In this document: piece after piece, positions 1 through 64,000 of the stretch
How positions within the stretch are numbered: the first letter of the stretch is position 1
Layout of the letters: each line of letters begins with the position of its first letter
From: an uncultured virus (IMG/VR IMGVR_UViG_3300042484_003076)
Taxonomy: Duplodnaviria; Heunggongvirae; Uroviricota; Caudoviricetes
IMG/VR virus record: IMGVR_UViG_3300042484_003076
Strand: one strand, 5' to 3'
Length of the DNA: 64,000 nt
Made by a program: the position numbers and the translations under genes
The notes under the pieces: generated by a model
Database searches by the model: none
Told to the model about the DNA's origin: nothing
The model's input: only the letters and a program-made list of their open reading frames with translations

Positions 1-36
1 ATTCCAGACTATTCAAAGCGTAACAGGGGTGCGTTA

Positions 37-993
37 ATGGAAGTTCCAAATGATCCTCTTATTGCGTTTTTTCAGTTACCTCAAGAGGTGCAAAATTGGT
101 ACGAAAAGCTAATGGTAGAGACTGCTTGGGAAAATGGATTTGATTACGATTTTTCTAATATGTGGAATTTGATGAATCGTTCTGAGCAGTGGAAAACTAT
201 TGCGATGTTGATTAAAGAGTCAGCACCCAAAGATCAGCCATGCCCTAGAGTTGTTCTAAACAAACGCGCCGCCCCTCTTAAAACTCCTTCGCTTCAAAAA
301 AAAAGCGTTCAGGACTGCGTACCAATCTCAAGCCAGTTCGTAAATGAATTTGAAGATAGCCCAACAGATAAGGTAAAGCACGTTTTACTAACTTGGCAAA
401 ATGTGCGACTTGTTGGTATGCGCGGATCTGGCAAAACTTCTAAAGCAAGATGGATTTGTCAGCATCGCATTAAAGCAGGGCAAAAAATCTACTGGGTTAA
501 TCCACACCTAAGTTATGAAGATAAAGTCTTGCTTCAGTCTTTAGGTGTGGTAATCGTTGGGGGCGGTCGTGATTATGAGGCGATCGCTAGATTTTGTTCT
601 CATTATTGTGAAGGTGATAACTCAATTCTTAACAAGGAATATGTGAGATACGATTCTGAGCCTAATGCAGTATTTGAAGCTGAGACAATTGTTTTGGATG
701 AACTGACTAATTATAAAGAGCAAGTTGGCGATCCTATTTTGACTTTTGTTAAAGCTTCTATTCAGGAATTTAGCAAAATTAACCGCTCAGTAATTTATAT
801 TACTCATAATACAACCCTGTCCTGTATGGGTGCGCCCGATGGCTTTTCTCAAGCGATTAAAGATAACTTATTTGATTTAAAACTTGAAGCAGATCCTATG
901 AAAGGGAATCGCGTTCCCAATGCGATTGCTAAATACCGAATGCCAAATACTGATAATTGGCTAGATGTAAAAATACCTGTGGAGTGGCAATAA
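37..993 (+). CDS. P-loop ATPase (FtsK/HerA-like superfamily), function unknown
   Basis: Walker A GMRGSGKT and Walker B IVLDE in a 318-aa ORF. Confidence 0.7.
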   Translation: MEVPNDPLIAFFQLPQEVQNWYEKLMVETAWENGFDYDFSNMWNLMNRSEQWKTIAMLIKESAPKDQPCPRVVLNKRAAPLKTPSLQKKSVQDCVPISSQFVNEFEDSPTDKVKHVLLTWQNVRLVGMRGSGKTSKARWICQHRIKAGQKIYWVNPHLSYEDKVLLQSLGVVIVGGGRDYEAIARFCSHYCEGDNSILNKEYVRYDSEPNAVFEAETIVLDELTNYKEQVGDPILTFVKASIQEFSKINRSVIYITHNTTLSCMGAPDGFSQAIKDNLFDLKLEADPMKGNRVPNAIAKYRMPNTDNWLDVKIPVEWQ

Positions 994-1372
994 TGACGCT
1001 AAATCAAAACATCCCATCAAAACTAAAAGAAGAACTTACTGAGCTTTTGATGCAAGTTTGCAACCCTCACAAAGTCGTTATTTCGCCCAAATTTGATGAC
1101 GTTAACTACAGGTATTATTTATTACCTGATGGCACGTACAGACAAGATAAACGGACTTTTGGAAACAATGGAAAACTCAACTAATTTACTCCTAATTCCA
1201 ATCGCTCTAGTCGTCATCGCTTTTGTTTGCCGATGGCATACGGCGTTTATGGAATCGCAGATTGAGAGTCGCGATCGTAGATTGAGAGAAGTTAAGATCG
1301 CGTGGTTGCGTCGCTGTTATGCGGTAAGCATGGTCGAGCGATTGGACAGAACTTGGTACAAACAAACTATGG

Positions 1373-2227
1373 ATGAATTTTATGAGTAAATATCACCAAC
1401 TCAGTACGGATTACGATCAAGCTGACAAGCTTTTGAGTAAAGGGCTGTCATTATCAGCATGGATGGTTTTTAACCAAAATCCTTTAGTATTTAATACCGA
1501 TCACAAGCAATTAAGAGTGTTTTCTTCTTCTGATGAAAAACTATTTATTGATGGCTTGAAACCGCCATCTGATTTCACTTACGAAAAGTATCAAGTTCTA
1601 TTTTTGCTGCCGATCCCCGATCCCACAATCGCGCTACAGCACAGCCTTAAATTGGCATTGAACGAGTGTGATAAGCTGAGGCAAAAAAATGAAACCCTCA
1701 ATTATGATCTTGAGATTTTCAAGAGTGGAAATAGAACGATTATGGCTAGCAATGAAAGGCTAATGGTCATAATTGAGGAGCTGCAAAGCGATCTTGACAC
1801 CGCCAAAAACGATCTGACTGTTGCTGATGCCGCGATTGAAGAATTAAAACCTGTAACCCTTGATCCTTATATTGTTAACCAAAAATTAGAATCACAGCTC
1901 AAAGAACAAGATCGCACTATCTCCAATCTCAAAGACCAGATCGACGGAAGAGATGCGGCCCTTAGAGGTAGTGCCAAAATAATTGCTCAAGAGAATAAAC
2001 GGCTTTTAGCGGTAATTGAAGAGCGCTACAAGAAAATCGACATCCTACAAGATAATCTTGATCGAGCCGACAACGATCGCCTATCAGAGCTAACAAGCAT
2101 TATGCGTATGCTGCAAGCTTGGGAATCAGTACCAATCCAACAAGGTTTAGGCGCTATACACCTAATTAAGCGAGTGATTTACGATGCAATCTGTAAGCTA
2201 GATCCTAGCCAAGCTGTTGACCCTTAA
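1373..2227 (+). CDS. Coiled-coil hypothetical protein
   Basis: 284-aa ORF with a heptad-rich central region. Confidence 0.55.
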   Translation: MNFMSKYHQLSTDYDQADKLLSKGLSLSAWMVFNQNPLVFNTDHKQLRVFSSSDEKLFIDGLKPPSDFTYEKYQVLFLLPIPDPTIALQHSLKLALNECDKLRQKNETLNYDLEIFKSGNRTIMASNERLMVIIEELQSDLDTAKNDLTVADAAIEELKPVTLDPYIVNQKLESQLKEQDRTISNLKDQIDGRDAALRGSAKIIAQENKRLLAVIEERYKKIDILQDNLDRADNDRLSELTSIMRMLQAWESVPIQQGLGAIHLIKRVIYDAICKLDPSQAVDP

Positions 2228-2996
2228 TCACTTTCTCTAAATCCTTTATCTCAACCCGCAACTGAGCAATCGTACCTGTGTACTGTTCAATGATGCGGGT
2301 TTCTGCTAGCTGAATAATTTTTTCGATTCGCTCGTACCCCCCATGCTTAATCTGATTGCTTTCCTCAATCCTGCGATCAATACTATTTAAGGCAATTCTC
2401 AATTCTGATGCATGAATTTCTAATATAGAAGCTGTCTCTGTGGGAATGCTAGCGATCGCTTGTTCCAATGCTTGCACAGCTTCAGTATTGTGCCTAGTGG
2501 CATTAATTAAATCTTCGTGCGCTTTATTTACTGATTCGTTAGCCTTAGCTAATGACTGCAAGCTTTGAGCGTTTGCCGATGAAGTTTGGATTGCATCAGA
2601 CACTAAATGCAATAAGTCTTTTGTGATGGCTGTAGTGGTATCCATTCCCCTTGTAGCAAGTTGGGATACGGTATCGGACAGACCTTGATTAATATCAATC
2701 TCTGCTTCTAGCTCTTGCCCTTTGCGGTTTTCGGATTGCAGTATCCTACTAGTCTGCGATCCTGACCATTGTTTCCCAATCTCTTTCCAATCCACAAAGC
2801 CAGATAGCTTAGTCAAAATTACAGACAAAACAACTAGTCCAGTCCCTACAGCCCCTGTCCCTAAATTTATAGGTATTTCATTACTAGATCCGCTATTTGG
2901 CGTAGACTGCGATTGTGTAGCGGGGGCTACAGCGATATAAGATTTCATTATTGAAACAATAGGGAAAGTATTAGAATGATTATGGCACTTTTTCAA
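2205..2996 (-). CDS. Membrane-anchored coiled-coil protein (possible lysis accessory); start may be further downstream
   Basis: Hydrophobic segment GAVGTGLVVLSVIL followed by a helical coiled-coil region. Confidence 0.5.
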   Translation of the reverse strand: MKKCHNHSNTFPIVSIMKSYIAVAPATQSQSTPNSGSSNEIPINLGTGAVGTGLVVLSVILTKLSGFVDWKEIGKQWSGSQTSRILQSENRKGQELEAEIDINQGLSDTVSQLATRGMDTTTAITKDLLHLVSDAIQTSSANAQSLQSLAKANESVNKAHEDLINATRHNTEAVQALEQAIASIPTETASILEIHASELRIALNSIDRRIEESNQIKHGGYERIEKIIQLAETRIIEQYTGTIAQLRVEIKDLEKVIKGQQLG

Positions 2997-3006
2997 GGAA
3001 AATCAA

Positions 3007-3162
3007 ATGAACTCTACACAATGGCTTACTGTTTTGGGTGTTGTCGCTGGAGCATCCGAGCTAGCGATCTCGAAAAATATCTATCCCGAATATGCGTCAT
3101 GGGCTTTTGGCTTAAGCATTATCGGGATGGGTGCGTTAGGTAAAGGAGTTGAGAAAAAATAG
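3007..3162 (+). CDS. Small holin-like membrane protein (51 aa, not in ORF track)
   Basis: MNSTQWLTVLGVVAGASELAISKNIYPEYASWAFGLSIIGMGALGKGVEKK: two hydrophobic segments, basic C-terminus, AAGGA upstream, terminator directly after. Confidence 0.5.
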   Translation: MNSTQWLTVLGVVAGASELAISKNIYPEYASWAFGLSIIGMGALGKGVEKK

Positions 3163-3166
3163 AAAC

Positions 3167-3198
3167 AAAAAAGCGCTCTGATTTAGAGCGCTTTTTTT
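3167..3198. terminator. Bidirectional intrinsic terminator
   Basis: AAAAAAGCGCTCT-gattt-AGAGCGCTTTTTT between convergent genes. Confidence 0.85.
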
Positions 3199-3523
3199 AT
3201 CTTGCCTTAGTATCCACCCATCCTATTAGTCCCTTATCTGGCAAAACTACTGACACTTGCGATCCTATTGGTAAAGCAGCATTACCAATAAATCGGAAAT
3301 ATCTTAGCGAGCCATCGGGGGCTTTACCCTTAAAACTAGCTGTTGCGATATCGTAGCCTATCACCTCGCAGACTACTACACTATTGTCTTGAGGTTTTTC
3401 TAGCGATAATCGACGGGCTGCATTTGTCTTTAATTGGAGTCTTAATTGGTTCATGATTTTTAAGGGCAAGTAGGGGGCGCGAGTGTGCAGGTTTGATCCA
3501 CAGTAGTGGTTCGCTGGCTCCAT
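3197..3523 (-). CDS. Hypothetical protein at end of tail operon (start likely near 3454)
   Basis: Last ORF of the minus-strand tail block. Confidence 0.5.
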   Translation of the reverse strand: MEPANHYCGSNLHTRAPYLPLKIMNQLRLQLKTNAARRLSLEKPQDNSVVVCEVIGYDIATASFKGKAPDGSLRYFRFIGNAALPIGSQVSVVLPDKGLIGWVDTKAR

Positions 3524-4437
3524 CTAGTTCTAGTTGGAGTAAAACTGTTGTCTCCTAAATAATACAATCCACTTACATTAAGTTTTACCGCGCTTGAAAA
3601 CCCAGTAAAAGATGTGCCATCGGCATAAGTTTCTATGCCAAAACTATCACCTATTGGTATAAGGACATTAGTGTAAGTGAAGCTGGTTACTTCAATACCA
3701 GTCGGTGATTCTGGGGCTGTAGTAAATGTTTTTACGGTTACAGTGCAGGTTTGAGTATAGACTAACGCCGACTCACAATCCGCCTTACTGCTATAAATGC
3801 CAAGCGGGTTAATTTGGCAGACTCCACCAGAGCATGAATATCTTCTCAAAAATTCGCAATTAAGATCGCTTGGAACAGACGTTCCAGCTAGGCAATATAA
3901 ATTTAATGTACCGCTTTCAAGTGTGACACTGCCGTAACTTTGCCATCCTAAAGGCGGCGAAGGATCTGGACTCCAAACGCATTGTGGCGGCGGCTGTTCA
4001 CAGCCAGAAGGGGCGGGGCTTTTAGTTGGTAATTTCCCACCCCCCCCGCCGTTTCCAATCCCACCTCCACCACCAGTAGGGATTGTAGGAACACCAGAAC
4101 CGCTAAATTGATTACCGTTAATATCTAGATCTTCTTCTTTTGCGTTGCGGTACGCACTGCCAAGCAATTCACCGCCGTTAGTATTGTCCACTCGTCGCAA
4201 AACATTGCCTTGCGCTAGTGGCAACATCACATCACCAATCTCCACGGCTTGATTGTTAAGTACAACGCCATTCTCAATAATTTCGTCGCCTAATTGTTGG
4301 ATTTTGCGATCGCCTTGATAAGTGGTATGGCGCAAAATCTTAGGATTATCGCGCCGATTTTCCCGCGCTTTTTCTTCAGCCAATCTTTTATTTTGATTGA
4401 CTGAAAGCAACTCTTTTAGGCGATCGTTGATGGGCAT
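3460..4437 (-). CDS. Putative tail-associated protein with Gly/Pro linker and Cys-rich domain
   Basis: Position in tail block; GGGG/PPP linker and multiple Cys. Confidence 0.5.
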   Translation of the reverse strand: MPINDRLKELLSVNQNKRLAEEKARENRRDNPKILRHTTYQGDRKIQQLGDEIIENGVVLNNQAVEIGDVMLPLAQGNVLRRVDNTNGGELLGSAYRNAKEEDLDINGNQFSGSGVPTIPTGGGGGIGNGGGGGKLPTKSPAPSGCEQPPPQCVWSPDPSPPLGWQSYGSVTLESGTLNLYCLAGTSVPSDLNCEFLRRYSCSGGVCQINPLGIYSSKADCESALVYTQTCTVTVKTFTTAPESPTGIEVTSFTYTNVLIPIGDSFGIETYADGTSFTGFSSAVKLNVSGLYYLGDNSFTPTRTRWSQRTTTVDQTCTLAPPTCP

Positions 4438-4439
4438 AA

Positions 4440-4844
4440 TTAATCAAGGATAAATTCTAAATCACCAATAGCGATCGAATAACTTGTACCCGAAATAAAG
4501 CTATAAGGCGCAACAGCACGAGCAATAAAATTACCACCGCTTGACGCATCCCATAGACCAATATGGGTTGAAGAGATTGTACTAGCAGCCGAGCCAATTG
4601 TTAAACCGCCACTATTTTCAATTAGCCTAGCATCACCACTAGCAGAAATAGCTGTCCACCCTGAAGCTGCGATCGCTAAACGTCCAGCGGCTCTAACTGA
4701 GGTAGTAATATCAGTTCCCCCAGTTCCAGCCCGTCCAGGATCGCTAGAATACCAAGCGATATAGAAATTTGAAGGAGCCGTAGGAAAAGTTGTCCCTTTA
4801 ATCCAAGATAGGATCGCATTACGCACATAAGTAGAAAAGTCCAT
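4440..4844 (-). CDS. Phage tail/fibre-associated structural protein
   Basis: Motifs YIAWYSSDPG and THIGLWDASSGGNFI are typical of phage tail-fibre-adjacent proteins. Confidence 0.7.
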   Translation of the reverse strand: MDFSTYVRNAILSWIKGTTFPTAPSNFYIAWYSSDPGRAGTGGTDITTSVRAAGRLAIAASGWTAISASGDARLIENSGGLTIGSAASTISSTHIGLWDASSGGNFIARAVAPYSFISGTSYSIAIGDLEFILD

Positions 4845-4847
4845 AGT

Positions 4848-6890
4848 TTAGGTGTAGGTAACGTTTACTGTCGCTGTTTGTCGGAATCGTGCCTGTATTC
4901 TAATGCCCTCACTAATAAAGACATTTACGCGCCCTGACTGTCTTATTTTGCCACCAATAAAGGGATCTTGAGTAATCCTTACGGCGACCCTACCAGCTTG
5001 TCTAATAGCCAACTGGATTAGAGCGCTAGCAACTACCACAGGATAAACCGTTTCGGGCGGATCGGATTCAAGAGCAGTGCTAATTACGATTAACCTCATA
5101 CCGATCGCGCATTGGGTTTGGTCGTGTGACCATGACGCGCCATCAGAAAGGCATCGATACCGCACTCCTCTCCACAATATGTCTATTCTAGATAATGGGG
5201 TAAGTGAGGCTATCAGAGTATTACTAATAGCAGTTCCAAATACAAAGCCCTGTTTCCTGCCATAGAGTAAAGCCAGATAAGTATTACCGTATTCAGTTGC
5301 CTGTAATTGGCTCTCTAAATAAGGCACGTCAACAGGTTTAGAGCGTGAGTAAAAGCTCTGACCTGCAAACGGACGGGCTGTTAAAGTTGCTTTAATTTGT
5401 GTCTCTATCGACTCAAATGGTTTACGGTATATTGTCGCAGGTGCTTTAGTCGAGCCATCGGTACTGTAAGTACTTTCGCCACCACTACTAGCCCATTCCC
5501 CCTCGGTAAAATCAAATCTAGTTTGTCGAGTAGATAAAGAGCCAAAATTTAAAACGATACTATTTTGTTGAAAGAAATTTTCAACGTTATAGAAACCATT
5601 ATTCCAAGATTCAACTTTTGCTAATTTTGTATATACAAAATTTTGGTTTCCAGAAACAATATAATTTCGAGTTTCAGTTCTTTTGCTGACTAAAATATCA
5701 GTAAGATCGTCATACGAATAAGTAGTTATAATGTCTTGCGCGTCTTGCCTTGTAGCTGTAAATTCAGGATTCGGATTTACACTAAAATTAACGCCAAAAG
5801 CGCCACTGGTAATCGTAAAAAGTTGACTACTTGTTAGAAATGCGTCTGTTTCTTCTTTCTGGTAAATTAATCGGTTTTTGCTGTCATAGCGCTTAATCGT
5901 AGTAGTCTCAATTGATGGCAACAAAAAAGCCGATTGATTATTCTTTAATAAGCTGAGGTGGTTTTTATATAAAGTCGTTGCTTCAACAAAAGATACAATT
6001 CTTTCTTGAGAGCCATCCCATCCGTAATCAGTGATCGTAGTTCTCTTTGAAATAAAGCGATAATCTACTAAACCTAATGCACCCTCAAGATTTAAAACAT
6101 TACCATAGCTAATTGCTACATTGGTTTTAGGGTAAGAGCTTGTATCAATTGTTGTGGAAATTCCAGCGATTACTAATTGATCTACAGGTGTTTCTACTCC
6201 AGAGCTATCTACTTGATCGAATAGCTGCTCATCTTCGCTGATTCGATAAGTTGCGATCGCACTTGCGGTCAAGTTAATCGCCTTGTTGACAATCGTTCCA
6301 CTGGCATTGGTATGCAAAATATGATTAGCCGATCGCGCCATTTGCGCCGCTACACTGACAAGGCTATTGCCTTCAGTTTTTGGCTGTGGAAACGAGAAAG
6401 GATAAGGAATAGAGCTAATACTGTAAGTCGCACCGCTAGCTGCTAAATATCGCTCTATCACAGTATTTCTCGCTGTGCTTACCCCTGCTACTACAGCACT
6501 TGGATCGGTGTCTGCTGTACGGTAATTTAGCAGCGCACCTTGATCGCCTACTTGTATTCTGATTCTAAAATTTGAGTCGGGCGGCGCGGGTTCTTTCAGA
6601 ATATATAGCGCACCTCCTGATAATGGATGGTTTACCAGTGTTCCCGAATCATTGGCAATCTGGTAAATTACAGAAGCACCCCTAGCCCAATTAGCTCCAA
6701 TAGAGGGTGATGCAAGATAAGTAAATTGTGTGACTTCGTTATAATTGGCTTGCAGTTCAATCTCACCCGTAACAAATACGCCCTCAGCGCCTAATTCGTT
6801 TTGTGAGAGGTTAATATTAATTACGTTGGCTGTACGGGCTATCCCGTTAATCGTTAAGCTGAATTTGCGAGAACTTAGGTTAAGCGCCAT
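4848..6890 (-). CDS. Phage tail tip/baseplate hub-like protein
   Basis: 680 aa, beta-rich, tightly coupled in tail operon. Confidence 0.55.
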   Translation of the reverse strand: MALNLSSRKFSLTINGIARTANVININLSQNELGAEGVFVTGEIELQANYNEVTQFTYLASPSIGANWARGASVIYQIANDSGTLVNHPLSGGALYILKEPAPPDSNFRIRIQVGDQGALLNYRTADTDPSAVVAGVSTARNTVIERYLAASGATYSISSIPYPFSFPQPKTEGNSLVSVAAQMARSANHILHTNASGTIVNKAINLTASAIATYRISEDEQLFDQVDSSGVETPVDQLVIAGISTTIDTSSYPKTNVAISYGNVLNLEGALGLVDYRFISKRTTITDYGWDGSQERIVSFVEATTLYKNHLSLLKNNQSAFLLPSIETTTIKRYDSKNRLIYQKEETDAFLTSSQLFTITSGAFGVNFSVNPNPEFTATRQDAQDIITTYSYDDLTDILVSKRTETRNYIVSGNQNFVYTKLAKVESWNNGFYNVENFFQQNSIVLNFGSLSTRQTRFDFTEGEWASSGGESTYSTDGSTKAPATIYRKPFESIETQIKATLTARPFAGQSFYSRSKPVDVPYLESQLQATEYGNTYLALLYGRKQGFVFGTAISNTLIASLTPLSRIDILWRGVRYRCLSDGASWSHDQTQCAIGMRLIVISTALESDPPETVYPVVVASALIQLAIRQAGRVAVRITQDPFIGGKIRQSGRVNVFISEGIRIQARFRQTATVNVTYT

Positions 6891-7624
6891 TAAATCTTCA
6901 CCCCTGTCTCTTGCAACTCAAACACTGCCATCACATTACCAACCCCCGTGTCAGGGCTAAACGTTGGCTCAATAGGCATTTTTACCTGTAACTTAGGGTA
7001 ATAATTTACCCCGCCGTTTCGCTGGAAGGGAATGCCAACAGATGAACGGGTTTTAGTTGATGATGTTTTCCCCTCTTCAAAATACAGTGTGATTTCGTCG
7101 GTCAACTCTAAGTATGGCGAACCTGTTAGGGTCTGAGCTTCGCGCCGTATATTATTAGCTGTAGACCACATTGCACTTAACTTTAGTGAATCAGCGATAC
7201 TAACTTTTGCTTGAATATTGTATTGTTGCGGATCTTCAAAACTAATGCCCGTATCGATGAAATTTCCGTTTACGCTAAAAGTCCCATTTCCTGATAACCG
7301 AGAACTTTGGCGGGGCGGGGGAGAATCAGAACTAAAATTCCTGAATACAACACTCAGATAAACGCGGATCGAGTGCGTACCACTTCCACCGCTAAGACTT
7401 ATAGCTGATCCCCCCTGCGTAGCTGACACGGTAATAGTCGAGCCTACACTCACGACGTAATAGCTAGTATTTAATGCTAATCCCGTTGGCAATGTGCCTG
7501 TAGTAGTAAAGCGCACAACGTCATCAACCGCAAATACTTGCGTGAATGGTGTTATGGCGCTACCACTAAAAGTAAAGGTATAGGAGCGTCCAAAATATAC
7601 GAGTGTGAGATCTCCGATCGCCAT
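6890..7624 (-). CDS. Putative distal tail protein with an inserted beta-domain
   Basis: First gene of tail-tip block; LPTGLALNTSYYVV motif common in virion proteins. Confidence 0.5.
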   Translation of the reverse strand: MAIGDLTLVYFGRSYTFTFSGSAITPFTQVFAVDDVVRFTTTGTLPTGLALNTSYYVVSVGSTITVSATQGGSAISLSGGSGTHSIRVYLSVVFRNFSSDSPPPRQSSRLSGNGTFSVNGNFIDTGISFEDPQQYNIQAKVSIADSLKLSAMWSTANNIRREAQTLTGSPYLELTDEITLYFEEGKTSSTKTRSSVGIPFQRNGGVNYYPKLQVKMPIEPTFSPDTGVGNVMAVFELQETGVKI

Positions 7625-7827
7625 TGTGAGTCAGGGGATTATTGTGCTAATTATCGCACATCAATCTATGGTACATTTTGATTGCGTTAAATTTCGACTG
7701 ACCTAGATTCTAAGGAGAACCGAAAAGCCGAGATTTTTTGATTTGTGGATTTGTAATGATTTTTGAGAGTTTGAAGGCGATCGCGAGATCGTCTTTTTTG
7801 TTGGGCAAAATTATTTTTAAAATATAG

Positions 7828-7856
7828 TTGACATTACTAACGTAATCAACTATATT
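7828..7856 (+). promoter_or_regulatory. Sigma70-type promoter with palindromic operator
   Basis: TTGACA-17 nt-TATATT; ATTACTAACGTAAT palindrome overlapping the spacer. Confidence 0.8.
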
Positions 7857-7888
7857 TAAATTCATGGAGCGAGAGAGAATCTACTCCT

Positions 7889-8038
7889 ATAGAGGACAAC
7901 TATTTAAACCTGCTTTTCCTGAGCGTAATAACAAGGACGATAGAGGACAACTATTTAAACCTGCTTTTCCTGAGCGTAACAATAAGGACGATAGAGGACA
8001 ACTATTTAAACCTGCTTTTCCTGAGCGTAATAACAAGG
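7889..8038 (+). repeat. About 2.9 tandem copies of a 51-bp unit
   Basis: ATAGAGGACAACTATTTAAACCTGCTTTTCCTGAGCGTAATAACAAGGACG starting at 7889, 7940 and 7991. Confidence 0.97.
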
Positions 8039-8040
8039 GA

Positions 8041-8080
8041 CAAAAAAAGCAGCCGATCAATTGATCGGCTGCTTTTTTTG
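8041..8080. terminator. Intrinsic terminator (perfect 40-bp palindrome)
   Basis: CAAAAAAAGCAGCCGATCAA/TTGATCGGCTGCTTTTTTTG. Confidence 0.85.
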
Positions 8081-8106
8081 TGTGTAAATTATTTTTGGTT
8101 TTTGGG

Positions 8107-8140
8107 TTGACATTGGTTGATTACTAAAGTAATGTATATA
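8107..8140 (+). promoter_or_regulatory. Sigma70-type promoter sharing the operator seen at 7831-7850
   Basis: TTGACA at 8107; 8116-8135 is the reverse complement of 7831-7850 at 17/20 positions. Confidence 0.7.
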
Positions 8141-8173
8141 CATACCAAACAAATAACACAAAGGAAAACGACA

Positions 8174-8380
8174 ATGAAAACTTTGCTAGCACAACAATTA
8201 GCTGACGCATTCCAAGTAACAGGTTGTAATTTAACAGTTTTGACTTCTTTGGATAGAAGTCAAGCCAGTCAAATCTGGAAGCAAATCAACCTAGTTTTAG
8301 GTGACAGCTTGTATCATGTTGATGCTTATGGGTTCTCAGTCATAAAATCAGGCAAACTAACATTCTTTGGTTTTGAATAA
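8174..8380 (+). CDS. Small hypothetical protein (cassette gene)
   Basis: AAGGA RBS before ATG 8174; coupled to the next ORF. Confidence 0.6.
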   Translation: MKTLLAQQLADAFQVTGCNLTVLTSLDRSQASQIWKQINLVLGDSLYHVDAYGFSVIKSGKLTFFGFE

Positions 8381-8787
8381 TGGATATAAACATCTCGTGC
8401 TCGGCTAACGAGCATATCCGTATTTTTATTAATGGCAATCTTGCAGGAGAGGTTGCTATTAATGAATTAGAATCTCACTCTAATTTGTTGCAGGAAGTTG
8501 AGCAAGCCAGATCGTTAAAAGCATTACCCAAAATAGTGCAAAGCGTAGTTAATCAGGTGTTTGAGCTAAAGAACTTTGAGGATCACGTAAATACTACGGA
8601 GGCTAAGAAGCAGTCAGCTTATACGCAAGGCGTAATTGACGGCTTGAATAAAATCAAAATCCCGTTCCCAACTACGTCTAGCGCTCCTGATATCTTGCCT
8701 AGATACGATCCTTCATACGAGAGGGGATATCAAAACGGCGAATTCCTTATAAACCTTTTAAACAGCTTGGACAATGCCCAAACCTAA
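8380..8787 (+). CDS. Hypothetical protein (cassette gene)
   Basis: 135-aa ORF, TAATG overlap with upstream gene. Confidence 0.6.
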   Translation: MDINISCSANEHIRIFINGNLAGEVAINELESHSNLLQEVEQARSLKALPKIVQSVVNQVFELKNFEDHVNTTEAKKQSAYTQGVIDGLNKIKIPFPTTSSAPDILPRYDPSYERGYQNGEFLINLLNSLDNAQT

Positions 8788-8995
8788 CCCCGCAAACCCA
8801 TACCATTGCGATCGCCCTATGCGGCGCAATGGTGTACAAGCCAAATCAGGCGCAATCCAATATCGCTGCAAATGTGGCTTTACCTGTACCGATGGCGATC
8901 GCCCCGCACACCGCCCCTTATTAGGTGATGCGCCTTTGACGCAAGTTGAAAGGAATCGTAGGTATAGAGCTAAGAAGAAAGCTAATTTAAATTAG
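8774..8995 (+). CDS. Small Zn-ribbon DNA-binding protein, family A
   Basis: HC..M.RNG...SGA.QYRCKC plus basic tail GDAPLTQVERNRRYR; paralog of 24660..24929. Confidence 0.65.
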   Translation: MPKPNPANPYHCDRPMRRNGVQAKSGAIQYRCKCGFTCTDGDRPAHRPLLGDAPLTQVERNRRYRAKKKANLN

Positions 8996-9008
8996 TTGCA
9001 AATAGTAG

Positions 9009-9044
9009 TTGACAAATACAGGATATCGATCAATAATAGGTTAT
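9009..9044 (+). promoter_or_regulatory. Promoter of the family also found at 32508 and 60380
   Basis: TTGACAAA...TCGATCAATAATAGGTTAT shared motif. Confidence 0.7.
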
Positions 9045-9070
9045 ACCAAAAAAACACAGAAGGCAAAGCA

Positions 9071-9475
9071 ATGACCGCAACAATCAAAACTATCAAAGGC
9101 GAATTGGTAATCAAGACCGAAGGGCTTGACGTAATGACTATCATCTCTAAGAAATCAGATTTACAGAAAGCGATCGCTAAATCTAAAGCACATCAATGGC
9201 TTATTGACTATTCTGCAAGCAAAGCTAAAAACAAAATTGTTGCATCCAATCAAATCCCATCTACCGCTACTCAAAGCTTTGTTCTTAAAGCTTTCTACTC
9301 ATCTGTCAAACTCGCAGTAGAACAAATGATTGAGTTTGAAGGGTTGAAAATTGATGAAGCGATCACACTTGGGAACAGCTTGATTAAAGGTAACAAGATT
9401 GTTTCTGATTCTCAATTGGTAATGAGTTCAATCAAAGATGCTTTGCGTTATGGTTCGCTAGCTGGAGTTATTTAA
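9071..9475 (+). CDS. Hypothetical protein (cassette gene)
   Basis: ATG at 9071 downstream of the promoter; the ORF-track extension upstream overlaps the promoter. Confidence 0.6.
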   Translation: MTATIKTIKGELVIKTEGLDVMTIISKKSDLQKAIAKSKAHQWLIDYSASKAKNKIVASNQIPSTATQSFVLKAFYSSVKLAVEQMIEFEGLKIDEAITLGNSLIKGNKIVSDSQLVMSSIKDALRYGSLAGVI

Positions 9476-9479
9476 AAAG

Positions 9480-9591
9480 ACGAAAGTGCAGGGATCGAAC
9501 CTGCGATAGTTAGCCACGTTGAGGGGTTTCCGCTTACGCTAACTCTTGGTACTCCTCCCCTACCAATGCAAAGCCATTTTGCTTACTCTCG
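9480..9591 (-). ncRNA. tRNA-like RNA with non-canonical anticodon loop and very long variable arm
   Basis: Acceptor CGAGAGT/ACTTTCG, D arm GCAA/TTGC, TTGGT/ACCAA stem, T arm GCAGG-TTCGATC-CCTGC; TTGCAA...TATGAT upstream. Confidence 0.65.
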
Positions 9592-9668
9592 AAGCATTAA
9601 TCATATCACTACTAAACAACTAATTGCAAAGTGTTTGAATCTAAACGTTTTGATGGAATTAAAACTTA

Positions 9669-9887
9669 ATGCCTAAATCACGCGCAGAAATTTATCGCGA
9701 TTGCTATCTAAGGCGCACAGCAGACAAACTCCGCTACTACTGTACGCAATGCGATCGCCAACTTAGGTCTGATACAACTCATCCTGATATTTGCCGTGCT
9801 TGTTGGCTTAAAACGGATGAGGGTAAGGAGTATTTGAGGCTGAAGAAAGCAGAGTCAAGAGCTAAGTTGAAAGCTGAAAAATGCTAA
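9669..9887 (+). CDS. Small Zn-finger protein, family B
   Basis: CxxC...CxxC, basic; paralog of 29848..30057 (MPKSRA.IY.DCYL.RTA...ICxACWLKTD.G.EY.RLKK.ESR). Confidence 0.7.
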   Translation: MPKSRAEIYRDCYLRRTADKLRYYCTQCDRQLRSDTTHPDICRACWLKTDEGKEYLRLKKAESRAKLKAEKC

Positions 9888-9954
9888 AATATTGGTGGCT
9901 TCGCGATGTTGACAGCATCCAAGCCCCTATCCACTAAACACCAGTGCAACAGCA

Positions 9955-10593
9955 ATGTCTAATCTTATCAAGAATTGGAATGATCGCGCTATCCGTATTC
10001 GTAGCGATCGCTATGTTTCGTTAACCGACATGGCTCAAGCCACGGGGGAATGTATTAATGATTTCCTCCAACAGCCAAGAACTTTGTCTGTGATATCCAA
10101 GTTTTACATGAATCAGGAAGGCTTAATAAGGCATCCGATAACAGAAGAAGGCGATCAGGTTTGGGTTTGTACCCCATTAGCCAAGGAGTTTAGCTACCAG
10201 TCGCAGAATCACGAATTTTCTGTTTGGATGGATGACATATTATGGGGAGATTTTTTACACCCTGAAGTCTTACCTGAAATTGTGCAATTAGTCAAACCAT
10301 CGCATAAATACGCAGATCTAAACGAAGATTCTAGAACGGTATCAACTTTTGTATATTTCATTCTGAATGAAAATACTAATACAGTAAAAATTGGTTTCTC
10401 TAGGAATCCTGACACACGGCTTAATGCTTTTCAAACAGGCACTCTTGACAGCTTGGTAATACTTAAAATCATTGCTGGTAATAAAAACGATGAAGCCGCA
10501 ATACACAGTAGATTCTCGGATTACAGGGTGTCAAAAAACAGAGAGATATTCAGGTATGAGGGTTTGCTTAAATCATTTATTGATGATCTATAA
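9955..10593 (+). CDS. KilA-N domain fused to T5orf172/GIY-YIG-like domain
   Basis: N-terminal IRIRSDRYVSLTDMAQA; C-terminal VYFI...VKIGFSRNPDTRL...E..IH..F...EIF. Confidence 0.8.
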   Translation: MSNLIKNWNDRAIRIRSDRYVSLTDMAQATGECINDFLQQPRTLSVISKFYMNQEGLIRHPITEEGDQVWVCTPLAKEFSYQSQNHEFSVWMDDILWGDFLHPEVLPEIVQLVKPSHKYADLNEDSRTVSTFVYFILNENTNTVKIGFSRNPDTRLNAFQTGTLDSLVILKIIAGNKNDEAAIHSRFSDYRVSKNREIFRYEGLLKSFIDDL

Positions 10594-10698
10594 GGAGTAA
10601 AACAATGAGTATCAAAATCAAATTCTCATTCGATGAATTGCGCCGCCGCGCCGCTAATTTGATTCTGACAAAATCGTAGCGATGAAGAGGGCTTAGTT

Positions 10699-11334
10699 AT
10701 GTTTGACAGAATTTATACAACTGATGAACTTGTCAAAATCCTTAGAGAAGAGCAAATGGCTTGCGTCAAAGGTCAGCGCACATTCCCTATGCCTGATAAT
10801 GCCGAAGAAATCGCAAAGCAAACACCACTAGGCTCTATTTTGGGAGCGCAAAGATTATTTGAGGTTGGCTGTTATCATGAGTTTCGCGATCAAGTTCAAA
10901 AGTATCAAATTGAAAATAACATCTCTGGGCTTGAAGTTGATGTTTGTATTATTGGTGACAAGCTCTATAGGTTCCCCCGTCCTATTCATCAGCTAGAGTT
11001 AACCAAAGATGATTACCAAGTCTTGAAGTTAGCCAAAGATGCTGTGGTAGAGGCTTTTCTTAGCCGTGTTGATGAGTTCACCTATTTGAGCTTTAGCCAT
11101 GAAGACAAGTCCCATGCACAATTTGACATCGAAACAACTATCGGGTATGTCAGGCACTTTGCGGATTTTTGTGATTGGGCTGAAATTGTTACAGCAGACG
11201 ATCTTGAAACCACAATAAATCTTGGCTATGGTGATTACCATGCATCTGTTTTTATTGCTTCAGTCTCAGAAGCTGCAAAATATTCTGATTCCATGTATTT
11301 CTGTGCTGCTAAAGCTTGCAATATTAAGCGGTGA
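10699..11334 (+). CDS. Hypothetical protein
   Basis: 211-aa ORF with upstream GAGG. Confidence 0.6.
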   Translation: MFDRIYTTDELVKILREEQMACVKGQRTFPMPDNAEEIAKQTPLGSILGAQRLFEVGCYHEFRDQVQKYQIENNISGLEVDVCIIGDKLYRFPRPIHQLELTKDDYQVLKLAKDAVVEAFLSRVDEFTYLSFSHEDKSHAQFDIETTIGYVRHFADFCDWAEIVTADDLETTINLGYGDYHASVFIASVSEAAKYSDSMYFCAAKACNIKR

Positions 11335-11422
11335 TCCTAACAAATTCCGTCAGGTACAGATGGCTTATGAGACTGCGATCAATTTGTTGCCTGAGTTGAG
11401 AAGGGCGAACAATCAGCATTAA
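11329..11422 (+). pseudogene. C-terminal remnant of a J-domain (DnaJ-like) gene
   Basis: GDPNKFRQVQMAYE resembles J-domain helix III; the HPD-containing N-terminus is absent. Confidence 0.45.
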
Positions 11423-11903
11423 TCCTTGCTGCAATTGGCATAATCCCTATGGTGATCACTGGATGGCTAACTATTGATCGTGCCTGTGCCTACTCCCATC
11501 ACTGTGATACTTTTTACTGGTTTTTCCTTTATACGGTTTTCGCCATCAACGTAAAATCATTTATTAATGGTAAGTAACAAATGGACAATGAACAAGAGTT
11601 TTTAGTATCTCTAAGCCATAAACTAAAAAAGTTTTCTTCTATGGGTGCGTTAAATCTTTGGATACATAAACCAATGCCAAGCGATATCAAGCAACAAGAT
11701 CCAATTTGTTATGAATGCATGTTTTATGTGGAGCAAGCTTGTCACATTCTTGATTACTGGCTCTCTTATAATTATGCGCAATGGGATTATTGGCACTGTG
11801 TAACCAAAAGTGGTGGATTAGTCCAATTTTCACTTGAGTATTTAATAAAAAAGTTGGATGAATTTATTTCTGGAGTTGAGAAGGGCGAACAATCAGCATT
11901 AAT
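11393..11903 (+). repeat. 31-bp direct repeat (11393-11423 and 11873-11903)
   Basis: GAGTTGAGAAGGGCGAACAATCAGCATTAAT occurs twice. Confidence 0.9.
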
Positions 11904-11907
11904 ATAA
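11581..11907 (+). CDS. Hypothetical protein
   Basis: 108-aa ORF between the 31-bp repeats. Confidence 0.5.
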   Translation: MDNEQEFLVSLSHKLKKFSSMGALNLWIHKPMPSDIKQQDPICYECMFYVEQACHILDYWLSYNYAQWDYWHCVTKSGGLVQFSLEYLIKKLDEFISGVEKGEQSALI

Positions 11908-11927
11908 ATCAAAGGAGAAGGAGAAAA

Positions 11928-12359
11928 ATGGATACACCTAAAGACGAACAAGATTTTAAATCTTTCTTAGACAGTCTAAGAAAAGAGGCTTTGCAAGGAG
12001 AGTTTGGCATACATGCAATTTGGCTTGAGTCAAAAAAAACTGCGAGTAAAGTCGCAAGCTTTAGAAATGAGCGAGGGAATAACCCTAAGTCTATAGAAAT
12101 CCTTCAAGCTTTAGTATTATTTGCTGCCAACCAGCCAGATCTAAAATTTCTTATCCCTTATTTGGATGAAGAAAAATCAGAAAAAGAACTTTCTCAATCT
12201 TTTAAATCAATGATCGAAGATGAAATCGAAGAACTAAGTTTGTATAGCAATTTGCATGAAGCGCATATCGCACTTTATGCGTACGAGCTAACCCGTAACA
12301 AGAAATTTCAAGAACGATTGGTCAATGACAGTAATCGCCAAAAGATACGAGCGCATTAA
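11928..12359 (+). CDS. Hypothetical protein
   Basis: Strong GGAG RBS, 143 aa. Confidence 0.6.
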   Translation: MDTPKDEQDFKSFLDSLRKEALQGEFGIHAIWLESKKTASKVASFRNERGNNPKSIEILQALVLFAANQPDLKFLIPYLDEEKSEKELSQSFKSMIEDEIEELSLYSNLHEAHIALYAYELTRNKKFQERLVNDSNRQKIRAH

Positions 12360-12438
12360 CCAAGCGCTTGATTCGTGAGTATTATCCTGAGTTAGAGGAT
12401 CGGTTGATTCGGGATTGAGTAAATATTAAGGAGTAAAC

Positions 12439-12708
12439 ATGAGTAACAATACACAAGAATTTTCTATCTTCGACTCTAAATACAGCGAGATTTTAGCCCT
12501 GCTATGGTTTCGCATCTCTCAAGATTTCCAATGCGTTTGGGAGCAATTTCTTTTTAATCAGCAATGGTATAGGAAAAGGATCGGCGGTAAATGGTGCTTG
12601 CATTGCCATGAAAAACGTGTTTTCTGGACTCCAGAAAGTAATTTTGTTGATGTCATGGCTGTCTTTGATGCGATTGTTGATGTGATTAAAACTGAGGATT
12701 GGAGTTAA
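12439..12708 (+). CDS. Hypothetical protein
   Basis: AAGGAG RBS, 89 aa. Confidence 0.6.
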   Translation: MSNNTQEFSIFDSKYSEILALLWFRISQDFQCVWEQFLFNQQWYRKRIGGKWCLHCHEKRVFWTPESNFVDVMAVFDAIVDVIKTEDWS

Positions 12709-12709
12709 T

Positions 12710-14200
12710 ATGTCTTTGTCAGCATTGCAAGAAGATTTAACTATATTTACTCCTTCCTTGATGATACGAGATAGCTTTCATCGCTCTAACGTCCAAAGGG
12801 ACAGCAGAGAATTAGCTAAGTCTGGCAAGCTTTTTTGTCCTCATTGTTATGCGTCTAATGGTGAACTGCGAACGGTATTTTTCAGATCGGGAGGCGAACT
12901 TAAACGCGATCATTTTTTTCACCCCAAGAGCGATATTAATCTGATTTGCCCTTATTCTCCCATGACTGAAAAGCATATTAATGCTCAGTCATGGGTAGCG
13001 GATCATTTATCAAGAAAGTATCCAGATGCATTAGTCAAAAAAGAAATGCAATTGCGTAAGTCTAAGGATGAACTTTGCCGTCCTGATATATGCGTTATTT
13101 TGCCTGATGGGACTAAGTTTGCCTATGAAATTCAAGTCAGTAAAATTACAGAGTATGAGGTAAAGAATAGAACGGAAAGGCTGCAAAGCAATGGCTGCAA
13201 ATATGTGACTTGGTTCTTTACTGATCAATCTGATTCTTTATTGATTCAAGAATGTTTGGCATTAAAAAAACAACATCATGCACTGATTTGTTTCAATGAG
13301 GATAGTTCTGTAGATTCTATTTCTGTCACTAATTTAAAATCTGTGAGGCAATCTTTGTTGCAAAAACTTTGGGACGATCATTGCTTGAGACAAGCTGATG
13401 GTTGGAGCCATCGGTCACGATTTTTTGATCAAGATTTGTATAGCCAATTAAGAACTGACCCTGCTTTTAAAATTAATATGCAGATTTTCTCCGATGTTTT
13501 GACAATAGAATCTTTTGAGGAAAAAGCGTCAAATATTCATTGGGATATTTACAATCCTTATAGTTCAAAACTTTTACCAAGAGAAAAGAACGAGAATCCA
13601 ACAAGACAAAAATCAGTATTCGATTTTTTTGGAGAAGATAATAGCAGGTCAAATAGTAAGCCAAAATCTTATAATTTGCCTATGCCCCATTATGTAATAT
13701 CCCATAGAGAAGGTTTAGAGAGCTATGGAGATTCTTTATTTGAGGCTATGGAAATATTTGGAGGAATGTCAGCTTTATATGCTTTAAAAGAAGAATGTAA
13801 CAATCATCAATCATTCAAAGATTTATATAATCTTAAAAAAGAAAAGTTAACATTTGGAGATGATGAATATGGTTTTACAATCTTCAAAGGGTCTTTGGCT
13901 GTTTTACTAGAAGAAGCTAATTATTTTTTAGAAAATACAGAAACCCCTTATTATGTGGTTCTTGGCAATCAAGGATCTTATGGTCGATCTCTCTCTGAAG
14001 CCATGAATGATTTAGGTGGAATGGATGTTTTGTATTGTTATAAAAACAAAGAACCTGAAAATATTCAATTTTTTAAAGATTTATACAACCCTGAAATAAA
14101 AAAATTAAGTTTAAATGATGGCTACATCGTCATTTATAAAGATGAATTAGCCGATAAACTTTTTACTCATACCTATGGCGATCAACCTACAGCCGCCTAA
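12710..14200 (+). CDS. CoiA-like PD-(D/E)xK nuclease with extended C-terminus
   Basis: CPHC, HFFH, H..AQ, RPDI...AYEIQ.S..T..E...RT motifs. Confidence 0.75.
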   Translation: MSLSALQEDLTIFTPSLMIRDSFHRSNVQRDSRELAKSGKLFCPHCYASNGELRTVFFRSGGELKRDHFFHPKSDINLICPYSPMTEKHINAQSWVADHLSRKYPDALVKKEMQLRKSKDELCRPDICVILPDGTKFAYEIQVSKITEYEVKNRTERLQSNGCKYVTWFFTDQSDSLLIQECLALKKQHHALICFNEDSSVDSISVTNLKSVRQSLLQKLWDDHCLRQADGWSHRSRFFDQDLYSQLRTDPAFKINMQIFSDVLTIESFEEKASNIHWDIYNPYSSKLLPREKNENPTRQKSVFDFFGEDNSRSNSKPKSYNLPMPHYVISHREGLESYGDSLFEAMEIFGGMSALYALKEECNNHQSFKDLYNLKKEKLTFGDDEYGFTIFKGSLAVLLEEANYFLENTETPYYVVLGNQGSYGRSLSEAMNDLGGMDVLYCYKNKEPENIQFFKDLYNPEIKKLSLNDGYIVIYKDELADKLFTHTYGDQPTAA

Positions 14201-14254
14201 GCTAAAATAACCATGCAAGGTTAAACCCTATTATTAGCGTTGAGTCAGCCCCTT

Positions 14255-14297
14255 GCAACAAAAAAGCCGATCGCTTGTTGGTCGGCTTTTTGTTGCG
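14255..14297. terminator. Intrinsic terminator
   Basis: GCAACAAAAAAGCCGA...TCGGCTTTTTGTTGC. Confidence 0.75.
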
Positions 14298-14363
14298 TAA
14301 TCTCCTATACAAAAACCTGCGAGATACTTGCAATAATTAACCAACGTATCAAGTAAGAATATT

Positions 14364-14564
14364 ATGCAAGTTTGCGATATTTGCGGCGCTGAAGAAACTA
14401 ACGGTAATATATCTCTGTCTGCCGACCGCAATCGGCATATACCTGTATCTAATAAGGATTTGCATTATACAAGGTGTTGCCAGATCGCTATCAGTCGAGG
14501 TCGTAAAGGCTGTTTGAATAGATTAGGAAAAGTTATAGATCTTTCTACTCTGTTTAGCGATTAG
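14364..14564 (+). CDS. Small Cys-rich protein
   Basis: CxxC...CC...C, 66 aa. Confidence 0.5.
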   Translation: MQVCDICGAEETNGNISLSADRNRHIPVSNKDLHYTRCCQIAISRGRKGCLNRLGKVIDLSTLFSD

Positions 14565-14565
14565 T

Positions 14566-17500
14566 TTACATACTCAGCGCCGCCGATCGTGCCATCTCCC
14601 TTTGAATTTGCAAAGCGATCTCAGTAGCATTACCGCTACCAGTCGTCACATTTACGTTATAGGTTTTGTTACCGCCCGAATTGTTCAATACGTTCTTAGT
14701 CTGATTTGCAGGTAGGACATTAGAGCCTCTAGGCAATGTCACAAGCTCAGCACCTCGTTCTCCTACCAATGCAATACCGCCGCGGAAGTTTGTAACACCA
14801 CTAGCAAAAGCAGGAACTTTTCCTACCCCTACAGCGCCGCTAAGTGGTGAAGCCCCTTTGGCGACTGATAGAGCGCTGATAATTTGCTGTGCAGACTTAC
14901 CTAAAATTTGCTGTATCTCAATCGCAGACGCTTTATCTAGCGCCCTTTGTTGCTCTTTAAATACTCTCTCACGTTCGATTTTCTGATCCTCAAACGCCCG
15001 ATCAAGCGCTAGCTCTTTCTCTTTTTGAGCTAACTTAATCGTCTCTAGCTCAGCATCAGCAGCTTTCCTGAGTGCTAAGTCCTCGTTGGTTTGCTGTAGT
15101 TTTAAAGCACGTTCTTCATCGGCTTGCTGCTTTTTAATTGCTGCAAGTTCACCTCTCTCGAAAGCTAATTTACTAGCCTGTAATTCAGCTTCGATTTTTT
15201 GTTTTTCAGGTTTGAGTACAGTGTTCTCAAAAGCCAACTTAGCAGCGTTTTGCTCAGCATCAAAAGCCAACTTAGCAGCGTTTAATTCAGCTTCAAAAGC
15301 CTTATCACTAGCTCTCTTGTCCTCAGTGCGCTTTGCATCTTCAGCTTTATCGATTTCAAGCTGCTTGGCTTTGTTGGCTTTCTCTAATTCGTCTAAGGCA
15401 AGCTGTACTTTTTTCTGCTCTTCACCAGTGGCGATCGCCTGTACTTGCGCGATTTGCTTAGCCTGTGCAACCAATTGTTCTTGGCTTTGTACTCCGCCCT
15501 GTCCTTGGGTAGCTGCTTGCGATCTAATGCGATTCTCTTCTTCGATTTGCGCTGCAATCCTAGCCCGATCTTCTGGGCTAGCAGTAGCGATCGCGCCTTC
15601 ATTACTGATTAATTGCTTAGCTTTTGACAAAGCCTCAGATGCTTGTTTATCACGCTGAGCGCGTTGCGCTGCAAAAGCTTCATCGTCTTTACGTTGCTTT
15701 TCTGCTCTCTGTTCCTTAAGTGCATTTTGCTTGTCATCAAAATCCTGCTTGAGTTTGTTTAGTTTCTCCTCGTTTGCACGTTTCTTGGCATCAAGAGCAT
15801 CCTCAAGTTGTAGTTTTTTGGCATTCTGAGTGTCGTCAAATGCGCGTTGCTTATCTTGTAAAGCTAGGGTTTGCTTTTCCTTTAGTGCCTCTGTTTCTAG
15901 CGCTTGCTTGCGATCTAGCTCACCTTTTGCGAGTGCATTTTTTTCTTCGATTGCTTTGATTGCATTGGCATTTTCGCGATCTCGCTTGGCTTTGGTGTCT
16001 TCAAAGGATCGCTTGATATTTTTTTCAGCGTCTTGGTTTTGGGTTTCCTTGAGTGCGATCGCTTGTTTGCGTTGTGCATCAGTTGCCTCTGTGATTGCGG
16101 CTACTTCAGCTTTCTTTTTTTGATCAACTTTGGTTGTTAATTCCGTATATTGATCAAGTTGACGATCTAAAAATTTAAGCTGCTCTTGCTTTGCAAATTT
16201 ACTGATGTCATCGCCTTCTAAAACTTTTAAATTCTGGACAGATCGAATATTTGCTTGGATAGCTTCATTAGTATCACTTAATTGCCTTTGGCTAAATTTC
16301 TCGCCTCTAGCTAATGCATTAATTCTTTCTTGACTAGCTTTAGCCAATTTATCAGACGTGGTAATTGCATCGCTAAATCCTATTTTTTGATCTTCTAAAG
16401 CTATGTCAACAGCCCCCCGTGATATAGCTTCACCTTTAAACCCAACAGCGCGATCGTAAGAATTTAATCCATCAACAATAACAGCATTTGTTTTTTCAAA
16501 AAAAGTTAAATTGTCAAAGATTTCTTTTCGTTGCCTTTCTAAAGCTTTTTTGGTATCCAATGCTCCATTCGCACCCAATGCTGTGCCAAAAGTATCAGGC
16601 AAAGGAGTTTTCAAAGTTTCAATATATTTTTTGTACGCATCATCAACCTCTTTGGTAATACGTCCAGTCCGTCCCAAAACATTATTAAAAGTATTAAACG
16701 CTTCAATAGCCCCAAATATAACAAGCCCACCTAAAGCCGCTTTTAATAAGCCTGTTGCCACAGCCGCCTTATTAATTCCAACGGATGCTGTTTGCGATGT
16801 AGCCCCTAACGTAGCTATGCTTGCGCTAGCTGTACCTGTAGCCGCCGCCGTTGCATTTGTAGCTACAGTATTCGCAGCAAAAGTCGCGCCAAGAGTTTTA
16901 AAAGCGGCGATCGTAGGAGTAGTTACAGCTAATACCCCTGTAATTACAGCACTCACACCAACAAAACTAGCGCCTAATCCAACGATGATCGCAATTAAAC
17001 TTTGTGCGGGTTCTGGAATAGCTTGAAACGCACTTACTAGTAATCTAGCGCCGCCTATAAGTGGGTTAAATATGGCAGTCTGGTTAATCTTTTCGCCTAA
17101 TGTTGCCAGTGCGTTTTGAGCTTCATTTGCAAATCCTACAAGTGTTGATTTTGCTTTGTCAAAGTTCTTTTGAGTTATCCCTGCACTGTCGCCACTAGCT
17201 CTAATATTCTCTTCTAGCTTGGCTAAATTATTGATGGAAGGCTGAATAGCCGCCACAGCCTCAATACTGCCAAATAGCTTGCTAAATGTGTCCCCCGTTG
17301 CTTTTCCTGAGTTCTTAACATCAGCAAGAATGCCATTTAGCCCTTTAGTTTTTAATGCAGTCGCGTCAAACTGAATGCCTAATCTAGCGGCTTCTTTGGT
17401 TGCGTCGCTAGATGGCTTGATTGTCGCTGCAAGCGCCGCTCTTAATCCGCTAAAGGTAGATTCTACAGGTACACCCGCCGCCGTTGCAGTGGCAATAAAT

Positions 17501-18558
17501 CCATTAAGTTGATCGAGCGAAACACCCGCCGCCGCCGCTATGGGTGCGATCCTTGAGATTTGAGATGCGTATTGATCGACGGTGATCAAACCAGATTGTT
17601 GCACCGCCGTAAATTTATCCACCGTAGCAGCCGCTTGATCCGCGCTTAATCCATAGGCATTGAGAACTGAGATCGTCGCTTTGGATACGGTGGTTACGTT
17701 GGAAAAACCACCAACAGATCCCTTTAATGATGCATCTAAAATTTTGACAGTATCAGCAGTTTTTGAGAAGCCAGCCGATTGGACTTCATACGCTGCTCCT
17801 GCTAGTTGCGCGGTAGTGGCTTGGTTTGCGTTCGCTCTACCAACTTCCGCTAAAGCCTTGACAAGTCCGTTAGCATCGTCGCTAATAGTTGATAATTTCT
17901 TTCTGGCAGTATCAAGCTCTAAAAATGCAGCCTGTGCGTTCCCCTTGATTTCATTTAATTTACCTGCTAATACTTGCAATTGTGCGCTTGCATCTTGCAT
18001 ATTGCCAATAAAATTCCGTGTGCCAACATTGACCATTCCAAATTCTTTGTCAATTTTTTGGACATTAATTTTACTGATTGATGTAGCAAACGCCTCTGCT
18101 TTTGCCCGATCTTCAGGACTAAAAGCAGTCAATCGAATCTGGTTTAATTGTTGTTTTAAACGAATTTCTTCTTCATAGATTTTAGCCCTACGGATTGCGT
18201 CTTTTTGTTCAGCATTATTGCCATTCTGGTTCCCTTGAACTAATCGCCTTTGTGCAACTGCTTCTTGTTTTTCAAGTTGCGCCAACAATTTCGCGCTACT
18301 TTGCTCTTGTTTAGAGGCAATTTGATCGGCGCGAGTTAGGTCATTTGCGCCGCTTTGTGCCTTTTTCTTCTCTAAAGCATCAACTTCTAGCTGTAGTTTT
18401 TTGAGCGAAGCTTCAGCAATTTTTGCTGATTCCGCGCCGCCCAAATTTAAGACGGGTGCTTTGATATTACTGATAGCATTTTGCAGTTTGTCGATATCAC
18501 TGATCGCCTTGTCGATGCCATCAAAACTTACTCTAATTGCGTAATTCTCATCAGCCAT
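14566..18558 (-). CDS. Tail tape measure protein
   Basis: 1330 aa, Ala-rich, TP901-type core and C-terminal PAFASG...ALVGERGAELV; downstream of tail chaperones. Confidence 0.92.
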   Translation of the reverse strand: MADENYAIRVSFDGIDKAISDIDKLQNAISNIKAPVLNLGGAESAKIAEASLKKLQLEVDALEKKKAQSGANDLTRADQIASKQEQSSAKLLAQLEKQEAVAQRRLVQGNQNGNNAEQKDAIRRAKIYEEEIRLKQQLNQIRLTAFSPEDRAKAEAFATSISKINVQKIDKEFGMVNVGTRNFIGNMQDASAQLQVLAGKLNEIKGNAQAAFLELDTARKKLSTISDDANGLVKALAEVGRANANQATTAQLAGAAYEVQSAGFSKTADTVKILDASLKGSVGGFSNVTTVSKATISVLNAYGLSADQAAATVDKFTAVQQSGLITVDQYASQISRIAPIAAAAGVSLDQLNGFIATATAAGVPVESTFSGLRAALAATIKPSSDATKEAARLGIQFDATALKTKGLNGILADVKNSGKATGDTFSKLFGSIEAVAAIQPSINNLAKLEENIRASGDSAGITQKNFDKAKSTLVGFANEAQNALATLGEKINQTAIFNPLIGGARLLVSAFQAIPEPAQSLIAIIVGLGASFVGVSAVITGVLAVTTPTIAAFKTLGATFAANTVATNATAAATGTASASIATLGATSQTASVGINKAAVATGLLKAALGGLVIFGAIEAFNTFNNVLGRTGRITKEVDDAYKKYIETLKTPLPDTFGTALGANGALDTKKALERQRKEIFDNLTFFEKTNAVIVDGLNSYDRAVGFKGEAISRGAVDIALEDQKIGFSDAITTSDKLAKASQERINALARGEKFSQRQLSDTNEAIQANIRSVQNLKVLEGDDISKFAKQEQLKFLDRQLDQYTELTTKVDQKKKAEVAAITEATDAQRKQAIALKETQNQDAEKNIKRSFEDTKAKRDRENANAIKAIEEKNALAKGELDRKQALETEALKEKQTLALQDKQRAFDDTQNAKKLQLEDALDAKKRANEEKLNKLKQDFDDKQNALKEQRAEKQRKDDEAFAAQRAQRDKQASEALSKAKQLISNEGAIATASPEDRARIAAQIEEENRIRSQAATQGQGGVQSQEQLVAQAKQIAQVQAIATGEEQKKVQLALDELEKANKAKQLEIDKAEDAKRTEDKRASDKAFEAELNAAKLAFDAEQNAAKLAFENTVLKPEKQKIEAELQASKLAFERGELAAIKKQQADEERALKLQQTNEDLALRKAADAELETIKLAQKEKELALDRAFEDQKIERERVFKEQQRALDKASAIEIQQILGKSAQQIISALSVAKGASPLSGAVGVGKVPAFASGVTNFRGGIALVGERGAELVTLPRGSNVLPANQTKNVLNNSGGNKTYNVNVTTGSGNATEIALQIQREMARSAALSM

Positions 18559-18560
18559 AT

Positions 18561-18980
18561 CTAGTCACCCGCTAATAATTCAATCGTCTCGTAATCGCAA
18601 ATTTCTACAACCCAATTCGGGATCTTGCCTTTCTTAAACAGCAAAGCAAACTTCTTGGCAAAGGTTACAGACATCCGCTTTTTGGCTTGCATTCTACGCA
18701 ATGCTTGCAGTGAAGGGGTAAGCGATCTAAAGGCTTTCTCACGGTCTTTAAAATCACCAGTAGCTAACGTATTTCGCGCCGCAATCACCTCTAGTTCTGC
18801 CGATCGCTGTAACTCTTGCTCGTTAATATAAGCAAGATATTGCCTAATTACGCTGATTCGAGTAGACCCGAAATCTCCACTAAATTTGTCTCGGAATCTT
18901 GATCCTGTGAGTTTGAGGTAGATTTGATTCCACTCTTCCTCGATGTCTTTAACGGTACGGTTGGACTTCCGTCCTTTCCC
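18561..18980 (-). CDS. Tail assembly chaperone, -1 frameshift extension (gpT-like)
   Basis: The -1 frame is open from GGGAAAG (18980-18974) through the 18561..18788 ORF. Confidence 0.85.
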   Translation of the reverse strand, partial: GKGRKSNRTVKDIEEEWNQIYLKLTGSRFRDKFSGDFGSTRISVIRQYLAYINEQELQRSAELEVIAARNTLATGDFKDREKAFRSLTPSLQALRRMQAKKRMSVTFAKKFALLFKKGKIPNWVVEICDYETIELLAGD

Positions 18981-19309
18981 TCAGTCACGGGTTCATCAAG
19001 TTCATAGTTTTCGGTAATTCCCTCGCGTTCAGATACAAAAGTTAGCCACAAAGCCTCGATCAAAAGTATTGACTTTTTGAGTTGTGCTGTAATTTCTTCA
19101 CGGCTTACAGATAATCGTACTGCCAACCATGCCGATACCTGTACGATTTTCCACTCAGTATTGGCACTGGTCGAGCTTAAATCAATAGCGATCGCTTTAT
19201 CGACTGCAATCGCTTCATCTACGGTTAATTCCCCTAGTAAAGGAATTTCAACACCAAAAACGGTTTTAGATTTAAAGGGAGGCTTTTGCTCAATCTCAAA
19301 AATTAGCAT
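18848..19309 (-). CDS. Tail assembly chaperone (gpG-like)
   Basis: Between major tail and tape measure genes; in-frame G GGA AAG slippery site. Confidence 0.85.
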   Translation of the reverse strand: MLIFEIEQKPPFKSKTVFGVEIPLLGELTVDEAIAVDKAIAIDLSSTSANTEWKIVQVSAWLAVRLSVSREEITAQLKKSILLIEALWLTFVSEREGITENYELDEPVTEGKDGSPTVPLKTSRKSGIKSTSNSQDQDSETNLVEISGLLESA

Positions 19310-19515
19310 ATTTGCAAAGTGGTATTTTGATGTGTATTAATGTCAGTCTTTGGGATTAATACAGTGGCAACCAAAACGCGATCGCCACTGTATAAATCCA
19401 CTTTTGTTTCTTGCGTAAACTCTTCCCTTAGATAAAGCATTTCGGCAATAAGCTGCTTGCCGTCTAGCTTGCAGCTTATTGCGTATGCTTTAGGAGAGAT
19501 TAGATATTCGTGCAT
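19303..19515 (-). CDS. Hypothetical protein in tail operon
   Basis: Overlaps both neighbours. Confidence 0.55.
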   Translation of the reverse strand: MHEYLISPKAYAISCKLDGKQLIAEMLYLREEFTQETKVDLYSGDRVLVATVLIPKTDINTHQNTTLQIC

Positions 19516-20294
19516 TAAGTTACGACTGCGGGATCTGTGAATACACTTCCGTTGGCTTTGAAAGGTAACGATTGCTTGCTAATCGCTCCAGCCTGTACGT
19601 CAATAGTCTGGTCTGTGCAATAGCAGATAGCACGGCGAACCAATCCCGATGTATAACCAGCCGCTGGAGGCGGAGTAGTGACAACTACCCACATATAATT
19701 CCCTGGAGTTGAAATCACGGTTGTCCCATCGATCGCAGTTGCGCCGATCGTCAAGTTGGCTACGGTAGTTAGCCCAGCATCGATAGAACTAAACGCACCA
19801 TCACAGCTAAATTCACCCGCGCCACTAACGATTTGACCTTGATCAAACAAAGTGCTATCAAAAGTTCGTAACTGTTCATCAGCGAGGGTTACTGTACCTG
19901 TAGCTGTTGAACGCGCTCCAAGAGGAATAAAATTAGAGCTGGTGCTGTTGATCGGTATTGCAAGATGATTTGCGTCTAATGCAATTGAGCCAGTGGCAGT
20001 ATATGGACCCGACCCAGTGCTTAACGCCGTGCTGACATCAGTTGTAACCGTTGCGCTAACTACGTTTCCAGTTACTGGATCGGTAAATGGCAGACAAGTT
20101 CCAGCGGGGATCTTAATGGTTTGCCCAGCCGTTGCAACGCTATAAGATACCGCAACAGTGACAGCGTTTTTAGTAGCAGCCGTGGTAACGGTAATCGCAA
20201 TGCGCTTAGGGTAATTGGTGTCGCCTTTACCTAAAGGCACGATCTCAACTTTAGCGCCATTACCCGTTTCAAATGTCGTGAGCTTCTCACCCAT
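19515..20294 (-). CDS. Major tail (tube) protein
   Basis: 259 aa, Thr/Gly/Ala-rich, upstream of chaperones and tape measure gene. Confidence 0.75.
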   Translation of the reverse strand: MGEKLTTFETGNGAKVEIVPLGKGDTNYPKRIAITVTTAATKNAVTVAVSYSVATAGQTIKIPAGTCLPFTDPVTGNVVSATVTTDVSTALSTGSGPYTATGSIALDANHLAIPINSTSSNFIPLGARSTATGTVTLADEQLRTFDSTLFDQGQIVSGAGEFSCDGAFSSIDAGLTTVANLTIGATAIDGTTVISTPGNYMWVVVTTPPPAAGYTSGLVRRAICYCTDQTIDVQAGAISKQSLPFKANGSVFTDPAVVT

Positions 20295-20356
20295 GATTTT
20301 AATCCTAGATACTTTACCCTCTAGGATTGCATCAAAGGTATAGCTATAATATTGAG

Positions 20357-20386
20357 TACGGACTAACTACGGACTAACTACGGACT
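20357..20386 (+). repeat. 11-bp tandem repeat (TACGGACTAAC, about 2.7 copies) just after a TATAAT box
   Basis: Direct reading; TATAAT at 20345-20350. Confidence 0.85.
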
Positions 20387-20394
20387 GAGATTTT

Positions 20395-21468
20395 ATGAGC
20401 GAAAGTTTAAGCAAGTTTTATCAATTAAAAGACGATGTGCAACAAGCTTTTTTGTTCCGCGATCAAGTTATGGCGGCGCTTGGCAATCCTGATAATGCGA
20501 TCGCCAAGATCAAAGAATTATCAGAGCAATCACAACTACTAAGCGAGATTGGCGACATTCTAAGAATGGCTAATGCACAATGCTTTGACCATCGCAGATT
20601 CAAGCAAGAAGAAAAGATCGTTGTTACTGGATTCCGCGGATTATGCGACATTCACGCAGCCCTTTTTAAAAAGCGTAGTGAGTATGAGATTTATGGCAGT
20701 CGCATTATTAATGATTTGCTAAACTCAGTAGATTTACAAGCCCAAAAGCAAGCCTATGATCAAGAAGAAATCAAGTTTTGCAGTCAGATCAAACAAGCGC
20801 TATATGAAGGAGTCAGGAAAGACAAATATCCGTCTATTGATGAGTTCCCTGACGATGACGCTATCAGCTTTGTAGAGCATTTAATAGATCGTCACAAACA
20901 CTGGGAACGCGATCATGAGTTTACTCAATTTGCGCTTGAGGTTAAACAGCTTTTAATTGATTCAGTTGGTAAAGATATTAGCAATGAAGAGGCGATCGCT
21001 GAGATTAAGCGCTTGCAAGCCAATCAAAACAGATTTGATTCTGCACCTTACGATCCTTTTAATGATAAATACAAACTTGAAAATATAGAACATGCCATTA
21101 GCTTTCGCGCTACAGTAGCGTCATATTTGGGCTGTTCCTATGACAGGAATGAAGCGATCGCCAAGATTGAACAACTTACAGGAGACAAGGATCGCGAAAT
21201 TAAGAGACTAAATGGCGATATATCTGGTATTGCCTCATTCTTGAACTTGCCTAGCGATGCCAAGCAACCTGACATTTGTTTTGCGATCATGGAGTTAAAG
21301 CAAGAAAAAAAGAAATATTACAAAGGCTACTTTCAGTTAGAAGTGATTTCCAAATACCTTAAGCTCCCAGAAAACTGCAAGCCAATGGATATTACTACTG
21401 AGGTGATTGAGCTTAAAGAGGATCTGGATCAAGCTAAAAAAATCATCGCTCGTCTCGTTGGTGAGTAA
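20395..21468 (+). CDS. Helical/coiled-coil protein with internal repeats
   Basis: Repeated 'AIAKIKEL / AIAEIKRL / AIAKIEQL' units. Confidence 0.6.
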   Translation: MSESLSKFYQLKDDVQQAFLFRDQVMAALGNPDNAIAKIKELSEQSQLLSEIGDILRMANAQCFDHRRFKQEEKIVVTGFRGLCDIHAALFKKRSEYEIYGSRIINDLLNSVDLQAQKQAYDQEEIKFCSQIKQALYEGVRKDKYPSIDEFPDDDAISFVEHLIDRHKHWERDHEFTQFALEVKQLLIDSVGKDISNEEAIAEIKRLQANQNRFDSAPYDPFNDKYKLENIEHAISFRATVASYLGCSYDRNEAIAKIEQLTGDKDREIKRLNGDISGIASFLNLPSDAKQPDICFAIMELKQEKKKYYKGYFQLEVISKYLKLPENCKPMDITTEVIELKEDLDQAKKIIARLVGE

Positions 21469-21470
21469 GT

Positions 21471-21689
21471 ATGGAAGAAGGTAAATCAATAGAGATAAAA
21501 ATCGTCATAGCCCCTAGCAAGTTTGCTGAGTTAATTAAACTTATGCCAGATCATGCTAAGGGTAGAGGCGAAAAAACAAGGGTTATCTATTGGTTTATCG
21601 ATGAAGGAATGAGGGCAACTCTAGCCAAATCACAGCAAGAGCCACGCCCGAATTATGGCAGTAATCGAGATTATTTAAGGAGAAGCTAA
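21471..21689 (+). CDS. Putative ribbon-helix-helix regulator
   Basis: Beta strand IEIKIVI followed by two helices, 72 aa. Confidence 0.45.
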   Translation: MEEGKSIEIKIVIAPSKFAELIKLMPDHAKGRGEKTRVIYWFIDEGMRATLAKSQQEPRPNYGSNRDYLRRS

Positions 21690-21959
21690 ATGCCAAATTT
21701 ATACCTAGTAAAACCAATTGAATCGCATGAGTCAGAGTCCTATGCTCGTTATCTTGGCTTTGTGATTTGCGCTGATAGCGAGGATGAAGCTAAGGATCTA
21801 TCGTTTGAGCCTAGCTATCAATACGGAAATGATGAAAGGTTAGATCGCGGGAATTGGGTTCCAGAAGGAGCTAAACATTTACTTACTGTTAAGTATTTGG
21901 GAATCGCTGATAGCAGTATTGAAAAAGGTAAAATTCTACAAGAATATATAACTGATTAA
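21690..21959 (+). CDS. Conserved-type phage hypothetical protein
   Basis: LYLV...GFVICADSEDEAK motif. Confidence 0.6.
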   Translation: MPNLYLVKPIESHESESYARYLGFVICADSEDEAKDLSFEPSYQYGNDERLDRGNWVPEGAKHLLTVKYLGIADSSIEKGKILQEYITD

Positions 21960-22043
21960 CAAAAAATGATCGCCATCCAATTAACTCAGGACAGCGATCG
22001 CATTCAAGACATAGTAAAGGAGTAAACACGCGGGTAAGCGAAT

Positions 22044-22943
22044 CTACTCTCGCATTGTATCATTATTGAGATTGATAAAAAATGCTCCTTCAATTTCAAT
22101 ATTAAAGCATTTTTCTCCGCAACTTAAAACGGCTCTCAAACACCTGAAAATATAATCACCCGAAGTAATTGTAAACGGGTTAGATCCTGCAATAAAAATA
22201 CTCTGTAAGCGTTGTAAATCATTTTTGATGTAAGCGCACAGAGTAATATTTTCTTGTCGTTCATCCGCTTTAATCACCGCCTTGTAAGCAGTGATTGATT
22301 GCTTAGATGCTCTCATTTCAAACTCAGAAACAGTGCAGCCAATCCCATCAATACTTAGAGAGCCGTCTTTACTCATTAAGTGCTTTGGGTTTCCGTTATT
22401 ATCGAAAGATGTTGATTGTAATGTAACTGCCATGTTCTTACCTTGCGTTTTGCAAATATTCTAATCTAATCAATTTCCGAGCATTCTCAAAATTAACCCG
22501 CTGCTTATTGTCTCTCACCTCACGCGATTCCGCTGGTTTCTCAACAGGCTTTTGTTGCACTGTGATAATTTGTTGCACGCCTTTACCAGCTAAGTGATCG
22601 AGGTTGTAGACTACGCCGCGCCATTCGATAAAGTTGGCGGGATAGTTGAGAGGTTCAATAGCGATCGCGGGGGCTGGGATTGCGAAAAGTAGGATGGGGA
22701 GTAGGTATTTTTTCATGGGTTTGTTTTATTTGGTTTAATTCCAATTGTCCTGATTTCTGCGTTTCCTTTGGCCCAGTACCAAGCATTGACCCAATTTTTA
22801 ATATGTATTTGCACGAATCTAACTCCATTTATTGATTGAGTTAGAACTTCATTTATTTGCGCTGATGGATAGACTCTTGCAAAATTTAAAGCCGTAACCC
22901 ATTCAGGACGAGTATGCCTTATTCGTCTTAGTTTCCTTTTCAT
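22044..22943 (-). CDS. Three small hypothetical ORFs (22044-22433; 22438-22716 with signal peptide; 22713-22943)
   Basis: Coupled ORFs; MKKYLLPILLFAIPAPAIA signal peptide. Confidence 0.5.
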
Positions 22944-23350
22944 GCATTTACTCCTTTAAAAGCTCCAATAACAAACTGAAAATTGCTAGGCACAAACGGA
23001 TGTGCCATTGGTACAGGTCGGAATATGCCTACGCGTTTACCGCCTAAATCTAACTCACAACGCACATTATTAAATGATGCAAAATTAGCTGGTAAACATT
23101 TGGGATCTTGAATCCATATCTTGATCGGTGTTTCCTCCACACTAGCGCCGATCGTCTCAAGTAATTGCGGATTACTTTCACGCACTGCCCAGCCCTGTAC
23201 CGCTCTTGTATCGCTATCAATCACAGGATTACCTAGCGCGTTAACCGTGCCTGTATCTACGCTATTGCGTACCCAAAACGTGCAGTTAAGCTTGTAACTG
23301 CCATCGCTATTTTTGGGCGCAAATGGAGGTATGAGGTTAGGGAGTTGCAT
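22940..23350 (-). CDS. Putative head-closure/head-tail joining protein
   Basis: 136 aa with 'NALGNPVI' motif typical of head-closure proteins. Confidence 0.5.
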   Translation of the reverse strand: MQLPNLIPPFAPKNSDGSYKLNCTFWVRNSVDTGTVNALGNPVIDSDTRAVQGWAVRESNPQLLETIGASVEETPIKIWIQDPKCLPANFASFNNVRCELDLGGKRVGIFRPVPMAHPFVPSNFQFVIGAFKGVNA

Positions 23351-23534
23351 GATGTCTCTCTTTCTTAAATCTTGGAGGCTCGTAGCTTTCGCACAAATTC
23401 CGATACCGTTCAGCAGGTGTTGTTAAGTGCGCTAATTCTGGGAAAGTTGAGGGATGATGGCTGATAAATTTAGACTGAGTATCTCGCAAATGATTGTAAA
23501 ACTCTAGTTGATCAGGTGTCATTCGTCCCATACA

Positions 23535-23951
23535 TTACCTACCCTTCAAATGCTTACTTAACTCAATTTTAGCGCGTTCTTTCGTCTCTGGACTCATACC
23601 CAAAAACCGCCGCGCCTCATTGGCATACGCAAAATAACGTTTAGCCTCACCTGTTACCGATATTCGGTAACTCTTACCATCGCTACTGATTACCGCTATT
23701 CCTTTACGCATCGCATCAGTACGCCGCAAAATCGTAAGGAACGCGCCAATTAAGCGCTTATGTGCGATGTACTTAGCTGATAGCGTTTTCCACGCCGCAC
23801 CCGTATCAGGATCGCCACCCTCACGAATAATATTATCTTGCAGAGCGACTACATGATCCGCGCTGACAGTCTTTATCACAGGCTCTATGTTTTGCAGCTT
23901 GGATAAGAGCTTAGCGGCGATCGGTGTGTTGGGCAGGGTGAATTTAAGCAT
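23535..23951 (-). CDS. Phage virion morphogenesis (neck/tail completion) protein
   Basis: PDTGAAWKTLS..Y...K, ILRRT, RRFLGMS motifs. Confidence 0.8.
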   Translation of the reverse strand: MLKFTLPNTPIAAKLLSKLQNIEPVIKTVSADHVVALQDNIIREGGDPDTGAAWKTLSAKYIAHKRLIGAFLTILRRTDAMRKGIAVISSDGKSYRISVTGEAKRYFAYANEARRFLGMSPETKERAKIELSKHLKGR

Positions 23952-23957
23952 GATGGC

Positions 23958-24000
23958 AACAAAAAAGCGCTTACGGGTATTGTAAGCGCTTTTTTGTTGT
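23958..24000. terminator. Intrinsic terminator
   Basis: CAACAAAAAAGCGCTTAC...GTAAGCGCTTTTTTGTTG. Confidence 0.8.
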
Positions 24001-24007
24001 ATTGAAT

Positions 24008-24570
24008 TTATGTGATTGGATATATATCCCAGTAGCTGAACCGACCATCAACGCCAGAATCAAGAAAAACAATTACAGAGCCTTTTTCTAAAACTTTGAC
24101 TGCTCCGTGTAAATTCCCAAACATATTTACGCAATCAACTCTCATGCCTACTTGGATTAAAGATTTGTGAGCGATCGCTGTCTCGTGATGCCAAGGATTA
24201 GCGGTATCAGTACTTCTTCCAAAATTGTTAGCATCAACACTTGCAGCCAAGATCATATCGTTACCAAGTTTATTATGCATTACTTCACCCTACGAGCCGT
24301 TGTCATTTCGCCACCTGCGATAAGTGGCTGTGCATTCTGCACCTCATCGAAGTCTGCTAGGCAGTCGCCATCTTCAAAGTCTACCGTCACAGTCACAATC
24401 TCTGTAAAGTAAAACTCAAAGCCATCTGCTTGGCTACCGTTATACTCAAAGCTTTTGACATTGGGAGCTAAGGATTTAGCTAATGCGATCGCCGCTTTCT
24501 TGTCAGCTAGATCGGGGTGTGTTTCTGAGTCCCATGCGTGGGCGAAATAGCAGTTAATTTGTGTTTGCAT
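24008..24570 (-). CDS. Two small hypothetical proteins (24280-24570, 24008-24280) behind own promoter
   Basis: TTGACA at 24632-24627 (minus strand), AGGAG RBS. Confidence 0.6.
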
Positions 24571-24659
24571 TGTCGTTTACTCCTTTGTTTTGTATACGAG
24601 TAATAGTATCAGCACTAGACGAAAGGTGTCAAGATATTTGTAATATTTGTTTACAATTA

Positions 24660-24929
24660 CTACTCACCTTTAGTTTTTGGCTTGTACTTATGCACTTCCT
24701 TATACTTCTCAGGATGTGCCAATCGATAACGCAAATCATACTCAGCCTGACTCATGGGCTTATCGCCTATTGTTTGACCGCCACGCTTGCGATCGCTGTC
24801 AGTCATGGTGACTGTTTTTCCTTCAGGAGTGAGACAGCCACGCCTACAGCGATATTGTTTCGCTCCTGATGATTTTGTGCCGTTGTAGGTCATCGGTTTG
24901 TGACAGTAGGGGCAGTCTGGGTTAGGCAT
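24660..24929 (-). CDS. Small Zn-ribbon DNA-binding protein, family A
   Basis: CPYC..M.YNG..SSGAKQYRC...GDKPMSQAEYDLRYR; paralog of 8774..8995. Confidence 0.65.
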   Translation of the reverse strand: MPNPDCPYCHKPMTYNGTKSSGAKQYRCRRGCLTPEGKTVTMTDSDRKRGGQTIGDKPMSQAEYDLRYRLAHPEKYKEVHKYKPKTKGE

Positions 24930-25185
24930 CTTCATCAACCTCATTAATTAGCTCAGTCAATCGGCTAACACGTTCCAAGGTTAACCAATCGCCAAAATAC
25001 TCTTTATGCTCATCAGTAGCTTTATAAAGCACTTGATAAACAAACCCTTCATCACTTGGCTCAATAAATAGCGTGTTCCCGCTACTTAGCTCAATCTGCC
25101 AACTCATGCCGACGATCTCGGCTGATTCTGATGCGACTAGATTGGCTAGCGCGATTTCGATCATGTGTATTTTTAGCATTGTCAT
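24922..25185 (-). CDS. Small acidic hypothetical protein
   Basis: 87 aa, overlaps the Zn-ribbon gene. Confidence 0.55.
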   Translation of the reverse strand: MTMLKIHMIEIALANLVASESAEIVGMSWQIELSSGNTLFIEPSDEGFVYQVLYKATDEHKEYFGDWLTLERVSRLTELINEVDEDA

Positions 25186-25251
25186 CGTCGTTACCTTTGT
25201 GAATGTTGATTGAATGAGGGGCGGTTAAGCCCCTGATACGCAGTGTGTCAG

Positions 25252-25416
25252 TTACGATTCCCAATATTTTTTGGGAATAATACGAGTCCCTTTGTTACCC
25301 AAGTCCACAAAAACAGTGCCATTTTCATTCAAGGAAAAATCTTTAATAGCTCGCAATGGGCATTCCATAAGCTTAGCAATTCTAGATTTAATGATTTTAA
25401 TTTCTACTTTAGTCAT
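25252..25416 (-). CDS. 54-aa protein homologous to the N-terminus of 32561..33019 (not in ORF track)
   Basis: IAKLMECPLRAIK...TVFVDLGNKGTRIIPKK vs IATALNVSPNQIK...VLFVVVQGKGARFVSKK. Confidence 0.6.
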   Translation of the reverse strand: MTKVEIKIIKSRIAKLMECPLRAIKDFSLNENGTVFVDLGNKGTRIIPKKYWES

Positions 25417-25559
25417 CGCCTTGTTACTCCGTTAGTCGCTTTGTTGTTTTCTTTCTGTACCAAAGATACATCACTAAGCAAAAGGTGTCAATAGGGTAAG
25501 CAAACTATTTTTTAGATCGTTAGTTGAGAGAGGGGCGGTTAAGCCCCTGATGTGTAATA

Positions 25560-25859
25560 TTAAAAAGCGTTGTAAGCATCGTTATACGCTTTGTCCAATT
25601 CCGTAAAAATGGCTTTTGCTGCCAAAAACTCAGCTTTAGAAATCGCGTCTTTTTGGTAGTAGTCGTTTTGAGCTTTAGTCCAGATAGGGTAGTAATCATC
25701 CCAAGCCTTCTTGGCATTGTCATAAGCGATTTGCTCTTCAGACTTACCACAAACACTAGTCCACAAAGCCTCTAATTGTTCTGCGGTTTCGATCAAGATA
25801 GTATTAAGTTCAGTAGTTTCTTCGTCTTCGCCAAATAGATCGAATTGGATAACAGTCAT
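25560..25859 (-). CDS. Small acidic hypothetical protein
   Basis: AAGGAG RBS, 99 aa. Confidence 0.6.
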   Translation of the reverse strand: MTVIQFDLFGEDEETTELNTILIETAEQLEALWTSVCGKSEEQIAYDNAKKAWDDYYPIWTKAQNDYYQKDAISKAEFLAAKAIFTELDKAYNDAYNAF

Positions 25860-25898
25860 GTCGTTTGCTCCTTTTATTGTTTGCGGGTTTAGTCGTCT

Positions 25899-26051
25899 CT
25901 AAGCTAGCTCTTGAGGTGTGCAGTAACGACCTTTAGATGTAAGCATTACAAAGTGTCGATTCCAGTCTTGGCGTTGCTCAAAAGTGTTGTCCATGTCTGC
26001 GATTTCTCTTTCACAACGGGCGATTGCTTTTTCTAGTTGAGTAGTGGTCAT
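25899..26051 (-). CDS. 50-aa hypothetical protein (not in ORF track)
   Basis: MTTTQLEKAIARCEREIAD..., AAGGA RBS, first ORF after promoter. Confidence 0.55.
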   Translation of the reverse strand: MTTTQLEKAIARCEREIADMDNTFEQRQDWNRHFVMLTSKGRYCTPQELA

Positions 26052-26161
26052 TGCGTTTTCCTTTGTTGTTGTTGTTGTTTTCTTTCTGTACTAAAGATAT
26101 CACCACTAAGTAAAAGGTGTCAATAGGGTAAGCAAACTATTTTTTAGATCGTAATATTCCG

Positions 26162-26674
26162 TTACAAATATCCTGCGTAATCAAACTCAAAGATAAGTGA
26201 ATCTAATAGAGAAGATTGGTCGTCCTTGGGAGTGGGAGATGGTAGCTGCTTGTATAGATTCAGTAACTTGCAAACCTTTGCAGCAGCATAACTAAGGCCT
26301 TCATCTAGCCCCTCTTGAGTAATAGCACTTAATCCTGCGACCGATCTAAGCGCATTAATTTGAGCGAGGCTAAAGTTGTCTAGACTCGCATGATCTTTAA
26401 GCAATACCCAAGATTTAGCCCTAAAATCTACTTCCGAATTAAGCATAGGAGCAAACGAATCTAAGGTGCGATTGCGATAAATTATAATCTCAATGCCCTG
26501 ATACATGACTGGACTGCCATTAATGATCGCGGGGAAAGAAAGTCCTCCGTCCTCAAGTGCGGGATCTGGAAGCATTAATATTGATGGCTGAACTATTGAT
26601 CCAAAATAACGAATACCCACTAGATCAGGTATTGAAGTTAAGATTGCATTCCGTATTTCTAGTGGTGTTTTCAT
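26162..26674 (-). CDS. Putative tail terminator/structural protein
   Basis: 170 aa, begins EIRNAIL..IPDL as in tail terminators; weak evidence. Confidence 0.35.
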   Translation of the reverse strand: MKTPLEIRNAILTSIPDLVGIRYFGSIVQPSILMLPDPALEDGGLSFPAIINGSPVMYQGIEIIIYRNRTLDSFAPMLNSEVDFRAKSWVLLKDHASLDNFSLAQINALRSVAGLSAITQEGLDEGLSYAAAKVCKLLNLYKQLPSPTPKDDQSSLLDSLIFEFDYAGYL

Positions 26675-26765
26675 AACTTGCGATATATGAGATAATAGTT
26701 AAAAGCGACCGCACTGTGCCAACAGCCGATCGCAGATCACCTAATTACAGTAGGCAATAGAATTT

Positions 26766-27308
26766 ATGATACATGAAGAATGGCGTGACATCCCTAATTA
26801 CGAAGGATTTTATCAGGTTTCCGATCAAGGAAGAGTTAGATCTTGTGATCGGTATGTAAAAAGCCCAAGACTTTTACATACCGATCAATTTCGTAAAAGT
26901 CAATTGATATCTATGTGCCCTGATAAAGATGGGTATCTTGGCATTCTTTTGCACAAAGAAGCAAAAAGGAAATCATGCAAAGTTCATTGTTTGGTGATGC
27001 TTGCTTTTGAAGGAGAACGTCCAAATAAGTATGACATTAATCATATTAATGGAATAAAAAACGATAATCGTTTTGTGAATTTGGAGTACTGCACCTCTTC
27101 TGAGAATCGTCTACATGCTTTCAGGATCGGATTGCAGCCTCAAGGAGAAAAGCACCCTCACGCTAAATTTATTGATGCTGACATCATTAAAATTAGAAAC
27201 CTATATGCTCTTGGCGGTATTACGCATAAAGAAATTTCGGAGATGTATGGGGTTAGTAGAGCAGCTATTAGCTACATTATTCGTCGTGAATCTTGGAAGC
27301 ATCTCTGA
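26766..27308 (+). CDS. NUMOD4-HNH homing endonuclease
   Basis: EEWRDIPNYEGFYQVSDQGRVRS; VH.LV..AF; INHINGIKNDN...NLEY...EN..HA; C-terminal HTH. Confidence 0.92.
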   Translation: MIHEEWRDIPNYEGFYQVSDQGRVRSCDRYVKSPRLLHTDQFRKSQLISMCPDKDGYLGILLHKEAKRKSCKVHCLVMLAFEGERPNKYDINHINGIKNDNRFVNLEYCTSSENRLHAFRIGLQPQGEKHPHAKFIDADIIKIRNLYALGGITHKEISEMYGVSRAAISYIIRRESWKHL

Positions 27309-27485
27309 GGCCAATTAGATCGGGAATAGCAGCGCTCTTGGATTTTATGTTAAATTAAATATGCGATCGCGCATAGAGCAGATCAAGTGTTGGTGCAAGC
27401 CCAAAGGTTTAGGGTGTGGATAGTCGCCTTGTAATCGTGCCGCCTAAAAGTCTCGTCCTCCTTGTCCTAAACGCGATCGCTTTAA

Positions 27486-27603
27486 CCGAGAGTAGCTCTA
27501 AGTGGATAGAGCATCGTGAAGGTTCTGATGTCATATAAGTAGCTCTTATACTGACTAAATGGCTTGTAAGCGAAGGTTATAGGTTCAAATCCTATCTCTT
27601 GGA
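27486..27603 (+). ncRNA. tRNA-like RNA with a roughly 40-nt insertion in the anticodon arm
   Basis: Acceptor CCGAGAG/CTCTTGG, TA-GCTC..TGG..GAGC D arm, ATAGG-TTCAAAT-CCTAT T arm. Confidence 0.7.
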
Positions 27604-27605
27604 TT

Positions 27606-28217
27606 TTAATTAAACACAGTTTCAGCTACACAATGCGCGATCGCCTTCTGCGTTTTGACTAACTCTTTCTTAAGTTTATCCACTTTTTTAGTTCCAATCT
27701 TTGACCGCTTAAGCTCAGCAACTATCTCATTAATCCTAGATGCTCGTAATTCGCCAAGTGTGGCGATGAGAGAGGCTTTGTCATGCAACATGGGATTATG
27801 GCCCCATTTAATCACCACGCTACTATATGGTGATGGACTTGGCATACAGCCAATCGTAATCACAATGGTATCCGCAAAAACAGGATCAGGCGCTTTGCAT
27901 TGCGAGTAAACAAAGTGAAATAAGTCTTGATTGCCATCATCAAATTTCTGCCCAAAGTACTGAGACAGACTATCAATCAAGCCATCTCTCACGGGTTTAA
28001 AAGCGATCGCTAAACCGTCATCATCCATCGGCATATTTCGGGCGGCGAAGCGATGAAAGTGAATGCGTAACTGTGATTTGGTATCCCAATCAAAAGCAGA
28101 CTCAATCGCGCCGCCTTGCTTCAGTGATTGCTTTTCTTTGAGGTGTAGTATCCAGTTGCCACGCCCGTTACTTGTGTTTTTGGGCGGTTCGTCTATGATG
28201 TATTGGATTAGCATCAT
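27606..28217 (-). CDS. RusA-like Holliday junction resolvase
   Basis: MDDDGL...FK.VRDGL...FDD acidic pattern matching RusA DxDN..K...D. Confidence 0.55.
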   Translation of the reverse strand: MMLIQYIIDEPPKNTSNGRGNWILHLKEKQSLKQGGAIESAFDWDTKSQLRIHFHRFAARNMPMDDDGLAIAFKPVRDGLIDSLSQYFGQKFDDGNQDLFHFVYSQCKAPDPVFADTIVITIGCMPSPSPYSSVVIKWGHNPMLHDKASLIATLGELRASRINEIVAELKRSKIGTKKVDKLKKELVKTQKAIAHCVAETVFN

Positions 28218-29879
28218 GGCTTATTTATATACGGTGAATTTATATAATCTGTAATGTCTTCAACAATTATTTTTAGCATTCCTGTTTGCACTGCTTGAGG
28301 ATCGAAGCTATTCTCAATACTGTGTAACCTACGATCTAAACCATATATCCTATCGTCAAATTTCCAGCATAGAGAAATGAGGGTAGCATTAGAGATTCTG
28401 TCGTTTACAGATATTTTTACAGGGAAAGAAAATTTTTGAGCATCAATTAATTCTTCTAGTTCGGTCTTGACATCTTTTCTCATAATGCAATTAATTCTCC
28501 TATTTACATCCAAAATTAACAATCGCTGACTCAATCAAATAATCAATTCCTAGCTGATGTAGTGGATCGCTTGGATCGCACCAAAAGCGCCAAGTAATCC
28601 AAGCTTTACCAGAACACCGAACATCAAACCAAACACGCGCTAAGTTTTTGCCATGCCTAGCAATAAATCCGTCATTACTCTTAGTAAATTTACGGCACTT
28701 GTAACCCGATTCAATCAGCTTATTTCTGATTGCTTGTAGCATGGGCTGCGCTTCTTCTTTCTCGATCTCGTATGTTGGGTTCATGGTGAAAAACTTCATG
28801 ATACAAACTCTGGATAAATTGGTTGCAAGTTTGGATAGTACTTAGACATAAAAGCCTGAAGATCGCGCTTATAGCTTTCTGTGTAATTGTTACGCAAATC
28901 AATGTGTAGCTGTCTTGGTTCTCCGCTAAATTCTCGAATAACAATACACTCACTATCTGAATTGATTGGAGCGATACACGGATCGAAGTCAATAGCACTT
29001 GTGGAAGAGATCGAATATCCTTCTAGTAAAAACTTTGCGACTTGCTCAGATTGCATCGTTAAAGCAATTGCACTTTTCTCGCTGTCAGTAAATTGTACTG
29101 AAGAAAAAATCTCGTTACTTTTTAAGTGTTTGTAAAGAGAAATTACCACGCCATAACATTTATTTTTCATAATCTAAAACTCGCAATCATCAAAGGGTAC
29201 ATAGTCATCAAATGGCGCATCATCATATTTTGGGCGGCGCAAATCTTGGATTTTTGCATTTAAACTTGCAACTACCGAGCAAACCCAAAACTCAAAATGT
29301 TGCCAGAAATTAGGCGCAACTTGTACGCAATCATTGGCATCAACATATTCGCCAATCTCATCTAGGAATAAGAGTGTTTTACCATAGCCATAGGAGCTAT
29401 CAGCGCCATAGAGTTCAGCTTCTGCTGTCACTTCAGAGCAGTGGTAGATTTTGCCTTGATATAGGTAATAGTCGTTAGTGTCGTTCATGATTCTATCTAA
29501 AAGTCTCTTTCATATTTTTTGCGAACTTCTCTGAAACTTTAGCCAGATTTTCATTAAACTCAGTGCGGTTTAATTCGATTTTGGGCTTGCAATATCCATT
29601 ATCAAAATGTTCGCAAGCTTGGCATACTTTTTTTGGGATATTAAAAGTATTGGGTTTTGAGCTTTCGGGATATATGCCAGAAAAATCTTTGATGCAACAT
29701 ACGGTAGAAGCGCCCTTAATCAATACTTTCAATCCGTCTTTACTGATGATAGGCTCACCAGATCCAAGGGTAAGGACGGGCTTTTTATTGCCATCTTTAA
29801 AAACCCAAATGTTTTGCATCCATCGGATTCTGCCAAAATCAAAAATGTTATTCATCTCTTTGTTTACTCCTACTTTCAA
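28214..29879 (-). CDS. Run of small phage hypothetical ORFs (28214-28534, 28500-28799, 28796-29170, 29174-29488, 29493-29879)
   Basis: Head-to-tail coupled ORFs. Confidence 0.55.
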
Positions 29880-30057
29880 TCTTCTTCAATCTCATATACT
29901 CCCTACCATCATCAGTCTTAAGCCAGCAAGCCTGACATATATCTCGTAGCTTGGAATAGACTCTACGTTTATTACATTCAGGGCATATACGCCGCTCTAT
30001 GTGTGCTGTGCGTTTTAAGTAGCAATCGTGATAGATTGCGGCGCGTGATTTAGGCAT
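29848..30057 (-). CDS. Small Zn-finger protein, family B
   Basis: Paralog of 9669..9887. Confidence 0.7.
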   Translation of the reverse strand: MPKSRAAIYHDCYLKRTAHIERRICPECNKRRVYSKLRDICQACWLKTDDGREYMRLKKIESRSKQRDE

Positions 30058-30144
30058 TCCTATACTCGCTAGAAACATAAGGAGCTTCTACCGATTCAGC
30101 AAATCGCAATGGACGATCGCCAAAAATCTCAATTCTTTTATATT

Positions 30145-30706
30145 TCATACTCTATTCTTTGTGTAATAAATAAGCTCTCTACTGATTTTATAAACACATA
30201 GACTACAGTCACTTTCAGCATAATCCCGCTTTAATGTGTTTACGAATTTCATGACGCTTTCTAAATCGTTTGGATTGACTTGCCAAGGCATAGCAAGGGC
30301 TATGCCGTTCATCACAACAATATATCTATCCATTGTTGTAACGTGATACCGCTTGCTTCCACATTGTTTCTTGCTTGTATTTGTTCAAGAATCTTTTAGC
30401 ACCAATTCCAGATCCTTCATAAAACACTTCGTTGGTTTTTTCGTGGTAAATCTTGACTTGACCTTTTTCGTTTGAAGTGACATCCCAGAATGAGAAACCA
30501 AACCAATCATCAGATAATGCGATTAAGTGCTTAGCAACTTGTGCAGGTGATAGCTGTTTAACGGCTTTGCGGATAACCTTACTGAAGATTAGGGTTAGAA
30601 GATTTTCGTTGATGTAAATTACGTCAATAATTTCGTGATTGATATTTTCTGTAACAAATTCGCTGTATTGCTCGTTGGTTAGTGTGATTGCTCTTGTGAC
30701 TTGCAT
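30145..30706 (-). CDS. Two hypothetical cassette genes (30326-30706, 30145-30333) behind a TTGACA promoter at 30767-30762
   Basis: Promoter, A-rich leader and coupled ORFs. Confidence 0.6.
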
Positions 30707-30859
30707 TGCTCTTGCCCTTTGTTTGTTACCTTGATCTAAATATATAGATCATTGGTTACTTTGTCAACTAGTTTGTGCAACTTTATTTGTTTGGCAAACA
30801 CAGCAAAGCGATCGCCTATGACAGCGATCTGATTTAGAGGGATGAAAAGTAATGTCTAC

Positions 30860-31861
30860 TTAAGCTTGCGTACTCACAGGGGAGCTATGCTGAGATTTTC
30901 GGGTAGCCTTGCTAATACGTCTTCTCAAACCAACGCACCCAAGTAGATGAGTGGCATCAACCTCAAGGTTATAGATATTAGTGTGGAGCTGGTACAATTC
31001 ACGATCGCCTTTAAATCGCAAATAATGCTTCTCACCTAAATTATGGTCAAGCCAAAATTCGGGGGTCTTTATCGCATCGTTGCTAGGGTAGCAAATTTGT
31101 ACACATTCAATAGGTGGTAAGTCATTAATAGCATTAAGGTGCTTACGTACCGTTTGAGGTGTCCGATTAACTAATTTACCTATAGTCTCTTGAGAAACGC
31201 CATAGGGGACAAATTGACGGTTTACCAGTAGAAACCTAGTTCCAAGTACCTTTCTAAAAGCCTTGATGCCTGATGCTTTCTCCACCTTTTCTTTGGGGAG
31301 ATCGCGATCGCTTAGAATTGACACGTTTTTAAAAATCTTGGATGGTTTAACTACCCGTCTGGTAAGTTTCTTTCCTTGGTTTAATTCATTCTCCTCCTTG
31401 GTTTTGCGTAACGCTCCTTGCTGTGCATTGCGTTGCTTTTGAGCGACAGTGGCTCTAATGTTATGCGTCCGAATATTATCAAGCTCAGTAGCTTTCTCTT
31501 CGTGTATAGCGCCTAAATTAGATATGCCAAGCTGTGAGCAAAGCTTAGTTAAAGCAGAATAAACAAGCCTCACACATTTACCTTTAATCTCAAGCATCCA
31601 GAAAACACCTAACTTTAAAGCTAAGCGTAAATTCTTTTTAATTGTGGATTCTTTGCGATTTAAGGTAGCTGCGATCGTCGGGATGTCTAAAACTACAATG
31701 CCCGATCCTTTGCCCTGTGTACCCTTCTTGCCACGCTTTACGAATGACTGCCTATCATAGGAGCGCACAAATAAATACAGCAACTTAACCAAGTGAGGTA
31801 ATTTATCACTTTGGCTAAATGCTGTGTATATTGTCGTGTAGTTATGATAAGATTGTGTCAT
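30860..31861 (-). CDS. Basic protein with two HTH-like motifs (possible replication initiator or regulator)
   Basis: IPTIAATLNRKESTIKKNL and VSQETIGKLVNRTPQTVRKHL. Confidence 0.5.
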   Translation of the reverse strand: MTQSYHNYTTIYTAFSQSDKLPHLVKLLYLFVRSYDRQSFVKRGKKGTQGKGSGIVVLDIPTIAATLNRKESTIKKNLRLALKLGVFWMLEIKGKCVRLVYSALTKLCSQLGISNLGAIHEEKATELDNIRTHNIRATVAQKQRNAQQGALRKTKEENELNQGKKLTRRVVKPSKIFKNVSILSDRDLPKEKVEKASGIKAFRKVLGTRFLLVNRQFVPYGVSQETIGKLVNRTPQTVRKHLNAINDLPPIECVQICYPSNDAIKTPEFWLDHNLGEKHYLRFKGDRELYQLHTNIYNLEVDATHLLGCVGLRRRISKATRKSQHSSPVSTQA

Positions 31862-31957
31862 TCGACTGCTCTGAACAGTTGGATATCCTGCGCTTTTGCA
31901 AGTACGTTATTTAATGTTCTCAGGCATTAAATAACCAGCAGTGAAGCTATATTATCA

Positions 31958-31992
31958 TAAAAAAGCCCGATCATTTGATCGGGCTTTTTTAT
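31958..31992. terminator. Intrinsic terminator
   Basis: AAAAAAGCCCGATCA-tt-TGATCGGGCTTTTTT. Confidence 0.8.
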
Positions 31993-32393
31993 TAAGCAGC
32001 TACCAATTCAGCTTTTATCTGTTGCAATGATTGTTTAAATTCTCCGTAAGCATACGGCTCAAAGTTTTTGATAGCAGCATCAACCAAATCTAAATCACCA
32101 ACTTTAAAAGCTTGCTGCAATTCGTTGTATGCGATCGCCTCATTGAGATCGCCATGATTGAATGGGGTTAAATTAAAACCTGGGTAATCAGCTATTAATT
32201 GCTCCCATCGGTTTAAGCAATCTTCACAGGTGCGAAACTCTAGATTTGAGTTACCCCAAATCCCTTTAGATAACTGATGCACTGTACCTTTGCTAAGTAT
32301 CGCGTTACATTCACAGCATTCATAATCTTTGCGCCCTTTGACCATCCGCATGGTTTTACATCTGCAAGCGCCTGTTAATGGTTGTTTTCTCAT
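31992..32393 (-). CDS. Phage Zn-binding hypothetical protein
   Basis: RKDYECCEC...G...TCEDC. Confidence 0.6.
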   Translation of the reverse strand: MRKQPLTGACRCKTMRMVKGRKDYECCECNAILSKGTVHQLSKGIWGNSNLEFRTCEDCLNRWEQLIADYPGFNLTPFNHGDLNEAIAYNELQQAFKVGDLDLVDAAIKNFEPYAYGEFKQSLQQIKAELVAA

Positions 32394-32494
32394 TGTTTAA
32401 CTCCTTTGCTTGTATGAGATTTTACCACTTTGAAGACCCTAATTTTGTGCGCCGACACCCTACTTTGTAAACAAATATTAAGAGTTTAAATATT

Positions 32495-32558
32495 TTTGGT
32501 TTTGCTATTGACAAAACCTATAGACTCGATCAACAATAGGTTATCGAGTTAAACAAAG
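32495..32558 (+). promoter_or_regulatory. Promoter, near-identical inverted copy of 60331-60393
   Basis: TTTGGTTTTGCTATTGACAAAACCTATAG..TCGATCAA.AATAGGTTAT.GAGTTAAACAAAG; AACCTAT/ATAGGTT inverted repeat. Confidence 0.85.
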
Positions 32559-32560
32559 CC

Positions 32561-33019
32561 ATGAACACCAGCCAAATCGCACAAATCGCAACCGCTTTAA
32601 ACGTCTCTCCCAACCAAATCAAGAGAGCTGAGGAATGGAAGAATGTCCTTTTTGTTGTAGTTCAAGGTAAGGGCGCTCGTTTTGTATCTAAGAAGGTAAT
32701 TAAGGAGATGAACATTGAGATGAACATTAATCAATTCAGCCAAGAGGTTAATCAAGCTTTTGGGAATATTTTTTCTGTGAAAACCGATTTTTATGGAAAC
32801 ACACAAGATTTTATTGCATTAGACTTACAGAATAACGGCGAATATCATCGCTCCATAAAATTTACTTGTGAAGAAGGGTTGTCGCGGTATGGGATGTGGA
32901 AGGTTGAAGAAGGCTGTTTTAATGGCTACGGGAAAACTTTAAACGATGCGATCTCACAAGTTCGTAAAATGACATCCGATTGCACTACAAAAGCTTTTTT
33001 GATGCCAACTTATGCCTAG
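32561..33019 (+). CDS. Hypothetical protein upstream of csf1
   Basis: 152 aa; N-terminal module shared with 25252..25416. Confidence 0.65.
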   Translation: MNTSQIAQIATALNVSPNQIKRAEEWKNVLFVVVQGKGARFVSKKVIKEMNIEMNINQFSQEVNQAFGNIFSVKTDFYGNTQDFIALDLQNNGEYHRSIKFTCEEGLSRYGMWKVEEGCFNGYGKTLNDAISQVRKMTSDCTTKAFLMPTYA

Positions 33020-33078
33020 AGTCGGCAACCACGGACATTGAATAAACTTAATTAGCCATCCATAGGGTGGCTTTTGCC

Positions 33079-33756
33079 ATGAATAATAATAATTACTGCT
33101 ACCTTTGCGCCGCCCCTAACGCTCATAAACCGTTAGTTCTCAAAGATTCATTCACTGCACATAGTAGCGCTAGATGCCCTGAGTCTAAGTATTTATGCGA
33201 TCGCTGTGCATGGGTGATTCCGTTAAGGGCTTTTTATTGGAATGAAGCGAAGGGAAAATACAGCACATTATTTGCTAGGGGCTGGTCATGGCTCCTTTCT
33301 GCTGATGATGCGTATGGTTCTTATCCTAAATTTGGTAATCAACATACTGAGGGGGGGAACACGCTAGAAATAGTTGATCGCCTCCCCACACGCGCTCAAA
33401 TCAGGACTTGGTTGCTTGATCCGCCAAAGCCGCCCTTTACTATTTGCATTGCGGAATCAGGGCAAAAACATATTTTGCCTTGGGCGTTAGAGGCAACTAA
33501 TCGCGATTATTTCCCAGTGCAATTTGAGCTTGATACGTTGCATATATATCGATCTGCTTTTACGCATTTACTCACACGATATGAAGAGCTTATGGCTATG
33601 GGATTCTCAAAAACCGAGATTAATAGTGGCAACTATCGCTCTGATAAATTAGCTAAGAGCATCAGTGAGTACGCAGCATGTGAGGCTGTGATCGCTGCTA
33701 AGCGTGGTAATCGCTTGCTAGATTTGGTTAGCTATGTTGCAAAAGTATCAGAGTAA
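33079..33756 (+). CDS. csf1: Type IV CRISPR-associated Csf1 (Cas8-like large subunit)
   Basis: CxxC..., F.......PES.YLCDRC, LLDPPKPPF.I.I..SGQKH...WA motifs; identical N-terminus survives as a remnant in the csf operon. Confidence 0.8.
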   Translation: MNNNNYCYLCAAPNAHKPLVLKDSFTAHSSARCPESKYLCDRCAWVIPLRAFYWNEAKGKYSTLFARGWSWLLSADDAYGSYPKFGNQHTEGGNTLEIVDRLPTRAQIRTWLLDPPKPPFTICIAESGQKHILPWALEATNRDYFPVQFELDTLHIYRSAFTHLLTRYEELMAMGFSKTEINSGNYRSDKLAKSISEYAACEAVIAAKRGNRLLDLVSYVAKVSE

Positions 33757-33805
33757 AGGCGTTTCACATTTGCTAAACTATTAGCAAAATCATACTTACA
33801 AAATT

Positions 33806-33925
33806 ATGGCAGCCAAGAAAGATCCGCGCCTTGAGAAAGCTGGTGTTGATGGTTACAACAAGCCTAAACGCACTCCTAAGCATCCTACTAAGTCTCATGT
33901 AGTCGTGGCAAAGGAAGGTGATTAA
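33806..33925 (+). pseudogene. Truncated conserved phage gene (GYNKPKRTP.HPTKSHVVVAKEGD family)
   Basis: 39 codons, then TAA, then VKT continues in frame before the HNH leader begins. Confidence 0.55.
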
Positions 33926-33938
33926 GTAAAGACAAGTA

Positions 33939-33985
33939 TTTAGGGGGATAAGATGTTATAATACTTTTAATCTTATCCCCCTAAA
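33939..33985. promoter_or_regulatory. 16-bp-arm inverted repeat enclosing TATAAT, just before the HNH start codon
   Basis: TTTAGGGGGATAAGAT ... ATCTTATCCCCCTAAA. Confidence 0.75.
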
Positions 33986-33988
33986 CTA

Positions 33989-34564
33989 ATGATTAAAAAA
34001 GATACTCCTGTTTATAAATACGGCGATCCTATAGGTAATTTTACTTTTGTAAAATCGCAGTTAGAGGGGAAAAACAAAACTTGGCACTGCAAATGTATTT
34101 GTGGGAATATCCGTGTTTTTTGGAAACACTCGGCTATAGCCCGTCAAAAATCCTGCGGATGTGGGACGGATAAGTGCGGGACTACAAAAAAACAGAGAAG
34201 ATCGTATATAAGTAGGATGCAAGGGTATAAAAGCGGCGCTTCTACAAGGGGTTTTGAATGGAACTTGTCTTATGATGATTTTGTTCAAATATCGTCTCAA
34301 GACTGTTTTTATTGTGGGTCTGAACCAAAAATCTGGGACTGCATGTCTAATGCTCCTTCTTTACAAAAAGACAGCCCTAATGTTAATCCAAAAGATTACC
34401 AAATCCGATTTAATGGTATTGACAGAGTAGACAGTAAACTTGGGTACAATCTTTTGAATTGTGTTTCGTGTTGCCAAAAGTGTAATAGGGCTAAAAGTGA
34501 TTTGTCTTTAAGTGATTTCAAGGATCATGTAAAAAAAATGTATATGCATTTATATGAAAGGTGA
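33989..34564 (+). CDS. HNH-type (Cys-rich) homing endonuclease
   Basis: WHCKCICG, KSCGC, CFYCG, NGIDRVDS..GY...NCVSCC..CN..K. Confidence 0.85.
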   Translation: MIKKDTPVYKYGDPIGNFTFVKSQLEGKNKTWHCKCICGNIRVFWKHSAIARQKSCGCGTDKCGTTKKQRRSYISRMQGYKSGASTRGFEWNLSYDDFVQISSQDCFYCGSEPKIWDCMSNAPSLQKDSPNVNPKDYQIRFNGIDRVDSKLGYNLLNCVSCCQKCNRAKSDLSLSDFKDHVKKMYMHLYER

Positions 34565-34621
34565 TATCGCCATCAAGGGGCGCGATAATGCTAGAATCGC
34601 TGTAAATTCGTATGTTGATTT

Positions 34622-35803
34622 ATGGCGAAAAGTAAAGCCAAGCTCTCAGACTTTCGTACTCAAGAAAAAAATCTCAATAAACACAAACCCCGTGGTATGG
34701 GGATGCTAGACAACGTCATTGCAAAGGATGGATGGCAGGGCGCAATAACTACGGCTGCTAACGGCGAAACCTTTGCAGGAAGCGCACGCTTAGAAGTTGC
34801 ACAAGAACGCTTTGGTGATGAATCGGAGCCTATCGTATTTGATATTGACGGTACACGCCCCGTAATCCTTAGACGGGTTGACATCCCCACGGCTGATGAT
34901 CCTCGCGCTATCAGGTTAGGCATTGCAGATAATCGCATCAGTGAGCTTAATTACGATCCTGACATTGAATTGCTAAGCGCGATCGCTGATGAAGTTGATA
35001 TCAGTGATATGTATTTTGAGGCTGAACTCGCAAAATTAGCAGAGCAAAAGCAGGAAATCATCGACCATCAAGAGCCCGACTTTCTCAAGTTTTCGGATAA
35101 CGATTTCAATGAAGGAAAAGGCGATCACAATTCAAAATCTACCGATGAAGACAATGAGGATTCTGGCTACGATGAAGATCGAGTAGCAGTGCCTGACATG
35201 TATTTTCCGTCAAACAATGATTGGGATATACCTTTACTAGATGTAAATATGCAAGCTAAATATTTGGATTTACCTTTGCATGGATGGGGTACGATATCGC
35301 GCAAAACTAGAAACGCATCGCAAACAATTCATTTTTATGTTGATGATTATCGCTTTAATGCTATTTGGAAAGATCCTGATAAGTTAGTGCAATGCAATCC
35401 GATTAACGTCATAGAGCCAAATTACACCACATCTCATGGTATGGGTAGAGCGATGATTCTATGGCTAACTTTTAAAAAGCGATGGATTGCTAGGTATTGG
35501 CAAACGCAAGGCATACGGATTTTTGTTGATGCGTTTGCTCCTGATTTTGAGGATATTAATTTTATGGGAGTACCTAAAGAATGGGCGGCGTTTGCTACTC
35601 GGTATTTAGGCACTAATCCATCAGGTGAGATAGGGGGATGGGAACAGGTAGAAGAGATTTATGATAAATGCCGAGAATACTCTACTGCCGAAAATTTGGT
35701 GTTTGTTGTGGTTGGAGGTGGCAAAGATATTGAATCTAAGTGTGCTGAGCGCGGATGGTTTCATGTGTTAGAGTTTATGCAAAAGCTAAAAAAAGAGGAT
35801 TAA
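34622..35803 (+). CDS. ParB-like N-terminal domain fused to a DUF4417-like domain
   Basis: AGSARLE and IADNRISEL (ParB-like); IHFYVDDYRF..IW..P, PNYT, RWIARYWQ..GI (DUF4417-like). Confidence 0.75.
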   Translation: MAKSKAKLSDFRTQEKNLNKHKPRGMGMLDNVIAKDGWQGAITTAANGETFAGSARLEVAQERFGDESEPIVFDIDGTRPVILRRVDIPTADDPRAIRLGIADNRISELNYDPDIELLSAIADEVDISDMYFEAELAKLAEQKQEIIDHQEPDFLKFSDNDFNEGKGDHNSKSTDEDNEDSGYDEDRVAVPDMYFPSNNDWDIPLLDVNMQAKYLDLPLHGWGTISRKTRNASQTIHFYVDDYRFNAIWKDPDKLVQCNPINVIEPNYTTSHGMGRAMILWLTFKKRWIARYWQTQGIRIFVDAFAPDFEDINFMGVPKEWAAFATRYLGTNPSGEIGGWEQVEEIYDKCREYSTAENLVFVVVGGGKDIESKCAERGWFHVLEFMQKLKKED

Positions 35804-35807
35804 GATA

Positions 35808-35987
35808 ATGGCTAAAGGTGGTGGTGGTTCCAGAGGTGGTAGTGGATCAAGAGGAGGTGGGGCATCTCGTACTATTAATGCTACTAGGATTAACCCTAAT
35901 GCGCCTATCTCTGATCGGATTGCTGCTAGAACAACTACAGATTTAGGCGCTCCTAGAACATCACGCAGTGCTGGGCTTGAGCGTTAA
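35808..35987 (+). CDS. 59-aa Gly/Arg-rich basic peptide (not in ORF track)
   Basis: MAKGGGGSRGGSGSRGGGASRT..., 4 nt after the DUF4417-like stop. Confidence 0.6.
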   Translation: MAKGGGGSRGGSGSRGGGASRTINATRINPNAPISDRIAARTTTDLGAPRTSRSAGLER

Positions 35988-36010
35988 AAAATATAGAAAG
36001 TTAAAAGCTA

Positions 36011-36208
36011 CTATGTAAAGGCTTTTAACTTTCGTTGCATATACATTCTTTTTTGATGCTCACCACTTTCGCGATCGCATTTTTTGCATGTATCTCTCAT
36101 GCAATCGTATCGCAGCTTTTTTTGGCAATTTGCACAATAGCGATGAGAAATATCCGATTTGCACCGATCCCTGTATTCACGATCGGTGTCTGCTTTTGGT
36201 TTACTCAT
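36011..36208 (-). CDS. Small Zn-finger protein (family B-like)
   Basis: CANC...CKKC, basic, last gene of cassette. Confidence 0.6.
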   Translation of the reverse strand: MSKPKADTDREYRDRCKSDISHRYCANCQKKLRYDCMRDTCKKCDRESGEHQKRMYMQRKLKAFT

Positions 36209-36396
36209 TAGTACCCTCTGACTGCTGCTTGTGCTGCTTTTCTTTGAGCTTTAGCTAACTCAAGGTTTTCTACTACATGAGCGCGGCATTCATCGTCATA
36301 GCAGTCAACTTCGGTAACAAAAGCTTCTTTGTATTCGTTTTTCCAGAAGTTCAGATTTTCGTTTGCGTTTTGTAGTGCTGTGATTAAGTCGTTCAT
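36208..36396 (-). CDS. Small acidic hypothetical protein behind TTGACA promoter (36462-36457)
   Basis: GGAG RBS; TTGACA-17-TAATAT. Confidence 0.6.
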   Translation of the reverse strand: MNDLITALQNANENLNFWKNEYKEAFVTEVDCYDDECRAHVVENLELAKAQRKAAQAAVRGY

Positions 36397-36584
36397 CGCT
36401 TTGCTCCGTTTGTTTGTTTTCTTAACTTTCTATATATTAAACCACTTATCGTTATTTGTCAACCCCTTATCGTAATTATTTTTTATTGAGATTTATGACA
36501 AACATCCGTTAAATGGGTAGAATGAAATCGGTTATAAGGGTATCCCTATATTACTAATAGGAATAAAGTAGACTACTTGACATT

Positions 36585-37205
36585 ATGGCAGCACCAACAA
36601 AACATGATTGGGCAAAAATTAGCAAGGAATACATAGAAGCGCCTAGTGATGATTTGCGCCCGTCTTTGGTTGCCTTAGCAGCAAAATACGGCGTAAGCAT
36701 TAAATACATTGAGCAGAAATGCTCTAAAGAGAAATGGGTAGAGCAATCCAAGATCTTTCTTCGGCGCGTCTCTCAAGAGTCAAAGCAAGAGAAAGTGTCA
36801 AGCCTTGCAGGGGAGCAGACCAAGTTTGATACTGATATCTTGACGGTTGCGAGGGCATTGCAAGGGCAGATAATCGGACATTTGAATGAAGCTAAGATAA
36901 AAAAAGAGCTTCTACCCCCAAAGGATATAAGCTTGCTATCTGGCTCTCTATCGACAATCCAACGCATCGGACGTACAGCATTAGATCTTGATACATGGAC
37001 ACCTGACAAAATCGTAAATGAGGCATTAAAACTTGGCTACCTACTCACCGATCCTCGAACTCTTACCAGCGACACAGGCTCGGATGGAAAGAGCTTGGGA
37101 AAAGGTAGAAACACAGATAGCACAGAAGCAAACCCGTTCTCAGACATACTCGCAACAGCAGAAGAAGCTTCAACTACACCCCCTCCAGCAAACGATAGCC
37201 AATAG
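36585..37205 (+). CDS. Terminase small subunit
   Basis: N-terminal HTH (DWAKISKEY..., LAAKYGVS) directly upstream of TerL. Confidence 0.75.
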   Translation: MAAPTKHDWAKISKEYIEAPSDDLRPSLVALAAKYGVSIKYIEQKCSKEKWVEQSKIFLRRVSQESKQEKVSSLAGEQTKFDTDILTVARALQGQIIGHLNEAKIKKELLPPKDISLLSGSLSTIQRIGRTALDLDTWTPDKIVNEALKLGYLLTDPRTLTSDTGSDGKSLGKGRNTDSTEANPFSDILATAEEASTTPPPANDSQ

Positions 37206-38487
37206 TCAAGCCAAATATACGATCGCAGTATCAGGGCGGCGCTTTGGTAAGACCATCTTGCAGATATACAAAGCCCTTGAGCGCGTTGCGGTTGGTGCGC
37301 CATATAACCCAGTAGCGCCACCTGTAGTAGTGTTAGCTGCTCCTACCTTGGTTATGGCTCGTAGGCTGCTATGGAAGCAATTGCTAAACACCTTACGCAA
37401 CCATAAAGCGGTCGAGAATGTTAGTAAATCAGAATTTACAATTACCTTCAAGAATCCCGATCCGTATAAGTTTTATATGCCCGATCTGATGATTATGGGG
37501 CTAAACGATGGCGATGGCGATCGCGCCCGTGGTTTGCGCCTATGGCATTTTGGGGGTGATGAGTGGCAAGACTGGAAAGCAAGTATTTTTCCAGAGATTA
37601 TTCAACCTGCGCTATCTGATACGCAAGGCAGTACAGCGCTATTCACTTATACTCCCAAGGGCAAGGTTAATCATACCTATGAGGCTTATCAAAACGCACT
37701 TGTTGCCGATCCTAGGGTATGGCAAGCATTCAAATATAAGAGCGTTGAGAATCCGCACCTTAAGCCAGAAGATATTGAGCTACTTAGGAATAGCTTAACC
37801 CCCCGCTTATTTCGTCAAGAGATGGAAGCGTCATTTGAGACGTTTGAGGGTCAATTCTTTGAAACGTTAAGCGATCGTCATATCATCAGTAATAGCGAGT
37901 TACCTAAAGATTTCATTTATCGCATATTGTCGGTAGACTGGGGCGCGGTAAATCCTAGAGCCTTGGTAGTTTGCGCCTTTATCAAAGATGGCTTTTATCA
38001 CTGGTTTGTGGTCGATGAATGGCGTGTACCAAAGGCGATGCAGGGGCAAGCAATATTAGAAGATGATTTTATTTATGAGTGCCATAAATTAGCTATGAAG
38101 TGGCAAGTTAATCGCGCTTTTGGCGATCCATCTCGACCTGATGCGATCAAATCATTACGAGTATGGAAACCAAAAGAGGGGCAAGTATTCAAAGAACCAT
38201 TTAAGAATTACTGCTCAGAAGTTAGGGGCGCGGTAAACGACTTTATTAAAGGCATTGACTTAATGAGTAGCGACTTCTACCACGAACGGATCAAGATTGT
38301 GGATACATTGCCTCAGTTTTTTGAAGAGTGCCAATCCTATCACCGCAAAAAAGATAAATATGGCAACATCACAGAAGAAGAAGCTGACAACCAAGTAACA
38401 CACGGTATCGACTGTTTGCGGTATGCGATCGCGTCAATGCCTCCTGTTAATCGTCTATCAAGCTTTGGTAGTAGTAGGGCCATGTAA
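37033..38487 (+). CDS. Terminase large subunit (start uncertain)
   Basis: SGRRFGKT Walker A, GDE Walker B, TPKG, FRQEMEASF, VDWG, HGIDCLRYA. Confidence 0.95.
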   Translation: MATYSPILELLPATQARMERAWEKVETQIAQKQTRSQTYSQQQKKLQLHPLQQTIANSQAKYTIAVSGRRFGKTILQIYKALERVAVGAPYNPVAPPVVVLAAPTLVMARRLLWKQLLNTLRNHKAVENVSKSEFTITFKNPDPYKFYMPDLMIMGLNDGDGDRARGLRLWHFGGDEWQDWKASIFPEIIQPALSDTQGSTALFTYTPKGKVNHTYEAYQNALVADPRVWQAFKYKSVENPHLKPEDIELLRNSLTPRLFRQEMEASFETFEGQFFETLSDRHIISNSELPKDFIYRILSVDWGAVNPRALVVCAFIKDGFYHWFVVDEWRVPKAMQGQAILEDDFIYECHKLAMKWQVNRAFGDPSRPDAIKSLRVWKPKEGQVFKEPFKNYCSEVRGAVNDFIKGIDLMSSDFYHERIKIVDTLPQFFEECQSYHRKKDKYGNITEEEADNQVTHGIDCLRYAIASMPPVNRLSSFGSSRAM

Positions 38488-38530
38488 CCAACAAAAAAGC
38501 GCCATATCACTACAGCGCTTTTTTGTTGGT
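38487..38530. terminator. Bidirectional terminator
   Basis: ACCAACAAAAAAGCGC...GCGCTTTTTTGTTGGT. Confidence 0.8.
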
Positions 38531-38774
38531 TGAGTTAGCTAATTAGCTAAAAAACACTTAACAAGAATTGTTTATCTGAATCATCTAAATTAGAAACAGC
38601 AAGTCGTTCAAGAAAGGTTGTTTTCCAAATACACTTTTTTGTTTGCTCAATGTCGAAACACCATCCGTCAGACATTTTATTTAAGTGATAATCAATGTCA
38701 TTTTCAGTAAAAAGATTTTGCACCCAAATCTTTAAAGCGTCCGAGCATCCACTAATTTGGTAGATTTCCATTAA

Positions 38775-39515
38775 TTAGCTAAGTCCTAACCCTCTCTTCA
38801 CTAGGTCCATCGGATCGGCTGTGCGGTTAAAGTCACTCGTTTGACGCTTGCCACTGCCATTAGGAATGTTATCACCACTAGCGCGATTAAGTGGCTTTGC
38901 TGCTGATGGCTTCTTAGCTGCAATCTCGTTAGCCCAATCTTCAATAGTGAATGGTACAGTTTTTTTATCCACAACCTTAAAGCGTTGAGTGCGATCTTTA
39001 ACAGACTCAACGACAATCACTTCATACTCACCATCCTCATTCTCGATCGCTTCCAACTGCTTAGCGTATGCAGGATTGTTGGTTAGATCATCAAGAAATT
39101 CAGACTTAAAAACTTGAGCAAAGGCGGCTTTGATTTCCTTTTTAATGAACTGCTGTTTAACCTTTGCATCTTTCTCTTCAAGCCTTTGCAGTGCTTCTTC
39201 TTCGCGTTTTTTAGCTGCTGCTTCCTTGGCGGCTGTTTCGGTCAGTAAACGCTCTTTTAACGTCTCAAAATCGCCCGTCCGTTTTGCGCGTTCTTCTTCA
39301 TCAAGCTTTTCTTTCTCTTTGAGTTGCTCCTCTAATTGCTTAGCTCGTTTGTTAGCAGCATCCGCTTCATCACGCAACTTTTTAAGAGTGCGCTTTACCG
39401 TGTCGTCTTCATCTGGTTTTGCGGGTGCTTTAGGTTCATCCGTAGCGCCACTGCTAACACCATCGGTAGATTCAGCGCCACTTTCTTCATTCTGTAAAAA
39501 ATATTCTTTAGGCAT
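38775..39515 (-). CDS. Capsid scaffolding protein
   Basis: Charged coiled coil, 'LKKLRDEA', downstream of portal. Confidence 0.8.
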   Translation of the reverse strand: MPKEYFLQNEESGAESTDGVSSGATDEPKAPAKPDEDDTVKRTLKKLRDEADAANKRAKQLEEQLKEKEKLDEEERAKRTGDFETLKERLLTETAAKEAAAKKREEEALQRLEEKDAKVKQQFIKKEIKAAFAQVFKSEFLDDLTNNPAYAKQLEAIENEDGEYEVIVVESVKDRTQRFKVVDKKTVPFTIEDWANEIAAKKPSAAKPLNRASGDNIPNGSGKRQTSDFNRTADPMDLVKRGLGLS

Positions 39516-39517
39516 AT

Positions 39518-39889
39518 TTAAGCTCTAGTATGTTTTCCTGATAGACTCGCATAATTCTGTAGTTGCAAATTGTCGATAAGCCATTGCCGATCGCCATTGT
39601 ATAAAGCCATTGTAGCTCTAAGATCAGAGCCACTTTGTTTTGTAATACTGTAGAACGATGGAACAGATTGACTGGTTACCCCAAGACTGCCGTCGGTCAT
39701 TTGAGTATCGATAGTAGTTTTGTATGTGTCTAACCCGTCAAGCTTTGATTGTACCTCAGTTATAGCACTTACCCCGTAGGTGTCTTCGTAGGTTGTGAGA
39801 GTGCTTTCAATTAGAGTGTAATAGTCGCGTGTGAGGTTGAGGTATTTCACGATGCGATCGCGATCGCTGTTTGTCCATGTTTGTGTCAT
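39518..39889 (-). CDS. Putative head-tail adaptor
   Basis: 123 aa, helical, in portal operon. Confidence 0.45.
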   Translation of the reverse strand: MTQTWTNSDRDRIVKYLNLTRDYYTLIESTLTTYEDTYGVSAITEVQSKLDGLDTYKTTIDTQMTDGSLGVTSQSVPSFYSITKQSGSDLRATMALYNGDRQWLIDNLQLQNYASLSGKHTRA

Positions 39890-39895
39890 ACGTTA

Positions 39896-40222
39896 TTACC
39901 AAAAGATTGATCTTCTATGGTCTGCATCTTGAAGGATTCTAGGCTGTAAAACTAAACTAGGTTTTGAGTATTCAAGTTCAGTGATTTTTGGATTATCATG
40001 CTCAGATTTCGCATTAAAAAGCAAAGAAAGAAAATAGGCATCTCTTTCTTGAGTAGATCCCTTTAAAAAATCTTCGTTGTTAAACCTAACAAGAATATAG
40101 CGATCGCCTTGTCTCATCATTAGCTGAACAGCGTCTAGCAGTGGATTGTCAATAAAACTGCACTCCCAATATGGAAAAACTTGCCGTGCTAATGGCTTGA
40201 GTATTTCTTCTTTCTCACTCAT
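39896..40222 (-). CDS. Hypothetical protein
   Basis: Coupled to portal stop. Confidence 0.5.
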   Translation of the reverse strand: MSEKEEILKPLARQVFPYWECSFIDNPLLDAVQLMMRQGDRYILVRFNNEDFLKGSTQERDAYFLSLLFNAKSEHDNPKITELEYSKPSLVLQPRILQDADHRRSIFW

Positions 40223-41832
40223 GATTCCGTCTCCGTTTCATCGTCATTGCTATCGTCATCAATCTCAGTCGTTGCAGGTTGATTTACTGGCATATCCACA
40301 GGCGGCGCGATCGCCACAATCTTCTGATCTTTTGGTAAGAAGTTAACCCTATGCAAAATCTCTGTAGCTGCTTCTTCAGTTAAGCCTTTATTAATTACCT
40401 CGAAGATAGTGCGAATTAAGTTCACATCCGCAGGGGCAAGAATAAAGCTCAAATCTACGTCAATTGTACCGTGATCCTCGGTTACGTCTTCACCTTCCCA
40501 CATTGCCCAATGGCAAAAGATTTGTTGAGAGCATGACTCTTTGTTAACCTCATACTCTTGTAAGCCTGCTTCGTTTTGCCCTGCTTTGATACTTACCTCA
40601 GTAGCAGATTGTTGAACAAAAGACTCACCCAAGAAATTGAAAACAGTCTGCTTAATCAATGCCTCTAATCTATCTAGCGCTTGAATCATAGGCGCAACAC
40701 TATTTGCGTCAGCTTGCAAATAGTAAACCTTAGCAGCCCCGATCTGGGTTAACACTGTCTCAATGACAGCAGCGCCGCCTGTAGACAAAGGACTGAGTTT
40801 CTCTGGAATAAAATCAATATGCTCACGTACAGCAGTAGGATTCATCTTACGAACTGTCGCAAGCCAATCACTACACACTTGGTAATGAACATGATTCTTT
40901 TGCTGTAAATCAAGTAACGGGGGTATCGTATCCCAAGGGTTAGCACTGGTTACTGAGTAAAGCACAAAGGGGATTTGACTCAATGGCAAGCCATTGGTAT
41001 CTAGCAATGGTCTAGGCGCTTCTTCTACTCGATATTCCTTTTCGCCTTTGTCATTAGTTTCAATGCAAGTTACCGATCGCATCACAGCATAATAAATACG
41101 ATCTTTTTCTTGCACTTTGATTAGCTCGTATTCCCAGCAATAATTTTTCATTGATTGCTTGTAACGGGTTTCGCTAATTACCTCACTCCGATCAATCGTG
41201 ACGTGCTTAAGCAGTACAGAGCCGTCATTGGTGTATTCGTAATCCTTGATATCAATATCTAATCTAGGAATTAGCACTGAGTAAGGACGCAAATCTAATT
41301 GTTGTTCAACTGCACGATTAGGGATTTCGCCAAAATTAGGATAAAGGGTAAGCACCCCTACAAAGCCATCTCTAACAGCCATGCGATCGGCTTCAAGAAA
41401 GAAAGCTCTGATCGATGTTCCGCGCTTATCAAAATTCTTTGAGGCATTGACAACCGACTCAGGCACATTGCCACTAAGCACCCATTTACTTAGCAGACTA
41501 GAAACAATTTTGACGGCTGGTTTAAAGAAATTAACAAATAGCGATCGCCTTAATCTGAAATACCACTCTTTCGGTGTTTCGCTTGGCATGAGTGGTAAAT
41601 ATTCCTCAGCCAAATTATCAATAATCTGATCGAGGTTTTCGCCATAGATCCAAGCGCTTTGCCCCTCGTAGAAATCTATGCAACGCCTGACATTAGCTTG
41701 CTGTCTTTGATAAGCAATGCTCTTTAATGTTGGGTTGTTATCGTCGCCAAGTATGTTACCGCCTCGATAGCCTTTAGCGATCGCTTCTGGCAATTGATTT
41801 GGCTGTAACGTGATTAAAGTTTCTGTTGTCAT
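40219..41832 (-). CDS. Portal protein (DUF4055-like)
   Basis: YLP..P.E....Y.RL.R..F.N, IPFV, PPLLDL...N..HYQ..SD, SATE motifs. Confidence 0.9.
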   Translation of the reverse strand: MTTETLITLQPNQLPEAIAKGYRGGNILGDDNNPTLKSIAYQRQQANVRRCIDFYEGQSAWIYGENLDQIIDNLAEEYLPLMPSETPKEWYFRLRRSLFVNFFKPAVKIVSSLLSKWVLSGNVPESVVNASKNFDKRGTSIRAFFLEADRMAVRDGFVGVLTLYPNFGEIPNRAVEQQLDLRPYSVLIPRLDIDIKDYEYTNDGSVLLKHVTIDRSEVISETRYKQSMKNYCWEYELIKVQEKDRIYYAVMRSVTCIETNDKGEKEYRVEEAPRPLLDTNGLPLSQIPFVLYSVTSANPWDTIPPLLDLQQKNHVHYQVCSDWLATVRKMNPTAVREHIDFIPEKLSPLSTGGAAVIETVLTQIGAAKVYYLQADANSVAPMIQALDRLEALIKQTVFNFLGESFVQQSATEVSIKAGQNEAGLQEYEVNKESCSQQIFCHWAMWEGEDVTEDHGTIDVDLSFILAPADVNLIRTIFEVINKGLTEEAATEILHRVNFLPKDQKIVAIAPPVDMPVNQPATTEIDDDSNDDETETES

Positions 41833-41883
41833 TTTTGCAACATTAATTATTAATATGATATTATCAGCTTAATCTGAGTTAAT

Positions 41884-41958
41884 GGGGCGTGATGCTCTAA
41901 TTAATAAAAGATTGCGGAAAAGATTAGAAGTGATTTCTACCTTTGAGCGTGATGCCCC
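41884..41958 (+). promoter_or_regulatory. Structured leader or operator with three GTGAT-centred motifs upstream of the capsid gene
   Basis: GGGGCGTGATGCTC, TAGAAGTGATTTCTA, GAGCGTGATGCCCC. Confidence 0.55.
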
Positions 41959-41997
41959 CGCTACACAGCAAAGCACTCAAAGTTAGGAATCATAAAT

Positions 41998-42951
41998 ATG
42001 GCAGCTTTAACACTATTAGAAATGGCAAAGCAAGCCCGTGAGACGGGAGACGTTCTCAAGGCTGGTATTGTCGAGCAGTATGCGGGTAATTCTCCGATCC
42101 TTGACGTTATTGCGTTTGAAGAAAGAGCAGGCGGTGTCGTTGAGTGGCTGCAAGAGAAGCGACTCCCCGTAATGGCTAACCGTGCAATCAACGAAGGTTT
42201 TACAGCCGATATTGGTGAAGTTGAACGACGGATCGAGAAAGTCGTCATTGCTGGTGGCGAAATCAAGATCGACACGGCTGGCTTGAAGCTGTATGGCGAA
42301 AACGTCTTGACCACTCAAATCTCGATGGCCCTCAAGTCATTACAACTTAAATGGCATGGCGATTTCTTTAATGGTGATCACGCTATTAACCCTAAAGAAT
42401 TTTCTGGGTTGAAGACTCGTGCTGGTGGTACTCAACTAGTTCAAGCTGGTAGCACTTCGGGTGGTGATGCATTATCACTTAGCGCTTTACGCCGCGCTCG
42501 TTCTAGAGTTCGCGCTGTCAACCCTCGTGCCCAATTGCGTATCTACTCCAATCTTGATTTGTATTTGCGCTACCAAGATGCAATCAGTAATCCCACAATT
42601 TCGGGTTACGTTGTCCAAACCAAGAATGACATCGGCGTTGAAGCCCCTACATTTATGGGGGTCCCTTGGTTTCCTATTGAAGAAGACGCAGAGGGCGATC
42701 AAATTCTTGGTTTTACCGAAGTTGGAAGCGGCGGCGGCGGGGCTGTAACCTCTTCAATCTACATCGTTGCATTTTCTCCTGAAGACCTTACAGGTATTCA
42801 AACAGGCGGTATTGACGTGCGCGATATGGGAGAGATGCAGACAGAAACTAAAAGACTGATTCGTATGGATTGGTTGAACAATTTCGCAACTTATAACCCT
42901 CGTTCCTTTGTTCGCCTTGCTGGTGTAAAGGACGCTGCTTTTGTCGCTTAA
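41998..42951 (+). CDS. Major capsid protein
   Basis: ALTLLEMAK, NRAINEG, FFNGD....PKEFSGL..R, TSSIYIV.F....L.GIQ motifs of an HK97-fold capsid family. Confidence 0.9.
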   Translation: MAALTLLEMAKQARETGDVLKAGIVEQYAGNSPILDVIAFEERAGGVVEWLQEKRLPVMANRAINEGFTADIGEVERRIEKVVIAGGEIKIDTAGLKLYGENVLTTQISMALKSLQLKWHGDFFNGDHAINPKEFSGLKTRAGGTQLVQAGSTSGGDALSLSALRRARSRVRAVNPRAQLRIYSNLDLYLRYQDAISNPTISGYVVQTKNDIGVEAPTFMGVPWFPIEEDAEGDQILGFTEVGSGGGGAVTSSIYIVAFSPEDLTGIQTGGIDVRDMGEMQTETKRLIRMDWLNNFATYNPRSFVRLAGVKDAAFVA

Positions 42952-42988
42952 AAATATCAATTACGTGATGTCACGTAATTGATATTTT
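42951..42988. repeat. Perfect inverted repeat, 18-bp arms with 2-nt spacer
   Basis: AAAATATCAATTACGTGA-tg-TCACGTAATTGATATTTT. Confidence 0.9.
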
Positions 42989-43020
42989 GCAATGCTTTCA
43001 ACCCAATTAAAGAGAAAATT

Positions 43021-43476
43021 ATGGTTTACTCAAGCGCTTTTAAATCTACTCTCCCTAGAGCTAATAACTCTACTAACAAATCGCAGATCGATGCGTTAAC
43101 AACCCTACGCGATTACACAGCGGCGGCTGCTAGTGCAACTACTAATGGCACTCCCATTGAATATCCTTTTACTGCTGAAGAATCGGTAAAGGTGATCATT
43201 AATCAGGCTGCTTACTCTAGCTATGCGGCTGGTACTGTTCATTGGACTCTATCTCTTGAGGTTTGCGACATTGTTGGCGGTACTTATAGGCAAGTTGCCT
43301 CTATTGCCCCCACCGTAGCGGCTGGCGCGGCTCTCAATAGTCAAGAGGTCTTTTTGAGTGGTGAACAAATCAATAAAACTTTTGCTAATGCAAGGTTTTT
43401 AAGAATTGTCGCAACTAAACTCAGCACAGCAGGAAACCTCACTTTCGGCGCATACCTCGTCCCATCAGGCTGCTAA
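43021..43476 (+). CDS. Putative capsid decoration/cement protein
   Basis: Beta-rich, immediately after major capsid gene; ATG 43021. Confidence 0.6.
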   Translation: MVYSSAFKSTLPRANNSTNKSQIDALTTLRDYTAAAASATTNGTPIEYPFTAEESVKVIINQAAYSSYAAGTVHWTLSLEVCDIVGGTYRQVASIAPTVAAGAALNSQEVFLSGEQINKTFANARFLRIVATKLSTAGNLTFGAYLVPSGC

Positions 43477-43479
43477 ATC

Positions 43480-44080
43480 ATGAAACAAAATCTTTATCAC
43501 CCCAAAACAGGGGAATTAAGACGAATCCATCATCATGATGTTGAGGGCTGGATTGCAGACGGATGGCTAACAGCGCCCCCCGATCTAAATCCGATTGTTG
43601 ATGAAGAGCCAGAAGCGATCGCACCAAAGTCAAAAGCTAAAAAATCTACACCTGTAGATACTGAATAACTAAACGGAATAGGCGATCGCAAGGTCGCCTA
43701 TTTTAATAAAAATGAGTTGCGCTCTTGAAATACCAATTGAAAATTTTGCGGACAATCCGATAGTTATTGGTTTCCCTTGGAAAGCATCGTTATCTTTTGG
43801 TGTGGGTACTCAGGCGACTTTTGTTGGTGCTGATTTATCACTGTACGATATCTTTTTTGCGATCGCGCCAAACGCAAAATCGTCTATTAGTATTGCCCCT
43901 ACTGTTACAAAGTACTCTAACGGATTAGCGGAATTTGAATTTAGCGCAATTCAGACAAGTGCCATGACCCCCGCAGGTCGATGGACTGGACATTGTTTTT
44001 TGCAGTTAATAGCTGGAGGATCGCCAGAATATTTTATAGAGATCTCCCCTTACGTCGTTAATCCTGTACCAATGCCATGA
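43480..44080 (+). CDS. Two small virion-region proteins (43480-43668, 43712-44080)
   Basis: Position in late operon. Confidence 0.5.
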
Positions 44081-46011
44081 CGCAAATAGTTAAAGTCCTT
44101 AACTCGCCAACACGAATTATTAAATCTGCACCAATCCAGATTAATAACACTGGTGTATCAGCTAAGCAAAAATCCATAAATTTTAGTTATGGCGATGTGA
44201 CTACACAGACGATCTATGCATTGACAGCAGGGCAGCGGATAACGCGGGTGGAAGTGGCTTTTGATGTTGCCTTTAATGTCGTTTCTACTATTTCTGTAGG
44301 TGATAGTGGCAACACTCAGAGATTAATGACTACAGGACAAAATAATCCGCTTTCTACGGATGTTTACGCAACGACCCCGTTTTATAAATATGCGTCAAAT
44401 ACCGATATTTTGCTAACTCTTAATACTGGTATTGGTACTACTCAAGGGTCGGGCGTTGTTATTGTTTATTACGAATAGGAGAAAGAAATGGGGTTGTTTA
44501 AAGATCTAAAAGGTACTACCGAAAACATATTTCGTATTGGTACTCATGCTTGGAAAGGTATTACAGGCGGCTTTGCGGCTCGTAATGCTGCTGATAATGC
44601 CGATGAAAAAGTACAAGCCTCTCAATTTGAAGCTACTGGAAACACTGGCTTAATTATCAATTCTGATGCGGCTAATACAGGCGCGGATTGGTCTATTACA
44701 ATCAATCGTCCTGCAACTGGTATGGCGGCCGGCTACACACTGACTTTGCCTACTACAGACGGATCTCCATCTGAGTATTTGCAGACGGATGGCAGTGGTA
44801 ATTTAACATGGGCTGGGGTGGGCGGATCTGCCGACAAAATGGCGGTTGATACCACTTCGCTAGCGTTTGGTACGTCTTCACCATTAACACTGTTTACAAC
44901 TCCAGCTAATGCTGTAATCCATAAAATCCAAGTCGTTATTGATACGCCTTTTAATGGCACTGCTAACGTAACTGTGGGGATTGCTGGCACTACCTCTAAA
45001 TATATGGGTTCGTCTCAAAACGTCTTGCAAGGCACCGCTAAAGATGTTTACGAAACGAATCCTGGAGAGGCGGCGGCTAGTGAAGCTTTGATCGCTACTT
45101 ACGCAGCAGGTGGCGCTAGTACTGGAGCTGCTAGAATCTTGGTGTATTACTCTGTACCGTCATAATTAAATGAGTTTAATACCTGATTTAAAGGGAATCA
45201 CTAATACTAGCTTCATGCTTAATGCTGGAGCTAGTCAAAGCGGATCTGACTGGCGAACTATTTTGCAATTACCAGCAACGGGTCAGGGCGCAAATTTAAC
45301 TTTTACTTTACCGCCAAATTACGGAACTTCGGGACAGATTTTACAAACCGATGGCACGGGTGTAATGACTTGGGTTACTAATACGGGCGGATCTGGAATT
45401 AGTGAGGAGTTGGCGATCGCCTACGCAGTGGTGTTATGAAAATATTAATTACGAACTACACTTTTAACGCAGCCTCAAAAACAGTTACGTTTTTGGGCTA
45501 TTCGCGTATTTTGCTCGATTCAATTCTGATAATCACAAACGTCGCGTCCAACACAATTATTTATAATTTTGCGGGTACTGGCAAAGGCGGGACAGTATCA
45601 GGTAATGTTTTGACGCTTGATTTTGACACTAGCGCAATGTCAAACAGCGACCCATTACAGATTTACTACGATGATGCGGCGATAGTTCCTGCGACGGTGC
45701 AAGAGCAGCAAAACACTGAAGATTTACTTTATTTGCTATCCGTTCAAGGCAATGCATTAGGCAAATTGGCTGAAATGGTTGATGGTGCAAATATTCGGGC
45801 GGCGCTACAGGCAAGCGCCGCTGTGATTGGCGGTGTAACCCAAAGCGGATCGTGGACATTAACCACAGTTACCACTGTTTCTACCGTGACAACCTGTTCA
45901 ACCCTTACAAACCAAACACAGAACGGTGGACAACCTACTAACGATATTGTCCCAAATGCCACAAATACGCTTGCCTGTTTGCTAAATATCAATAACGTTA
46001 CTTACACATAA
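44077..46011 (+). CDS. Four putative head/tail fibre module proteins (44077-44478, 44488-45165, 45170-45439, 45436-46011)
   Basis: Thr/Gly-rich; LTLP..DG....LQTDG.G..TW fibre motif in two of them. Confidence 0.65.
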
Positions 46012-46015
46012 ACCT

Positions 46016-47746
46016 ATGCCAGTACTACAAAAAAATCTACCTTTATTGCATACGCCTACGTTTCAGCAGATGAGTTCGCTACCTCCAGCGGCTGCAACGG
46101 TTGCAAACGCATTTGTTGCTAACGATCCTACAGGGCGATCGCCATTTGTGCTGTACGTTGTATCTGCTACGGTGCAATATTTATATACAGATAATGGATG
46201 GATTCAAATTCCTTCAGGGGCATTAGCGACTTTTGGGGCTGGAGCTTGTGCGGTATATCACCCATGGAGTAATACCTACACGGCAAACGGTGGAAGCACA
46301 ACAACAGCAACAGTAGCGGCGGGTACGCATAATATTACTGGCTTAGCGCTTGGCGAGACAATTGAGTTTGTTGTTAGTGGCACTAACAACGGATTGCGTC
46401 GCACAATCACAGGCGTAATTAATAACGCGGGTACAGGCACAATTACAATCCAATGGTCGGGCGCTGTTGCAACGGCTGTATTAAACACTCACACGTTTAG
46501 GATTAGCACAGGCAGATTCTTTGTCTATGGCGGTGGTGCAACCACGGCGGGATCGTTTAAATCCTTTGATGTTGCTACTATGTCTTGGTCTGGGAACTTA
46601 ATAGTAACAGGCGTTCCAACTTTTACCAATGACGGGCGTATGGCGTTAATGTATCAGCGACCTAAAAGCTTTCAATCAGGGCTTGCGACGGCTGTTACAA
46701 ACACGACTAACGCGACTATATCGGACAATACAAAAAGCTGGAAAGTAAATCAATGGATTGGCTATTGGGTAAGGATTACCTCAGGGGCGGGTTCGCCTAA
46801 TGGCAGTACAGGGGCGATCAATCCGTTACTTCAGATCACTAGTAATACAGCTACAACGCTTACTCTATCAGGTGTTTTTGCAACAACTCCTCCCGATACA
46901 ACTTCTTCATATTCAATAGAAGACATACTTGCTTCTGGAGTTGCGACTTCTGGCAGTACAACAACGTTGGTTAACTCAACTAAATCAGGCGGATCGGCTT
47001 GGACTGCTAACCAATGGACTAACTCTCGCGCAAGAATCACGGGAGGGACAGGGCTAGGGCAAACATCAATTATTGCTAGCAATACAGGCGACACCCTAAC
47101 TATCGGTACTGTCGGCACTGCGATCGCGTCGGGGTCTATTTATGAGATTGAAGGTGACGAAAACTTTATCTATTTGGCTGGTAATGCTGCTGTTGCCATG
47201 TACAAATACTCAATTTCGGCGGGTACTTGGGCAACAGTAGCGCCAACAACCGCAAGAACGACAGCGCTAGGGGCTTCTCCAAGCTTGAACGCCGCTTACC
47301 ATACAGGCTGTCCAAATTGGAGTAGTGAACCAGCGATTTTAAACGGTCGTTACCTTTATTCTTTTAGGGGCGCTGCTTCTGGGGTTGTGGATCGCTTTGA
47401 TATAGCTGGAGGTACGGCTGGGGCTGGGGCGTGGGCTGTAGTTACTACAGTGAACGCCGAAACATTTACCACAGGCGCAAGCTTTGGTATCTGGAAGGGT
47501 AAAATATACATCAGGAAAGAGTCGGCATCAGGTGTGGCGCAAAGGTTTTTTTACTATGATGTCGTTAAAAACGCACTGCTACCTTTTACCACACTAAATT
47601 ACCCAGATGGCGCGGCGTTAGCTGGGACTAAGATCTGGGTAAAAACGTTTGACCAGAACCAAACCGATGCCGATGCCGATGCCGTAAATTGGCTTTACAC
47701 GCTACAATCGACAGGCAATGCTTTACACAGAATTATGCTTTTTTAG
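46016..47746 (+). CDS. Putative fibre/receptor-binding protein
   Basis: 576 aa, Thr/Gly/Ala-rich, repeated W..NQW....RIT.G.G module, propeller-like C-terminus. Confidence 0.7.
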   Translation: MPVLQKNLPLLHTPTFQQMSSLPPAAATVANAFVANDPTGRSPFVLYVVSATVQYLYTDNGWIQIPSGALATFGAGACAVYHPWSNTYTANGGSTTTATVAAGTHNITGLALGETIEFVVSGTNNGLRRTITGVINNAGTGTITIQWSGAVATAVLNTHTFRISTGRFFVYGGGATTAGSFKSFDVATMSWSGNLIVTGVPTFTNDGRMALMYQRPKSFQSGLATAVTNTTNATISDNTKSWKVNQWIGYWVRITSGAGSPNGSTGAINPLLQITSNTATTLTLSGVFATTPPDTTSSYSIEDILASGVATSGSTTTLVNSTKSGGSAWTANQWTNSRARITGGTGLGQTSIIASNTGDTLTIGTVGTAIASGSIYEIEGDENFIYLAGNAAVAMYKYSISAGTWATVAPTTARTTALGASPSLNAAYHTGCPNWSSEPAILNGRYLYSFRGAASGVVDRFDIAGGTAGAGAWAVVTTVNAETFTTGASFGIWKGKIYIRKESASGVAQRFFYYDVVKNALLPFTTLNYPDGAALAGTKIWVKTFDQNQTDADADAVNWLYTLQSTGNALHRIMLF

Positions 47747-47755
47747 GAGAAAACA

Positions 47756-48223
47756 ATGGCTAGCAAAGCAACGAAAATACAAGGTGTTGATTCAACTACA
47801 TTTAATCTCACGATCAATCAATTTGATGAAGCGCTGCAAACAAATGTTCAGCGCTTGAGCCAAAACATTCCGCAAGCTGATTACTCAGTACATTTTACTG
47901 ACGGAACAACCGTTAGAGCGCGGTACGACAGCAATCTATCGCGATGGGACATTTCACTAGTAAGAAGTTTGACACTCACTAGTGAAAATTGTATTTTCTT
48001 GACGGATCCCGAAAATCCCAATAGCGATTCATACTTTGAATACGATTGGGAATATCCAGCGCTGATTACTTCGCCATTTTACAGTGAACTCATCGTTGAA
48101 TGGATCCGCGACAATGTCGTCGTAAATGGCGTAACTAATCAAGTTAGCGTCAATTATATTCAAGAAGGCGCTTATAGAGCCTTCACTAATCTTAGCGAAC
48201 AACTCTACTGGATTCACCCTTAA
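47756..48223 (+). CDS. Hypothetical virion-region protein
   Basis: AGGAG RBS; last gene of late operon. Confidence 0.55.
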   Translation: MASKATKIQGVDSTTFNLTINQFDEALQTNVQRLSQNIPQADYSVHFTDGTTVRARYDSNLSRWDISLVRSLTLTSENCIFLTDPENPNSDSYFEYDWEYPALITSPFYSELIVEWIRDNVVVNGVTNQVSVNYIQEGAYRAFTNLSEQLYWIHP

Positions 48224-48405
48224 CCCTTACCAAAAGCCCGTCATGTCTGGCGGTACTGGTGCAGGATCAAGAATACTGAAATAAGCCCGCCTATTTCAAT
48301 AAAAATGACAGTACAAACTGATTAAAGAGAACTACCCTTTGGTGATTTCCTTATCAACTGAGCTGGGCTTAAATGTTAGCGAGATTTTTGATATTGCGAT
48401 CGCAA

Positions 48406-49281
48406 TTAAATAAAGCTTAGTTGTACTTGTTTGCTTGGCATTTTAGCGATCGCCTGTAAGTCTGCGCGGATATTCTTCGAGCGATCGCATATCCATAATT
48501 TTTCGGTACGTTTTGTATCGTGCTTAGTCCGCGATCGCCCATTTGATGCGGACATAGTTGTCTCTATCTCTACGCATTTTTGCGCTGATTTGGGCGCGAT
48601 ATCATGATGATAGTTACTCAGTACATAGCTAGATTCGCTAGCGTCAAGAGCATCACATAAAGCTTGATAATCGTCTAAAGTATAACCGACATAATGCCCT
48701 TGATTAGTGTCAGGGTAGGGCGGATCAACATACGCAACCGTATGGCTACTGTCAAAGCGCTTAACAAAGCTCAAAGCATCTTCACAGCCAATATACACAT
48801 CCTTTAAGCGCTCAAAACATTCTGGCAATCTAGCGGCGCGATTTACCCATGTTGCTGCTTTGCTTTCATTAATTACTTGCGCCGCCCATCCGCATCCAAT
48901 TTGACTAGCAAAACTCATATTGCATTCAATATAAGTAGCCCAAGCAACTTTAAGATCGCTGTACTCAGATGGATTGTTATAGATTTTTCGCGCTTCACGA
49001 TGCTCTTCTTGGCTGTAAGGAGTGAGTTCTATCCATCGTGCTAATTCGTTAGGTTGCTCTCTTGCCACGCGCCAGAACGTGATTAATTGCTTGTTCAGGT
49101 CATTGATTGCTTCGCGGTAATAGCCTTTATTACCGCGATCTATTTTGCCTTTGGCATAGAGTACAGCGCCGCCTCCAAAGAACGGTTCTACGTAAACGGT
49201 GTGCGGTATCGCCATAATGTGAGGCACTATCTGAGAGGCGATACGACTTTTGCCCCCATAATAAGAACAGGGTGTTTTCAT
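48406..49281 (-). CDS. DNA adenine methyltransferase (Dam/D12 class)
   Basis: YYGGKS, YVEPFFGGGAV, INDLN, YVDPPY. Confidence 0.92.
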   Translation of the reverse strand: MKTPCSYYGGKSRIASQIVPHIMAIPHTVYVEPFFGGGAVLYAKGKIDRGNKGYYREAINDLNKQLITFWRVAREQPNELARWIELTPYSQEEHREARKIYNNPSEYSDLKVAWATYIECNMSFASQIGCGWAAQVINESKAATWVNRAARLPECFERLKDVYIGCEDALSFVKRFDSSHTVAYVDPPYPDTNQGHYVGYTLDDYQALCDALDASESSYVLSNYHHDIAPKSAQKCVEIETTMSASNGRSRTKHDTKRTEKLWICDRSKNIRADLQAIAKMPSKQVQLSFI

Positions 49282-49829
49282 ATAGTTATAGATACATTGC
49301 CAAGATGCCCACAGCAAGCCTTAAACTTTTTAGCTGTGAACTTACCAAAATAGAATAAAGTCTGGCTTGTGTCATTGCCAGATTTTTTCTTTTTGCCATC
49401 GTTCTTAGGGTTTGTGAACTCAAGCCGATGATTAAAAGTTAGATAGCAAACAGAATAATTTTGAGCGTCTAGAAACCAATTAGAGCTTGTATTAGAGTTA
49501 GTCAGTAAGAAGGTATTACCTATGTGAGCATAGGTTAAAACCATCTCTACAGCCCTTTCGATGTTCCCTTTGGAGTAAGGTGGGTTAACCCACTTATTAA
49601 GATAAGGAGTCCAATCCTTACTAAATGCGTCATCAGCTTTAGTCCAAAAGGTTTGAGCTTGGATGATTTGATTTGCTCTTAAGCAAGAAAATGGATCAAG
49701 ATGGAAGCCTTTAACTAATTCTCGAAATGGTTCCACAACGTAACGCGCTGTATAGTTCTCATCGTTCGACTCATCCTCATTTGTAAGAACACAATCTAGA
49801 GTAAATAGGTTTTCTTGTATTGCGATCAT
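49278..49829 (-). CDS. Phage N6-adenine methyltransferase
   Basis: FHLDPFSC..AN, DAFSKDW, WVNPPYS. Confidence 0.85.
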   Translation of the reverse strand: MIAIQENLFTLDCVLTNEDESNDENYTARYVVEPFRELVKGFHLDPFSCLRANQIIQAQTFWTKADDAFSKDWTPYLNKWVNPPYSKGNIERAVEMVLTYAHIGNTFLLTNSNTSSNWFLDAQNYSVCYLTFNHRLEFTNPKNDGKKKKSGNDTSQTLFYFGKFTAKKFKACCGHLGNVSITI

Positions 49830-50002
49830 TACAACCCTCCTAAAAACTCATTTTTAGCAATCTTGACCATCAATGCTTGCTGCCCCAAATACAGCAGATG
49901 TAGCTCAATGAGTAGCTGCTTAGCTGAGTCAATGTCAATGTTTTGGATTTGTTGGCAGAATAGAGCGTGAGTAAACGCTTTTTCGGGCGGTAGGTCATTC
50001 AT
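49829..50002 (-). CDS. nblA: NblA-like phycobilisome degradation protein (57 aa, not in ORF track)
   Basis: LPPEKAF....FCQQIQNIDIDSAKQLLIELHLLY..QQALM..IAK matches the NblA pattern; ATGA and TAATG overlaps with both neighbours. Confidence 0.65.
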   Translation of the reverse strand: MNDLPPEKAFTHALFCQQIQNIDIDSAKQLLIELHLLYLGQQALMVKIAKNEFLGGL

Positions 50003-50754
50003 GGCAATTCACTCCATACTTTCCCATCCAATTCAGGCAATGAAATCTTTTTACCATTGACTGCCCTTTGTTTATAAAAGAAAGCCTTGTTAGCAGCTTT
50101 GACCTCATCCCGCAGCGATCGCACCCAGTCTTCATCCATCGGTCTAGCACCTTTGCCAGATTCAGCGCCGACGATCGCGAGGTCAATGTATTGGGCATAA
50201 GCGCCGATATAAACTTCTTCTAGTAGTGGCTCAAAACTGACAAAAGTATTGCCTCCAAGCTGTTTAATTGCAGCGATCGTATCAAGGCGTTTCAACGCCG
50301 TGCCTTGGCTCTCAACCGAAACGCCTAACCATATATTGCTAGGGAGAAAGGGAAAACCAGATCTAGCACACCAATCATTTACAACTTGCAAAAGGGTGTC
50401 AGCACGTTTGGACAAGAGCATAAACGTCTGATTGTGAGAGAAAGCCATAGCTTGAATCATCTCTAATTGCCACTCTCTAGGAATCCAATCACCGCACCAA
50501 TCTGTCATAGAGCAAACAAAATGACGTTTAGGCGATCGTATTCTCGCCCACTTAACAAGCATTTCGTAGTTAAGCTCTAGCTCTGGCGCTTTGCCTGTAT
50601 AGGTCAATCCACTAGCAAAGTCAAAGCGATTACCTGTATTAATTGCTTCAGCATAGCAGTTGGCGCATCCTTCCGATATTTTCCTACACCAATGACCACC
50701 GCCTTTGACGGTGATTGGGTTATCAGTTACATCAGTCCATTCAATTTTACTCAT
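49999..50754 (-). CDS. Phage Gp37/Gp68 (DUF5131) family protein
   Basis: SKIEWTD, C.KIS.GCANCYA, FVCSMTD, NIWLGVSVE, FVSFEPLL, VGAESG..ARPM. Confidence 0.92.
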   Translation of the reverse strand: MSKIEWTDVTDNPITVKGGGHWCRKISEGCANCYAEAINTGNRFDFASGLTYTGKAPELELNYEMLVKWARIRSPKRHFVCSMTDWCGDWIPREWQLEMIQAMAFSHNQTFMLLSKRADTLLQVVNDWCARSGFPFLPSNIWLGVSVESQGTALKRLDTIAAIKQLGGNTFVSFEPLLEEVYIGAYAQYIDLAIVGAESGKGARPMDEDWVRSLRDEVKAANKAFFYKQRAVNGKKISLPELDGKVWSELP

Positions 50755-50897
50755 GATTCCACACCCTCCACAAACTACAACGCTGATTCAATTCGCGCCA
50801 TGCATTCTGTAACGGAGTGCGATCGCATGTTTGCCGAAGAGCGCACTGGCTGCAATCGTGAGAGTCTTGCATGGTGGAGGTGATTTTGTCGATTATT

Positions 50898-51537
50898 TTA
50901 TCCATGTTCGATATCCCAATCGTGCTTTAAAGAACTCATCCTGTGAACAATGCGAGAGATCTCGTTTTGCGCTTGATCGATAACGCGCTTAACTCCTTCT
51001 TCTTCACCTTGTCTAAGCAGATCTCTAGCTTCTTCTAGCTCTGCTTCTAGTTGTTCAACCAAATCATCAAATTCTTGTTGTGTCATAATCCCTTCAACTC
51101 CTTCCATTCATCCTTTAACATTCTGAACGCCGCCAAGTCCTGATTAATTTGGCGATCAACTACAGCTTTACCAATACCGTGATCTGCCATGCGATCGCGT
51201 ACCGACTCTACAAGCTTATCGATGGCTTGTTCTGTTCCTGCGATCGCATCTTGTCTGATTTGTGCGTTCATGATAGCGTTACCTTTCTTATCTCTAAAAC
51301 TGGTACATTAGACCAATAATCACTACTGCCATCAGTTGATTTATTCAAAAAGCAAAGAGTTCTCTTTTCCTCAAAATCTTCTTGAACCAAATCGCAAACA
51401 ATCTCGTCATCTTCAAGAAAAACAATAGTGGGGTATAGCGTGTAAGTAACCTTCTTAGACGTTTTAGAACTTCCCATCACTTGAGAAGTAATTGAGAATT
51501 TCTGACCGTCAATTTCTGCTTCGATGTATAAATACAT
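50898..51537 (-). CDS. Three small hypothetical ORFs
   Basis: Coupled ORFs 50898-51107, 51083-51271, 51268-51537. Confidence 0.5.
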
Positions 51538-51836
51538 TATTCTTCCACCTTTACAATTTCCATGATTTCACACCTAACAAGTGGTTTGCCATACACTGTC
51601 AAAGTTACAGCGCCATGCTCTTCTAATAGATTCTGGAAGTCAAATAAGCTTTTACGCATCGCGTCAACTCCAATCTGTTTATCTTGAGTATCATCAGATT
51701 TAGCTTTAACAACCCTGAATATAGGCAACTGGTTAGAGGTTACGATATATTCTTTTTTACCAGCCGCCACGGGACGACATATGCGAGTAGGGGCTTTACG
51801 GAACTCTGAGATTGTGATGTATTCTGCTACAATCAT
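51537..51836 (-). CDS. Protein with two tandem Phd/YefM-like domains
   Basis: ITISEFRK....C..V......YIVTSNQLPIFRVV and IGVDAMRKSL....L.....VTLTVYGKPLVRC. Confidence 0.55.
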   Translation of the reverse strand: MIVAEYITISEFRKAPTRICRPVAAGKKEYIVTSNQLPIFRVVKAKSDDTQDKQIGVDAMRKSLFDFQNLLEEHGAVTLTVYGKPLVRCEIMEIVKVEE

Positions 51837-52130
51837 TTACTTTACCCAATGCCCATGAGCAATAAATGGCATAGCTTCACTACGTAATCTAGGGAAATCA
51901 ATCTTTCCTTCATTAAGATATTTCCACGCTAGCTCTCTAGCTTCTTCCTGAAAGTCATACCAGTAATTACGCTCATAACTCTCAAGGATTGATGCCCATG
52001 AATCAGGGCAGAAATTACTAGAATTATCAGTGTTGGGTCGGCAAGAACAGACAATTCTAGTAACTGATTCAGGATCAATTTTGTCTCTGATAATGTCGCG
52101 AATACATAGGCTTAGCGATAATCCTTCCAT
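51837..52130 (-). CDS. Hypothetical protein
   Basis: GLSLSLCIRDII...PRL motif, 97 aa. Confidence 0.55.
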   Translation of the reverse strand: MEGLSLSLCIRDIIRDKIDPESVTRIVCSCRPNTDNSSNFCPDSWASILESYERNYWYDFQEEARELAWKYLNEGKIDFPRLRSEAMPFIAHGHWVK

Positions 52131-52223
52131 TATCTCTCTCCAAATAATTTAATAATGCGATCGCACCTACCCTTGATCGCGTGAATGTGGCTTCCAGTAG
52201 GGATAGGGTATAAGAATTAGTTG

Positions 52224-52682
52224 TTAGCCATCGCCATAGCCACAACCATCGCCACAACCATCGCCACAACCATCACCACAACCATCGCCAGAGCCATCGC
52301 CAGAACCACAACCATAACCAGAGCCATCACCAAAGCCAAAGCCAGAGCCAAAGCCAGAGCCATCACCATAGCCATAGCCAAAGCCAGTATTTAGATCTTC
52401 CATACAGCAACCTCCGCGATTGAATCTATTGTGATGTATTCTGGAATCATTTACACCCTCTCAATCATCGCCATAGCCATAACCATAGCCATAACCATCG
52501 CCATCGCCAGAGCCAGAGCCAAAGCCAAAGCCAAAGCCAGAGCCACAACCAAAGCCAGAGCCAGAGCCAGAGCCAGAGCCATCGCCATCGCCAAAGTCAA
52601 AGCCAGAGCCAGAGCCAGAGCCATCACCATCGCCAAAGTCAAAGCCAGAGCCAAAGCCATAATCAGTATTTAGATCTTCCAT
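52224..52682 (-). repeat. Two Gly-X hexamer repeat tracts (ORFs MEDLNT(GX)n at 52461-52682 and about 52224-52403)
   Basis: GGY-KNT hexamers; 43-bp direct repeat at 52385-52427 and 52664-52706. Confidence 0.85.
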
Positions 52683-52963
52683 ACAGCAACCTCCGCGATT
52701 GAATCTTTCGCGATTTCTGTCACTGACAGAATTTCAATCACTTCGGTGACTATGATTCTGTCAACTTCCGCAGGAAATTTGCAATTACTAGGATCACTAG
52801 TTCCTGTTTGAGCTAGCTGAGAAAGGGATGCTGCCCCTGCCCATTTCCATAAACGCCGAGCGTTGCGTATTGTTGCTTGCTTACCTTCAAAAGCTTCAAG
52901 AAATCCCGCGAATACACCCGCGCTGTAAGTTCGCACAATTACATATTGATCAATCATTGCCAT
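52670..52963 (-). CDS. Conserved phage protein (DUF6948-like)
   Basis: VIVRTYSAGVFAG.L......NARRLW.W.GAASLSQLA..G. Confidence 0.75.
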   Translation of the reverse strand: MAMIDQYVIVRTYSAGVFAGFLEAFEGKQATIRNARRLWKWAGAASLSQLAQTGTSDPSNCKFPAEVDRIIVTEVIEILSVTEIAKDSIAEVAVWKI

Positions 52964-53218
52964 AATATTTACTTCCTTGATATTTGTTTACTCGTTAGCT
53001 TTAGTGAGAGTGTGATCGCGCCTTGCAACCTTGACCACAGGTGATAATTCTTTGCAAGAGAATAGGTATTGCTACCCAACTACATGGCTTTACCCTCAAA
53101 TTTAATAATGTTTAATTCAGTCATCTAACTGTTTACATAGTAGTACAAACCTTACAAACATACAATACCCTAATCATAGTTATCCACCGCAATAAACCCG
53201 CAAAGTATAGACTAAAAT

Positions 53219-54382
53219 CTATGACAGAATATCGCGATACCGTAGCAGACTGCACTCGTTGTCAGGGGCGGCTTTGCGGAACTCTAATCCGTAAGCGCTG
53301 TAATCGAATCTGTGGGTTTTCCTAAAGGTATTCCTAGCAAATGGACATCCTCTAGATATTGCAAGCTGATAAGCCATCTCTAGCGTCATCCATTCGTTCT
53401 CAAATTCTGTTGCTTGCACCCGTGAGAAGAAAGAAATCTCATGATGATCACGATTGTAGCGATGGATTTCCCCTGCTACAGAGCGATTGTAAAAAAGTTT
53501 GGATAATTTTCTTAGCTCAATATTCTCGCCTAGCAGCTCGTTCAGCTTGTAAGCAATTGTTACAGCATCCTGCCATTTATCGGTAAGCACTGAGTTAATC
53601 TGCTCAGTCGAGATAATCCGTTTAGCGACTCCCTTGGCTTTGTCTGATTCAACTTTCTTGCGGGTGCGTGTGCGTTTTGGATTACTCCAATCAAGTAGCA
53701 ATTTAGAAACATCAGGGTGCATCCTATACCGTTTTTTGAGCGATGGTAGATACACTTTTAGGCTTGCATATTCACCGCCGCTAGCCTTATATGCAAGCAA
53801 AGCTTTTATACGCTGACCATCGGGGCGATCGCGGATCGGTGGTTTTTGTCGTGGGCATAACGGGGCACTGTAGGCAAAAAAGCTGTATAGATTCAGGATT
53901 GATAGCAAACCACTCAAACAAGGCTTTAAACACGCAAAAACATATAAGTACGTTGGTGATTTGCGATCTGTTAATCTTTCGCGGTTACGAATCCGCTTAC
54001 GTTGCTTTTTGGCTTTCGGCTTTGCAACATTCTTGGGCGGCTTTGTCTTTGGGCGATCGCTTTTCGGTTTTGGCGGTGGAGCTGCGATCGCCTCTAACTC
54101 TGGTTCTGGTCTAGCTTTTGGCGGTTGTAATTTTGGCTCGTCACCAATATGCAAAACGTTGCGATCTAATAGCGACTGCCATAGGCTGGACCACTGATTT
54201 TTATACACCAAATACCGAGCTACGAATAACGCATTAGTGGCAATAGCGCGATCATCTTTGAGCTTGCGCCTTTGCTCATGCGCTGCGATCGCACTTAGGA
54301 TCGGCGCAACTTGTCGCCATATTGCGGGGCTGGTATCAGGGGATGGGATCGAGGGGATGCAAATGGGTAGGGATGGTTTCAT
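53219..54382 (-). CDS. Basic Pro/Lys-rich hypothetical protein, probably DNA-binding
   Basis: 387-aa ORF. Confidence 0.5.
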   Translation of the reverse strand: MKPSLPICIPSIPSPDTSPAIWRQVAPILSAIAAHEQRRKLKDDRAIATNALFVARYLVYKNQWSSLWQSLLDRNVLHIGDEPKLQPPKARPEPELEAIAAPPPKPKSDRPKTKPPKNVAKPKAKKQRKRIRNRERLTDRKSPTYLYVFACLKPCLSGLLSILNLYSFFAYSAPLCPRQKPPIRDRPDGQRIKALLAYKASGGEYASLKVYLPSLKKRYRMHPDVSKLLLDWSNPKRTRTRKKVESDKAKGVAKRIISTEQINSVLTDKWQDAVTIAYKLNELLGENIELRKLSKLFYNRSVAGEIHRYNRDHHEISFFSRVQATEFENEWMTLEMAYQLAISRGCPFARNTFRKTHRFDYSAYGLEFRKAAPDNECSLLRYRDILS

Positions 54383-54406
54383 GTTGATTTTAATGTAAGT
54401 AATGTT

Positions 54407-55294
54407 TTAATCCGTACAATGACAAGGCGCATGATCGTAAACGTCTAGCAATGGCTGAGCAAGAATATTTTTTAAAGGGCGATTACCAAATGTATGCCCT
54501 GTCTTCTCTTCTTGCTCTAACCACCATTGCAAGTTTTCAGGCTCTAGCTCCGCTTGCCTTTGCTGCTCAATATCGCGATGGTGAAAGCAAAAGCGACAAT
54601 TAGAAATTTCTGGAAATTGCCAGCCTTTGTCTAACCAATACTTAGCAACATCAAGTTTAGAAATACCATGCTCGTGCATAGGGAATTGAGTAACGCGCCA
54701 TTCAACCAAGCTGTGCTGTTGTTGTTTTCTGCCAGTGAGTGAGCAGCTTTTAGGAAACTTAAATTTATCTTTGTCGCAAGTCCATCCCTCTACTCTTTGC
54801 GGTTCGTCCCACCTAAAACCCACGTTCATTAATAGAGGTGTTTCGCCATCAAAGTAATTTAGATAGCAATGCCAGAACATAGGGACTAATTTAGTTTCTA
54901 CAGTACAAAACCTATGTTTTGCATTTGGGAGCATTTTCTTTTTCTCAACGATCGCATCTAAAGGTTCTTTAGATGCGATCGTGTTGCTTCTATATCCCAC
55001 CAGATCGGTATCTTTGGCAAGATACCGATCTAAACTGTATTGGCTTGCTACCCAGTCAATACGCCGCCCTAGCTCTTGTTCTAATCGCAGCATATTAAGC
55101 AAAGTTAGATCGGCTTCATGGCTGGCTACAAACCAAGGGATACGATTTTGACACTCACGCAATAAGCCTTTATCCTTTGGCGCGGATGGCTGATGATCTG
55201 TAAGCACTACAGCAAAAATGTAGTGATCTGTCGGAAACTCTAAAGCCATCATTGCCGATGTTTTGCCGCCTGATACGCTGGTTACTGATTTCAT
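54407..55294 (-). CDS. PAPS-reductase-family (PP-loop) protein
   Basis: SVSGGKTSA, RFCT.E.K..P, VGFRWDE..R, FP, SNC.FC. Confidence 0.85.
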   Translation of the reverse strand: MKSVTSVSGGKTSAMMALEFPTDHYIFAVVLTDHQPSAPKDKGLLRECQNRIPWFVASHEADLTLLNMLRLEQELGRRIDWVASQYSLDRYLAKDTDLVGYRSNTIASKEPLDAIVEKKKMLPNAKHRFCTVETKLVPMFWHCYLNYFDGETPLLMNVGFRWDEPQRVEGWTCDKDKFKFPKSCSLTGRKQQQHSLVEWRVTQFPMHEHGISKLDVAKYWLDKGWQFPEISNCRFCFHHRDIEQQRQAELEPENLQWWLEQEEKTGHTFGNRPLKNILAQPLLDVYDHAPCHCTD

Positions 55295-55339
55295 AGTAAA
55301 GATTTTAAAGAGCTAATTAATTTTTCAATCGTGGCGATA

Positions 55340-55426
55340 TAGGATCGGCGCAACTTGTCGCCATATTTCGGGGCTGGTGCCAGGGGATGGGATAGCGGAG
55401 ATGCAGATGGGTAGGGATGGTTTCAT
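55340..55426 (-). pseudogene. Diverged duplicate of the first ~29 codons of 53219..54382
   Basis: MKPSLPICISAIPSPGTSPEIWRQVAPIL vs MKPSLPICIPSIPSPDTSPAIWRQVAPIL. Confidence 0.8.
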
Positions 55427-55534
55427 AGTTTTACGCAAATGTTAGAAATGTTAAGCTATATAGAGTAATCTCTATGGTAAGTGCGTGTAATACATATACT
55501 ACACAATGTAGTATTAATATATTTCTATTTTTTT

Positions 55535-55748
55535 TTGTAACGTTGTAACACTTACATATAGAACGTATATACAGCAAGTATTTAGAGGCGTTACAAGAAG
55601 TGTTACAAGGTATATATTTAGTAATATTTCAGTAACGCATTACAGGTATATCGCTAAGTGTTACAGCGCTTAAATTACTTGTAACGCTTGTTAATTGTAT
55701 ATACAGTAAGGATTTAAGCCTAAGTGTTACAGTGTTACAAGGTATATA
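55535..55748. other. Putative replication origin with GTTACA iteron-like repeats
   Basis: AT-rich non-coding tract with multiple (GT)GTTACA/TGTAAC copies in both orientations and a duplicated TATATACAG.AAG.ATTTA, downstream of primase-helicase. Confidence 0.6.
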
Positions 55749-55806
55749 GAGAAAGCTGACATGAAAAAAATACTAGTAAGTTTAATTTTCATGCTTGCAA
55801 CAAATA

Positions 55807-57894
55807 CTAGAAAAATTCATCATCATCACTCGTGCTGTTAAGGACAGGTGGAGGTGTAGTTGGACTTTTCCAAATATCCTGTCGATTAGGATCTGATAAA
55901 TTTGGATAACGCATAGGTGTGCGAGGTTGTACTGCGATCGGTACTTGCTTGGGAGTCATGGGATAAAGCGCTTTACCTTTATCGGTTAACATCCAAACAC
56001 CAAAACGAGATCCTTGTGGTTTTTGCGACTCTACAAGCCCTTTGTTTTTTGCGCGATGCATTGCAACTCTGAGTGTCGAAACTGTCGTAGAGCATCGAAT
56101 AGCTAACTCATCAGCAGACATTGAGCCATCCTTTAACACTCCTAAAGCTATAGAGGTTACGTCATCATGGATTTTTCCTGATTTTGTTTCCCCCAAATAG
56201 GAAAACACGCCCTTTTCTTTCCAGTCTTCAGTTTGATTAAATTCAAGATCTAAAAATAGCTTCTCGCTGTCCCTAGTTTTAGGCATTGTGAGCTTAAGCA
56301 AGTTGCAGTCTGGATTATCAGGGGCGGCGCTTTCTAATCTCCAGACTGCCCAAACAGGTGCGGTAATTCGCAAACTACCGCTCTCTGTTCCTGTTTTGTT
56401 AAGGTGATGGATTAACAAGCTAGCAGCGTTATAGTTGCCTAGTAAATCGCGTAATCTATAAATTGCGTGTGCAAATTCAGCGTCGTTTTCGGATATGCCA
56501 CTATTTAGAGTGATGGAAGTTAATGAATCAACTACAACAAAATCAGGTTTAAATGTGTCTAGTTCCTGCTCTAATTGACGCAACATCTCAAGCCTAAAAT
56601 TAGAAATGATCCGCACATTGTCACTAAATTCTGGTAGTTGATCCGTCCCCATTTCCCTAAATCTTTTGCGAGTTGTGCGATCGCTTTGATCTCCTGAAAT
56701 AAACATCACCTTGCATGATTTCATTGCAGATTCATTAAGAAAAATACTGCCCTCTCTAAGTAGTTTATGCATGAGAAACATTGCAAAAATAGACTTGCCT
56801 CGACCAGGAGAACCAGATAATAAAATCATCTCTCCGACTGCCATCATGTTGGATACCAGCCAATTAATTTCTGCATCGCCTTCATTCATGAAATCTTTAG
56901 CCGATCTGCTAACCATCGGGGCGGTATACATATCAGCCGATTTAATGGCTACGCACTTATCAAAAGATGGTTTGTCAATCTTGTGAGCTAGCCTAATATC
57001 TCTAGCTAAGGTCATCTGCCTAATAGGATCTGTCTCAGCTAGCCAATACTTGATGCTTTGCTCTAGCTTTGTGTTTTCATCAATATTGACATCAGGAGCG
57101 ATCGCATCTCCAATGACTTCAGTTATTTTTGTGACAGCATCTTGGATGGTCTTCTTGTCTGCACCGTCATTAATCCAGTCTGCGACATCCAAACCGCCGT
57201 TGCTTGGCAAATGATGCCAAAAGAAATTGTGGGGCGGGGCTAAAAGCTGCTTTAATGGCGTTGATTTTGCCTCAAGAGCTAATCTAGCCTTAGTCATAAA
57301 CTCAACGCCTGTAATGTCTCGATCTGGGCATAGCACAACCCATTTGCAAGCTGAAAGTATATCAATGTGTTCTTGGCTAAAAGTTTTACCGCGAATCGTA
57401 GTGGCAACAAAGCCCAAATCATTCAAAGCTTTCGCGCAACTTTCTCCTTCTACCAAAAATACATGACGTTCCTTGGCTGCAATTACAGCATCTTGATTGA
57501 ACAAAGGAAATGATGTTTCTGGAATATCACCTAGACCCGATCGCATGTTCCATTGACCCTCACTCCAAAGGTACGGATAAACGCCCTGTTTCTTTCCGTT
57601 GGCGTATTTCGTAACCACTTTGAGAACTGGTATACTATCCCTAGTGTAAATGTACTCAATCGTCTTGTCAGGTCGTGGAGCCTTCTCTTCTACCTTCAAC
57701 TTCAAAAATGGGAAACCTTCTTTGTCTGTTGTGTCTGTCTCTTCTAAATAATCAGGCAACAGCAAAGAGTCCCTTTTTAATCTAGTGCAAAGCACTCTAG
57801 AAGTATCACCCGATCCAATGGTGTAACACCAATCAGTTTTGTGGCATACAGGGCATGGGTTCGACTTTGAAACCCTTATTCCTTCAGCTAGCAT
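55807..57894 (-). CDS. Primase-helicase (Zn finger + TOPRIM + AAA/RecA-like)
   Basis: CPVC...DWC, FLVEGE, PDRD..G, GLDVADW, GSPGRGKS, VVVDSL, LIHHLNK. Confidence 0.9.
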   Translation of the reverse strand: MLAEGIRVSKSNPCPVCHKTDWCYTIGSGDTSRVLCTRLKRDSLLLPDYLEETDTTDKEGFPFLKLKVEEKAPRPDKTIEYIYTRDSIPVLKVVTKYANGKKQGVYPYLWSEGQWNMRSGLGDIPETSFPLFNQDAVIAAKERHVFLVEGESCAKALNDLGFVATTIRGKTFSQEHIDILSACKWVVLCPDRDITGVEFMTKARLALEAKSTPLKQLLAPPHNFFWHHLPSNGGLDVADWINDGADKKTIQDAVTKITEVIGDAIAPDVNIDENTKLEQSIKYWLAETDPIRQMTLARDIRLAHKIDKPSFDKCVAIKSADMYTAPMVSRSAKDFMNEGDAEINWLVSNMMAVGEMILLSGSPGRGKSIFAMFLMHKLLREGSIFLNESAMKSCKVMFISGDQSDRTTRKRFREMGTDQLPEFSDNVRIISNFRLEMLRQLEQELDTFKPDFVVVDSLTSITLNSGISENDAEFAHAIYRLRDLLGNYNAASLLIHHLNKTGTESGSLRITAPVWAVWRLESAAPDNPDCNLLKLTMPKTRDSEKLFLDLEFNQTEDWKEKGVFSYLGETKSGKIHDDVTSIALGVLKDGSMSADELAIRCSTTVSTLRVAMHRAKNKGLVESQKPQGSRFGVWMLTDKGKALYPMTPKQVPIAVQPRTPMRYPNLSDPNRQDIWKSPTTPPPVLNSTSDDDEFF

Positions 57895-59298
57895 TTCTCG
57901 ATTTCTCCAATAATTGATTAATTAATTGAGCGCACTTGCCTACGCAATCAGCCATGTTAAAACCAGTGGTTTGATAAATTTGACCAGCAAAATAGATCCG
58001 ATATCCAAAAGCATTATTCGGGATATCGTAAACCTCAATATTGTGATCGCGGTATTTAATATAGTAAGCATATTGCCACCCGTCAGGAGGATCGCTGGTA
58101 ATAAATTGATTACTCACGCCGCCACCTCATCAGACTTAGCGATCGCCGCTTTGTAGAACTTTTCGAGATTGCGTTGCATCGCGCCATGATGATCGGCTTT
58201 GCGATGACCTTCGAGAAAATCAATCAAATCAGCGCCAGAAATTTTAACGCTTGGTTTTGACTTTTTGCTCTTATCAAAAATACAAACCCATCCACTGCGA
58301 TCGCCGCCAATAAAACTGTAATTCATCCCACACGCTCCTTAGCTTTTGCCATCTCACCATTACCTAATGCTTTACGCAAATTTTCCATTGATTGCAGTTT
58401 TTCTACTGGCTGTTCAGTATTGATCGCCAAACCTTTAATATTTGCTCTAGCAATCAAATCATCGATCGCCGCTTCGATAGTGTCGTTAATTGGCTCTCCC
58501 AAAACCTCGGACGCAATACGAGCATTGCGGTGCTTCTCTGGTAAGATGTAAGCTTTAACTTGCTTGTGTGTAGCTGCTTTGCCCATCGCTTTTTTTGTTT
58601 AACTAAACTTGATTACTTAATAAGTATAGTACGATTGTACACAAATAAACCATTAATTTACAAATCCCAACCCCGCAAAGCATAGATATTTCTCTATGCA
58701 ACGAGAGAGATAAATTCTTGATGTGTCATTATTTTTTAGAATGGGATTTCGTCTGTGCTTCCTTCAAGTTCTTGATCGATGTGAGATTTAGCCTCTGCAA
58801 GCGCTATTTGCAGATCAGCGCTGTAGCTAACAAATTGTGTTCTGCTCAGGCAGTCAAGTACTCTGATAGCTTGCCCTTCATCAGTTTTATAGTTTTCAAG
58901 TCGGTGGCTTCTATAAAACTCAGTGGATAGTGCGACACCTCTAAGAATTGGATTACTCATGATTTCACTCCGCACCATTTCATAGCTATTGCGCCAAGTC
59001 TGTTAATAAGCGCATTCCTCAATTCACCAGAGACAGTTGCTAAATTAGGATGTACATATCCAAAATTCCGATAGCACCATAAGTTTTTACTATTCCAGCA
59101 AAGATCAATAGAGAATCCATAGCCTCTACATTCACTAATTGACATCTGGAAACCATACTCGTTTTCGCCATGAAACGAATAGTCACTAGGATCTAGCGAC
59201 TCTAAATACTCAATCAAATCACTCATAATTTGATTTTGCTCATCTTGTGTAAGGAGTTTACACTTTTGCTCGTCCAGCAATAAAGATTCATGCTTCAT
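57884..59298 (-). CDS. Small early-region ORFs (57884-58117, 58114-58326, 58323-58586 RHH-like, 58736-58978, 58957-59298)
   Basis: Coupled ORFs. Confidence 0.5.
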
Positions 59299-59338
59299 GA
59301 TTTCACCTGTAATTTTTTAATCTCGCGCTCAATTTTCC

Positions 59339-59653
59339 TCAACTCTTGCCCTGCTCTAATTTCCGTTCAACCTTTGCAACGACTTGCCTGATGTTCTCAG
59401 GATCGCGCCCTAGCTTTTCGGCTGTTGCGATGACCTTGCGATCGCACTCGATCCAAGTTGTGTATATCTCCCATTGCAAGGGAGTAATCCCAAAATGCTT
59501 AAGCACAATTGCTTGGATTGACTGCGATGCGTTGTCACCAATAGCGGCGATCGCATCTCCTAAGATTGGGCTAAAACAGTAGGAATATGTCTTAGCCTTT
59601 ATTTCGGGCGGTTTCTTAGGTCTACCGCCTCCATGGTTGCCTCCTCTAGGCAT
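59339..59653 (-). CDS. Putative regulator (AT-hook-like GGRPKK and C-terminal HTH)
   Basis: GGNHGGGRPKK; ATAEKLGRDPENIRQVVAKV. Confidence 0.6.
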   Translation of the reverse strand: MPRGGNHGGGRPKKPPEIKAKTYSYCFSPILGDAIAAIGDNASQSIQAIVLKHFGITPLQWEIYTTWIECDRKVIATAEKLGRDPENIRQVVAKVERKLEQGKS

Positions 59654-60320
59654 CTACTTTCCAATCGTAATCAAATTCAGCGTAAGCTTCATTAAATCCT
59701 CTAACAGTTGGATAAAATTCATCCCCTGTTAGAGGATTCAAAACGATGGCAGATCCATCAGACATAAAATGAACTGTCAATGGGATATTGCCATCCGATG
59801 GATAGTGATCAGCGATCCACACTTCTTGGATAGTAACCCTTTCCTTTAAAAACTCCCATTCATAAGCTGACAAGGCATCATCTGTGCCTATTTTTAGAAG
59901 CACTTCAATATTAAAGCGCTCCCTGATCAGAGGGGTTTCCTCTATCCCCTCAATGTATGTCTCGTCAACCCAGTCAGACGAGGCGGGATCTAGCTTGTTG
60001 TTTCCGAACTCGTCTTTCCAGCATTTAACAGTTGTGGAGATTGCTTTTTCCAAGAGTTGACTCAGTGTAGCGTCAACTCCCGAAAGAATTGGAGCTACAT
60101 GAAAGGACAATTCCATGCAGCTTTCTTGCCAATCTTCAAACGCTTCGACGGGCTCAATCCCGTGATCCTCTAACAAAGCAAGGAGTTGATATACCCCCTC
60201 CTCGTTGATAGTACAGGGAATATTGGAGATCTTCAGACCATCCTCATCAACAAAAATATCTGTTGATACAAACCCTTCGTGGTCTTCGCCGCATTTAAGA
60301 TCAAGATTACCTAGTAGCAT
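59646..60320 (-). CDS. Highly acidic hypothetical protein, first gene of cassette
   Basis: 224 aa, D/E-rich, directly after promoter 60331-60393. Confidence 0.65.
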   Translation of the reverse strand: MLLGNLDLKCGEDHEGFVSTDIFVDEDGLKISNIPCTINEEGVYQLLALLEDHGIEPVEAFEDWQESCMELSFHVAPILSGVDATLSQLLEKAISTTVKCWKDEFGNNKLDPASSDWVDETYIEGIEETPLIRERFNIEVLLKIGTDDALSAYEWEFLKERVTIQEVWIADHYPSDGNIPLTVHFMSDGSAIVLNPLTGDEFYPTVRGFNEAYAEFDYDWKVDA

Positions 60321-60330
60321 TGCTTTGTTC

Positions 60331-60393
60331 CTTTGTTTAACTCAATAACCTATTATTGATCGACCTATAGGTTTTGTCAATAGCAAAACCAAA
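60331..60393 (-). promoter_or_regulatory. Promoter, inverted copy of 32495-32558
   Basis: Direct sequence comparison. Confidence 0.85.
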
Positions 60394-60497
60394 CTATTTT
60401 TATAGACACAAAAAAAAGCCGTCGCGAGTGCAACGACTGGGGGATGCGAAGTAGTCACTCTATTTTAAGCGATCGCTCCGCCGAGTGATTTTGTTAT

Positions 60498-61079
60498 TTA
60501 TTCAAAAAACCCGCATCCTAGATGTTTGCGACCTCCCAACCCTTTCTCTTGTAATATTAAAGACTCGTTAGAGCGCAAATCTGAAAACATTACAGGGTAT
60601 ACAGCACACGGTTGCTTTTTAATAATTAGCTGCTCCTTGCGCCCTATTGTTGGCAGTGTATTAATATCAAACTTTGCTAGTTGCTTACCTAGCGACACCG
60701 CAAACCTAGTAAGATCGGGTTCACGATTGTTGTCGGTTTTAATTGATACCCAAGCCGCTAGATTCTCTTGAGATTTTAGCTCTGTGCCATTAACCAGCTT
60801 GAGTTTAATCAACTCTTTGCCTAAATGGATTTGACAATCAAAAAGCATCGTTAGCTCTGTAATTAAATCTTTGGAGCAACGTAGCTTTATGGTGTTTTGA
60901 GTTAAACGTAATGTGCGATCGTCAAAAATATTTGTGTTACTGATTCTACCGATCGCCCACTCAGGGTTATCTTTGAGCTTAGGAGCTAATCCCGTCAAGG
61001 CAGAATAGAGACAGTAATGGTAGTTTCTAGGGATTAAAGAGCCTTCAATACTGAAAAGAAATTCTACGAAGTTACTCAC
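60498..61079 (-). CDS. cas6: Cas6 family endoribonuclease
   Basis: N-terminal F.I.G..IP.NYHY.LYSAL and C-terminal S..LQEKGLGGRKHLGCGFF G-rich loop. Confidence 0.88.
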   Translation of the reverse strand: MSNFVEFLFSIEGSLIPRNYHYCLYSALTGLAPKLKDNPEWAIGRISNTNIFDDRTLRLTQNTIKLRCSKDLITELTMLFDCQIHLGKELIKLKLVNGTELKSQENLAAWVSIKTDNNREPDLTRFAVSLGKQLAKFDINTLPTIGRKEQLIIKKQPCAVYPVMFSDLRSNESLILQEKGLGGRKHLGCGFFE

Positions 61080-61128
61080 GTTCTTTTATTCCTTTGGTAT
61101 TTGTGTATTTCTTCAATTCCGCATGACT

Positions 61129-61157
61129 TTCTTAGATCGTTCTTAGATCGTTCTTAG
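61129..61157. repeat. 11-bp tandem repeat (TTCTTAGATCG, about 2.6 copies) upstream of cas6
   Basis: Direct reading. Confidence 0.85.
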
Positions 61158-61369
61158 GGATATCTCATGTATCGGCGCACAAAAAAGCCGTTGCCACTGT
61201 GACGGTTTTTGATAATGGTAAAATAATAGACTAGCCGAAGAATTTAAGCGTAACGATTAAATACTAAATAAGCGTCGCCTACCTTTGTTGGAGAGAAGCA
61301 GACAGGCGATCGCGAAGTGTGTTGTAAAGAAAAGCTTCTCCGCTTTATTTTAGCACTGCCAAAAGGATA

Positions 61370-61435
61370 GCTAGCATCTTTAAGGACTAATGCTTCAAAA
61401 CCGTTAGGGGCGGCGCAAAGGTAGCAGTTATTCAT
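61370..61435 (-). pseudogene. csf1: csf1 N-terminal remnant
   Basis: MNNCYLCAAPNGFEALVLKD; 27 bp identical to 33095-33121; unrelated sequence follows. Confidence 0.8.
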
Positions 61436-61787
61436 TGATAATCACCAATCTTTTCTCACTATCTACGGGTTGATGTTTGTTGGCAACGGATAGCAAAAAA
61501 AGCCCGTCATTTCCAGCCCTTACCCTGTGAGGTTGCGAACCGTCTATAAAGTAGCAGGTTCCCTTGACGATTGGTTCGGTTTCAGCGCCGCAATCAATCC
61601 ATCCAGACCCCTCTACTCCAAACAAAATATGATCACCCTCATGGGTATGAAGAGAAGTTTTTTCATTAGGTGCAAAATTCAACATATCAGCAGCAAAGCC
61701 GTCTTTTTTTACCAGTGGCAATCCGACAGCTTGACTGCCATACATCTGATACCAGTAATCAGCATCTAAATAATTTTTAATTTGCAT
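61428..61787 (-). CDS. Cupin-domain protein within csf operon
   Basis: HTHEGDH....EG.G and PH.V.AG cupin metal-binding motifs. Confidence 0.85.
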   Translation of the reverse strand: MQIKNYLDADYWYQMYGSQAVGLPLVKKDGFAADMLNFAPNEKTSLHTHEGDHILFGVEGSGWIDCGAETEPIVKGTCYFIDGSQPHRVRAGNDGLFLLSVANKHQPVDSEKRLVIINE

Positions 61788-62445
61788 ACAATAATCCTTT
61801 TAGGTATTCAAAATATTCTGGCGAAATCTTGCGAAACTCTTCTAATCTTGTAGCTTGATATTGATTGTTAGTATTTTTGCTGACATGATCTGTAGTTCGT
61901 TTTGCGCCTAAATCATAGGCTTTTAGGTATGGCAATTCATGAAAAAAGGTATAAGCCCAAATATCGTTTTCACTCCAATTAAAAACAGGGCAAGCGCGAT
62001 AATCTCCTTTTTTATATTGATAGATAGCACCATTTTTTAGCAAGGTTGCTTTACGTTTTGCGCTTTCTTCTATCCGCAATCCAACAAAAGCGACAGGATA
62101 ATCAATCCATAATTTTTGTGACTTAACTTTGTTAGGGACATGATCGCCTTGCATCAAAATAGTTTGAATGTTTAGCCCAAATTTGTCCTGATATTTTGAT
62201 TCTGTTTCAGCATAATTACTAATCATTTCTCTTTCATAATGTCCAAAAGAAATAGCCAAAATATTAGGACAAATCGACTGCACCAAATGAAGCATTACGA
62301 CTGAATCTTTACCCCATGACACCGCAACATAAGAAGGAGCGATCGCTAAAGCCTCTCGAATAATCTCTTTAGCTTTCTCAACTTTGCGCTTAAATGTTGG
62401 CAGTGTCGCATGAGCTAAAAATGCATCGCGTTCTATTCCCTCCAT
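61777..62445 (-). CDS. CysH-like (PAPS reductase family) protein of type IV-B loci
   Basis: VAVSWGKDSVVM, FVGLRIEES..R, CPVFNWS..DIWAY. Confidence 0.88.
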   Translation of the reverse strand: MEGIERDAFLAHATLPTFKRKVEKAKEIIREALAIAPSYVAVSWGKDSVVMLHLVQSICPNILAISFGHYEREMISNYAETESKYQDKFGLNIQTILMQGDHVPNKVKSQKLWIDYPVAFVGLRIEESAKRKATLLKNGAIYQYKKGDYRACPVFNWSENDIWAYTFFHELPYLKAYDLGAKRTTDHVSKNTNNQYQATRLEEFRKISPEYFEYLKGLLYAN

Positions 62446-63119
62446 ACGTTATCCGTTGGCATATAGCACATAGATTTATTCGCCGCTAACCATGTAGGAG
62501 GTCTCCACCCCCAGTTCATCATATTGATAGATTGAGGCTGTGGAATCATATTAATTGGCATTGGTCGGGCTAAACTTTCACCTCTCCACAAATGCCAATC
62601 ATGTTCAAAAGGAAGTACTTCCCATTTGTGTACCTGTCCGCAACCTTGCGATCGCTTCTTGCCAAGGTTCGTAACATTTAGAATTAGTTCGCTAATCTTG
62701 TCAGCATTGCCAATCGCAAACCAGTGTATAGTCTGCATTTCGCGATCATATCGTGGTAAATCATAGGCTTTAAAATGCCCTTGCGAACTATCAACCTTAG
62801 CTTTCTTTTTACCCCAATCAAGGTGTAGTTCTTGCTTGTCCCATCGCTTACGGTAACGCTGAGTTTGTTGATGATTTTCGATGTAATGTGGTGAACTCAC
62901 GGCCCAATACCACTCGCCTTTAAGCGTCTTCCGAGCGATCGGCATTTCATCAAAAATCAAGGGCAGATTCTTTTCAGCATCCGCAGCCGTTGGATTAGGC
63001 GTGATTAGCCCTAATTGGTCTAACAATTGATACTCAATCAGAGCATCGAAGCTAGGGGACCAGTCATCATAGGCAACTAGCGGCGTTGCCATGTGTGCGA
63101 TTATTTGGAGGTTATCCAT
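62433..63119 (-). CDS. csf3: Type IV CRISPR-associated Csf3 (Cas5 group)
   Basis: L.I.AHMATP, FDALI, G.FKAY.LP, WFAIG, LGKKRSQGCGQV..WEV, RPMP, RPP.W. Confidence 0.85.
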   Translation of the reverse strand: MDNLQIIAHMATPLVAYDDWSPSFDALIEYQLLDQLGLITPNPTAADAEKNLPLIFDEMPIARKTLKGEWYWAVSSPHYIENHQQTQRYRKRWDKQELHLDWGKKKAKVDSSQGHFKAYDLPRYDREMQTIHWFAIGNADKISELILNVTNLGKKRSQGCGQVHKWEVLPFEHDWHLWRGESLARPMPINMIPQPQSINMMNWGWRPPTWLAANKSMCYMPTDNVWRE

Positions 63120-64000
63120 TCAATAAACTCCGAATATCGCTCTTAGAATCAGCTAGAAAGCCTTTGTAATCTTCGAGATATTCTTTATACCTTGCGTGAG
63201 ATTCAGTAGCGCGATCGCTTAATTTCTGAGCATGAGGTGTAATCGTCATAAACTCACCGCGATCGCCCTCCGCAGTCTCAAACCAGAATTGCATAGAACA
63301 TAGTCCGCAACCCGTTCCTGATTGACCGCCTAAGTATGGCGATTCAGCGAACTTGAGTAATGCATCTGCAATAAATCCTTCTTCGATTCTGGTGACGTTT
63401 GCGCTCCAATAAGAGTACAAAGTAGCACCTGTTTGGAGTAGCCAATTACCCATAATCATCTGTTGGCTTTTCTCTTTTTCGGGCTTTGCTTTTTCGCTTT
63501 TACCTTTCTTGGTTTCAGGCTCCGAAACTATACCAAATAGATCGCATTGAGAAATCATCTTTTGAGGTTCTGGAGTAGCGCCGATCAAATGTTTTGCAAA
63601 GTTAGGATCGTGAAGTGAATCGCGCCTTGTCTTTTGGCTATAGGTAAGCCAATCGGAATAATATCGAAGCTTCTCACCTAAGAATGGCATCCATTCATCA
63701 AGCAAAGCCTTGAGATCGTAATTGCTAACATCCAAAGGAGAACCATGATGTAGCCATTGATTCACTCGTTGACTATGCTGTAAGTCTTTGCCATCAATAA
63801 TCTGCTCCAGTGCTGGTATGACTTCGATTGGCAACGCAGGGGGGAACATCTGATAAAGATACTTAGCGCTTTCTACACAAGCCAAATAAGCATCACCAAC
63901 AGCGATTCGACCGTGCACCATTTGAGCATCGGATACACCAAACAATCCTTTAGGTTTGGCAGTTCCTAACACTGAAAGGCATGGCAAAAGTTGCCTAATC
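63112..64000 (-). CDS. csf2: Type IV CRISPR-associated Csf2 (Cas7 group), 5' end outside window
   Basis: P.LSVLG, GRI.VG.A...C.E, TRRD, SQQMI......G, LGGQSGTGCG; frame open to the window edge. Confidence 0.85.
   Translation of the reverse strand, partial: IRQLLPCLSVLGTAKPKGLFGVSDAQMVHGRIAVGDAYLACVESAKYLYQMFPPALPIEVIPALEQIIDGKDLQHSQRVNQWLHHGSPLDVSNYDLKALLDEWMPFLGEKLRYYSDWLTYSQKTRRDSLHDPNFAKHLIGATPEPQKMISQCDLFGIVSEPETKKGKSEKAKPEKEKSQQMIMGNWLLQTGATLYSYWSANVTRIEEGFIADALLKFAESPYLGGQSGTGCGLCSMQFWFETAEGDRGEFMTITPHAQKLSDRATESHARYKEYLEDYKGFLADSKSDIRSLLNG

Follow-up and report, generated by a model that had tools for sequence, protein, structure and literature searches.

We identified a compact transcription unit in the window, the 64,000-nt stretch of DNA that was analysed. 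The window is a tailed-phage genome with tail, capsid, portal-like and methyltransferase genes, and every sequencing run that contains it is labelled as a lake, freshwater or aquatic metagenome; the cassette described here is present in roughly 13 lake studies. The octamer GCGATCGC, the HIP1 palindrome typical of cyanobacteria, occurs 73 times in the window compared with 0.64 expected, an excess that makes a cyanobacterial host very likely. The leftward structural genes end at 7624, and the rightward early genes start behind a terminator-like hairpin at 7773-7796. There, a cassette of promoter, repeats and terminator opens the early region of this HIP1-rich cyanophage as a separate transcription unit. 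The features of the locus, in window coordinates, are as follows.

7773..7827, plus strand: left module boundary, made of a hairpin resembling a terminator (GAAGGCGATCGCGAGATCGTCTTT with a T run) followed by GTTGGGCAAAATTATTTTT
7828..7856, plus strand: promoter P1, TTGACA-17-TATATT (consensus scan, 11/12)
7833..7846, no strand assigned: operator-like palindrome ATTACTAACGTAAT within the P1 spacer, with a second copy in P2 at 8120-8133
7864..7888, plus strand: 25-nt leader with a 5' hairpin (RNA fold)
7864..8064, plus strand: 66-aa leaderless reading frame across the repeats, a rival reading of the same stretch (ORF list)
7889..8041, plus strand: three 51-nt units, each made of block A (TAGAGGACAACTATTYAAACCT), a variable 12-13-nt core (GCTTTTCCTGAG) and block C (CGTAATAAYAAGG)
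8040..8081, no strand assigned: bidirectional intrinsic terminator (terminator scan and RNA fold)
8107..8140, plus strand: second promoter region P2, with TTGACA at 8107-8112, the palindrome at 8120-8133 and a non-canonical -10 hexamer

The original prediction had described a stand-alone unit in which a consensus promoter, a short leader, repeats and a strong terminator follow one another, and all four parts were confirmed. P1 scores 11/12 and is the best promoter within 6500-10500. Because the scan gave 11 sites where 9.6 were expected, the consensus match counts for little by itself; independent support comes from a 29-nt promoter, 27/29 identical, upstream of the cassette in a related phage fragment (G003, described below). 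P1 also drives protein genes in three other viral contigs (L022, L026 and L028); altogether it is present in four viral contigs, with protein genes behind it in three of the four. The 14-bp palindrome ATTACTAA[C/A]GTAAT has exactly two exact sites in the window, one in each of the early promoters flanking the cassette, and is likely the operator for one dimeric regulator. From the spacing to the -10 hexamer we infer that transcription starts at or near 7864. The leader hairpin GGAG...CUCC occurs, as proposed, in both the MFE and the centroid fold.

Tandem Repeats Finder reported 2.9 copies of a 51-nt period at 7889-8038 (95% matches, score 286), in agreement with the copy number first given, and a repeat search placed three in-register copies at 7889, 7940 and 7991, with identities of 100, 96 and 94%. 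Copy 2 differs by AATAAC/AACAAT and copy 3 ends in GGG, both as first described. The 21-nt block TAGAGGACAACTATTTAAACC occurs three times in the window (0.01 expected) and nowhere else in it at up to 3 mismatches, and neither block A nor block C was found outside the cassette as a dispersed cis site. The repeats run into the strong bidirectional terminator at 8040-8081, which has a 10-bp G+C-rich stem and the loop AATT. A 7-A run before the stem and a 7-T run after it would allow it to function in both directions.

Behind the terminator, a T run plus GTGTGTAAATTATTTTT resembles the left boundary. The region P2, which is absent from the list of the consensus promoter scan and conserved ahead of early genes in L021 and L023-L025, precedes the genes at 8174, 8380 and 8774, so that, as predicted, these genes have a promoter region of their own. 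The proteins encoded at 8174-8377, 8380-8784 and 8774-8992 have no family match in Pfam, PADLOC or PHROGs. Small Cys-rich, zinc-ribbon-like proteins with a basic tail are encoded in the window at 8774-8992 and 9669-9884, and in the related contig L003 at 3222-3500. Zinc-ribbon-like genes of this kind, for which we found no family match, are conserved neighbours of the cassette in all three lineages in which it occurs.

The repeat is present in RNA libraries, in which DNA carry-over is possible. Four RNA-library runs were mapped as contigs; the figures for X18 and X19 are identical, leaving at most three independent data sets. An 81-nt contig lies on the repeat in all four runs, which is the size expected of a collapsed 51-nt repeat at a word length of 31. 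Word depth on the repeat was 16.5, 7.2 and 23.6, compared with 5.1, 4.5 and 3.2 on the downstream genes, an excess of about what three collapsed copies would yield. The RNA-library contigs do not cover 7600-7871 or the terminator, in a data type in which repeats interrupt contigs and some records are lost to a filter.

Elsewhere in the window, a 57-aa ORF on the minus strand (49832-50002) has a weak match to NblA (phycobilisome degradation; E 0.0022, below Pfam's cut-off), which would fit a cyanophage. Long arrays with periods of 6, 12, 24 and 42 nt (of the CATAGC / GCCATCGCCAGA type) lie at 52215-52738 amid small minus-strand ORFs. An 87-nt direct repeat at 54296-54382 and 55340-55426 (92% identical, 1044 nt apart) has its copies near the starts of two adjacent minus-strand genes.

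Relatives and distribution of the cassette

Viral, metagenome and genome collections, searched with several words and with the translated frame, yielded four copies of the cassette in all, from three lineages. The copy closest to that of the window is in a near-identical metagenome contig (L017), with three units and AATAAC in each. A complete 75.5-kb phage (G002) has a different promoter and two units but no terminator, and a zinc-ribbon gene has these units as its 5' UTR. The third lineage is represented by a 20.8-kb fragment (G003), with a P1-type promoter and a leader of the window's length. Next come part of a unit, in which 1 nt is deleted, and an unrelated insert of 99 nt; a single full unit and the terminator complete the cassette, and a zinc-ribbon gene begins 27 nt farther on. 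Against the window, the G003 cassette is identical at 27/29 positions in the promoter, 17/26 aligned positions in the leader and 42/54 in the terminal unit. Its leader also has a 5' hairpin, shifted in register by one base, and its terminator is retained, a C-G pair of the stem having become U-A by compensatory change. The copy number of the unit is three in the window, three in L017, two in G002, and one plus a fragment in G003.

Two side features of these relatives may be mentioned. A 33-nt stretch of the G003 insert (L011 2524-2622, minus strand) is 85% identical to the interior of a gene in G001 (41482-41513) and G004; the match has an E value of 0.002 in a 380-kb search and may be due to chance. 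About 750 nt downstream of the G002 cassette there is a tRNA gene (L003 3862-3935, minus strand of the locus; Rfam RF00005, 33.3 bits), and no tRNA genes were found in the window. G002 also has a zinc-ribbon-like paralog at another place.

A protein-database search with the window frame returned solely 49-aa gene calls (5 sequences, one cluster), and their sequences indicate two-unit versions of the same frame. The cassette with its flanks had no blastn match among plasmids, nor among phage records, from which records of the window's own genome were possibly excluded. The exact unit 20-mer was not found in 185,579 genomes, and exact unit 19-20-mers occurred in these genomes or in metagenome records only in a sister phage. 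Several candidates were rejected: all exact-word matches to CCTGCTTTTCCTGAGCG in six viral stretches were due to chance, as were seven of the eight metagenome stretches matching a unit 19-mer (the eighth being L017), and the three matches to a gapped unit pattern comprised two known copies and one chance match. Other tandem repeats in the relatives (51 nt and 21 nt in G001, 24 nt in G002) are in-frame duplications within long ORFs.

Among 14 viral contigs that carry the neighbouring zinc-ribbon gene, two have the units; the further copies are those of the window and of one metagenome contig. In G001, the nearest complete relative, the same junction is immediately followed by a protein gene. 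The cassette is accessory. Both of its flanks carry the sequence 'terminator, T-run, GTKKGYAAAWTTATTTTT, promoter', and it can therefore be considered an accessory module of a mosaic early region, or a moron in Hendrix's sense. The junction recurs: the arrangement 'terminator, T-run, GTKGGYAAAATTATTTTT, promoter' is found at 7773-7827 and 8070-8112 in the window and around 1950-2150 in L021-L031, with different cargo genes behind it in different relatives, and it looks like a recombination boundary at which modules are shuffled.

Product of the cassette

The product of the cassette is most likely a non-coding RNA without a described relative. The original prediction had also preferred an RNA over a peptide, and the homologs agree with it. 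The 66-aa frame is intact only in the window lineage. In G002 the frame of the units begins only past a TAG that lies within the -10 hexamer, and no ATG, GTG or TTG lies ahead of the units; in G003 the frame starting at the ATG runs for 21 codons before a stop, and a 1-nt insertion in the full unit brings a TAG into frame. Of the eight leader codons that follow the ATG, seven are different in the window and in G003, and each of the seven changes the amino acid. Neither the frame nor the amino acid sequence is kept among the homologs, as it would be for a small protein. In the six full units from the three lineages, blocks A and C are nearly invariant (about 95% conserved), and the 12-13-nt core between them has diverged by about 50% between lineages. 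Invariant blocks around a changed core are not the pattern of neutral decay. Because the frame has been lost in two lineages while the nucleotide blocks stay conserved, an RNA product is favoured.

The variable sites outside the core (A2 columns 18, 43, 46 and 52) are, in all four cases, synonymous third positions of the 66-aa frame. The chance of this is about (1/3)^4, or roughly 1%, for a pattern that was noticed after the fact. Taken at face value, it would speak for present or past coding.

The original prediction had drawn an H-type pseudoknot in each unit. The named stems are present as written and fit six units, whereas statistical support for the pseudoknot was not obtained. Stem 1 (UGCUU/GAGCG), stem 2 (UCCU/AGGA) and the hairpin GAUAG-AGGACAA-CUAUU together leave 96.2% of cells paired over the six units, and two pairs of the pseudoknot model are changed on both sides, from U-A to C-G in each stem. 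Column shuffles reached the observed pairing values in 86-103 of 500 trials (the 96.2% pairing in 103/500), and one double change also goes along with a unit being the terminal one. With only three independent lineages, the covariation test is without power. As modelled, the unit pseudoknot would be sterically possible. Folds of single units were no more stable than those of shuffled sequence (z from -0.45 to +0.85), and the z of -3.9 for the whole-transcript fold is due to the terminator.

Possible functions

Our preferred explanation, which we hold tentatively, is that the cassette encodes a trans-acting, multivalent decoy RNA for an RNA-binding protein or nuclease. We infer this decoy function, the action in trans and the identity of such a partner from the architecture of the cassette, its conserved single-stranded blocks, its variable copy number and its accessory status. 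The cassette would be a 'moron', an early gene of accessory character, and its non-coding RNA would measure about 215 nt, with the 5' hairpin first, then three A/U-rich 51-nt units of weak structure and, at the end, the terminator hairpin. The host RNA polymerase would probably transcribe it from the consensus promoter right after infection. The blocks UAGAGGACAACUAUUYAAACCU and CGUAAUAAYAAGG, each with an AGG/GGA motif, could then bind a host RNA-binding protein or ribonuclease, with the copy number of the units setting the dose of the decoy, by the same logic as in ToxI, pseudo-ToxI and sponge RNAs. No candidates for the partner protein were found. A mimic of a type III antitoxin, the function originally proposed, is a sub-case of the decoy reading and would account for only a minor share of whatever weight that reading deserves.

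Very few cases of RNA-based phage counter-defence have been described (pseudo-ToxI and Racr), and we know of none from cyanophages. The cassette would be a tractable new example from a cyanophage of bloom lakes, and the short unit RNA could be used as bait for the host or phage protein that it binds.

The units could also have no present function, being a remnant (perhaps of a small gene that decayed) that was duplicated recently and is caught between a mobile promoter and a terminator. The family is tiny and patchy, and the window copies, at 94-100% identity, point to a recent expansion. The G003 cassette, with its 1-nt deletion, 99-nt unrelated insert and 1-nt insertion, looks decayed, G002 has lost the leader and the terminator, and the variable sites follow the codon pattern described above. 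A remnant would not be expected, however, to keep blocks A and C at about 95% identity where the core has diverged by about 50% and the frame has gone, nor to keep a consensus promoter and a terminator with a compensatory change. We regard this explanation as unlikely; if the cassette were a decayed small gene, the result would be an ordinary one.

A cis-acting leader RNA, in which the units act on their own transcript or on the polymerase, for example through antitermination or control of the downstream zinc-ribbon gene, seems rather unlikely. On this reading the arrangement in the window would be derived, a second promoter and two genes having entered behind the terminator. In all three lineages an early promoter does immediately precede the units, which have the same orientation; in G002, no terminator separates them from the zinc-ribbon gene whose 5' UTR they form, and in G003 the zinc-ribbon gene needs read-through because the 27 nt after the terminator leave no room for a promoter. 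Unlike put-type RNAs, however, the units have no stable fold, and zinc-ribbon genes that are 96-97% identical occur in six relatives without units upstream. The downstream genes of the window possess a promoter region of their own, and the copy number of the unit varies among relatives.

A leaderless repeat peptide of 66 (or 49) amino acids, (RGQLFKPAFPERNNKDD)n, had been named in the original prediction as an alternative product, and for the window lineage we consider it quite unlikely. The ATG at 7864 lies exactly 7 nt past the -10 hexamer, where a leaderless mRNA would begin, and the period of 51 nt equals 17 codons. The window, L017 and the five two-unit variants all have the frame open, and the synonymous sites would suit a peptide as they would a former gene. 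With a 51-nt unit, however, any frame that is open in one copy is open in every copy, and the opposite strand likewise has an open frame. The stop at 8062-8064 is inside the terminator loop, as had been stated, and the last residues vary with the stem (P to S, Q to H); the peptide has no family match in Pfam or PHROGs. The missing start codon in G002, the broken frame in G003 and the unconserved leader codons argue against it as well.

It is very unlikely that the cassette provides the RNA of the phage's type IV (Csf) system, as a spacer-less surrogate array that is cut by Cas6 and loaded into Csf or as a jamming RNA. PADLOC models identify type IV genes in the window, which are located as follows.

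63115-63987, minus strand: Csf2/Cas7 (PADLOC)
62436-63119, minus strand: Csf3/Cas5 (PADLOC)
61780-62445, minus strand: PAPS-reductase (cysH-like) gene (model search)
60501-61079, minus strand: Cas6 (PADLOC)
33067-33753, plus strand: Csf1/Cas8 (PADLOC), 29 kb from the other type IV genes

A cupin gene also lies within the type IV set at 60501-63987 (minus strand). Among the four near-complete relatives, Csf3 occurs in all four, Csf1 in three (with a short remnant in G005) and Cas6 in two; the phage Cas6, used as a query, found no relative in the genome collection or in phage records. CRISPR arrays are present in G004 at 46614-46915 (L071), in G005 at 32911-33382 (L073), and in L072 and L074, where they sit in the early region downstream of the zinc-ribbon gene. 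They have five to seven copies of a 37-nt repeat (CTTCCAATCAGCCGATCGCTTAACCAGAAGTTTCACC) and full-length spacers of 34-40 nt (one of 12 nt), and none of these spacers matched the genomes in hand. The window, G001, G002 and the searched 20 kb of G003 yielded no array. The 9-mer CAGCCGATC, common to the cassette terminator and the 37-nt repeat, was judged to be chance or HIP1-like sequence bias.

The attraction of a type IV RNA is that the phage has Csf1, Csf2, Csf3 and Cas6 and no CRISPR array in the window, and that arrays (in four viral contigs) and the cassette (in the window, L017, G002 and G003) are never in one record. Over about eight related records, this mutual exclusion is not significant. 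Each unit also has a small hairpin adjoining AUUUAAAC, which presumably resembles the common 8-nt crRNA handle. The units lack variable spacers, however, and the cassette does not travel with Cas6: G002, which is 100% complete, has the cassette and no Cas6, G001 and G004 have Cas6 and no cassette, and G001 has neither array nor cassette. No target of the units was found in the window or in five related genomes. A role as substrate or guide of the Cas6/Csf complex, offered earlier as an alternative, is weakened by these observations. Because the cassette and Cas6 occur apart, and because the unit is unrelated to the 37-nt repeat used by the relatives' arrays, the cassette is not a regular type IV substrate. 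The narrower proposal, in which the 51-nt array takes the place of a CRISPR array where the Csf genes lack one and its units are loaded into Csf complexes or jam them, is highly improbable. If it were true, the array would give a fixed-sequence ribonucleoprotein for conflicts between phages or between phage and host. A phage family with a type IV system and with arrays in some of its members is, in any case, a natural set of genomes in which to ask which RNAs such complexes use.

As an antisense RNA, the unit has no target that stands out, the best unit duplex in the window (-35.5 kcal/mol) being within the range of four shuffled units (-29.9 to -37.6) and the five related genomes holding no match longer than 13 exact or 15/16 bases.

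Comparison with known RNA systems

Like the put-type leaders of HK022, the cassette follows immediately on an early promoter and precedes a terminator and early genes. Unlike them, it has no stable, conserved two-hairpin fold and is missing from most relatives with the same downstream genes.

The decoy reading brings to mind the CsrB and RsmZ sponges. The CsrA binding consensus contains GGA, and GGA is repeated in the cassette, once per unit in a hairpin loop (GAUAG-AGGACAA-CUAUU) and once in a single-stranded linker (ACAAGGAYG); both the sponges and the cassette are stand-alone, terminated genes. The cassette differs in having only six motifs. To our knowledge, cyanobacteria lack CsrA, and no CsrA-like protein was found in the window.

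Phage PhiTE is said to evade ToxIN with pseudo-ToxI repeats, and RNA anti-CRISPRs offer a second precedent for decoy RNAs of phages. The latter (Racrs) are solitary repeat units in viruses that compete for Cas proteins in a dose-dependent manner (PMC10651486). The cassette resembles them in being phage-borne and in having its own promoter and a small non-coding RNA as its presumed product. Racrs are defined by their likeness to CRISPR repeats, whereas the unit does not resemble the 37-nt repeat of the phage family.

The closest parallel in architecture is with the type III antitoxins. No test favoured a type III antitoxin mimic, the function in the original prediction, there being no Rfam, toxin, plasmid or exact 20-mer genome match. 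A search against Rfam gave 36 matches at E up to 10 in 7000-9000, none to an antitoxin family; nearly all lie on the terminator and are due to chance, and the G002 and G003 cassettes matched no RNA family in Rfam. The absence of a toxin-like gene behind the cassette, which the original prediction had itself pointed out, was borne out with regard to ToxN, CptN and TenpN, and models of ToxN or other defence toxins had no match among the neighbouring proteins. PF13958 was absent from the nearest complete relative, as it was from the control genomes. The string 'cyanobacteri' is absent from the main text of the 2025 tenpIN survey (PMC12283969). An earlier study describes type III antitoxin families from Firmicutes, Fusobacteria and Proteobacteria, and recognizes their loci by tandem direct repeats with a promoter before and a terminator after them (PMC3401426).

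In contrast to these antitoxins, the cassette has no following toxin and resembles them in neither sequence nor structure, with no sequence or covariance-model match, and its unit is 51 nt long compared with the 36 nt given for ToxI in that study (PMC3401426). In common with them, it consists of 2.9 direct repeats of 51 nt between a promoter and a Rho-independent terminator, its copy number varies among relatives, it is carried by a phage, and each unit could form a small H-type pseudoknot.

Follow-up and report, generated by a model that had tools for sequence, protein, structure and literature searches.

Among the widespread CRISPR-Cas subtypes, IV-B is the one for which the literature searched gives neither the RNA nor the function. 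According to the relevant parts of PMC7937560 and PMC8175902, the IV-B locus on a plasmid of Mycobacterium sp. JS623 comprises csf1, cas11, csf2, csf3 and a cysH-like gene, the same set as in the phage described here, and in both cases the genes reside on a mobile element without an array, adaptation genes, a helicase or a nuclease. The CysH-like proteins of IV-B and of the phage also both keep the PP-loop and lack the C-terminal tail with the catalytic cysteine (read by eye). The phage differs from the JS623 type by an additional Cas6 of the Cmx6 family and a cupin, by a csf1 at a distant site, by the gene order cas11-csf2-csf3-cysH, and by having presumably cyanobacteria instead of Actinobacteria as hosts. 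A Rhodococcus IV-B locus, the one that was inspected, has neither a cupin nor a cas6 within 5 kb. Cas6 together with IV-B is rare but published, with '12 instances' in the text and at least 10 rows in Supplementary Data S1 in the relevant portions of Pinilla-Redondo et al. (2020). Type IV-A systems (csf1-3, the Cas6-like Csf5, DinG and an array) share the type IV core and a repeat endonuclease with the phage, but the phage has cas11 (in its relatives), a cysH-like gene and another Cas6 family, and neither DinG nor an array. The archaeal Fuxiviridae viruses carry an atypical IV-B with a CysH-like gene beside csf3, as does the phage, but there a two-repeat mini-array is present at the locus, the host is an archaeon, and Cas6 is unmentioned in the pertinent passages of PMC10541130. 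The Cas6 family of the phage is shared with type I-MYXAN plasmids (NCBIfam equivalog above cut-off), all five of which are cyanobacterial and have arrays (Synechocystis PCC 6714 pSYLB, Nostoc CENA543, Cylindrospermopsis, Gloeothece, Nostoc MS1); they carry cas3, cmx8, cas7, cas5, cas4/1, cas2 and 36-nt-repeat arrays, none of which is found in the phage. No published report of IV-B in cyanophages was found in the literature search, and the present locus extends IV-B to these phages.

The window, which is the whole 64-kb stretch of viral DNA that was analysed, contains a tailed-phage gene set (terminase, portal, major head, tape measure, primase/helicase) and 73 HIP1 sites GCGATCGC where 0.43 are expected. 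We take this excess to be a cyanobacterial signature, and the virus is thus presumably one of cyanobacteria. On the minus strand, the order is csf2, csf3, cysH-like, cupin, csf1 remnant and then cas6, and from csf2 to the csf1 remnant the ORFs overlap by 8, 13, 11 and 8 nt, so that the cysH-like gene overlaps the csf3 stop and the cupin start overlaps the cysH stop, while cas6 is set apart from the rest by a weak hairpin and 160 nt. The features are the following:

63112..63999, minus: csf2 (Cas7), C-terminal 295 codons, ORF open at window end 64000 (PADLOC)
62433..63119, minus: csf3 (Cas5), 228 aa (PADLOC, NCBIfam)
61777..62445, minus: cysH-like gene of the PAPS-reductase family, 222 aa (Pfam)
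61428..61787, minus: cupin, 119 aa (Pfam, alignment, AF2 model)
61244..61435, minus: csf1 5'-end remnant, 63 codons, at the ancestral csf1 position (tblastn, DNA identity)
61170..61215, minus: weak hairpin and T-run, 74% like the cas6 terminator (repeat family D20), without a call in the intrinsic terminator scan
60498..61079, minus: cas6, Cmx6 family, 193 aa, GTG start (Pfam, NCBIfam, PADLOC)
60417..60438, minus: intrinsic terminator 3' of cas6, 9-pair stem and T-run (terminator scan)
60352..60380, minus: promoter-like site, 11/12 match (promoter scan)
33067..33756, plus: intact csf1 (Cas8-like large subunit), 229 aa (PADLOC)
32561..33019, plus: 152-aa gene directly 5' of the intact csf1 (tblastn recurrence)

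By its gene content, the locus appears to be a IV-B effector module carried by a phage, and because of its Cmx6-family cas6 it is a variant of this subtype rather than a typical member. A preliminary description had already proposed a IV-B-like effector operon on a phage, and the tailed-phage genes together with the HMM support for csf2, csf3, the cysH-like gene, cupin and cas6 agree with that. As for the function, we consider it possible, with a probability of about 0.4, that Cas6 feeds foreign repeat RNA to a Csf complex with an exchangeable enzyme pair, and that this serves counter-defence or competition between elements.

A closely comparable set is found on plasmid pGMOR1 of Gloeobacter morelensis (NZ_CP063846.1, ~77.4-82.9 kb), which bears type IV secretion genes and is of the conjugative type. 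The order is cas11-csf2-csf3-cysH-cupin-csf1 with a Cmx6-type cas6, and the identities to the phage or its relatives are 40% for cas11, 41% for csf2, 36.5% for csf3, 41% for the cysH-like gene, 46% for the cupin, 45% for csf1 and 21.5% for the Cmx6 Cas6. The RefSeq annotation names only cas6, the PAPS reductase and the cupin, and the IV-B set is unrecognised there. Apart from the carrier being a plasmid and not a phage, the loci differ in the position of csf1, which directly follows the cupin on pGMOR1 but is 27 kb away in the phage, and of cas6, which sits between csf2 and csf3 on pGMOR1 but at the csf1 5' end in the phage. The common set argues for the cupin and Cas6 as recurrent partners and not accidents, and together with the different place of cas6 it suggests that, in cyanobacterial elements, both joined the IV-B genes either more than once or long ago. 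The cupin is a conserved third enzyme that the phage family has in common with this distant plasmid locus.

The window part of Csf2 matches PADLOC Csf2_0_IV with 4.1e-20, and the full-length Csf2 of the related virus G001 (401 aa), to which it is 96.6% identical over residues 109-401, does so with 4.1e-44; for the window part, NCBIfam cas7_csf2 gave only 0.029, far below the cut-off, and there was no Pfam match. In a sequence search of solved chains, Csf2 is similarly distant from the Cas7 of IV-A, IV-B and IV-C (E 0.0015-0.009), and the subtype call therefore rests on the gene content. Csf3 matches PADLOC Csf3_0_IV with 2.9e-46 and NCBIfam cas5_csf3 with 2.2e-16, although its 60 bits fall short of the cut-off (140), and its dN/dS is 0.06-0.24. 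A cas11, for which the preliminary description advised looking beyond position 64000, is found directly upstream of csf2 in G001 (PADLOC Cas11_2_IV, 9.7e-13), and it is present upstream of csf2 in 16 of 17 related loci with an intact csf2 and upstream DNA; L012 is cut inside csf2. Locus L007, which is included in this count, has 97.9% DNA identity to the window over 3481 nt and carries cas11 and the csf2 start past the window end.

The 63-aa ORF behind the cupin has no family match (Pfam, NCBIfam, PADLOC), but it resembles the N-terminus of a true Csf1 (tblastn match in the window with 53% identity along 34 aa, E 2.9e-4), and its DNA is 82% identical to the csf1 start of G001 over 57 nt. Some 26 codons are csf1-like and the remainder is unrelated. 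The remnant occurs also in L007, is frameshifted in L025, and is absent from a DNA contig of run X10 that fuses 61066 to 61424. The preliminary description was thus right about the remnant but missed the intact gene at 33067..33756, which encodes a Csf1 (PADLOC Csf1_0_IV, 3.1e-27) with 96% identity to that of G001 and a dN/dS of 0.11-0.24, so that the system is not devoid of csf1. It lies 27 kb from the operon on the opposite strand, and so csf1 appears to have moved away from the rest of the core and to be provided in trans. The 152-aa gene before it has no family match in profile searches including PADLOC, and its first ~60 residues are found beside csf genes in G001, G002, L017, L018 and L020 (tblastn).

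Among the module genes, dN/dS ranges from 0.06 to 0.66 and is below 1 in 47/47 computable pairs, which indicates that all of them are under purifying selection. Contigs from RNA libraries (two runs of one study) cover cas6, csf2, csf3 and the cysH start, which is a weak indication, as such libraries may contain DNA. It is extremely unlikely that the locus is a non-functional remnant in decay, or that the window end merely truncates a common IV-A locus: the csf1 remnant and the clearly decayed modules of L026 and L027 would fit decay, but the ORFs are intact, dN/dS is well below 1, csf1 is present in trans, cysH and (in the relatives) cas11 are there, and Csf4/DinG and Cas1 are absent from 5/5 related virus records, four of which are at least 90% complete, so that these explanations are contradicted for the relatives.

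As had been noticed from the sequence before, the 64-kb window has no CRISPR array (TRF, repeat search, k-mer scans), and no cas1, cas2, cas3, cas10 or dinG was found by PADLOC among its 78 ORFs (10 + 68); judging from the relatives, neither dinG nor an adjacent array lies just beyond the window end. Subtype IV-A was rejected, as there is no DinG (Csf4) and no array, and the Cas6 is of the Cmx6 and not the Csf5 type. A repeat similar to those of type I-MYXAN was not found in the phage at up to 3 mismatches. A 51-nt tandem RNA candidate (7889-8041) occurs neither in G001 nor, by exact match, in IMG/VR, and is therefore no conserved partner of the module. It might be thought that the module uses the arrays, with a 37-nt repeat, of a Cas12f/TnpB-like system of the relatives, possibly in the ~16 kb of the phage beyond the window, because G002 combines an intact IV-B, cas6 and cupin operon with a 5-repeat array and pGMOR1 also has both; on the plasmid there is no array within 9 kb of the IV-B locus. 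Such a use of arrays is very unlikely, as the arrays of G002 and G004 directly follow the Cas12f/TnpB-like gene and not csf genes, the array of G004 is kept while the IV-B genes have decayed and cas6 is absent, the complete relatives G001 and G003 carry IV-B and no array, and the syntenic slot of the window (12.4-14.6 kb) is occupied by another gene.

The Cas6 matches Pfam PF09559 (1.3e-32), PADLOC Cas6 (1.1e-34) and NCBIfam cas6_cmx6 (TIGR02807; 103.5 bits, above the cut-off of 98.85) over nearly its full length (residues 3-192 on model 2-195 of 197), and its dN/dS is 0.13-0.66. The glycine-rich C-terminal loop is conserved, and where members of the family usually have a D-H pair, the phage protein has Y-H. 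Outside its own group, the nearest matches have 52%, 45% and 36% identity, and the Cas6 of cyanobacterial plasmids 24-28%, and being so far from every cellular Cas6, its RNA target is not readable from relatives. The Cas6 of L022 and of P0005-P0007 begin with the first ~14 residues of Csf1, and in L022 the whole csf1 is retained downstream; cas6 is thus an insertion at what used to be the csf1 5' end. As cas6 is present in 11 of 22 related viral loci, and cupin and Cmx6 Cas6 recur on pGMOR1, the survey for co-occurrence agrees with the view of the preliminary description that these are real, if unusual, partners; that IV-B usually lacks cas6 also stands, but an unprecedented partner it is not, given the published cases and the full set on pGMOR1. 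In five related loci the module occurs without cas6, and its core function thus does not need Cas6. The recruitment of a repeat endonuclease nevertheless argues for a complex that is fed with repeat-derived RNA, at least here, and as the phage has the repeat-cutting enzyme but no repeats, Cas6 would cut repeat transcripts of other origin. These could be host CRISPR array transcripts, e.g. of type I-MYXAN with its Cas6 of the same family, or transcripts from arrays of co-resident elements. The preliminary description proposed that Cas6 may process host pre-crRNA or phage RNAs, the candidates being those at 7864, 9480 and 27486, and that the complex may be a sponge, a repressor or a device for RNA-guided chemistry.

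Such a setting brings to mind a pure crRNA sponge, an anti-CRISPR in which the host's crRNA or pre-crRNA is bound by Cas6 and the Csf proteins and kept out of use, and no target is sought. The idea has been published for IV-B, and it would agree with the phage setting, with the lack of an array and a nuclease, and with the use of this Cas6 family in cyanobacterial type I-MYXAN systems. It is unlikely nonetheless, since it leaves the conserved, selected and swappable enzyme pair of the operon as well as the retention on a conjugative-type plasmid unexplained, and in the relevant part of their paper Pinilla-Redondo et al. deem so complex an anti-CRISPR unlikely.

The first enzyme of this pair, the cysH-like protein, belongs to the PAPS reductase family (Pfam PAPS_reduct, 7.2e-17; dN/dS 0.11-0.26) and retains the PP-loop S-x-G-K-D-S, with S43, G45, K46, D47 and S48 being invariant in the alignment. 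A true sulfate-assimilation CysH was rejected, because the scores are below the equivalog cut-offs (TIGR00434, 47 bits against 165; TIGR02057, 41 against 254) and the C-terminal tail has no cysteine in 9 aligned sequences (read by eye), so that the catalytic-cysteine motif is absent. A second PAPS-reductase-like gene lies at 54407-55294 of the window. The cupin (Pfam Cupin_2, 2e-8; dN/dS 0.10-0.15) has a confident barrel in the AF2 model (pLDDT 93.6) and invariant His47, His49, His53, His87 and His105 in a 15-sequence alignment. Its closest solved relative in sequence and fold is the sulfonamide synthase SbzM, a cysteine dioxygenase homologue (PDB 9ug7; profile E 8e-17; Foldseek E 7e-10, 33% identity, rmsd 1.1), and it is therefore a putative metalloenzyme with four to five histidines and an SbzM/CDO-like barrel. 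According to the pertinent part of PMC10989515, SbzM, a protein of 215 aa, has an additional N-terminal segment and acts on free L-cysteine in antibiotic synthesis; at 31-33% identity, a shared substrate would be conjectural.

The identity of the window to G001 stops inside cysH at 62234, and among siblings with 94-97% identity on either flank, everything between cysH codon ~70 and the cas6 start is exchanged as one unit, with natural variants breaking at the same borders (62254, 61424-61432). The gene after cysH can be the cupin, a Coq4-like gene or none, a pair of a glycosyltransferase-like and an HxD..H protein is seen as another partner, and in L017 cysH is replaced by a DNA N6/N4 methyltransferase (Pfam 4.3e-8). 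The cassette that swaps thus comprises the last two thirds of cysH together with the gene that follows.

It is doubtful that the module works independently of guides, with a Csf filament coating non-CRISPR RNA, Cas6 trimming phage or host RNA, and CysH and cupin performing small-molecule sulfur or nucleotide chemistry. The only IV-B complex studied, that of Mycobacterium sp. JS623, bound heterogeneous non-CRISPR RNA and not the co-expressed type I-E crRNA, as far as the relevant part of PMC8175902 goes, which counts against guide loading; SbzM oxidises a free amino acid, and PAPS-reductase-like genes are frequent as stand-alone phage genes (PHROG matches). Against this speak the closely packed operon, in which stop and start codons overlap and which is conserved from the phage to the Gloeobacter plasmid, and the fact that a CRISPR repeat endonuclease was recruited more than once.

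If foreign repeat RNA is loaded instead, Csf2, Cas11, Csf3 and Csf1 would assemble as the usual Cas7-filament ribonucleoprotein, Cas6 would pass the cut repeat RNAs on to it, and the complex may then act on matching nucleic acid without cutting, by means of the enzyme pair of the operon, i.e. the CysH-like protein, by adenylyl transfer or ATP alpha-hydrolysis as has been proposed in print for CasCysH, and the swappable metal enzyme (the cupin; in siblings a Coq4-like protein or none). The phage would thereby counter host defences or compete with other mobile elements. A wider version, which is rather improbable, sees in the IV-B complex an RNA-guided delivery vehicle whose interchangeable warhead performs chemistry on nucleic acids or nucleotides, be it CysH-like plus cupin, Coq4-like, or the pair of glycosyltransferase-like and HxD..H proteins, or the methyltransferase of the one relative. 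In phages with Cas6, the guides would be stolen from host CRISPR transcripts, so that the anti-phage spacers of the host would direct the complex to protospacers of the phage itself, and these might thereby be shielded or chemically marked against interference by the host.

The sibling genomes share 94-97% identity around the locus and are set apart only by the enzyme cassette, the presence of cas6, the place of csf1 or the loss of the module, and they are ready comparisons for bench work and natural variants to probe IV-B function. Downstream, the cas6 terminator is kept among the group A relatives (alignment of 11 downstream regions), and the promoter-like site behind it precedes a separate transcription unit with an acidic 224-aa gene and a 104-aa gene. 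The upstream motif of this site recurs at 25486 and 26118 (repeat family D8).

At the right end of the window lies a minus-strand operon, the genes of which are assigned as follows:

63112-63999, minus strand: csf2, open at the window end (PADLOC 4.1e-20)
62433-63119, minus strand: csf3 (PADLOC 2.9e-46; NCBIfam cas5_csf3 2.2e-16, below cut-off)
61777-62445, minus strand: PAPS-reductase-family (cysH-like) gene (Pfam 7.2e-17)
61428-61787, minus strand: cupin gene (Pfam 2e-8)
61244-61435, minus strand: 63-codon ORF, a csf1 remnant without family match
60498-61079, minus strand: cas6 of the Cmx6 family (Pfam 1.3e-32; NCBIfam equivalog 103.5 bits versus a cut-off of 98.85)

The PADLOC, NCBIfam and Pfam profiles bear out what the preliminary description had said of csf2, csf3, the cysH-like gene, the cupin and cas6. 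The first five ORFs overlap by 8, 13, 11 and 8 nt, and cas6 is set apart by a gap of 164 nt. As Csf2 and Csf3 had no match in a Pfam search and the NCBIfam Csf2 model gave only 13.6 bits with the Csf2 of the window, both are distant family members; for Cas6, the ESM Atlas confirmed the Cmx6 family and nothing beyond. Judged from its gene content, the locus is a phage-borne variant of type IV-B. A conserved RNA adjoining cas6 was considered and rejected, since the downstream spacer, aligned among relatives, holds a terminator, a 41-nt HIP1-bearing indel, a promoter and nothing else. The 41-nt stretch (60455-60497, right after the cas6 stop, with a HIP1 core) is present in 7 of 10 aligned relatives of group A and absent in the other three, and is a small indel, perhaps a mobile hairpin. 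Directly after cas6 follows the gene of a very acidic 224-aa protein (59646-60320, minus strand) with its own promoter and no family match, which is kept in most group A relatives, while L010 and L014 have other small genes in its place.

The carrier is a phage of cyanobacteria. PHROG matches in the window comprise terminase large subunit, portal, major head protein, scaffold, tape measure and primase/helicase, and the octamer GCGATCGC, which we take to be the HIP1 element typical of many cyanobacteria, occurs 73 times versus 0.43 expected from base composition, with no occurrence of any of seven control palindromes. The nearest related virus genome, G001 (80,032 bp, with direct terminal repeats and rated 100% complete), shares collinear blocks of 74-98% identity with the window, and no DNA match to the window was found among GenBank phages. 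The stretch is present in lake-water metagenomes, 18 DNA runs of which contain at least 60% of the sampled words (one of these runs may be the source), and a metagenome scan gave five loci, all from close phage relatives. Contigs from RNA libraries (two runs of one study), which can also contain DNA, lie on cas6, csf2, the csf3/csf2 junction and the start of cysH; they leave the cupin, most of cysH and most of csf3 uncovered, a gap that is no evidence of absence.

What lies beyond the window end can be read from relatives. In G001 the operon runs cas11 (PADLOC Cas11_2_IV 9.7e-13), csf2 (401 aa, 4.1e-44), a GIY-YIG gene, csf3, the cysH-like gene, a 196-aa protein in the position of the cupin, and cas6, and upstream of it are a 114-aa gene, an AAA_28 ATPase and a dCTP deaminase, with neither dinG nor an array. 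L007, a virus locus 97.9% identical to the window over 3481 nt, has the layout of the window (cupin, remnant, cas6), then csf2, cas11, the 114-aa gene and the ATPase. Of the two things to be looked for past position 64000, cas11 is thus found in both relatives, and an array or dinG is not found in the upstream flank. That the window has no dinG and no cas1 is matched by its relatives, as none of 5 related virus records, four of them at least 90% complete, has Cas1 (PF01867) or Csf4/DinG (TIGR03117). The small ORF was rightly called a csf1 remnant: a 57-nt piece of it matches a distant site in G001 that is the start of a 239-aa gene (PADLOC Csf1, 1.2e-26), the product of which has a weak match to the ORF in the region of the Csf1 N-terminus (53% over 34 residues, E 2.9e-4). 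The system nevertheless has a Csf1, because the G001 protein also finds an intact gene elsewhere in the window:

33067-33756, plus strand: intact csf1 (96% identity to G001 Csf1; PADLOC 3.1e-27)

Also in G001 and in a further related genome, G002, csf1 is located in trans. Pairwise dN/dS values (NG86) are 0.13-0.66 for cas6, 0.06-0.24 for csf3, 0.10-0.15 for the cupin, 0.11-0.26 for cysH and 0.11-0.24 for csf1; it is very improbable that the locus is a relic or a type IV-A system. Next to the intact csf1, a 152-aa protein of no known family is encoded at 32561-33019 (plus strand), the first ~60 residues of which recur with other C-termini beside type IV-B genes in G001, G002, L017, L018 and L020, in the latter between csf2 and csf3. 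Exactly between these two genes, some relatives, not the window, carry genes of the homing-endonuclease type (GIY-YIG 2.9e-5; T5orf172 2.4e-6):

G001, L006:13429-13806
L021:6448-7008
L026:6174-7004

With Csf3 as query, 22 loci of 81-100% identity were found in IMG/VR; reference proteins were mapped onto them, and ORFs in the gaps were read. Eleven of them have cas6 (L007, L008, L010, L012-L016, L022, L025, L028), four stop before its position (L009, L011, L023, L024), and five (L017-L021) have cas11-csf2-csf3-cysH-...-csf1 without cas6, with csf1 directly after cysH in L019 and L021. The remaining two (L026, L027) are decayed, with a csf2 fragment fused to another gene and a csf3 ending at residue 132; there (G004 20716-22290) the C-terminal 119 residues of Csf2 are joined to the start of the upstream 114-aa gene, and the last 20 residues of Csf1 remain elsewhere. 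L022 is an intermediate, as the N-terminal ~14 residues of its Cas6 are those with which Csf1 begins, and a complete csf1 is found further on, past two small genes; the same Csf1-fused start occurs in three other Cas6 homologues of a protein collection. This is most simply explained by insertion of a cas6 cassette at the 5' end of csf1 and a later separation of csf1 from the operon. A word-based protein search returned 10 Cas6 proteins that are 54-97% identical, and scans of contigs confirmed no Cas6 relative in species genomes.

A counterpart exists on a plasmid. Csf3 matches 73 PLSDB records, mostly from Rhodococcus and other Actinobacteria with 25-28% identity, and the best match (36.5%) is on pGMOR1 of Gloeobacter morelensis (NZ_CP063846.1), a plasmid with genes for type IV secretion and with a CyRepA1 replication gene. 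Its locus has the order cas11 (40%), csf2 (41%), a Cmx6-type cas6 (21.5%), csf3, a PAPS-reductase-family gene (41% to the form of the window versus 34% to that of G001), cupin (46%) and csf1 (45%); in RefSeq, cas6, the reductase and the cupin are the only ones of these with a name. The cupin thus belongs to the conserved gene set of this IV-B branch, and csf1 once followed it, where the window has the remnant. The proposed co-occurrence of cupin and cas6 with csf2, csf3 and a cysH-like gene holds in pGMOR1, and the cupin is present in 5 of the 11 viral cas6 loci, whereas one inspected Rhodococcus IV-B locus has neither cupin nor cas6 within 5 kb. Cmx6-type Cas6 joined such loci either on two occasions or long ago.

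The cupin belongs to a part of the operon that is swapped as a cassette. The window and G001 are 94-97% identical on both flanks but lose this identity from 62234 (about cysH codon 70) to 61079 (the cas6 start). Over the first ~62 residues of CysH all group A forms hardly differ, the remainder is 52-56% identical, and each rear part is paired with its own next gene. Among the 11 cas6 loci, this next gene is the cupin in five (as in the window), the 196-aa protein in two, a distant homologue thereof in two (shortened in L025), methyltransferase-like in L022, and missing in L013. The 196- and 258-aa proteins match Pfam Coq4 just below cut-off (6.4e-4, 2.1e-4) and have an H-D-x-x-H motif followed by a glutamate, presumably the Coq4 metal site. 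In the group without cas6 the slot is empty or holds a weakly GT2-like gene and a 158-aa protein without Pfam match, and in L017 a DNA N6/N4 methyltransferase (4.3e-8) occupies the cysH position. Contigs from natural populations break or join at 62254 and 61424-61432, the same borders as those of the cassette, and in one DNA contig 61066 is followed directly by 61424, so that the remnant is lacking. The 9 CysH-like sequences compared all retain the PP-loop S-x-G-K-D-S, and in 15 cupins five histidines are invariant. The cupin model, a confident one (pLDDT 93.6), has its nearest solved relative in SbzM (9ug7; profile E 8e-17 versus 4e-9 for the next chain; Foldseek E 7e-10, 33% identity, rmsd 1.1). 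SbzM is a cysteine-dioxygenase homologue that oxidises L-cysteine, according to the part of the source consulted (PMC10989515), and this likeness may serve as a lead towards sulfur or oxidative chemistry, not as a function. Complex prediction for the CysH-like protein and the cupin scored 0.00 in two runs without controls, a value that speaks neither for nor against their association.

With respect to a substrate of Cas6, the absence of a CRISPR array in the window stands and extends to the relatives G001 and G003. Cmx6-type Cas6 proteins match 5 plasmids, all cyanobacterial, with 24-28% identity, and in the three that were opened they belong to type I-MYXAN systems with 36-nt repeats. A repeat of this kind was rejected as a target in the phage, as its motif was not found in the window even with up to 3 mismatches allowed, nor in exact form in the phage loci. 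Outside the phage Cas6's own group, the closest representatives from an exhaustive HMMER search had 52%, 45% and 36% identity, and from such an isolated protein the RNA target therefore is not inferable from kin. The window encodes a likely small non-coding RNA at 7829-8080 (plus strand), with a promoter-like site, a 25-nt leader, three tandem 51-nt units (7889-8041; 94-100% alike, no spacers) and a strong terminator, which folds better than shuffles (z -3.9). It had been named, at 7864, as a possible partner of the module and is dropped as a conserved partner or Cas6 substrate, because the tandem is absent from the syntenic site of G001 and has no exact match in IMG/VR. Intergenic T-arm-like sequences of the GGTTCGATCC / GGTTCAAATCC type at ~9480-9560 (minus strand) and 27480-27600 (plus strand) are in part 83-85% conserved in G001 and received no ARAGORN or Rfam call, as was the case for the whole window.

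Two relatives do have arrays, seven 37-nt repeats with 34-40-nt spacers in G004 and five repeats of the same kind with different spacers in G002. Both lie directly 3' of a 558-aa gene with OrfB_IS605 (1.9e-18) and Cas12f1-like TNB (2.4e-13) domains and for this reason look like a small type V-like system; gene and array are located just after the tape-measure gene (G004 L048:11252-13400; G002 46614-48643, minus strand). The spacers of both have no protospacer in the compared related phage genomes, and those of G004 have no match in GenBank phages or PLSDB. Also pGMOR1 has, 60 kb from its IV-B, cas6 and cupin locus, a TnpB/Cas12-like gene (29% identical, E 1e-32; annotated as transposase) directly followed by seven 36-nt repeats (gene and repeats at 140572-142790), and this co-residence with the IV-B module in two unrelated carriers, pGMOR1 and G002, is worth noting. 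It could mean that the module uses the Cas12-type array, but the pattern of presence and absence speaks against such a dependence and makes it improbable: G004 retains the array system in spite of decayed IV-B genes and without a cas6, and in the window another gene occupies the syntenic slot. This is a 496-aa ORF (12710-14200, plus strand) with a weak CoiA-nuclease-like match (1.2e-4) in an AT-rich stretch (GC 0.36).

A mechanism can be built on what is observed: genes that are identified, intact and under selection, the way in which cas6 was inserted, a cassette that is swapped, no array of the phage's own, and a plasmid with a matching locus. The Csf proteins would form a Cas7-Cas11 filament on RNA, similar to the solved IV-B complex as described in the consulted part of its report (PMC7937560). 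As the phage has a repeat endonuclease but no repeats, it would have to take repeat RNA from elsewhere, most plausibly from host arrays, and the conserved, exchangeable enzyme pair may be the output of the complex. In the consulted part of a review (PMC8175902), CasCysH is proposed to modify, as an ATP alpha-hydrolase, whatever is bound by the complex. We tentatively favour, with a probability of about 0.4, such a Csf complex that is fed with foreign repeat RNA and acts through the enzyme pair. A pure sponge, in which binding of the RNA would be all that the complex does, is rather unlikely. The main facts against foreign repeat RNA are the five relatives without cas6 and the heterogeneous RNA reported, in the part of the source consulted, for the studied IV-B complex of Mycobacterium sp. 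JS623; a role independent of guides is about as doubtful as the sponge.

Type IV systems are already on record for lytic phages, and IV-B together with a mini-array for an archaeal virus, as stated in the consulted part of PMC10541130; the 2025 classification still gives IV-B as without arrays and nucleases (PMC12669027). The literature searched yielded no paper on type IV-B in cyanophages and no functional study of IV-B. The supplement of Pinilla-Redondo 2020 does not contain 'Cyanobacteria', and by reading, none of the 10 rows of putative Cas6 in the part of its Supplementary Data S1 consulted has the C-terminal motif of the Cas6 described here. New are the Cas6 insertion, the separation of csf1 from the operon, the conserved cupin that pGMOR1 has as well, and the link to SbzM. 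GenBank phages (INPHARED, August 2025) contain no relative of Csf2 or Cas6, and lone Csf3-like genes occur in two Cylindrospermopsis phages and one Skermania phage. In the former, the isolated cyanophages Cr-LKS4 (OQ625504.1, 50611-51324) and virus RM-2018a (MH636380.1), the gene is annotated as hypothetical and has 25% identity over 95% of the query (E 4e-23).

A second PAPS-reductase-like gene of the window (54407-55294, minus strand; PHROG 424 6.3e-27, PADLOC SspD 4.6e-12, without Pfam match) is flanked by 87-nt direct repeats (54296-54382 and 55340-55426, 92% alike), and pGMOR1 likewise has a second gene of this family, there between two DNA methyltransferases. At 48406-50754 (minus strand) the window encodes two DNA methyltransferases and a 251-aa protein with strong matches to the PADLOC candidate-defence models PDC-M41B/PDC-M30B (1.2e-49) and PHROG 2045, and 52215-52738 is taken up by a long series of 6-, 12- and 42-nt tandem repeats of the GCCATAGCC type in up to 33 copies.
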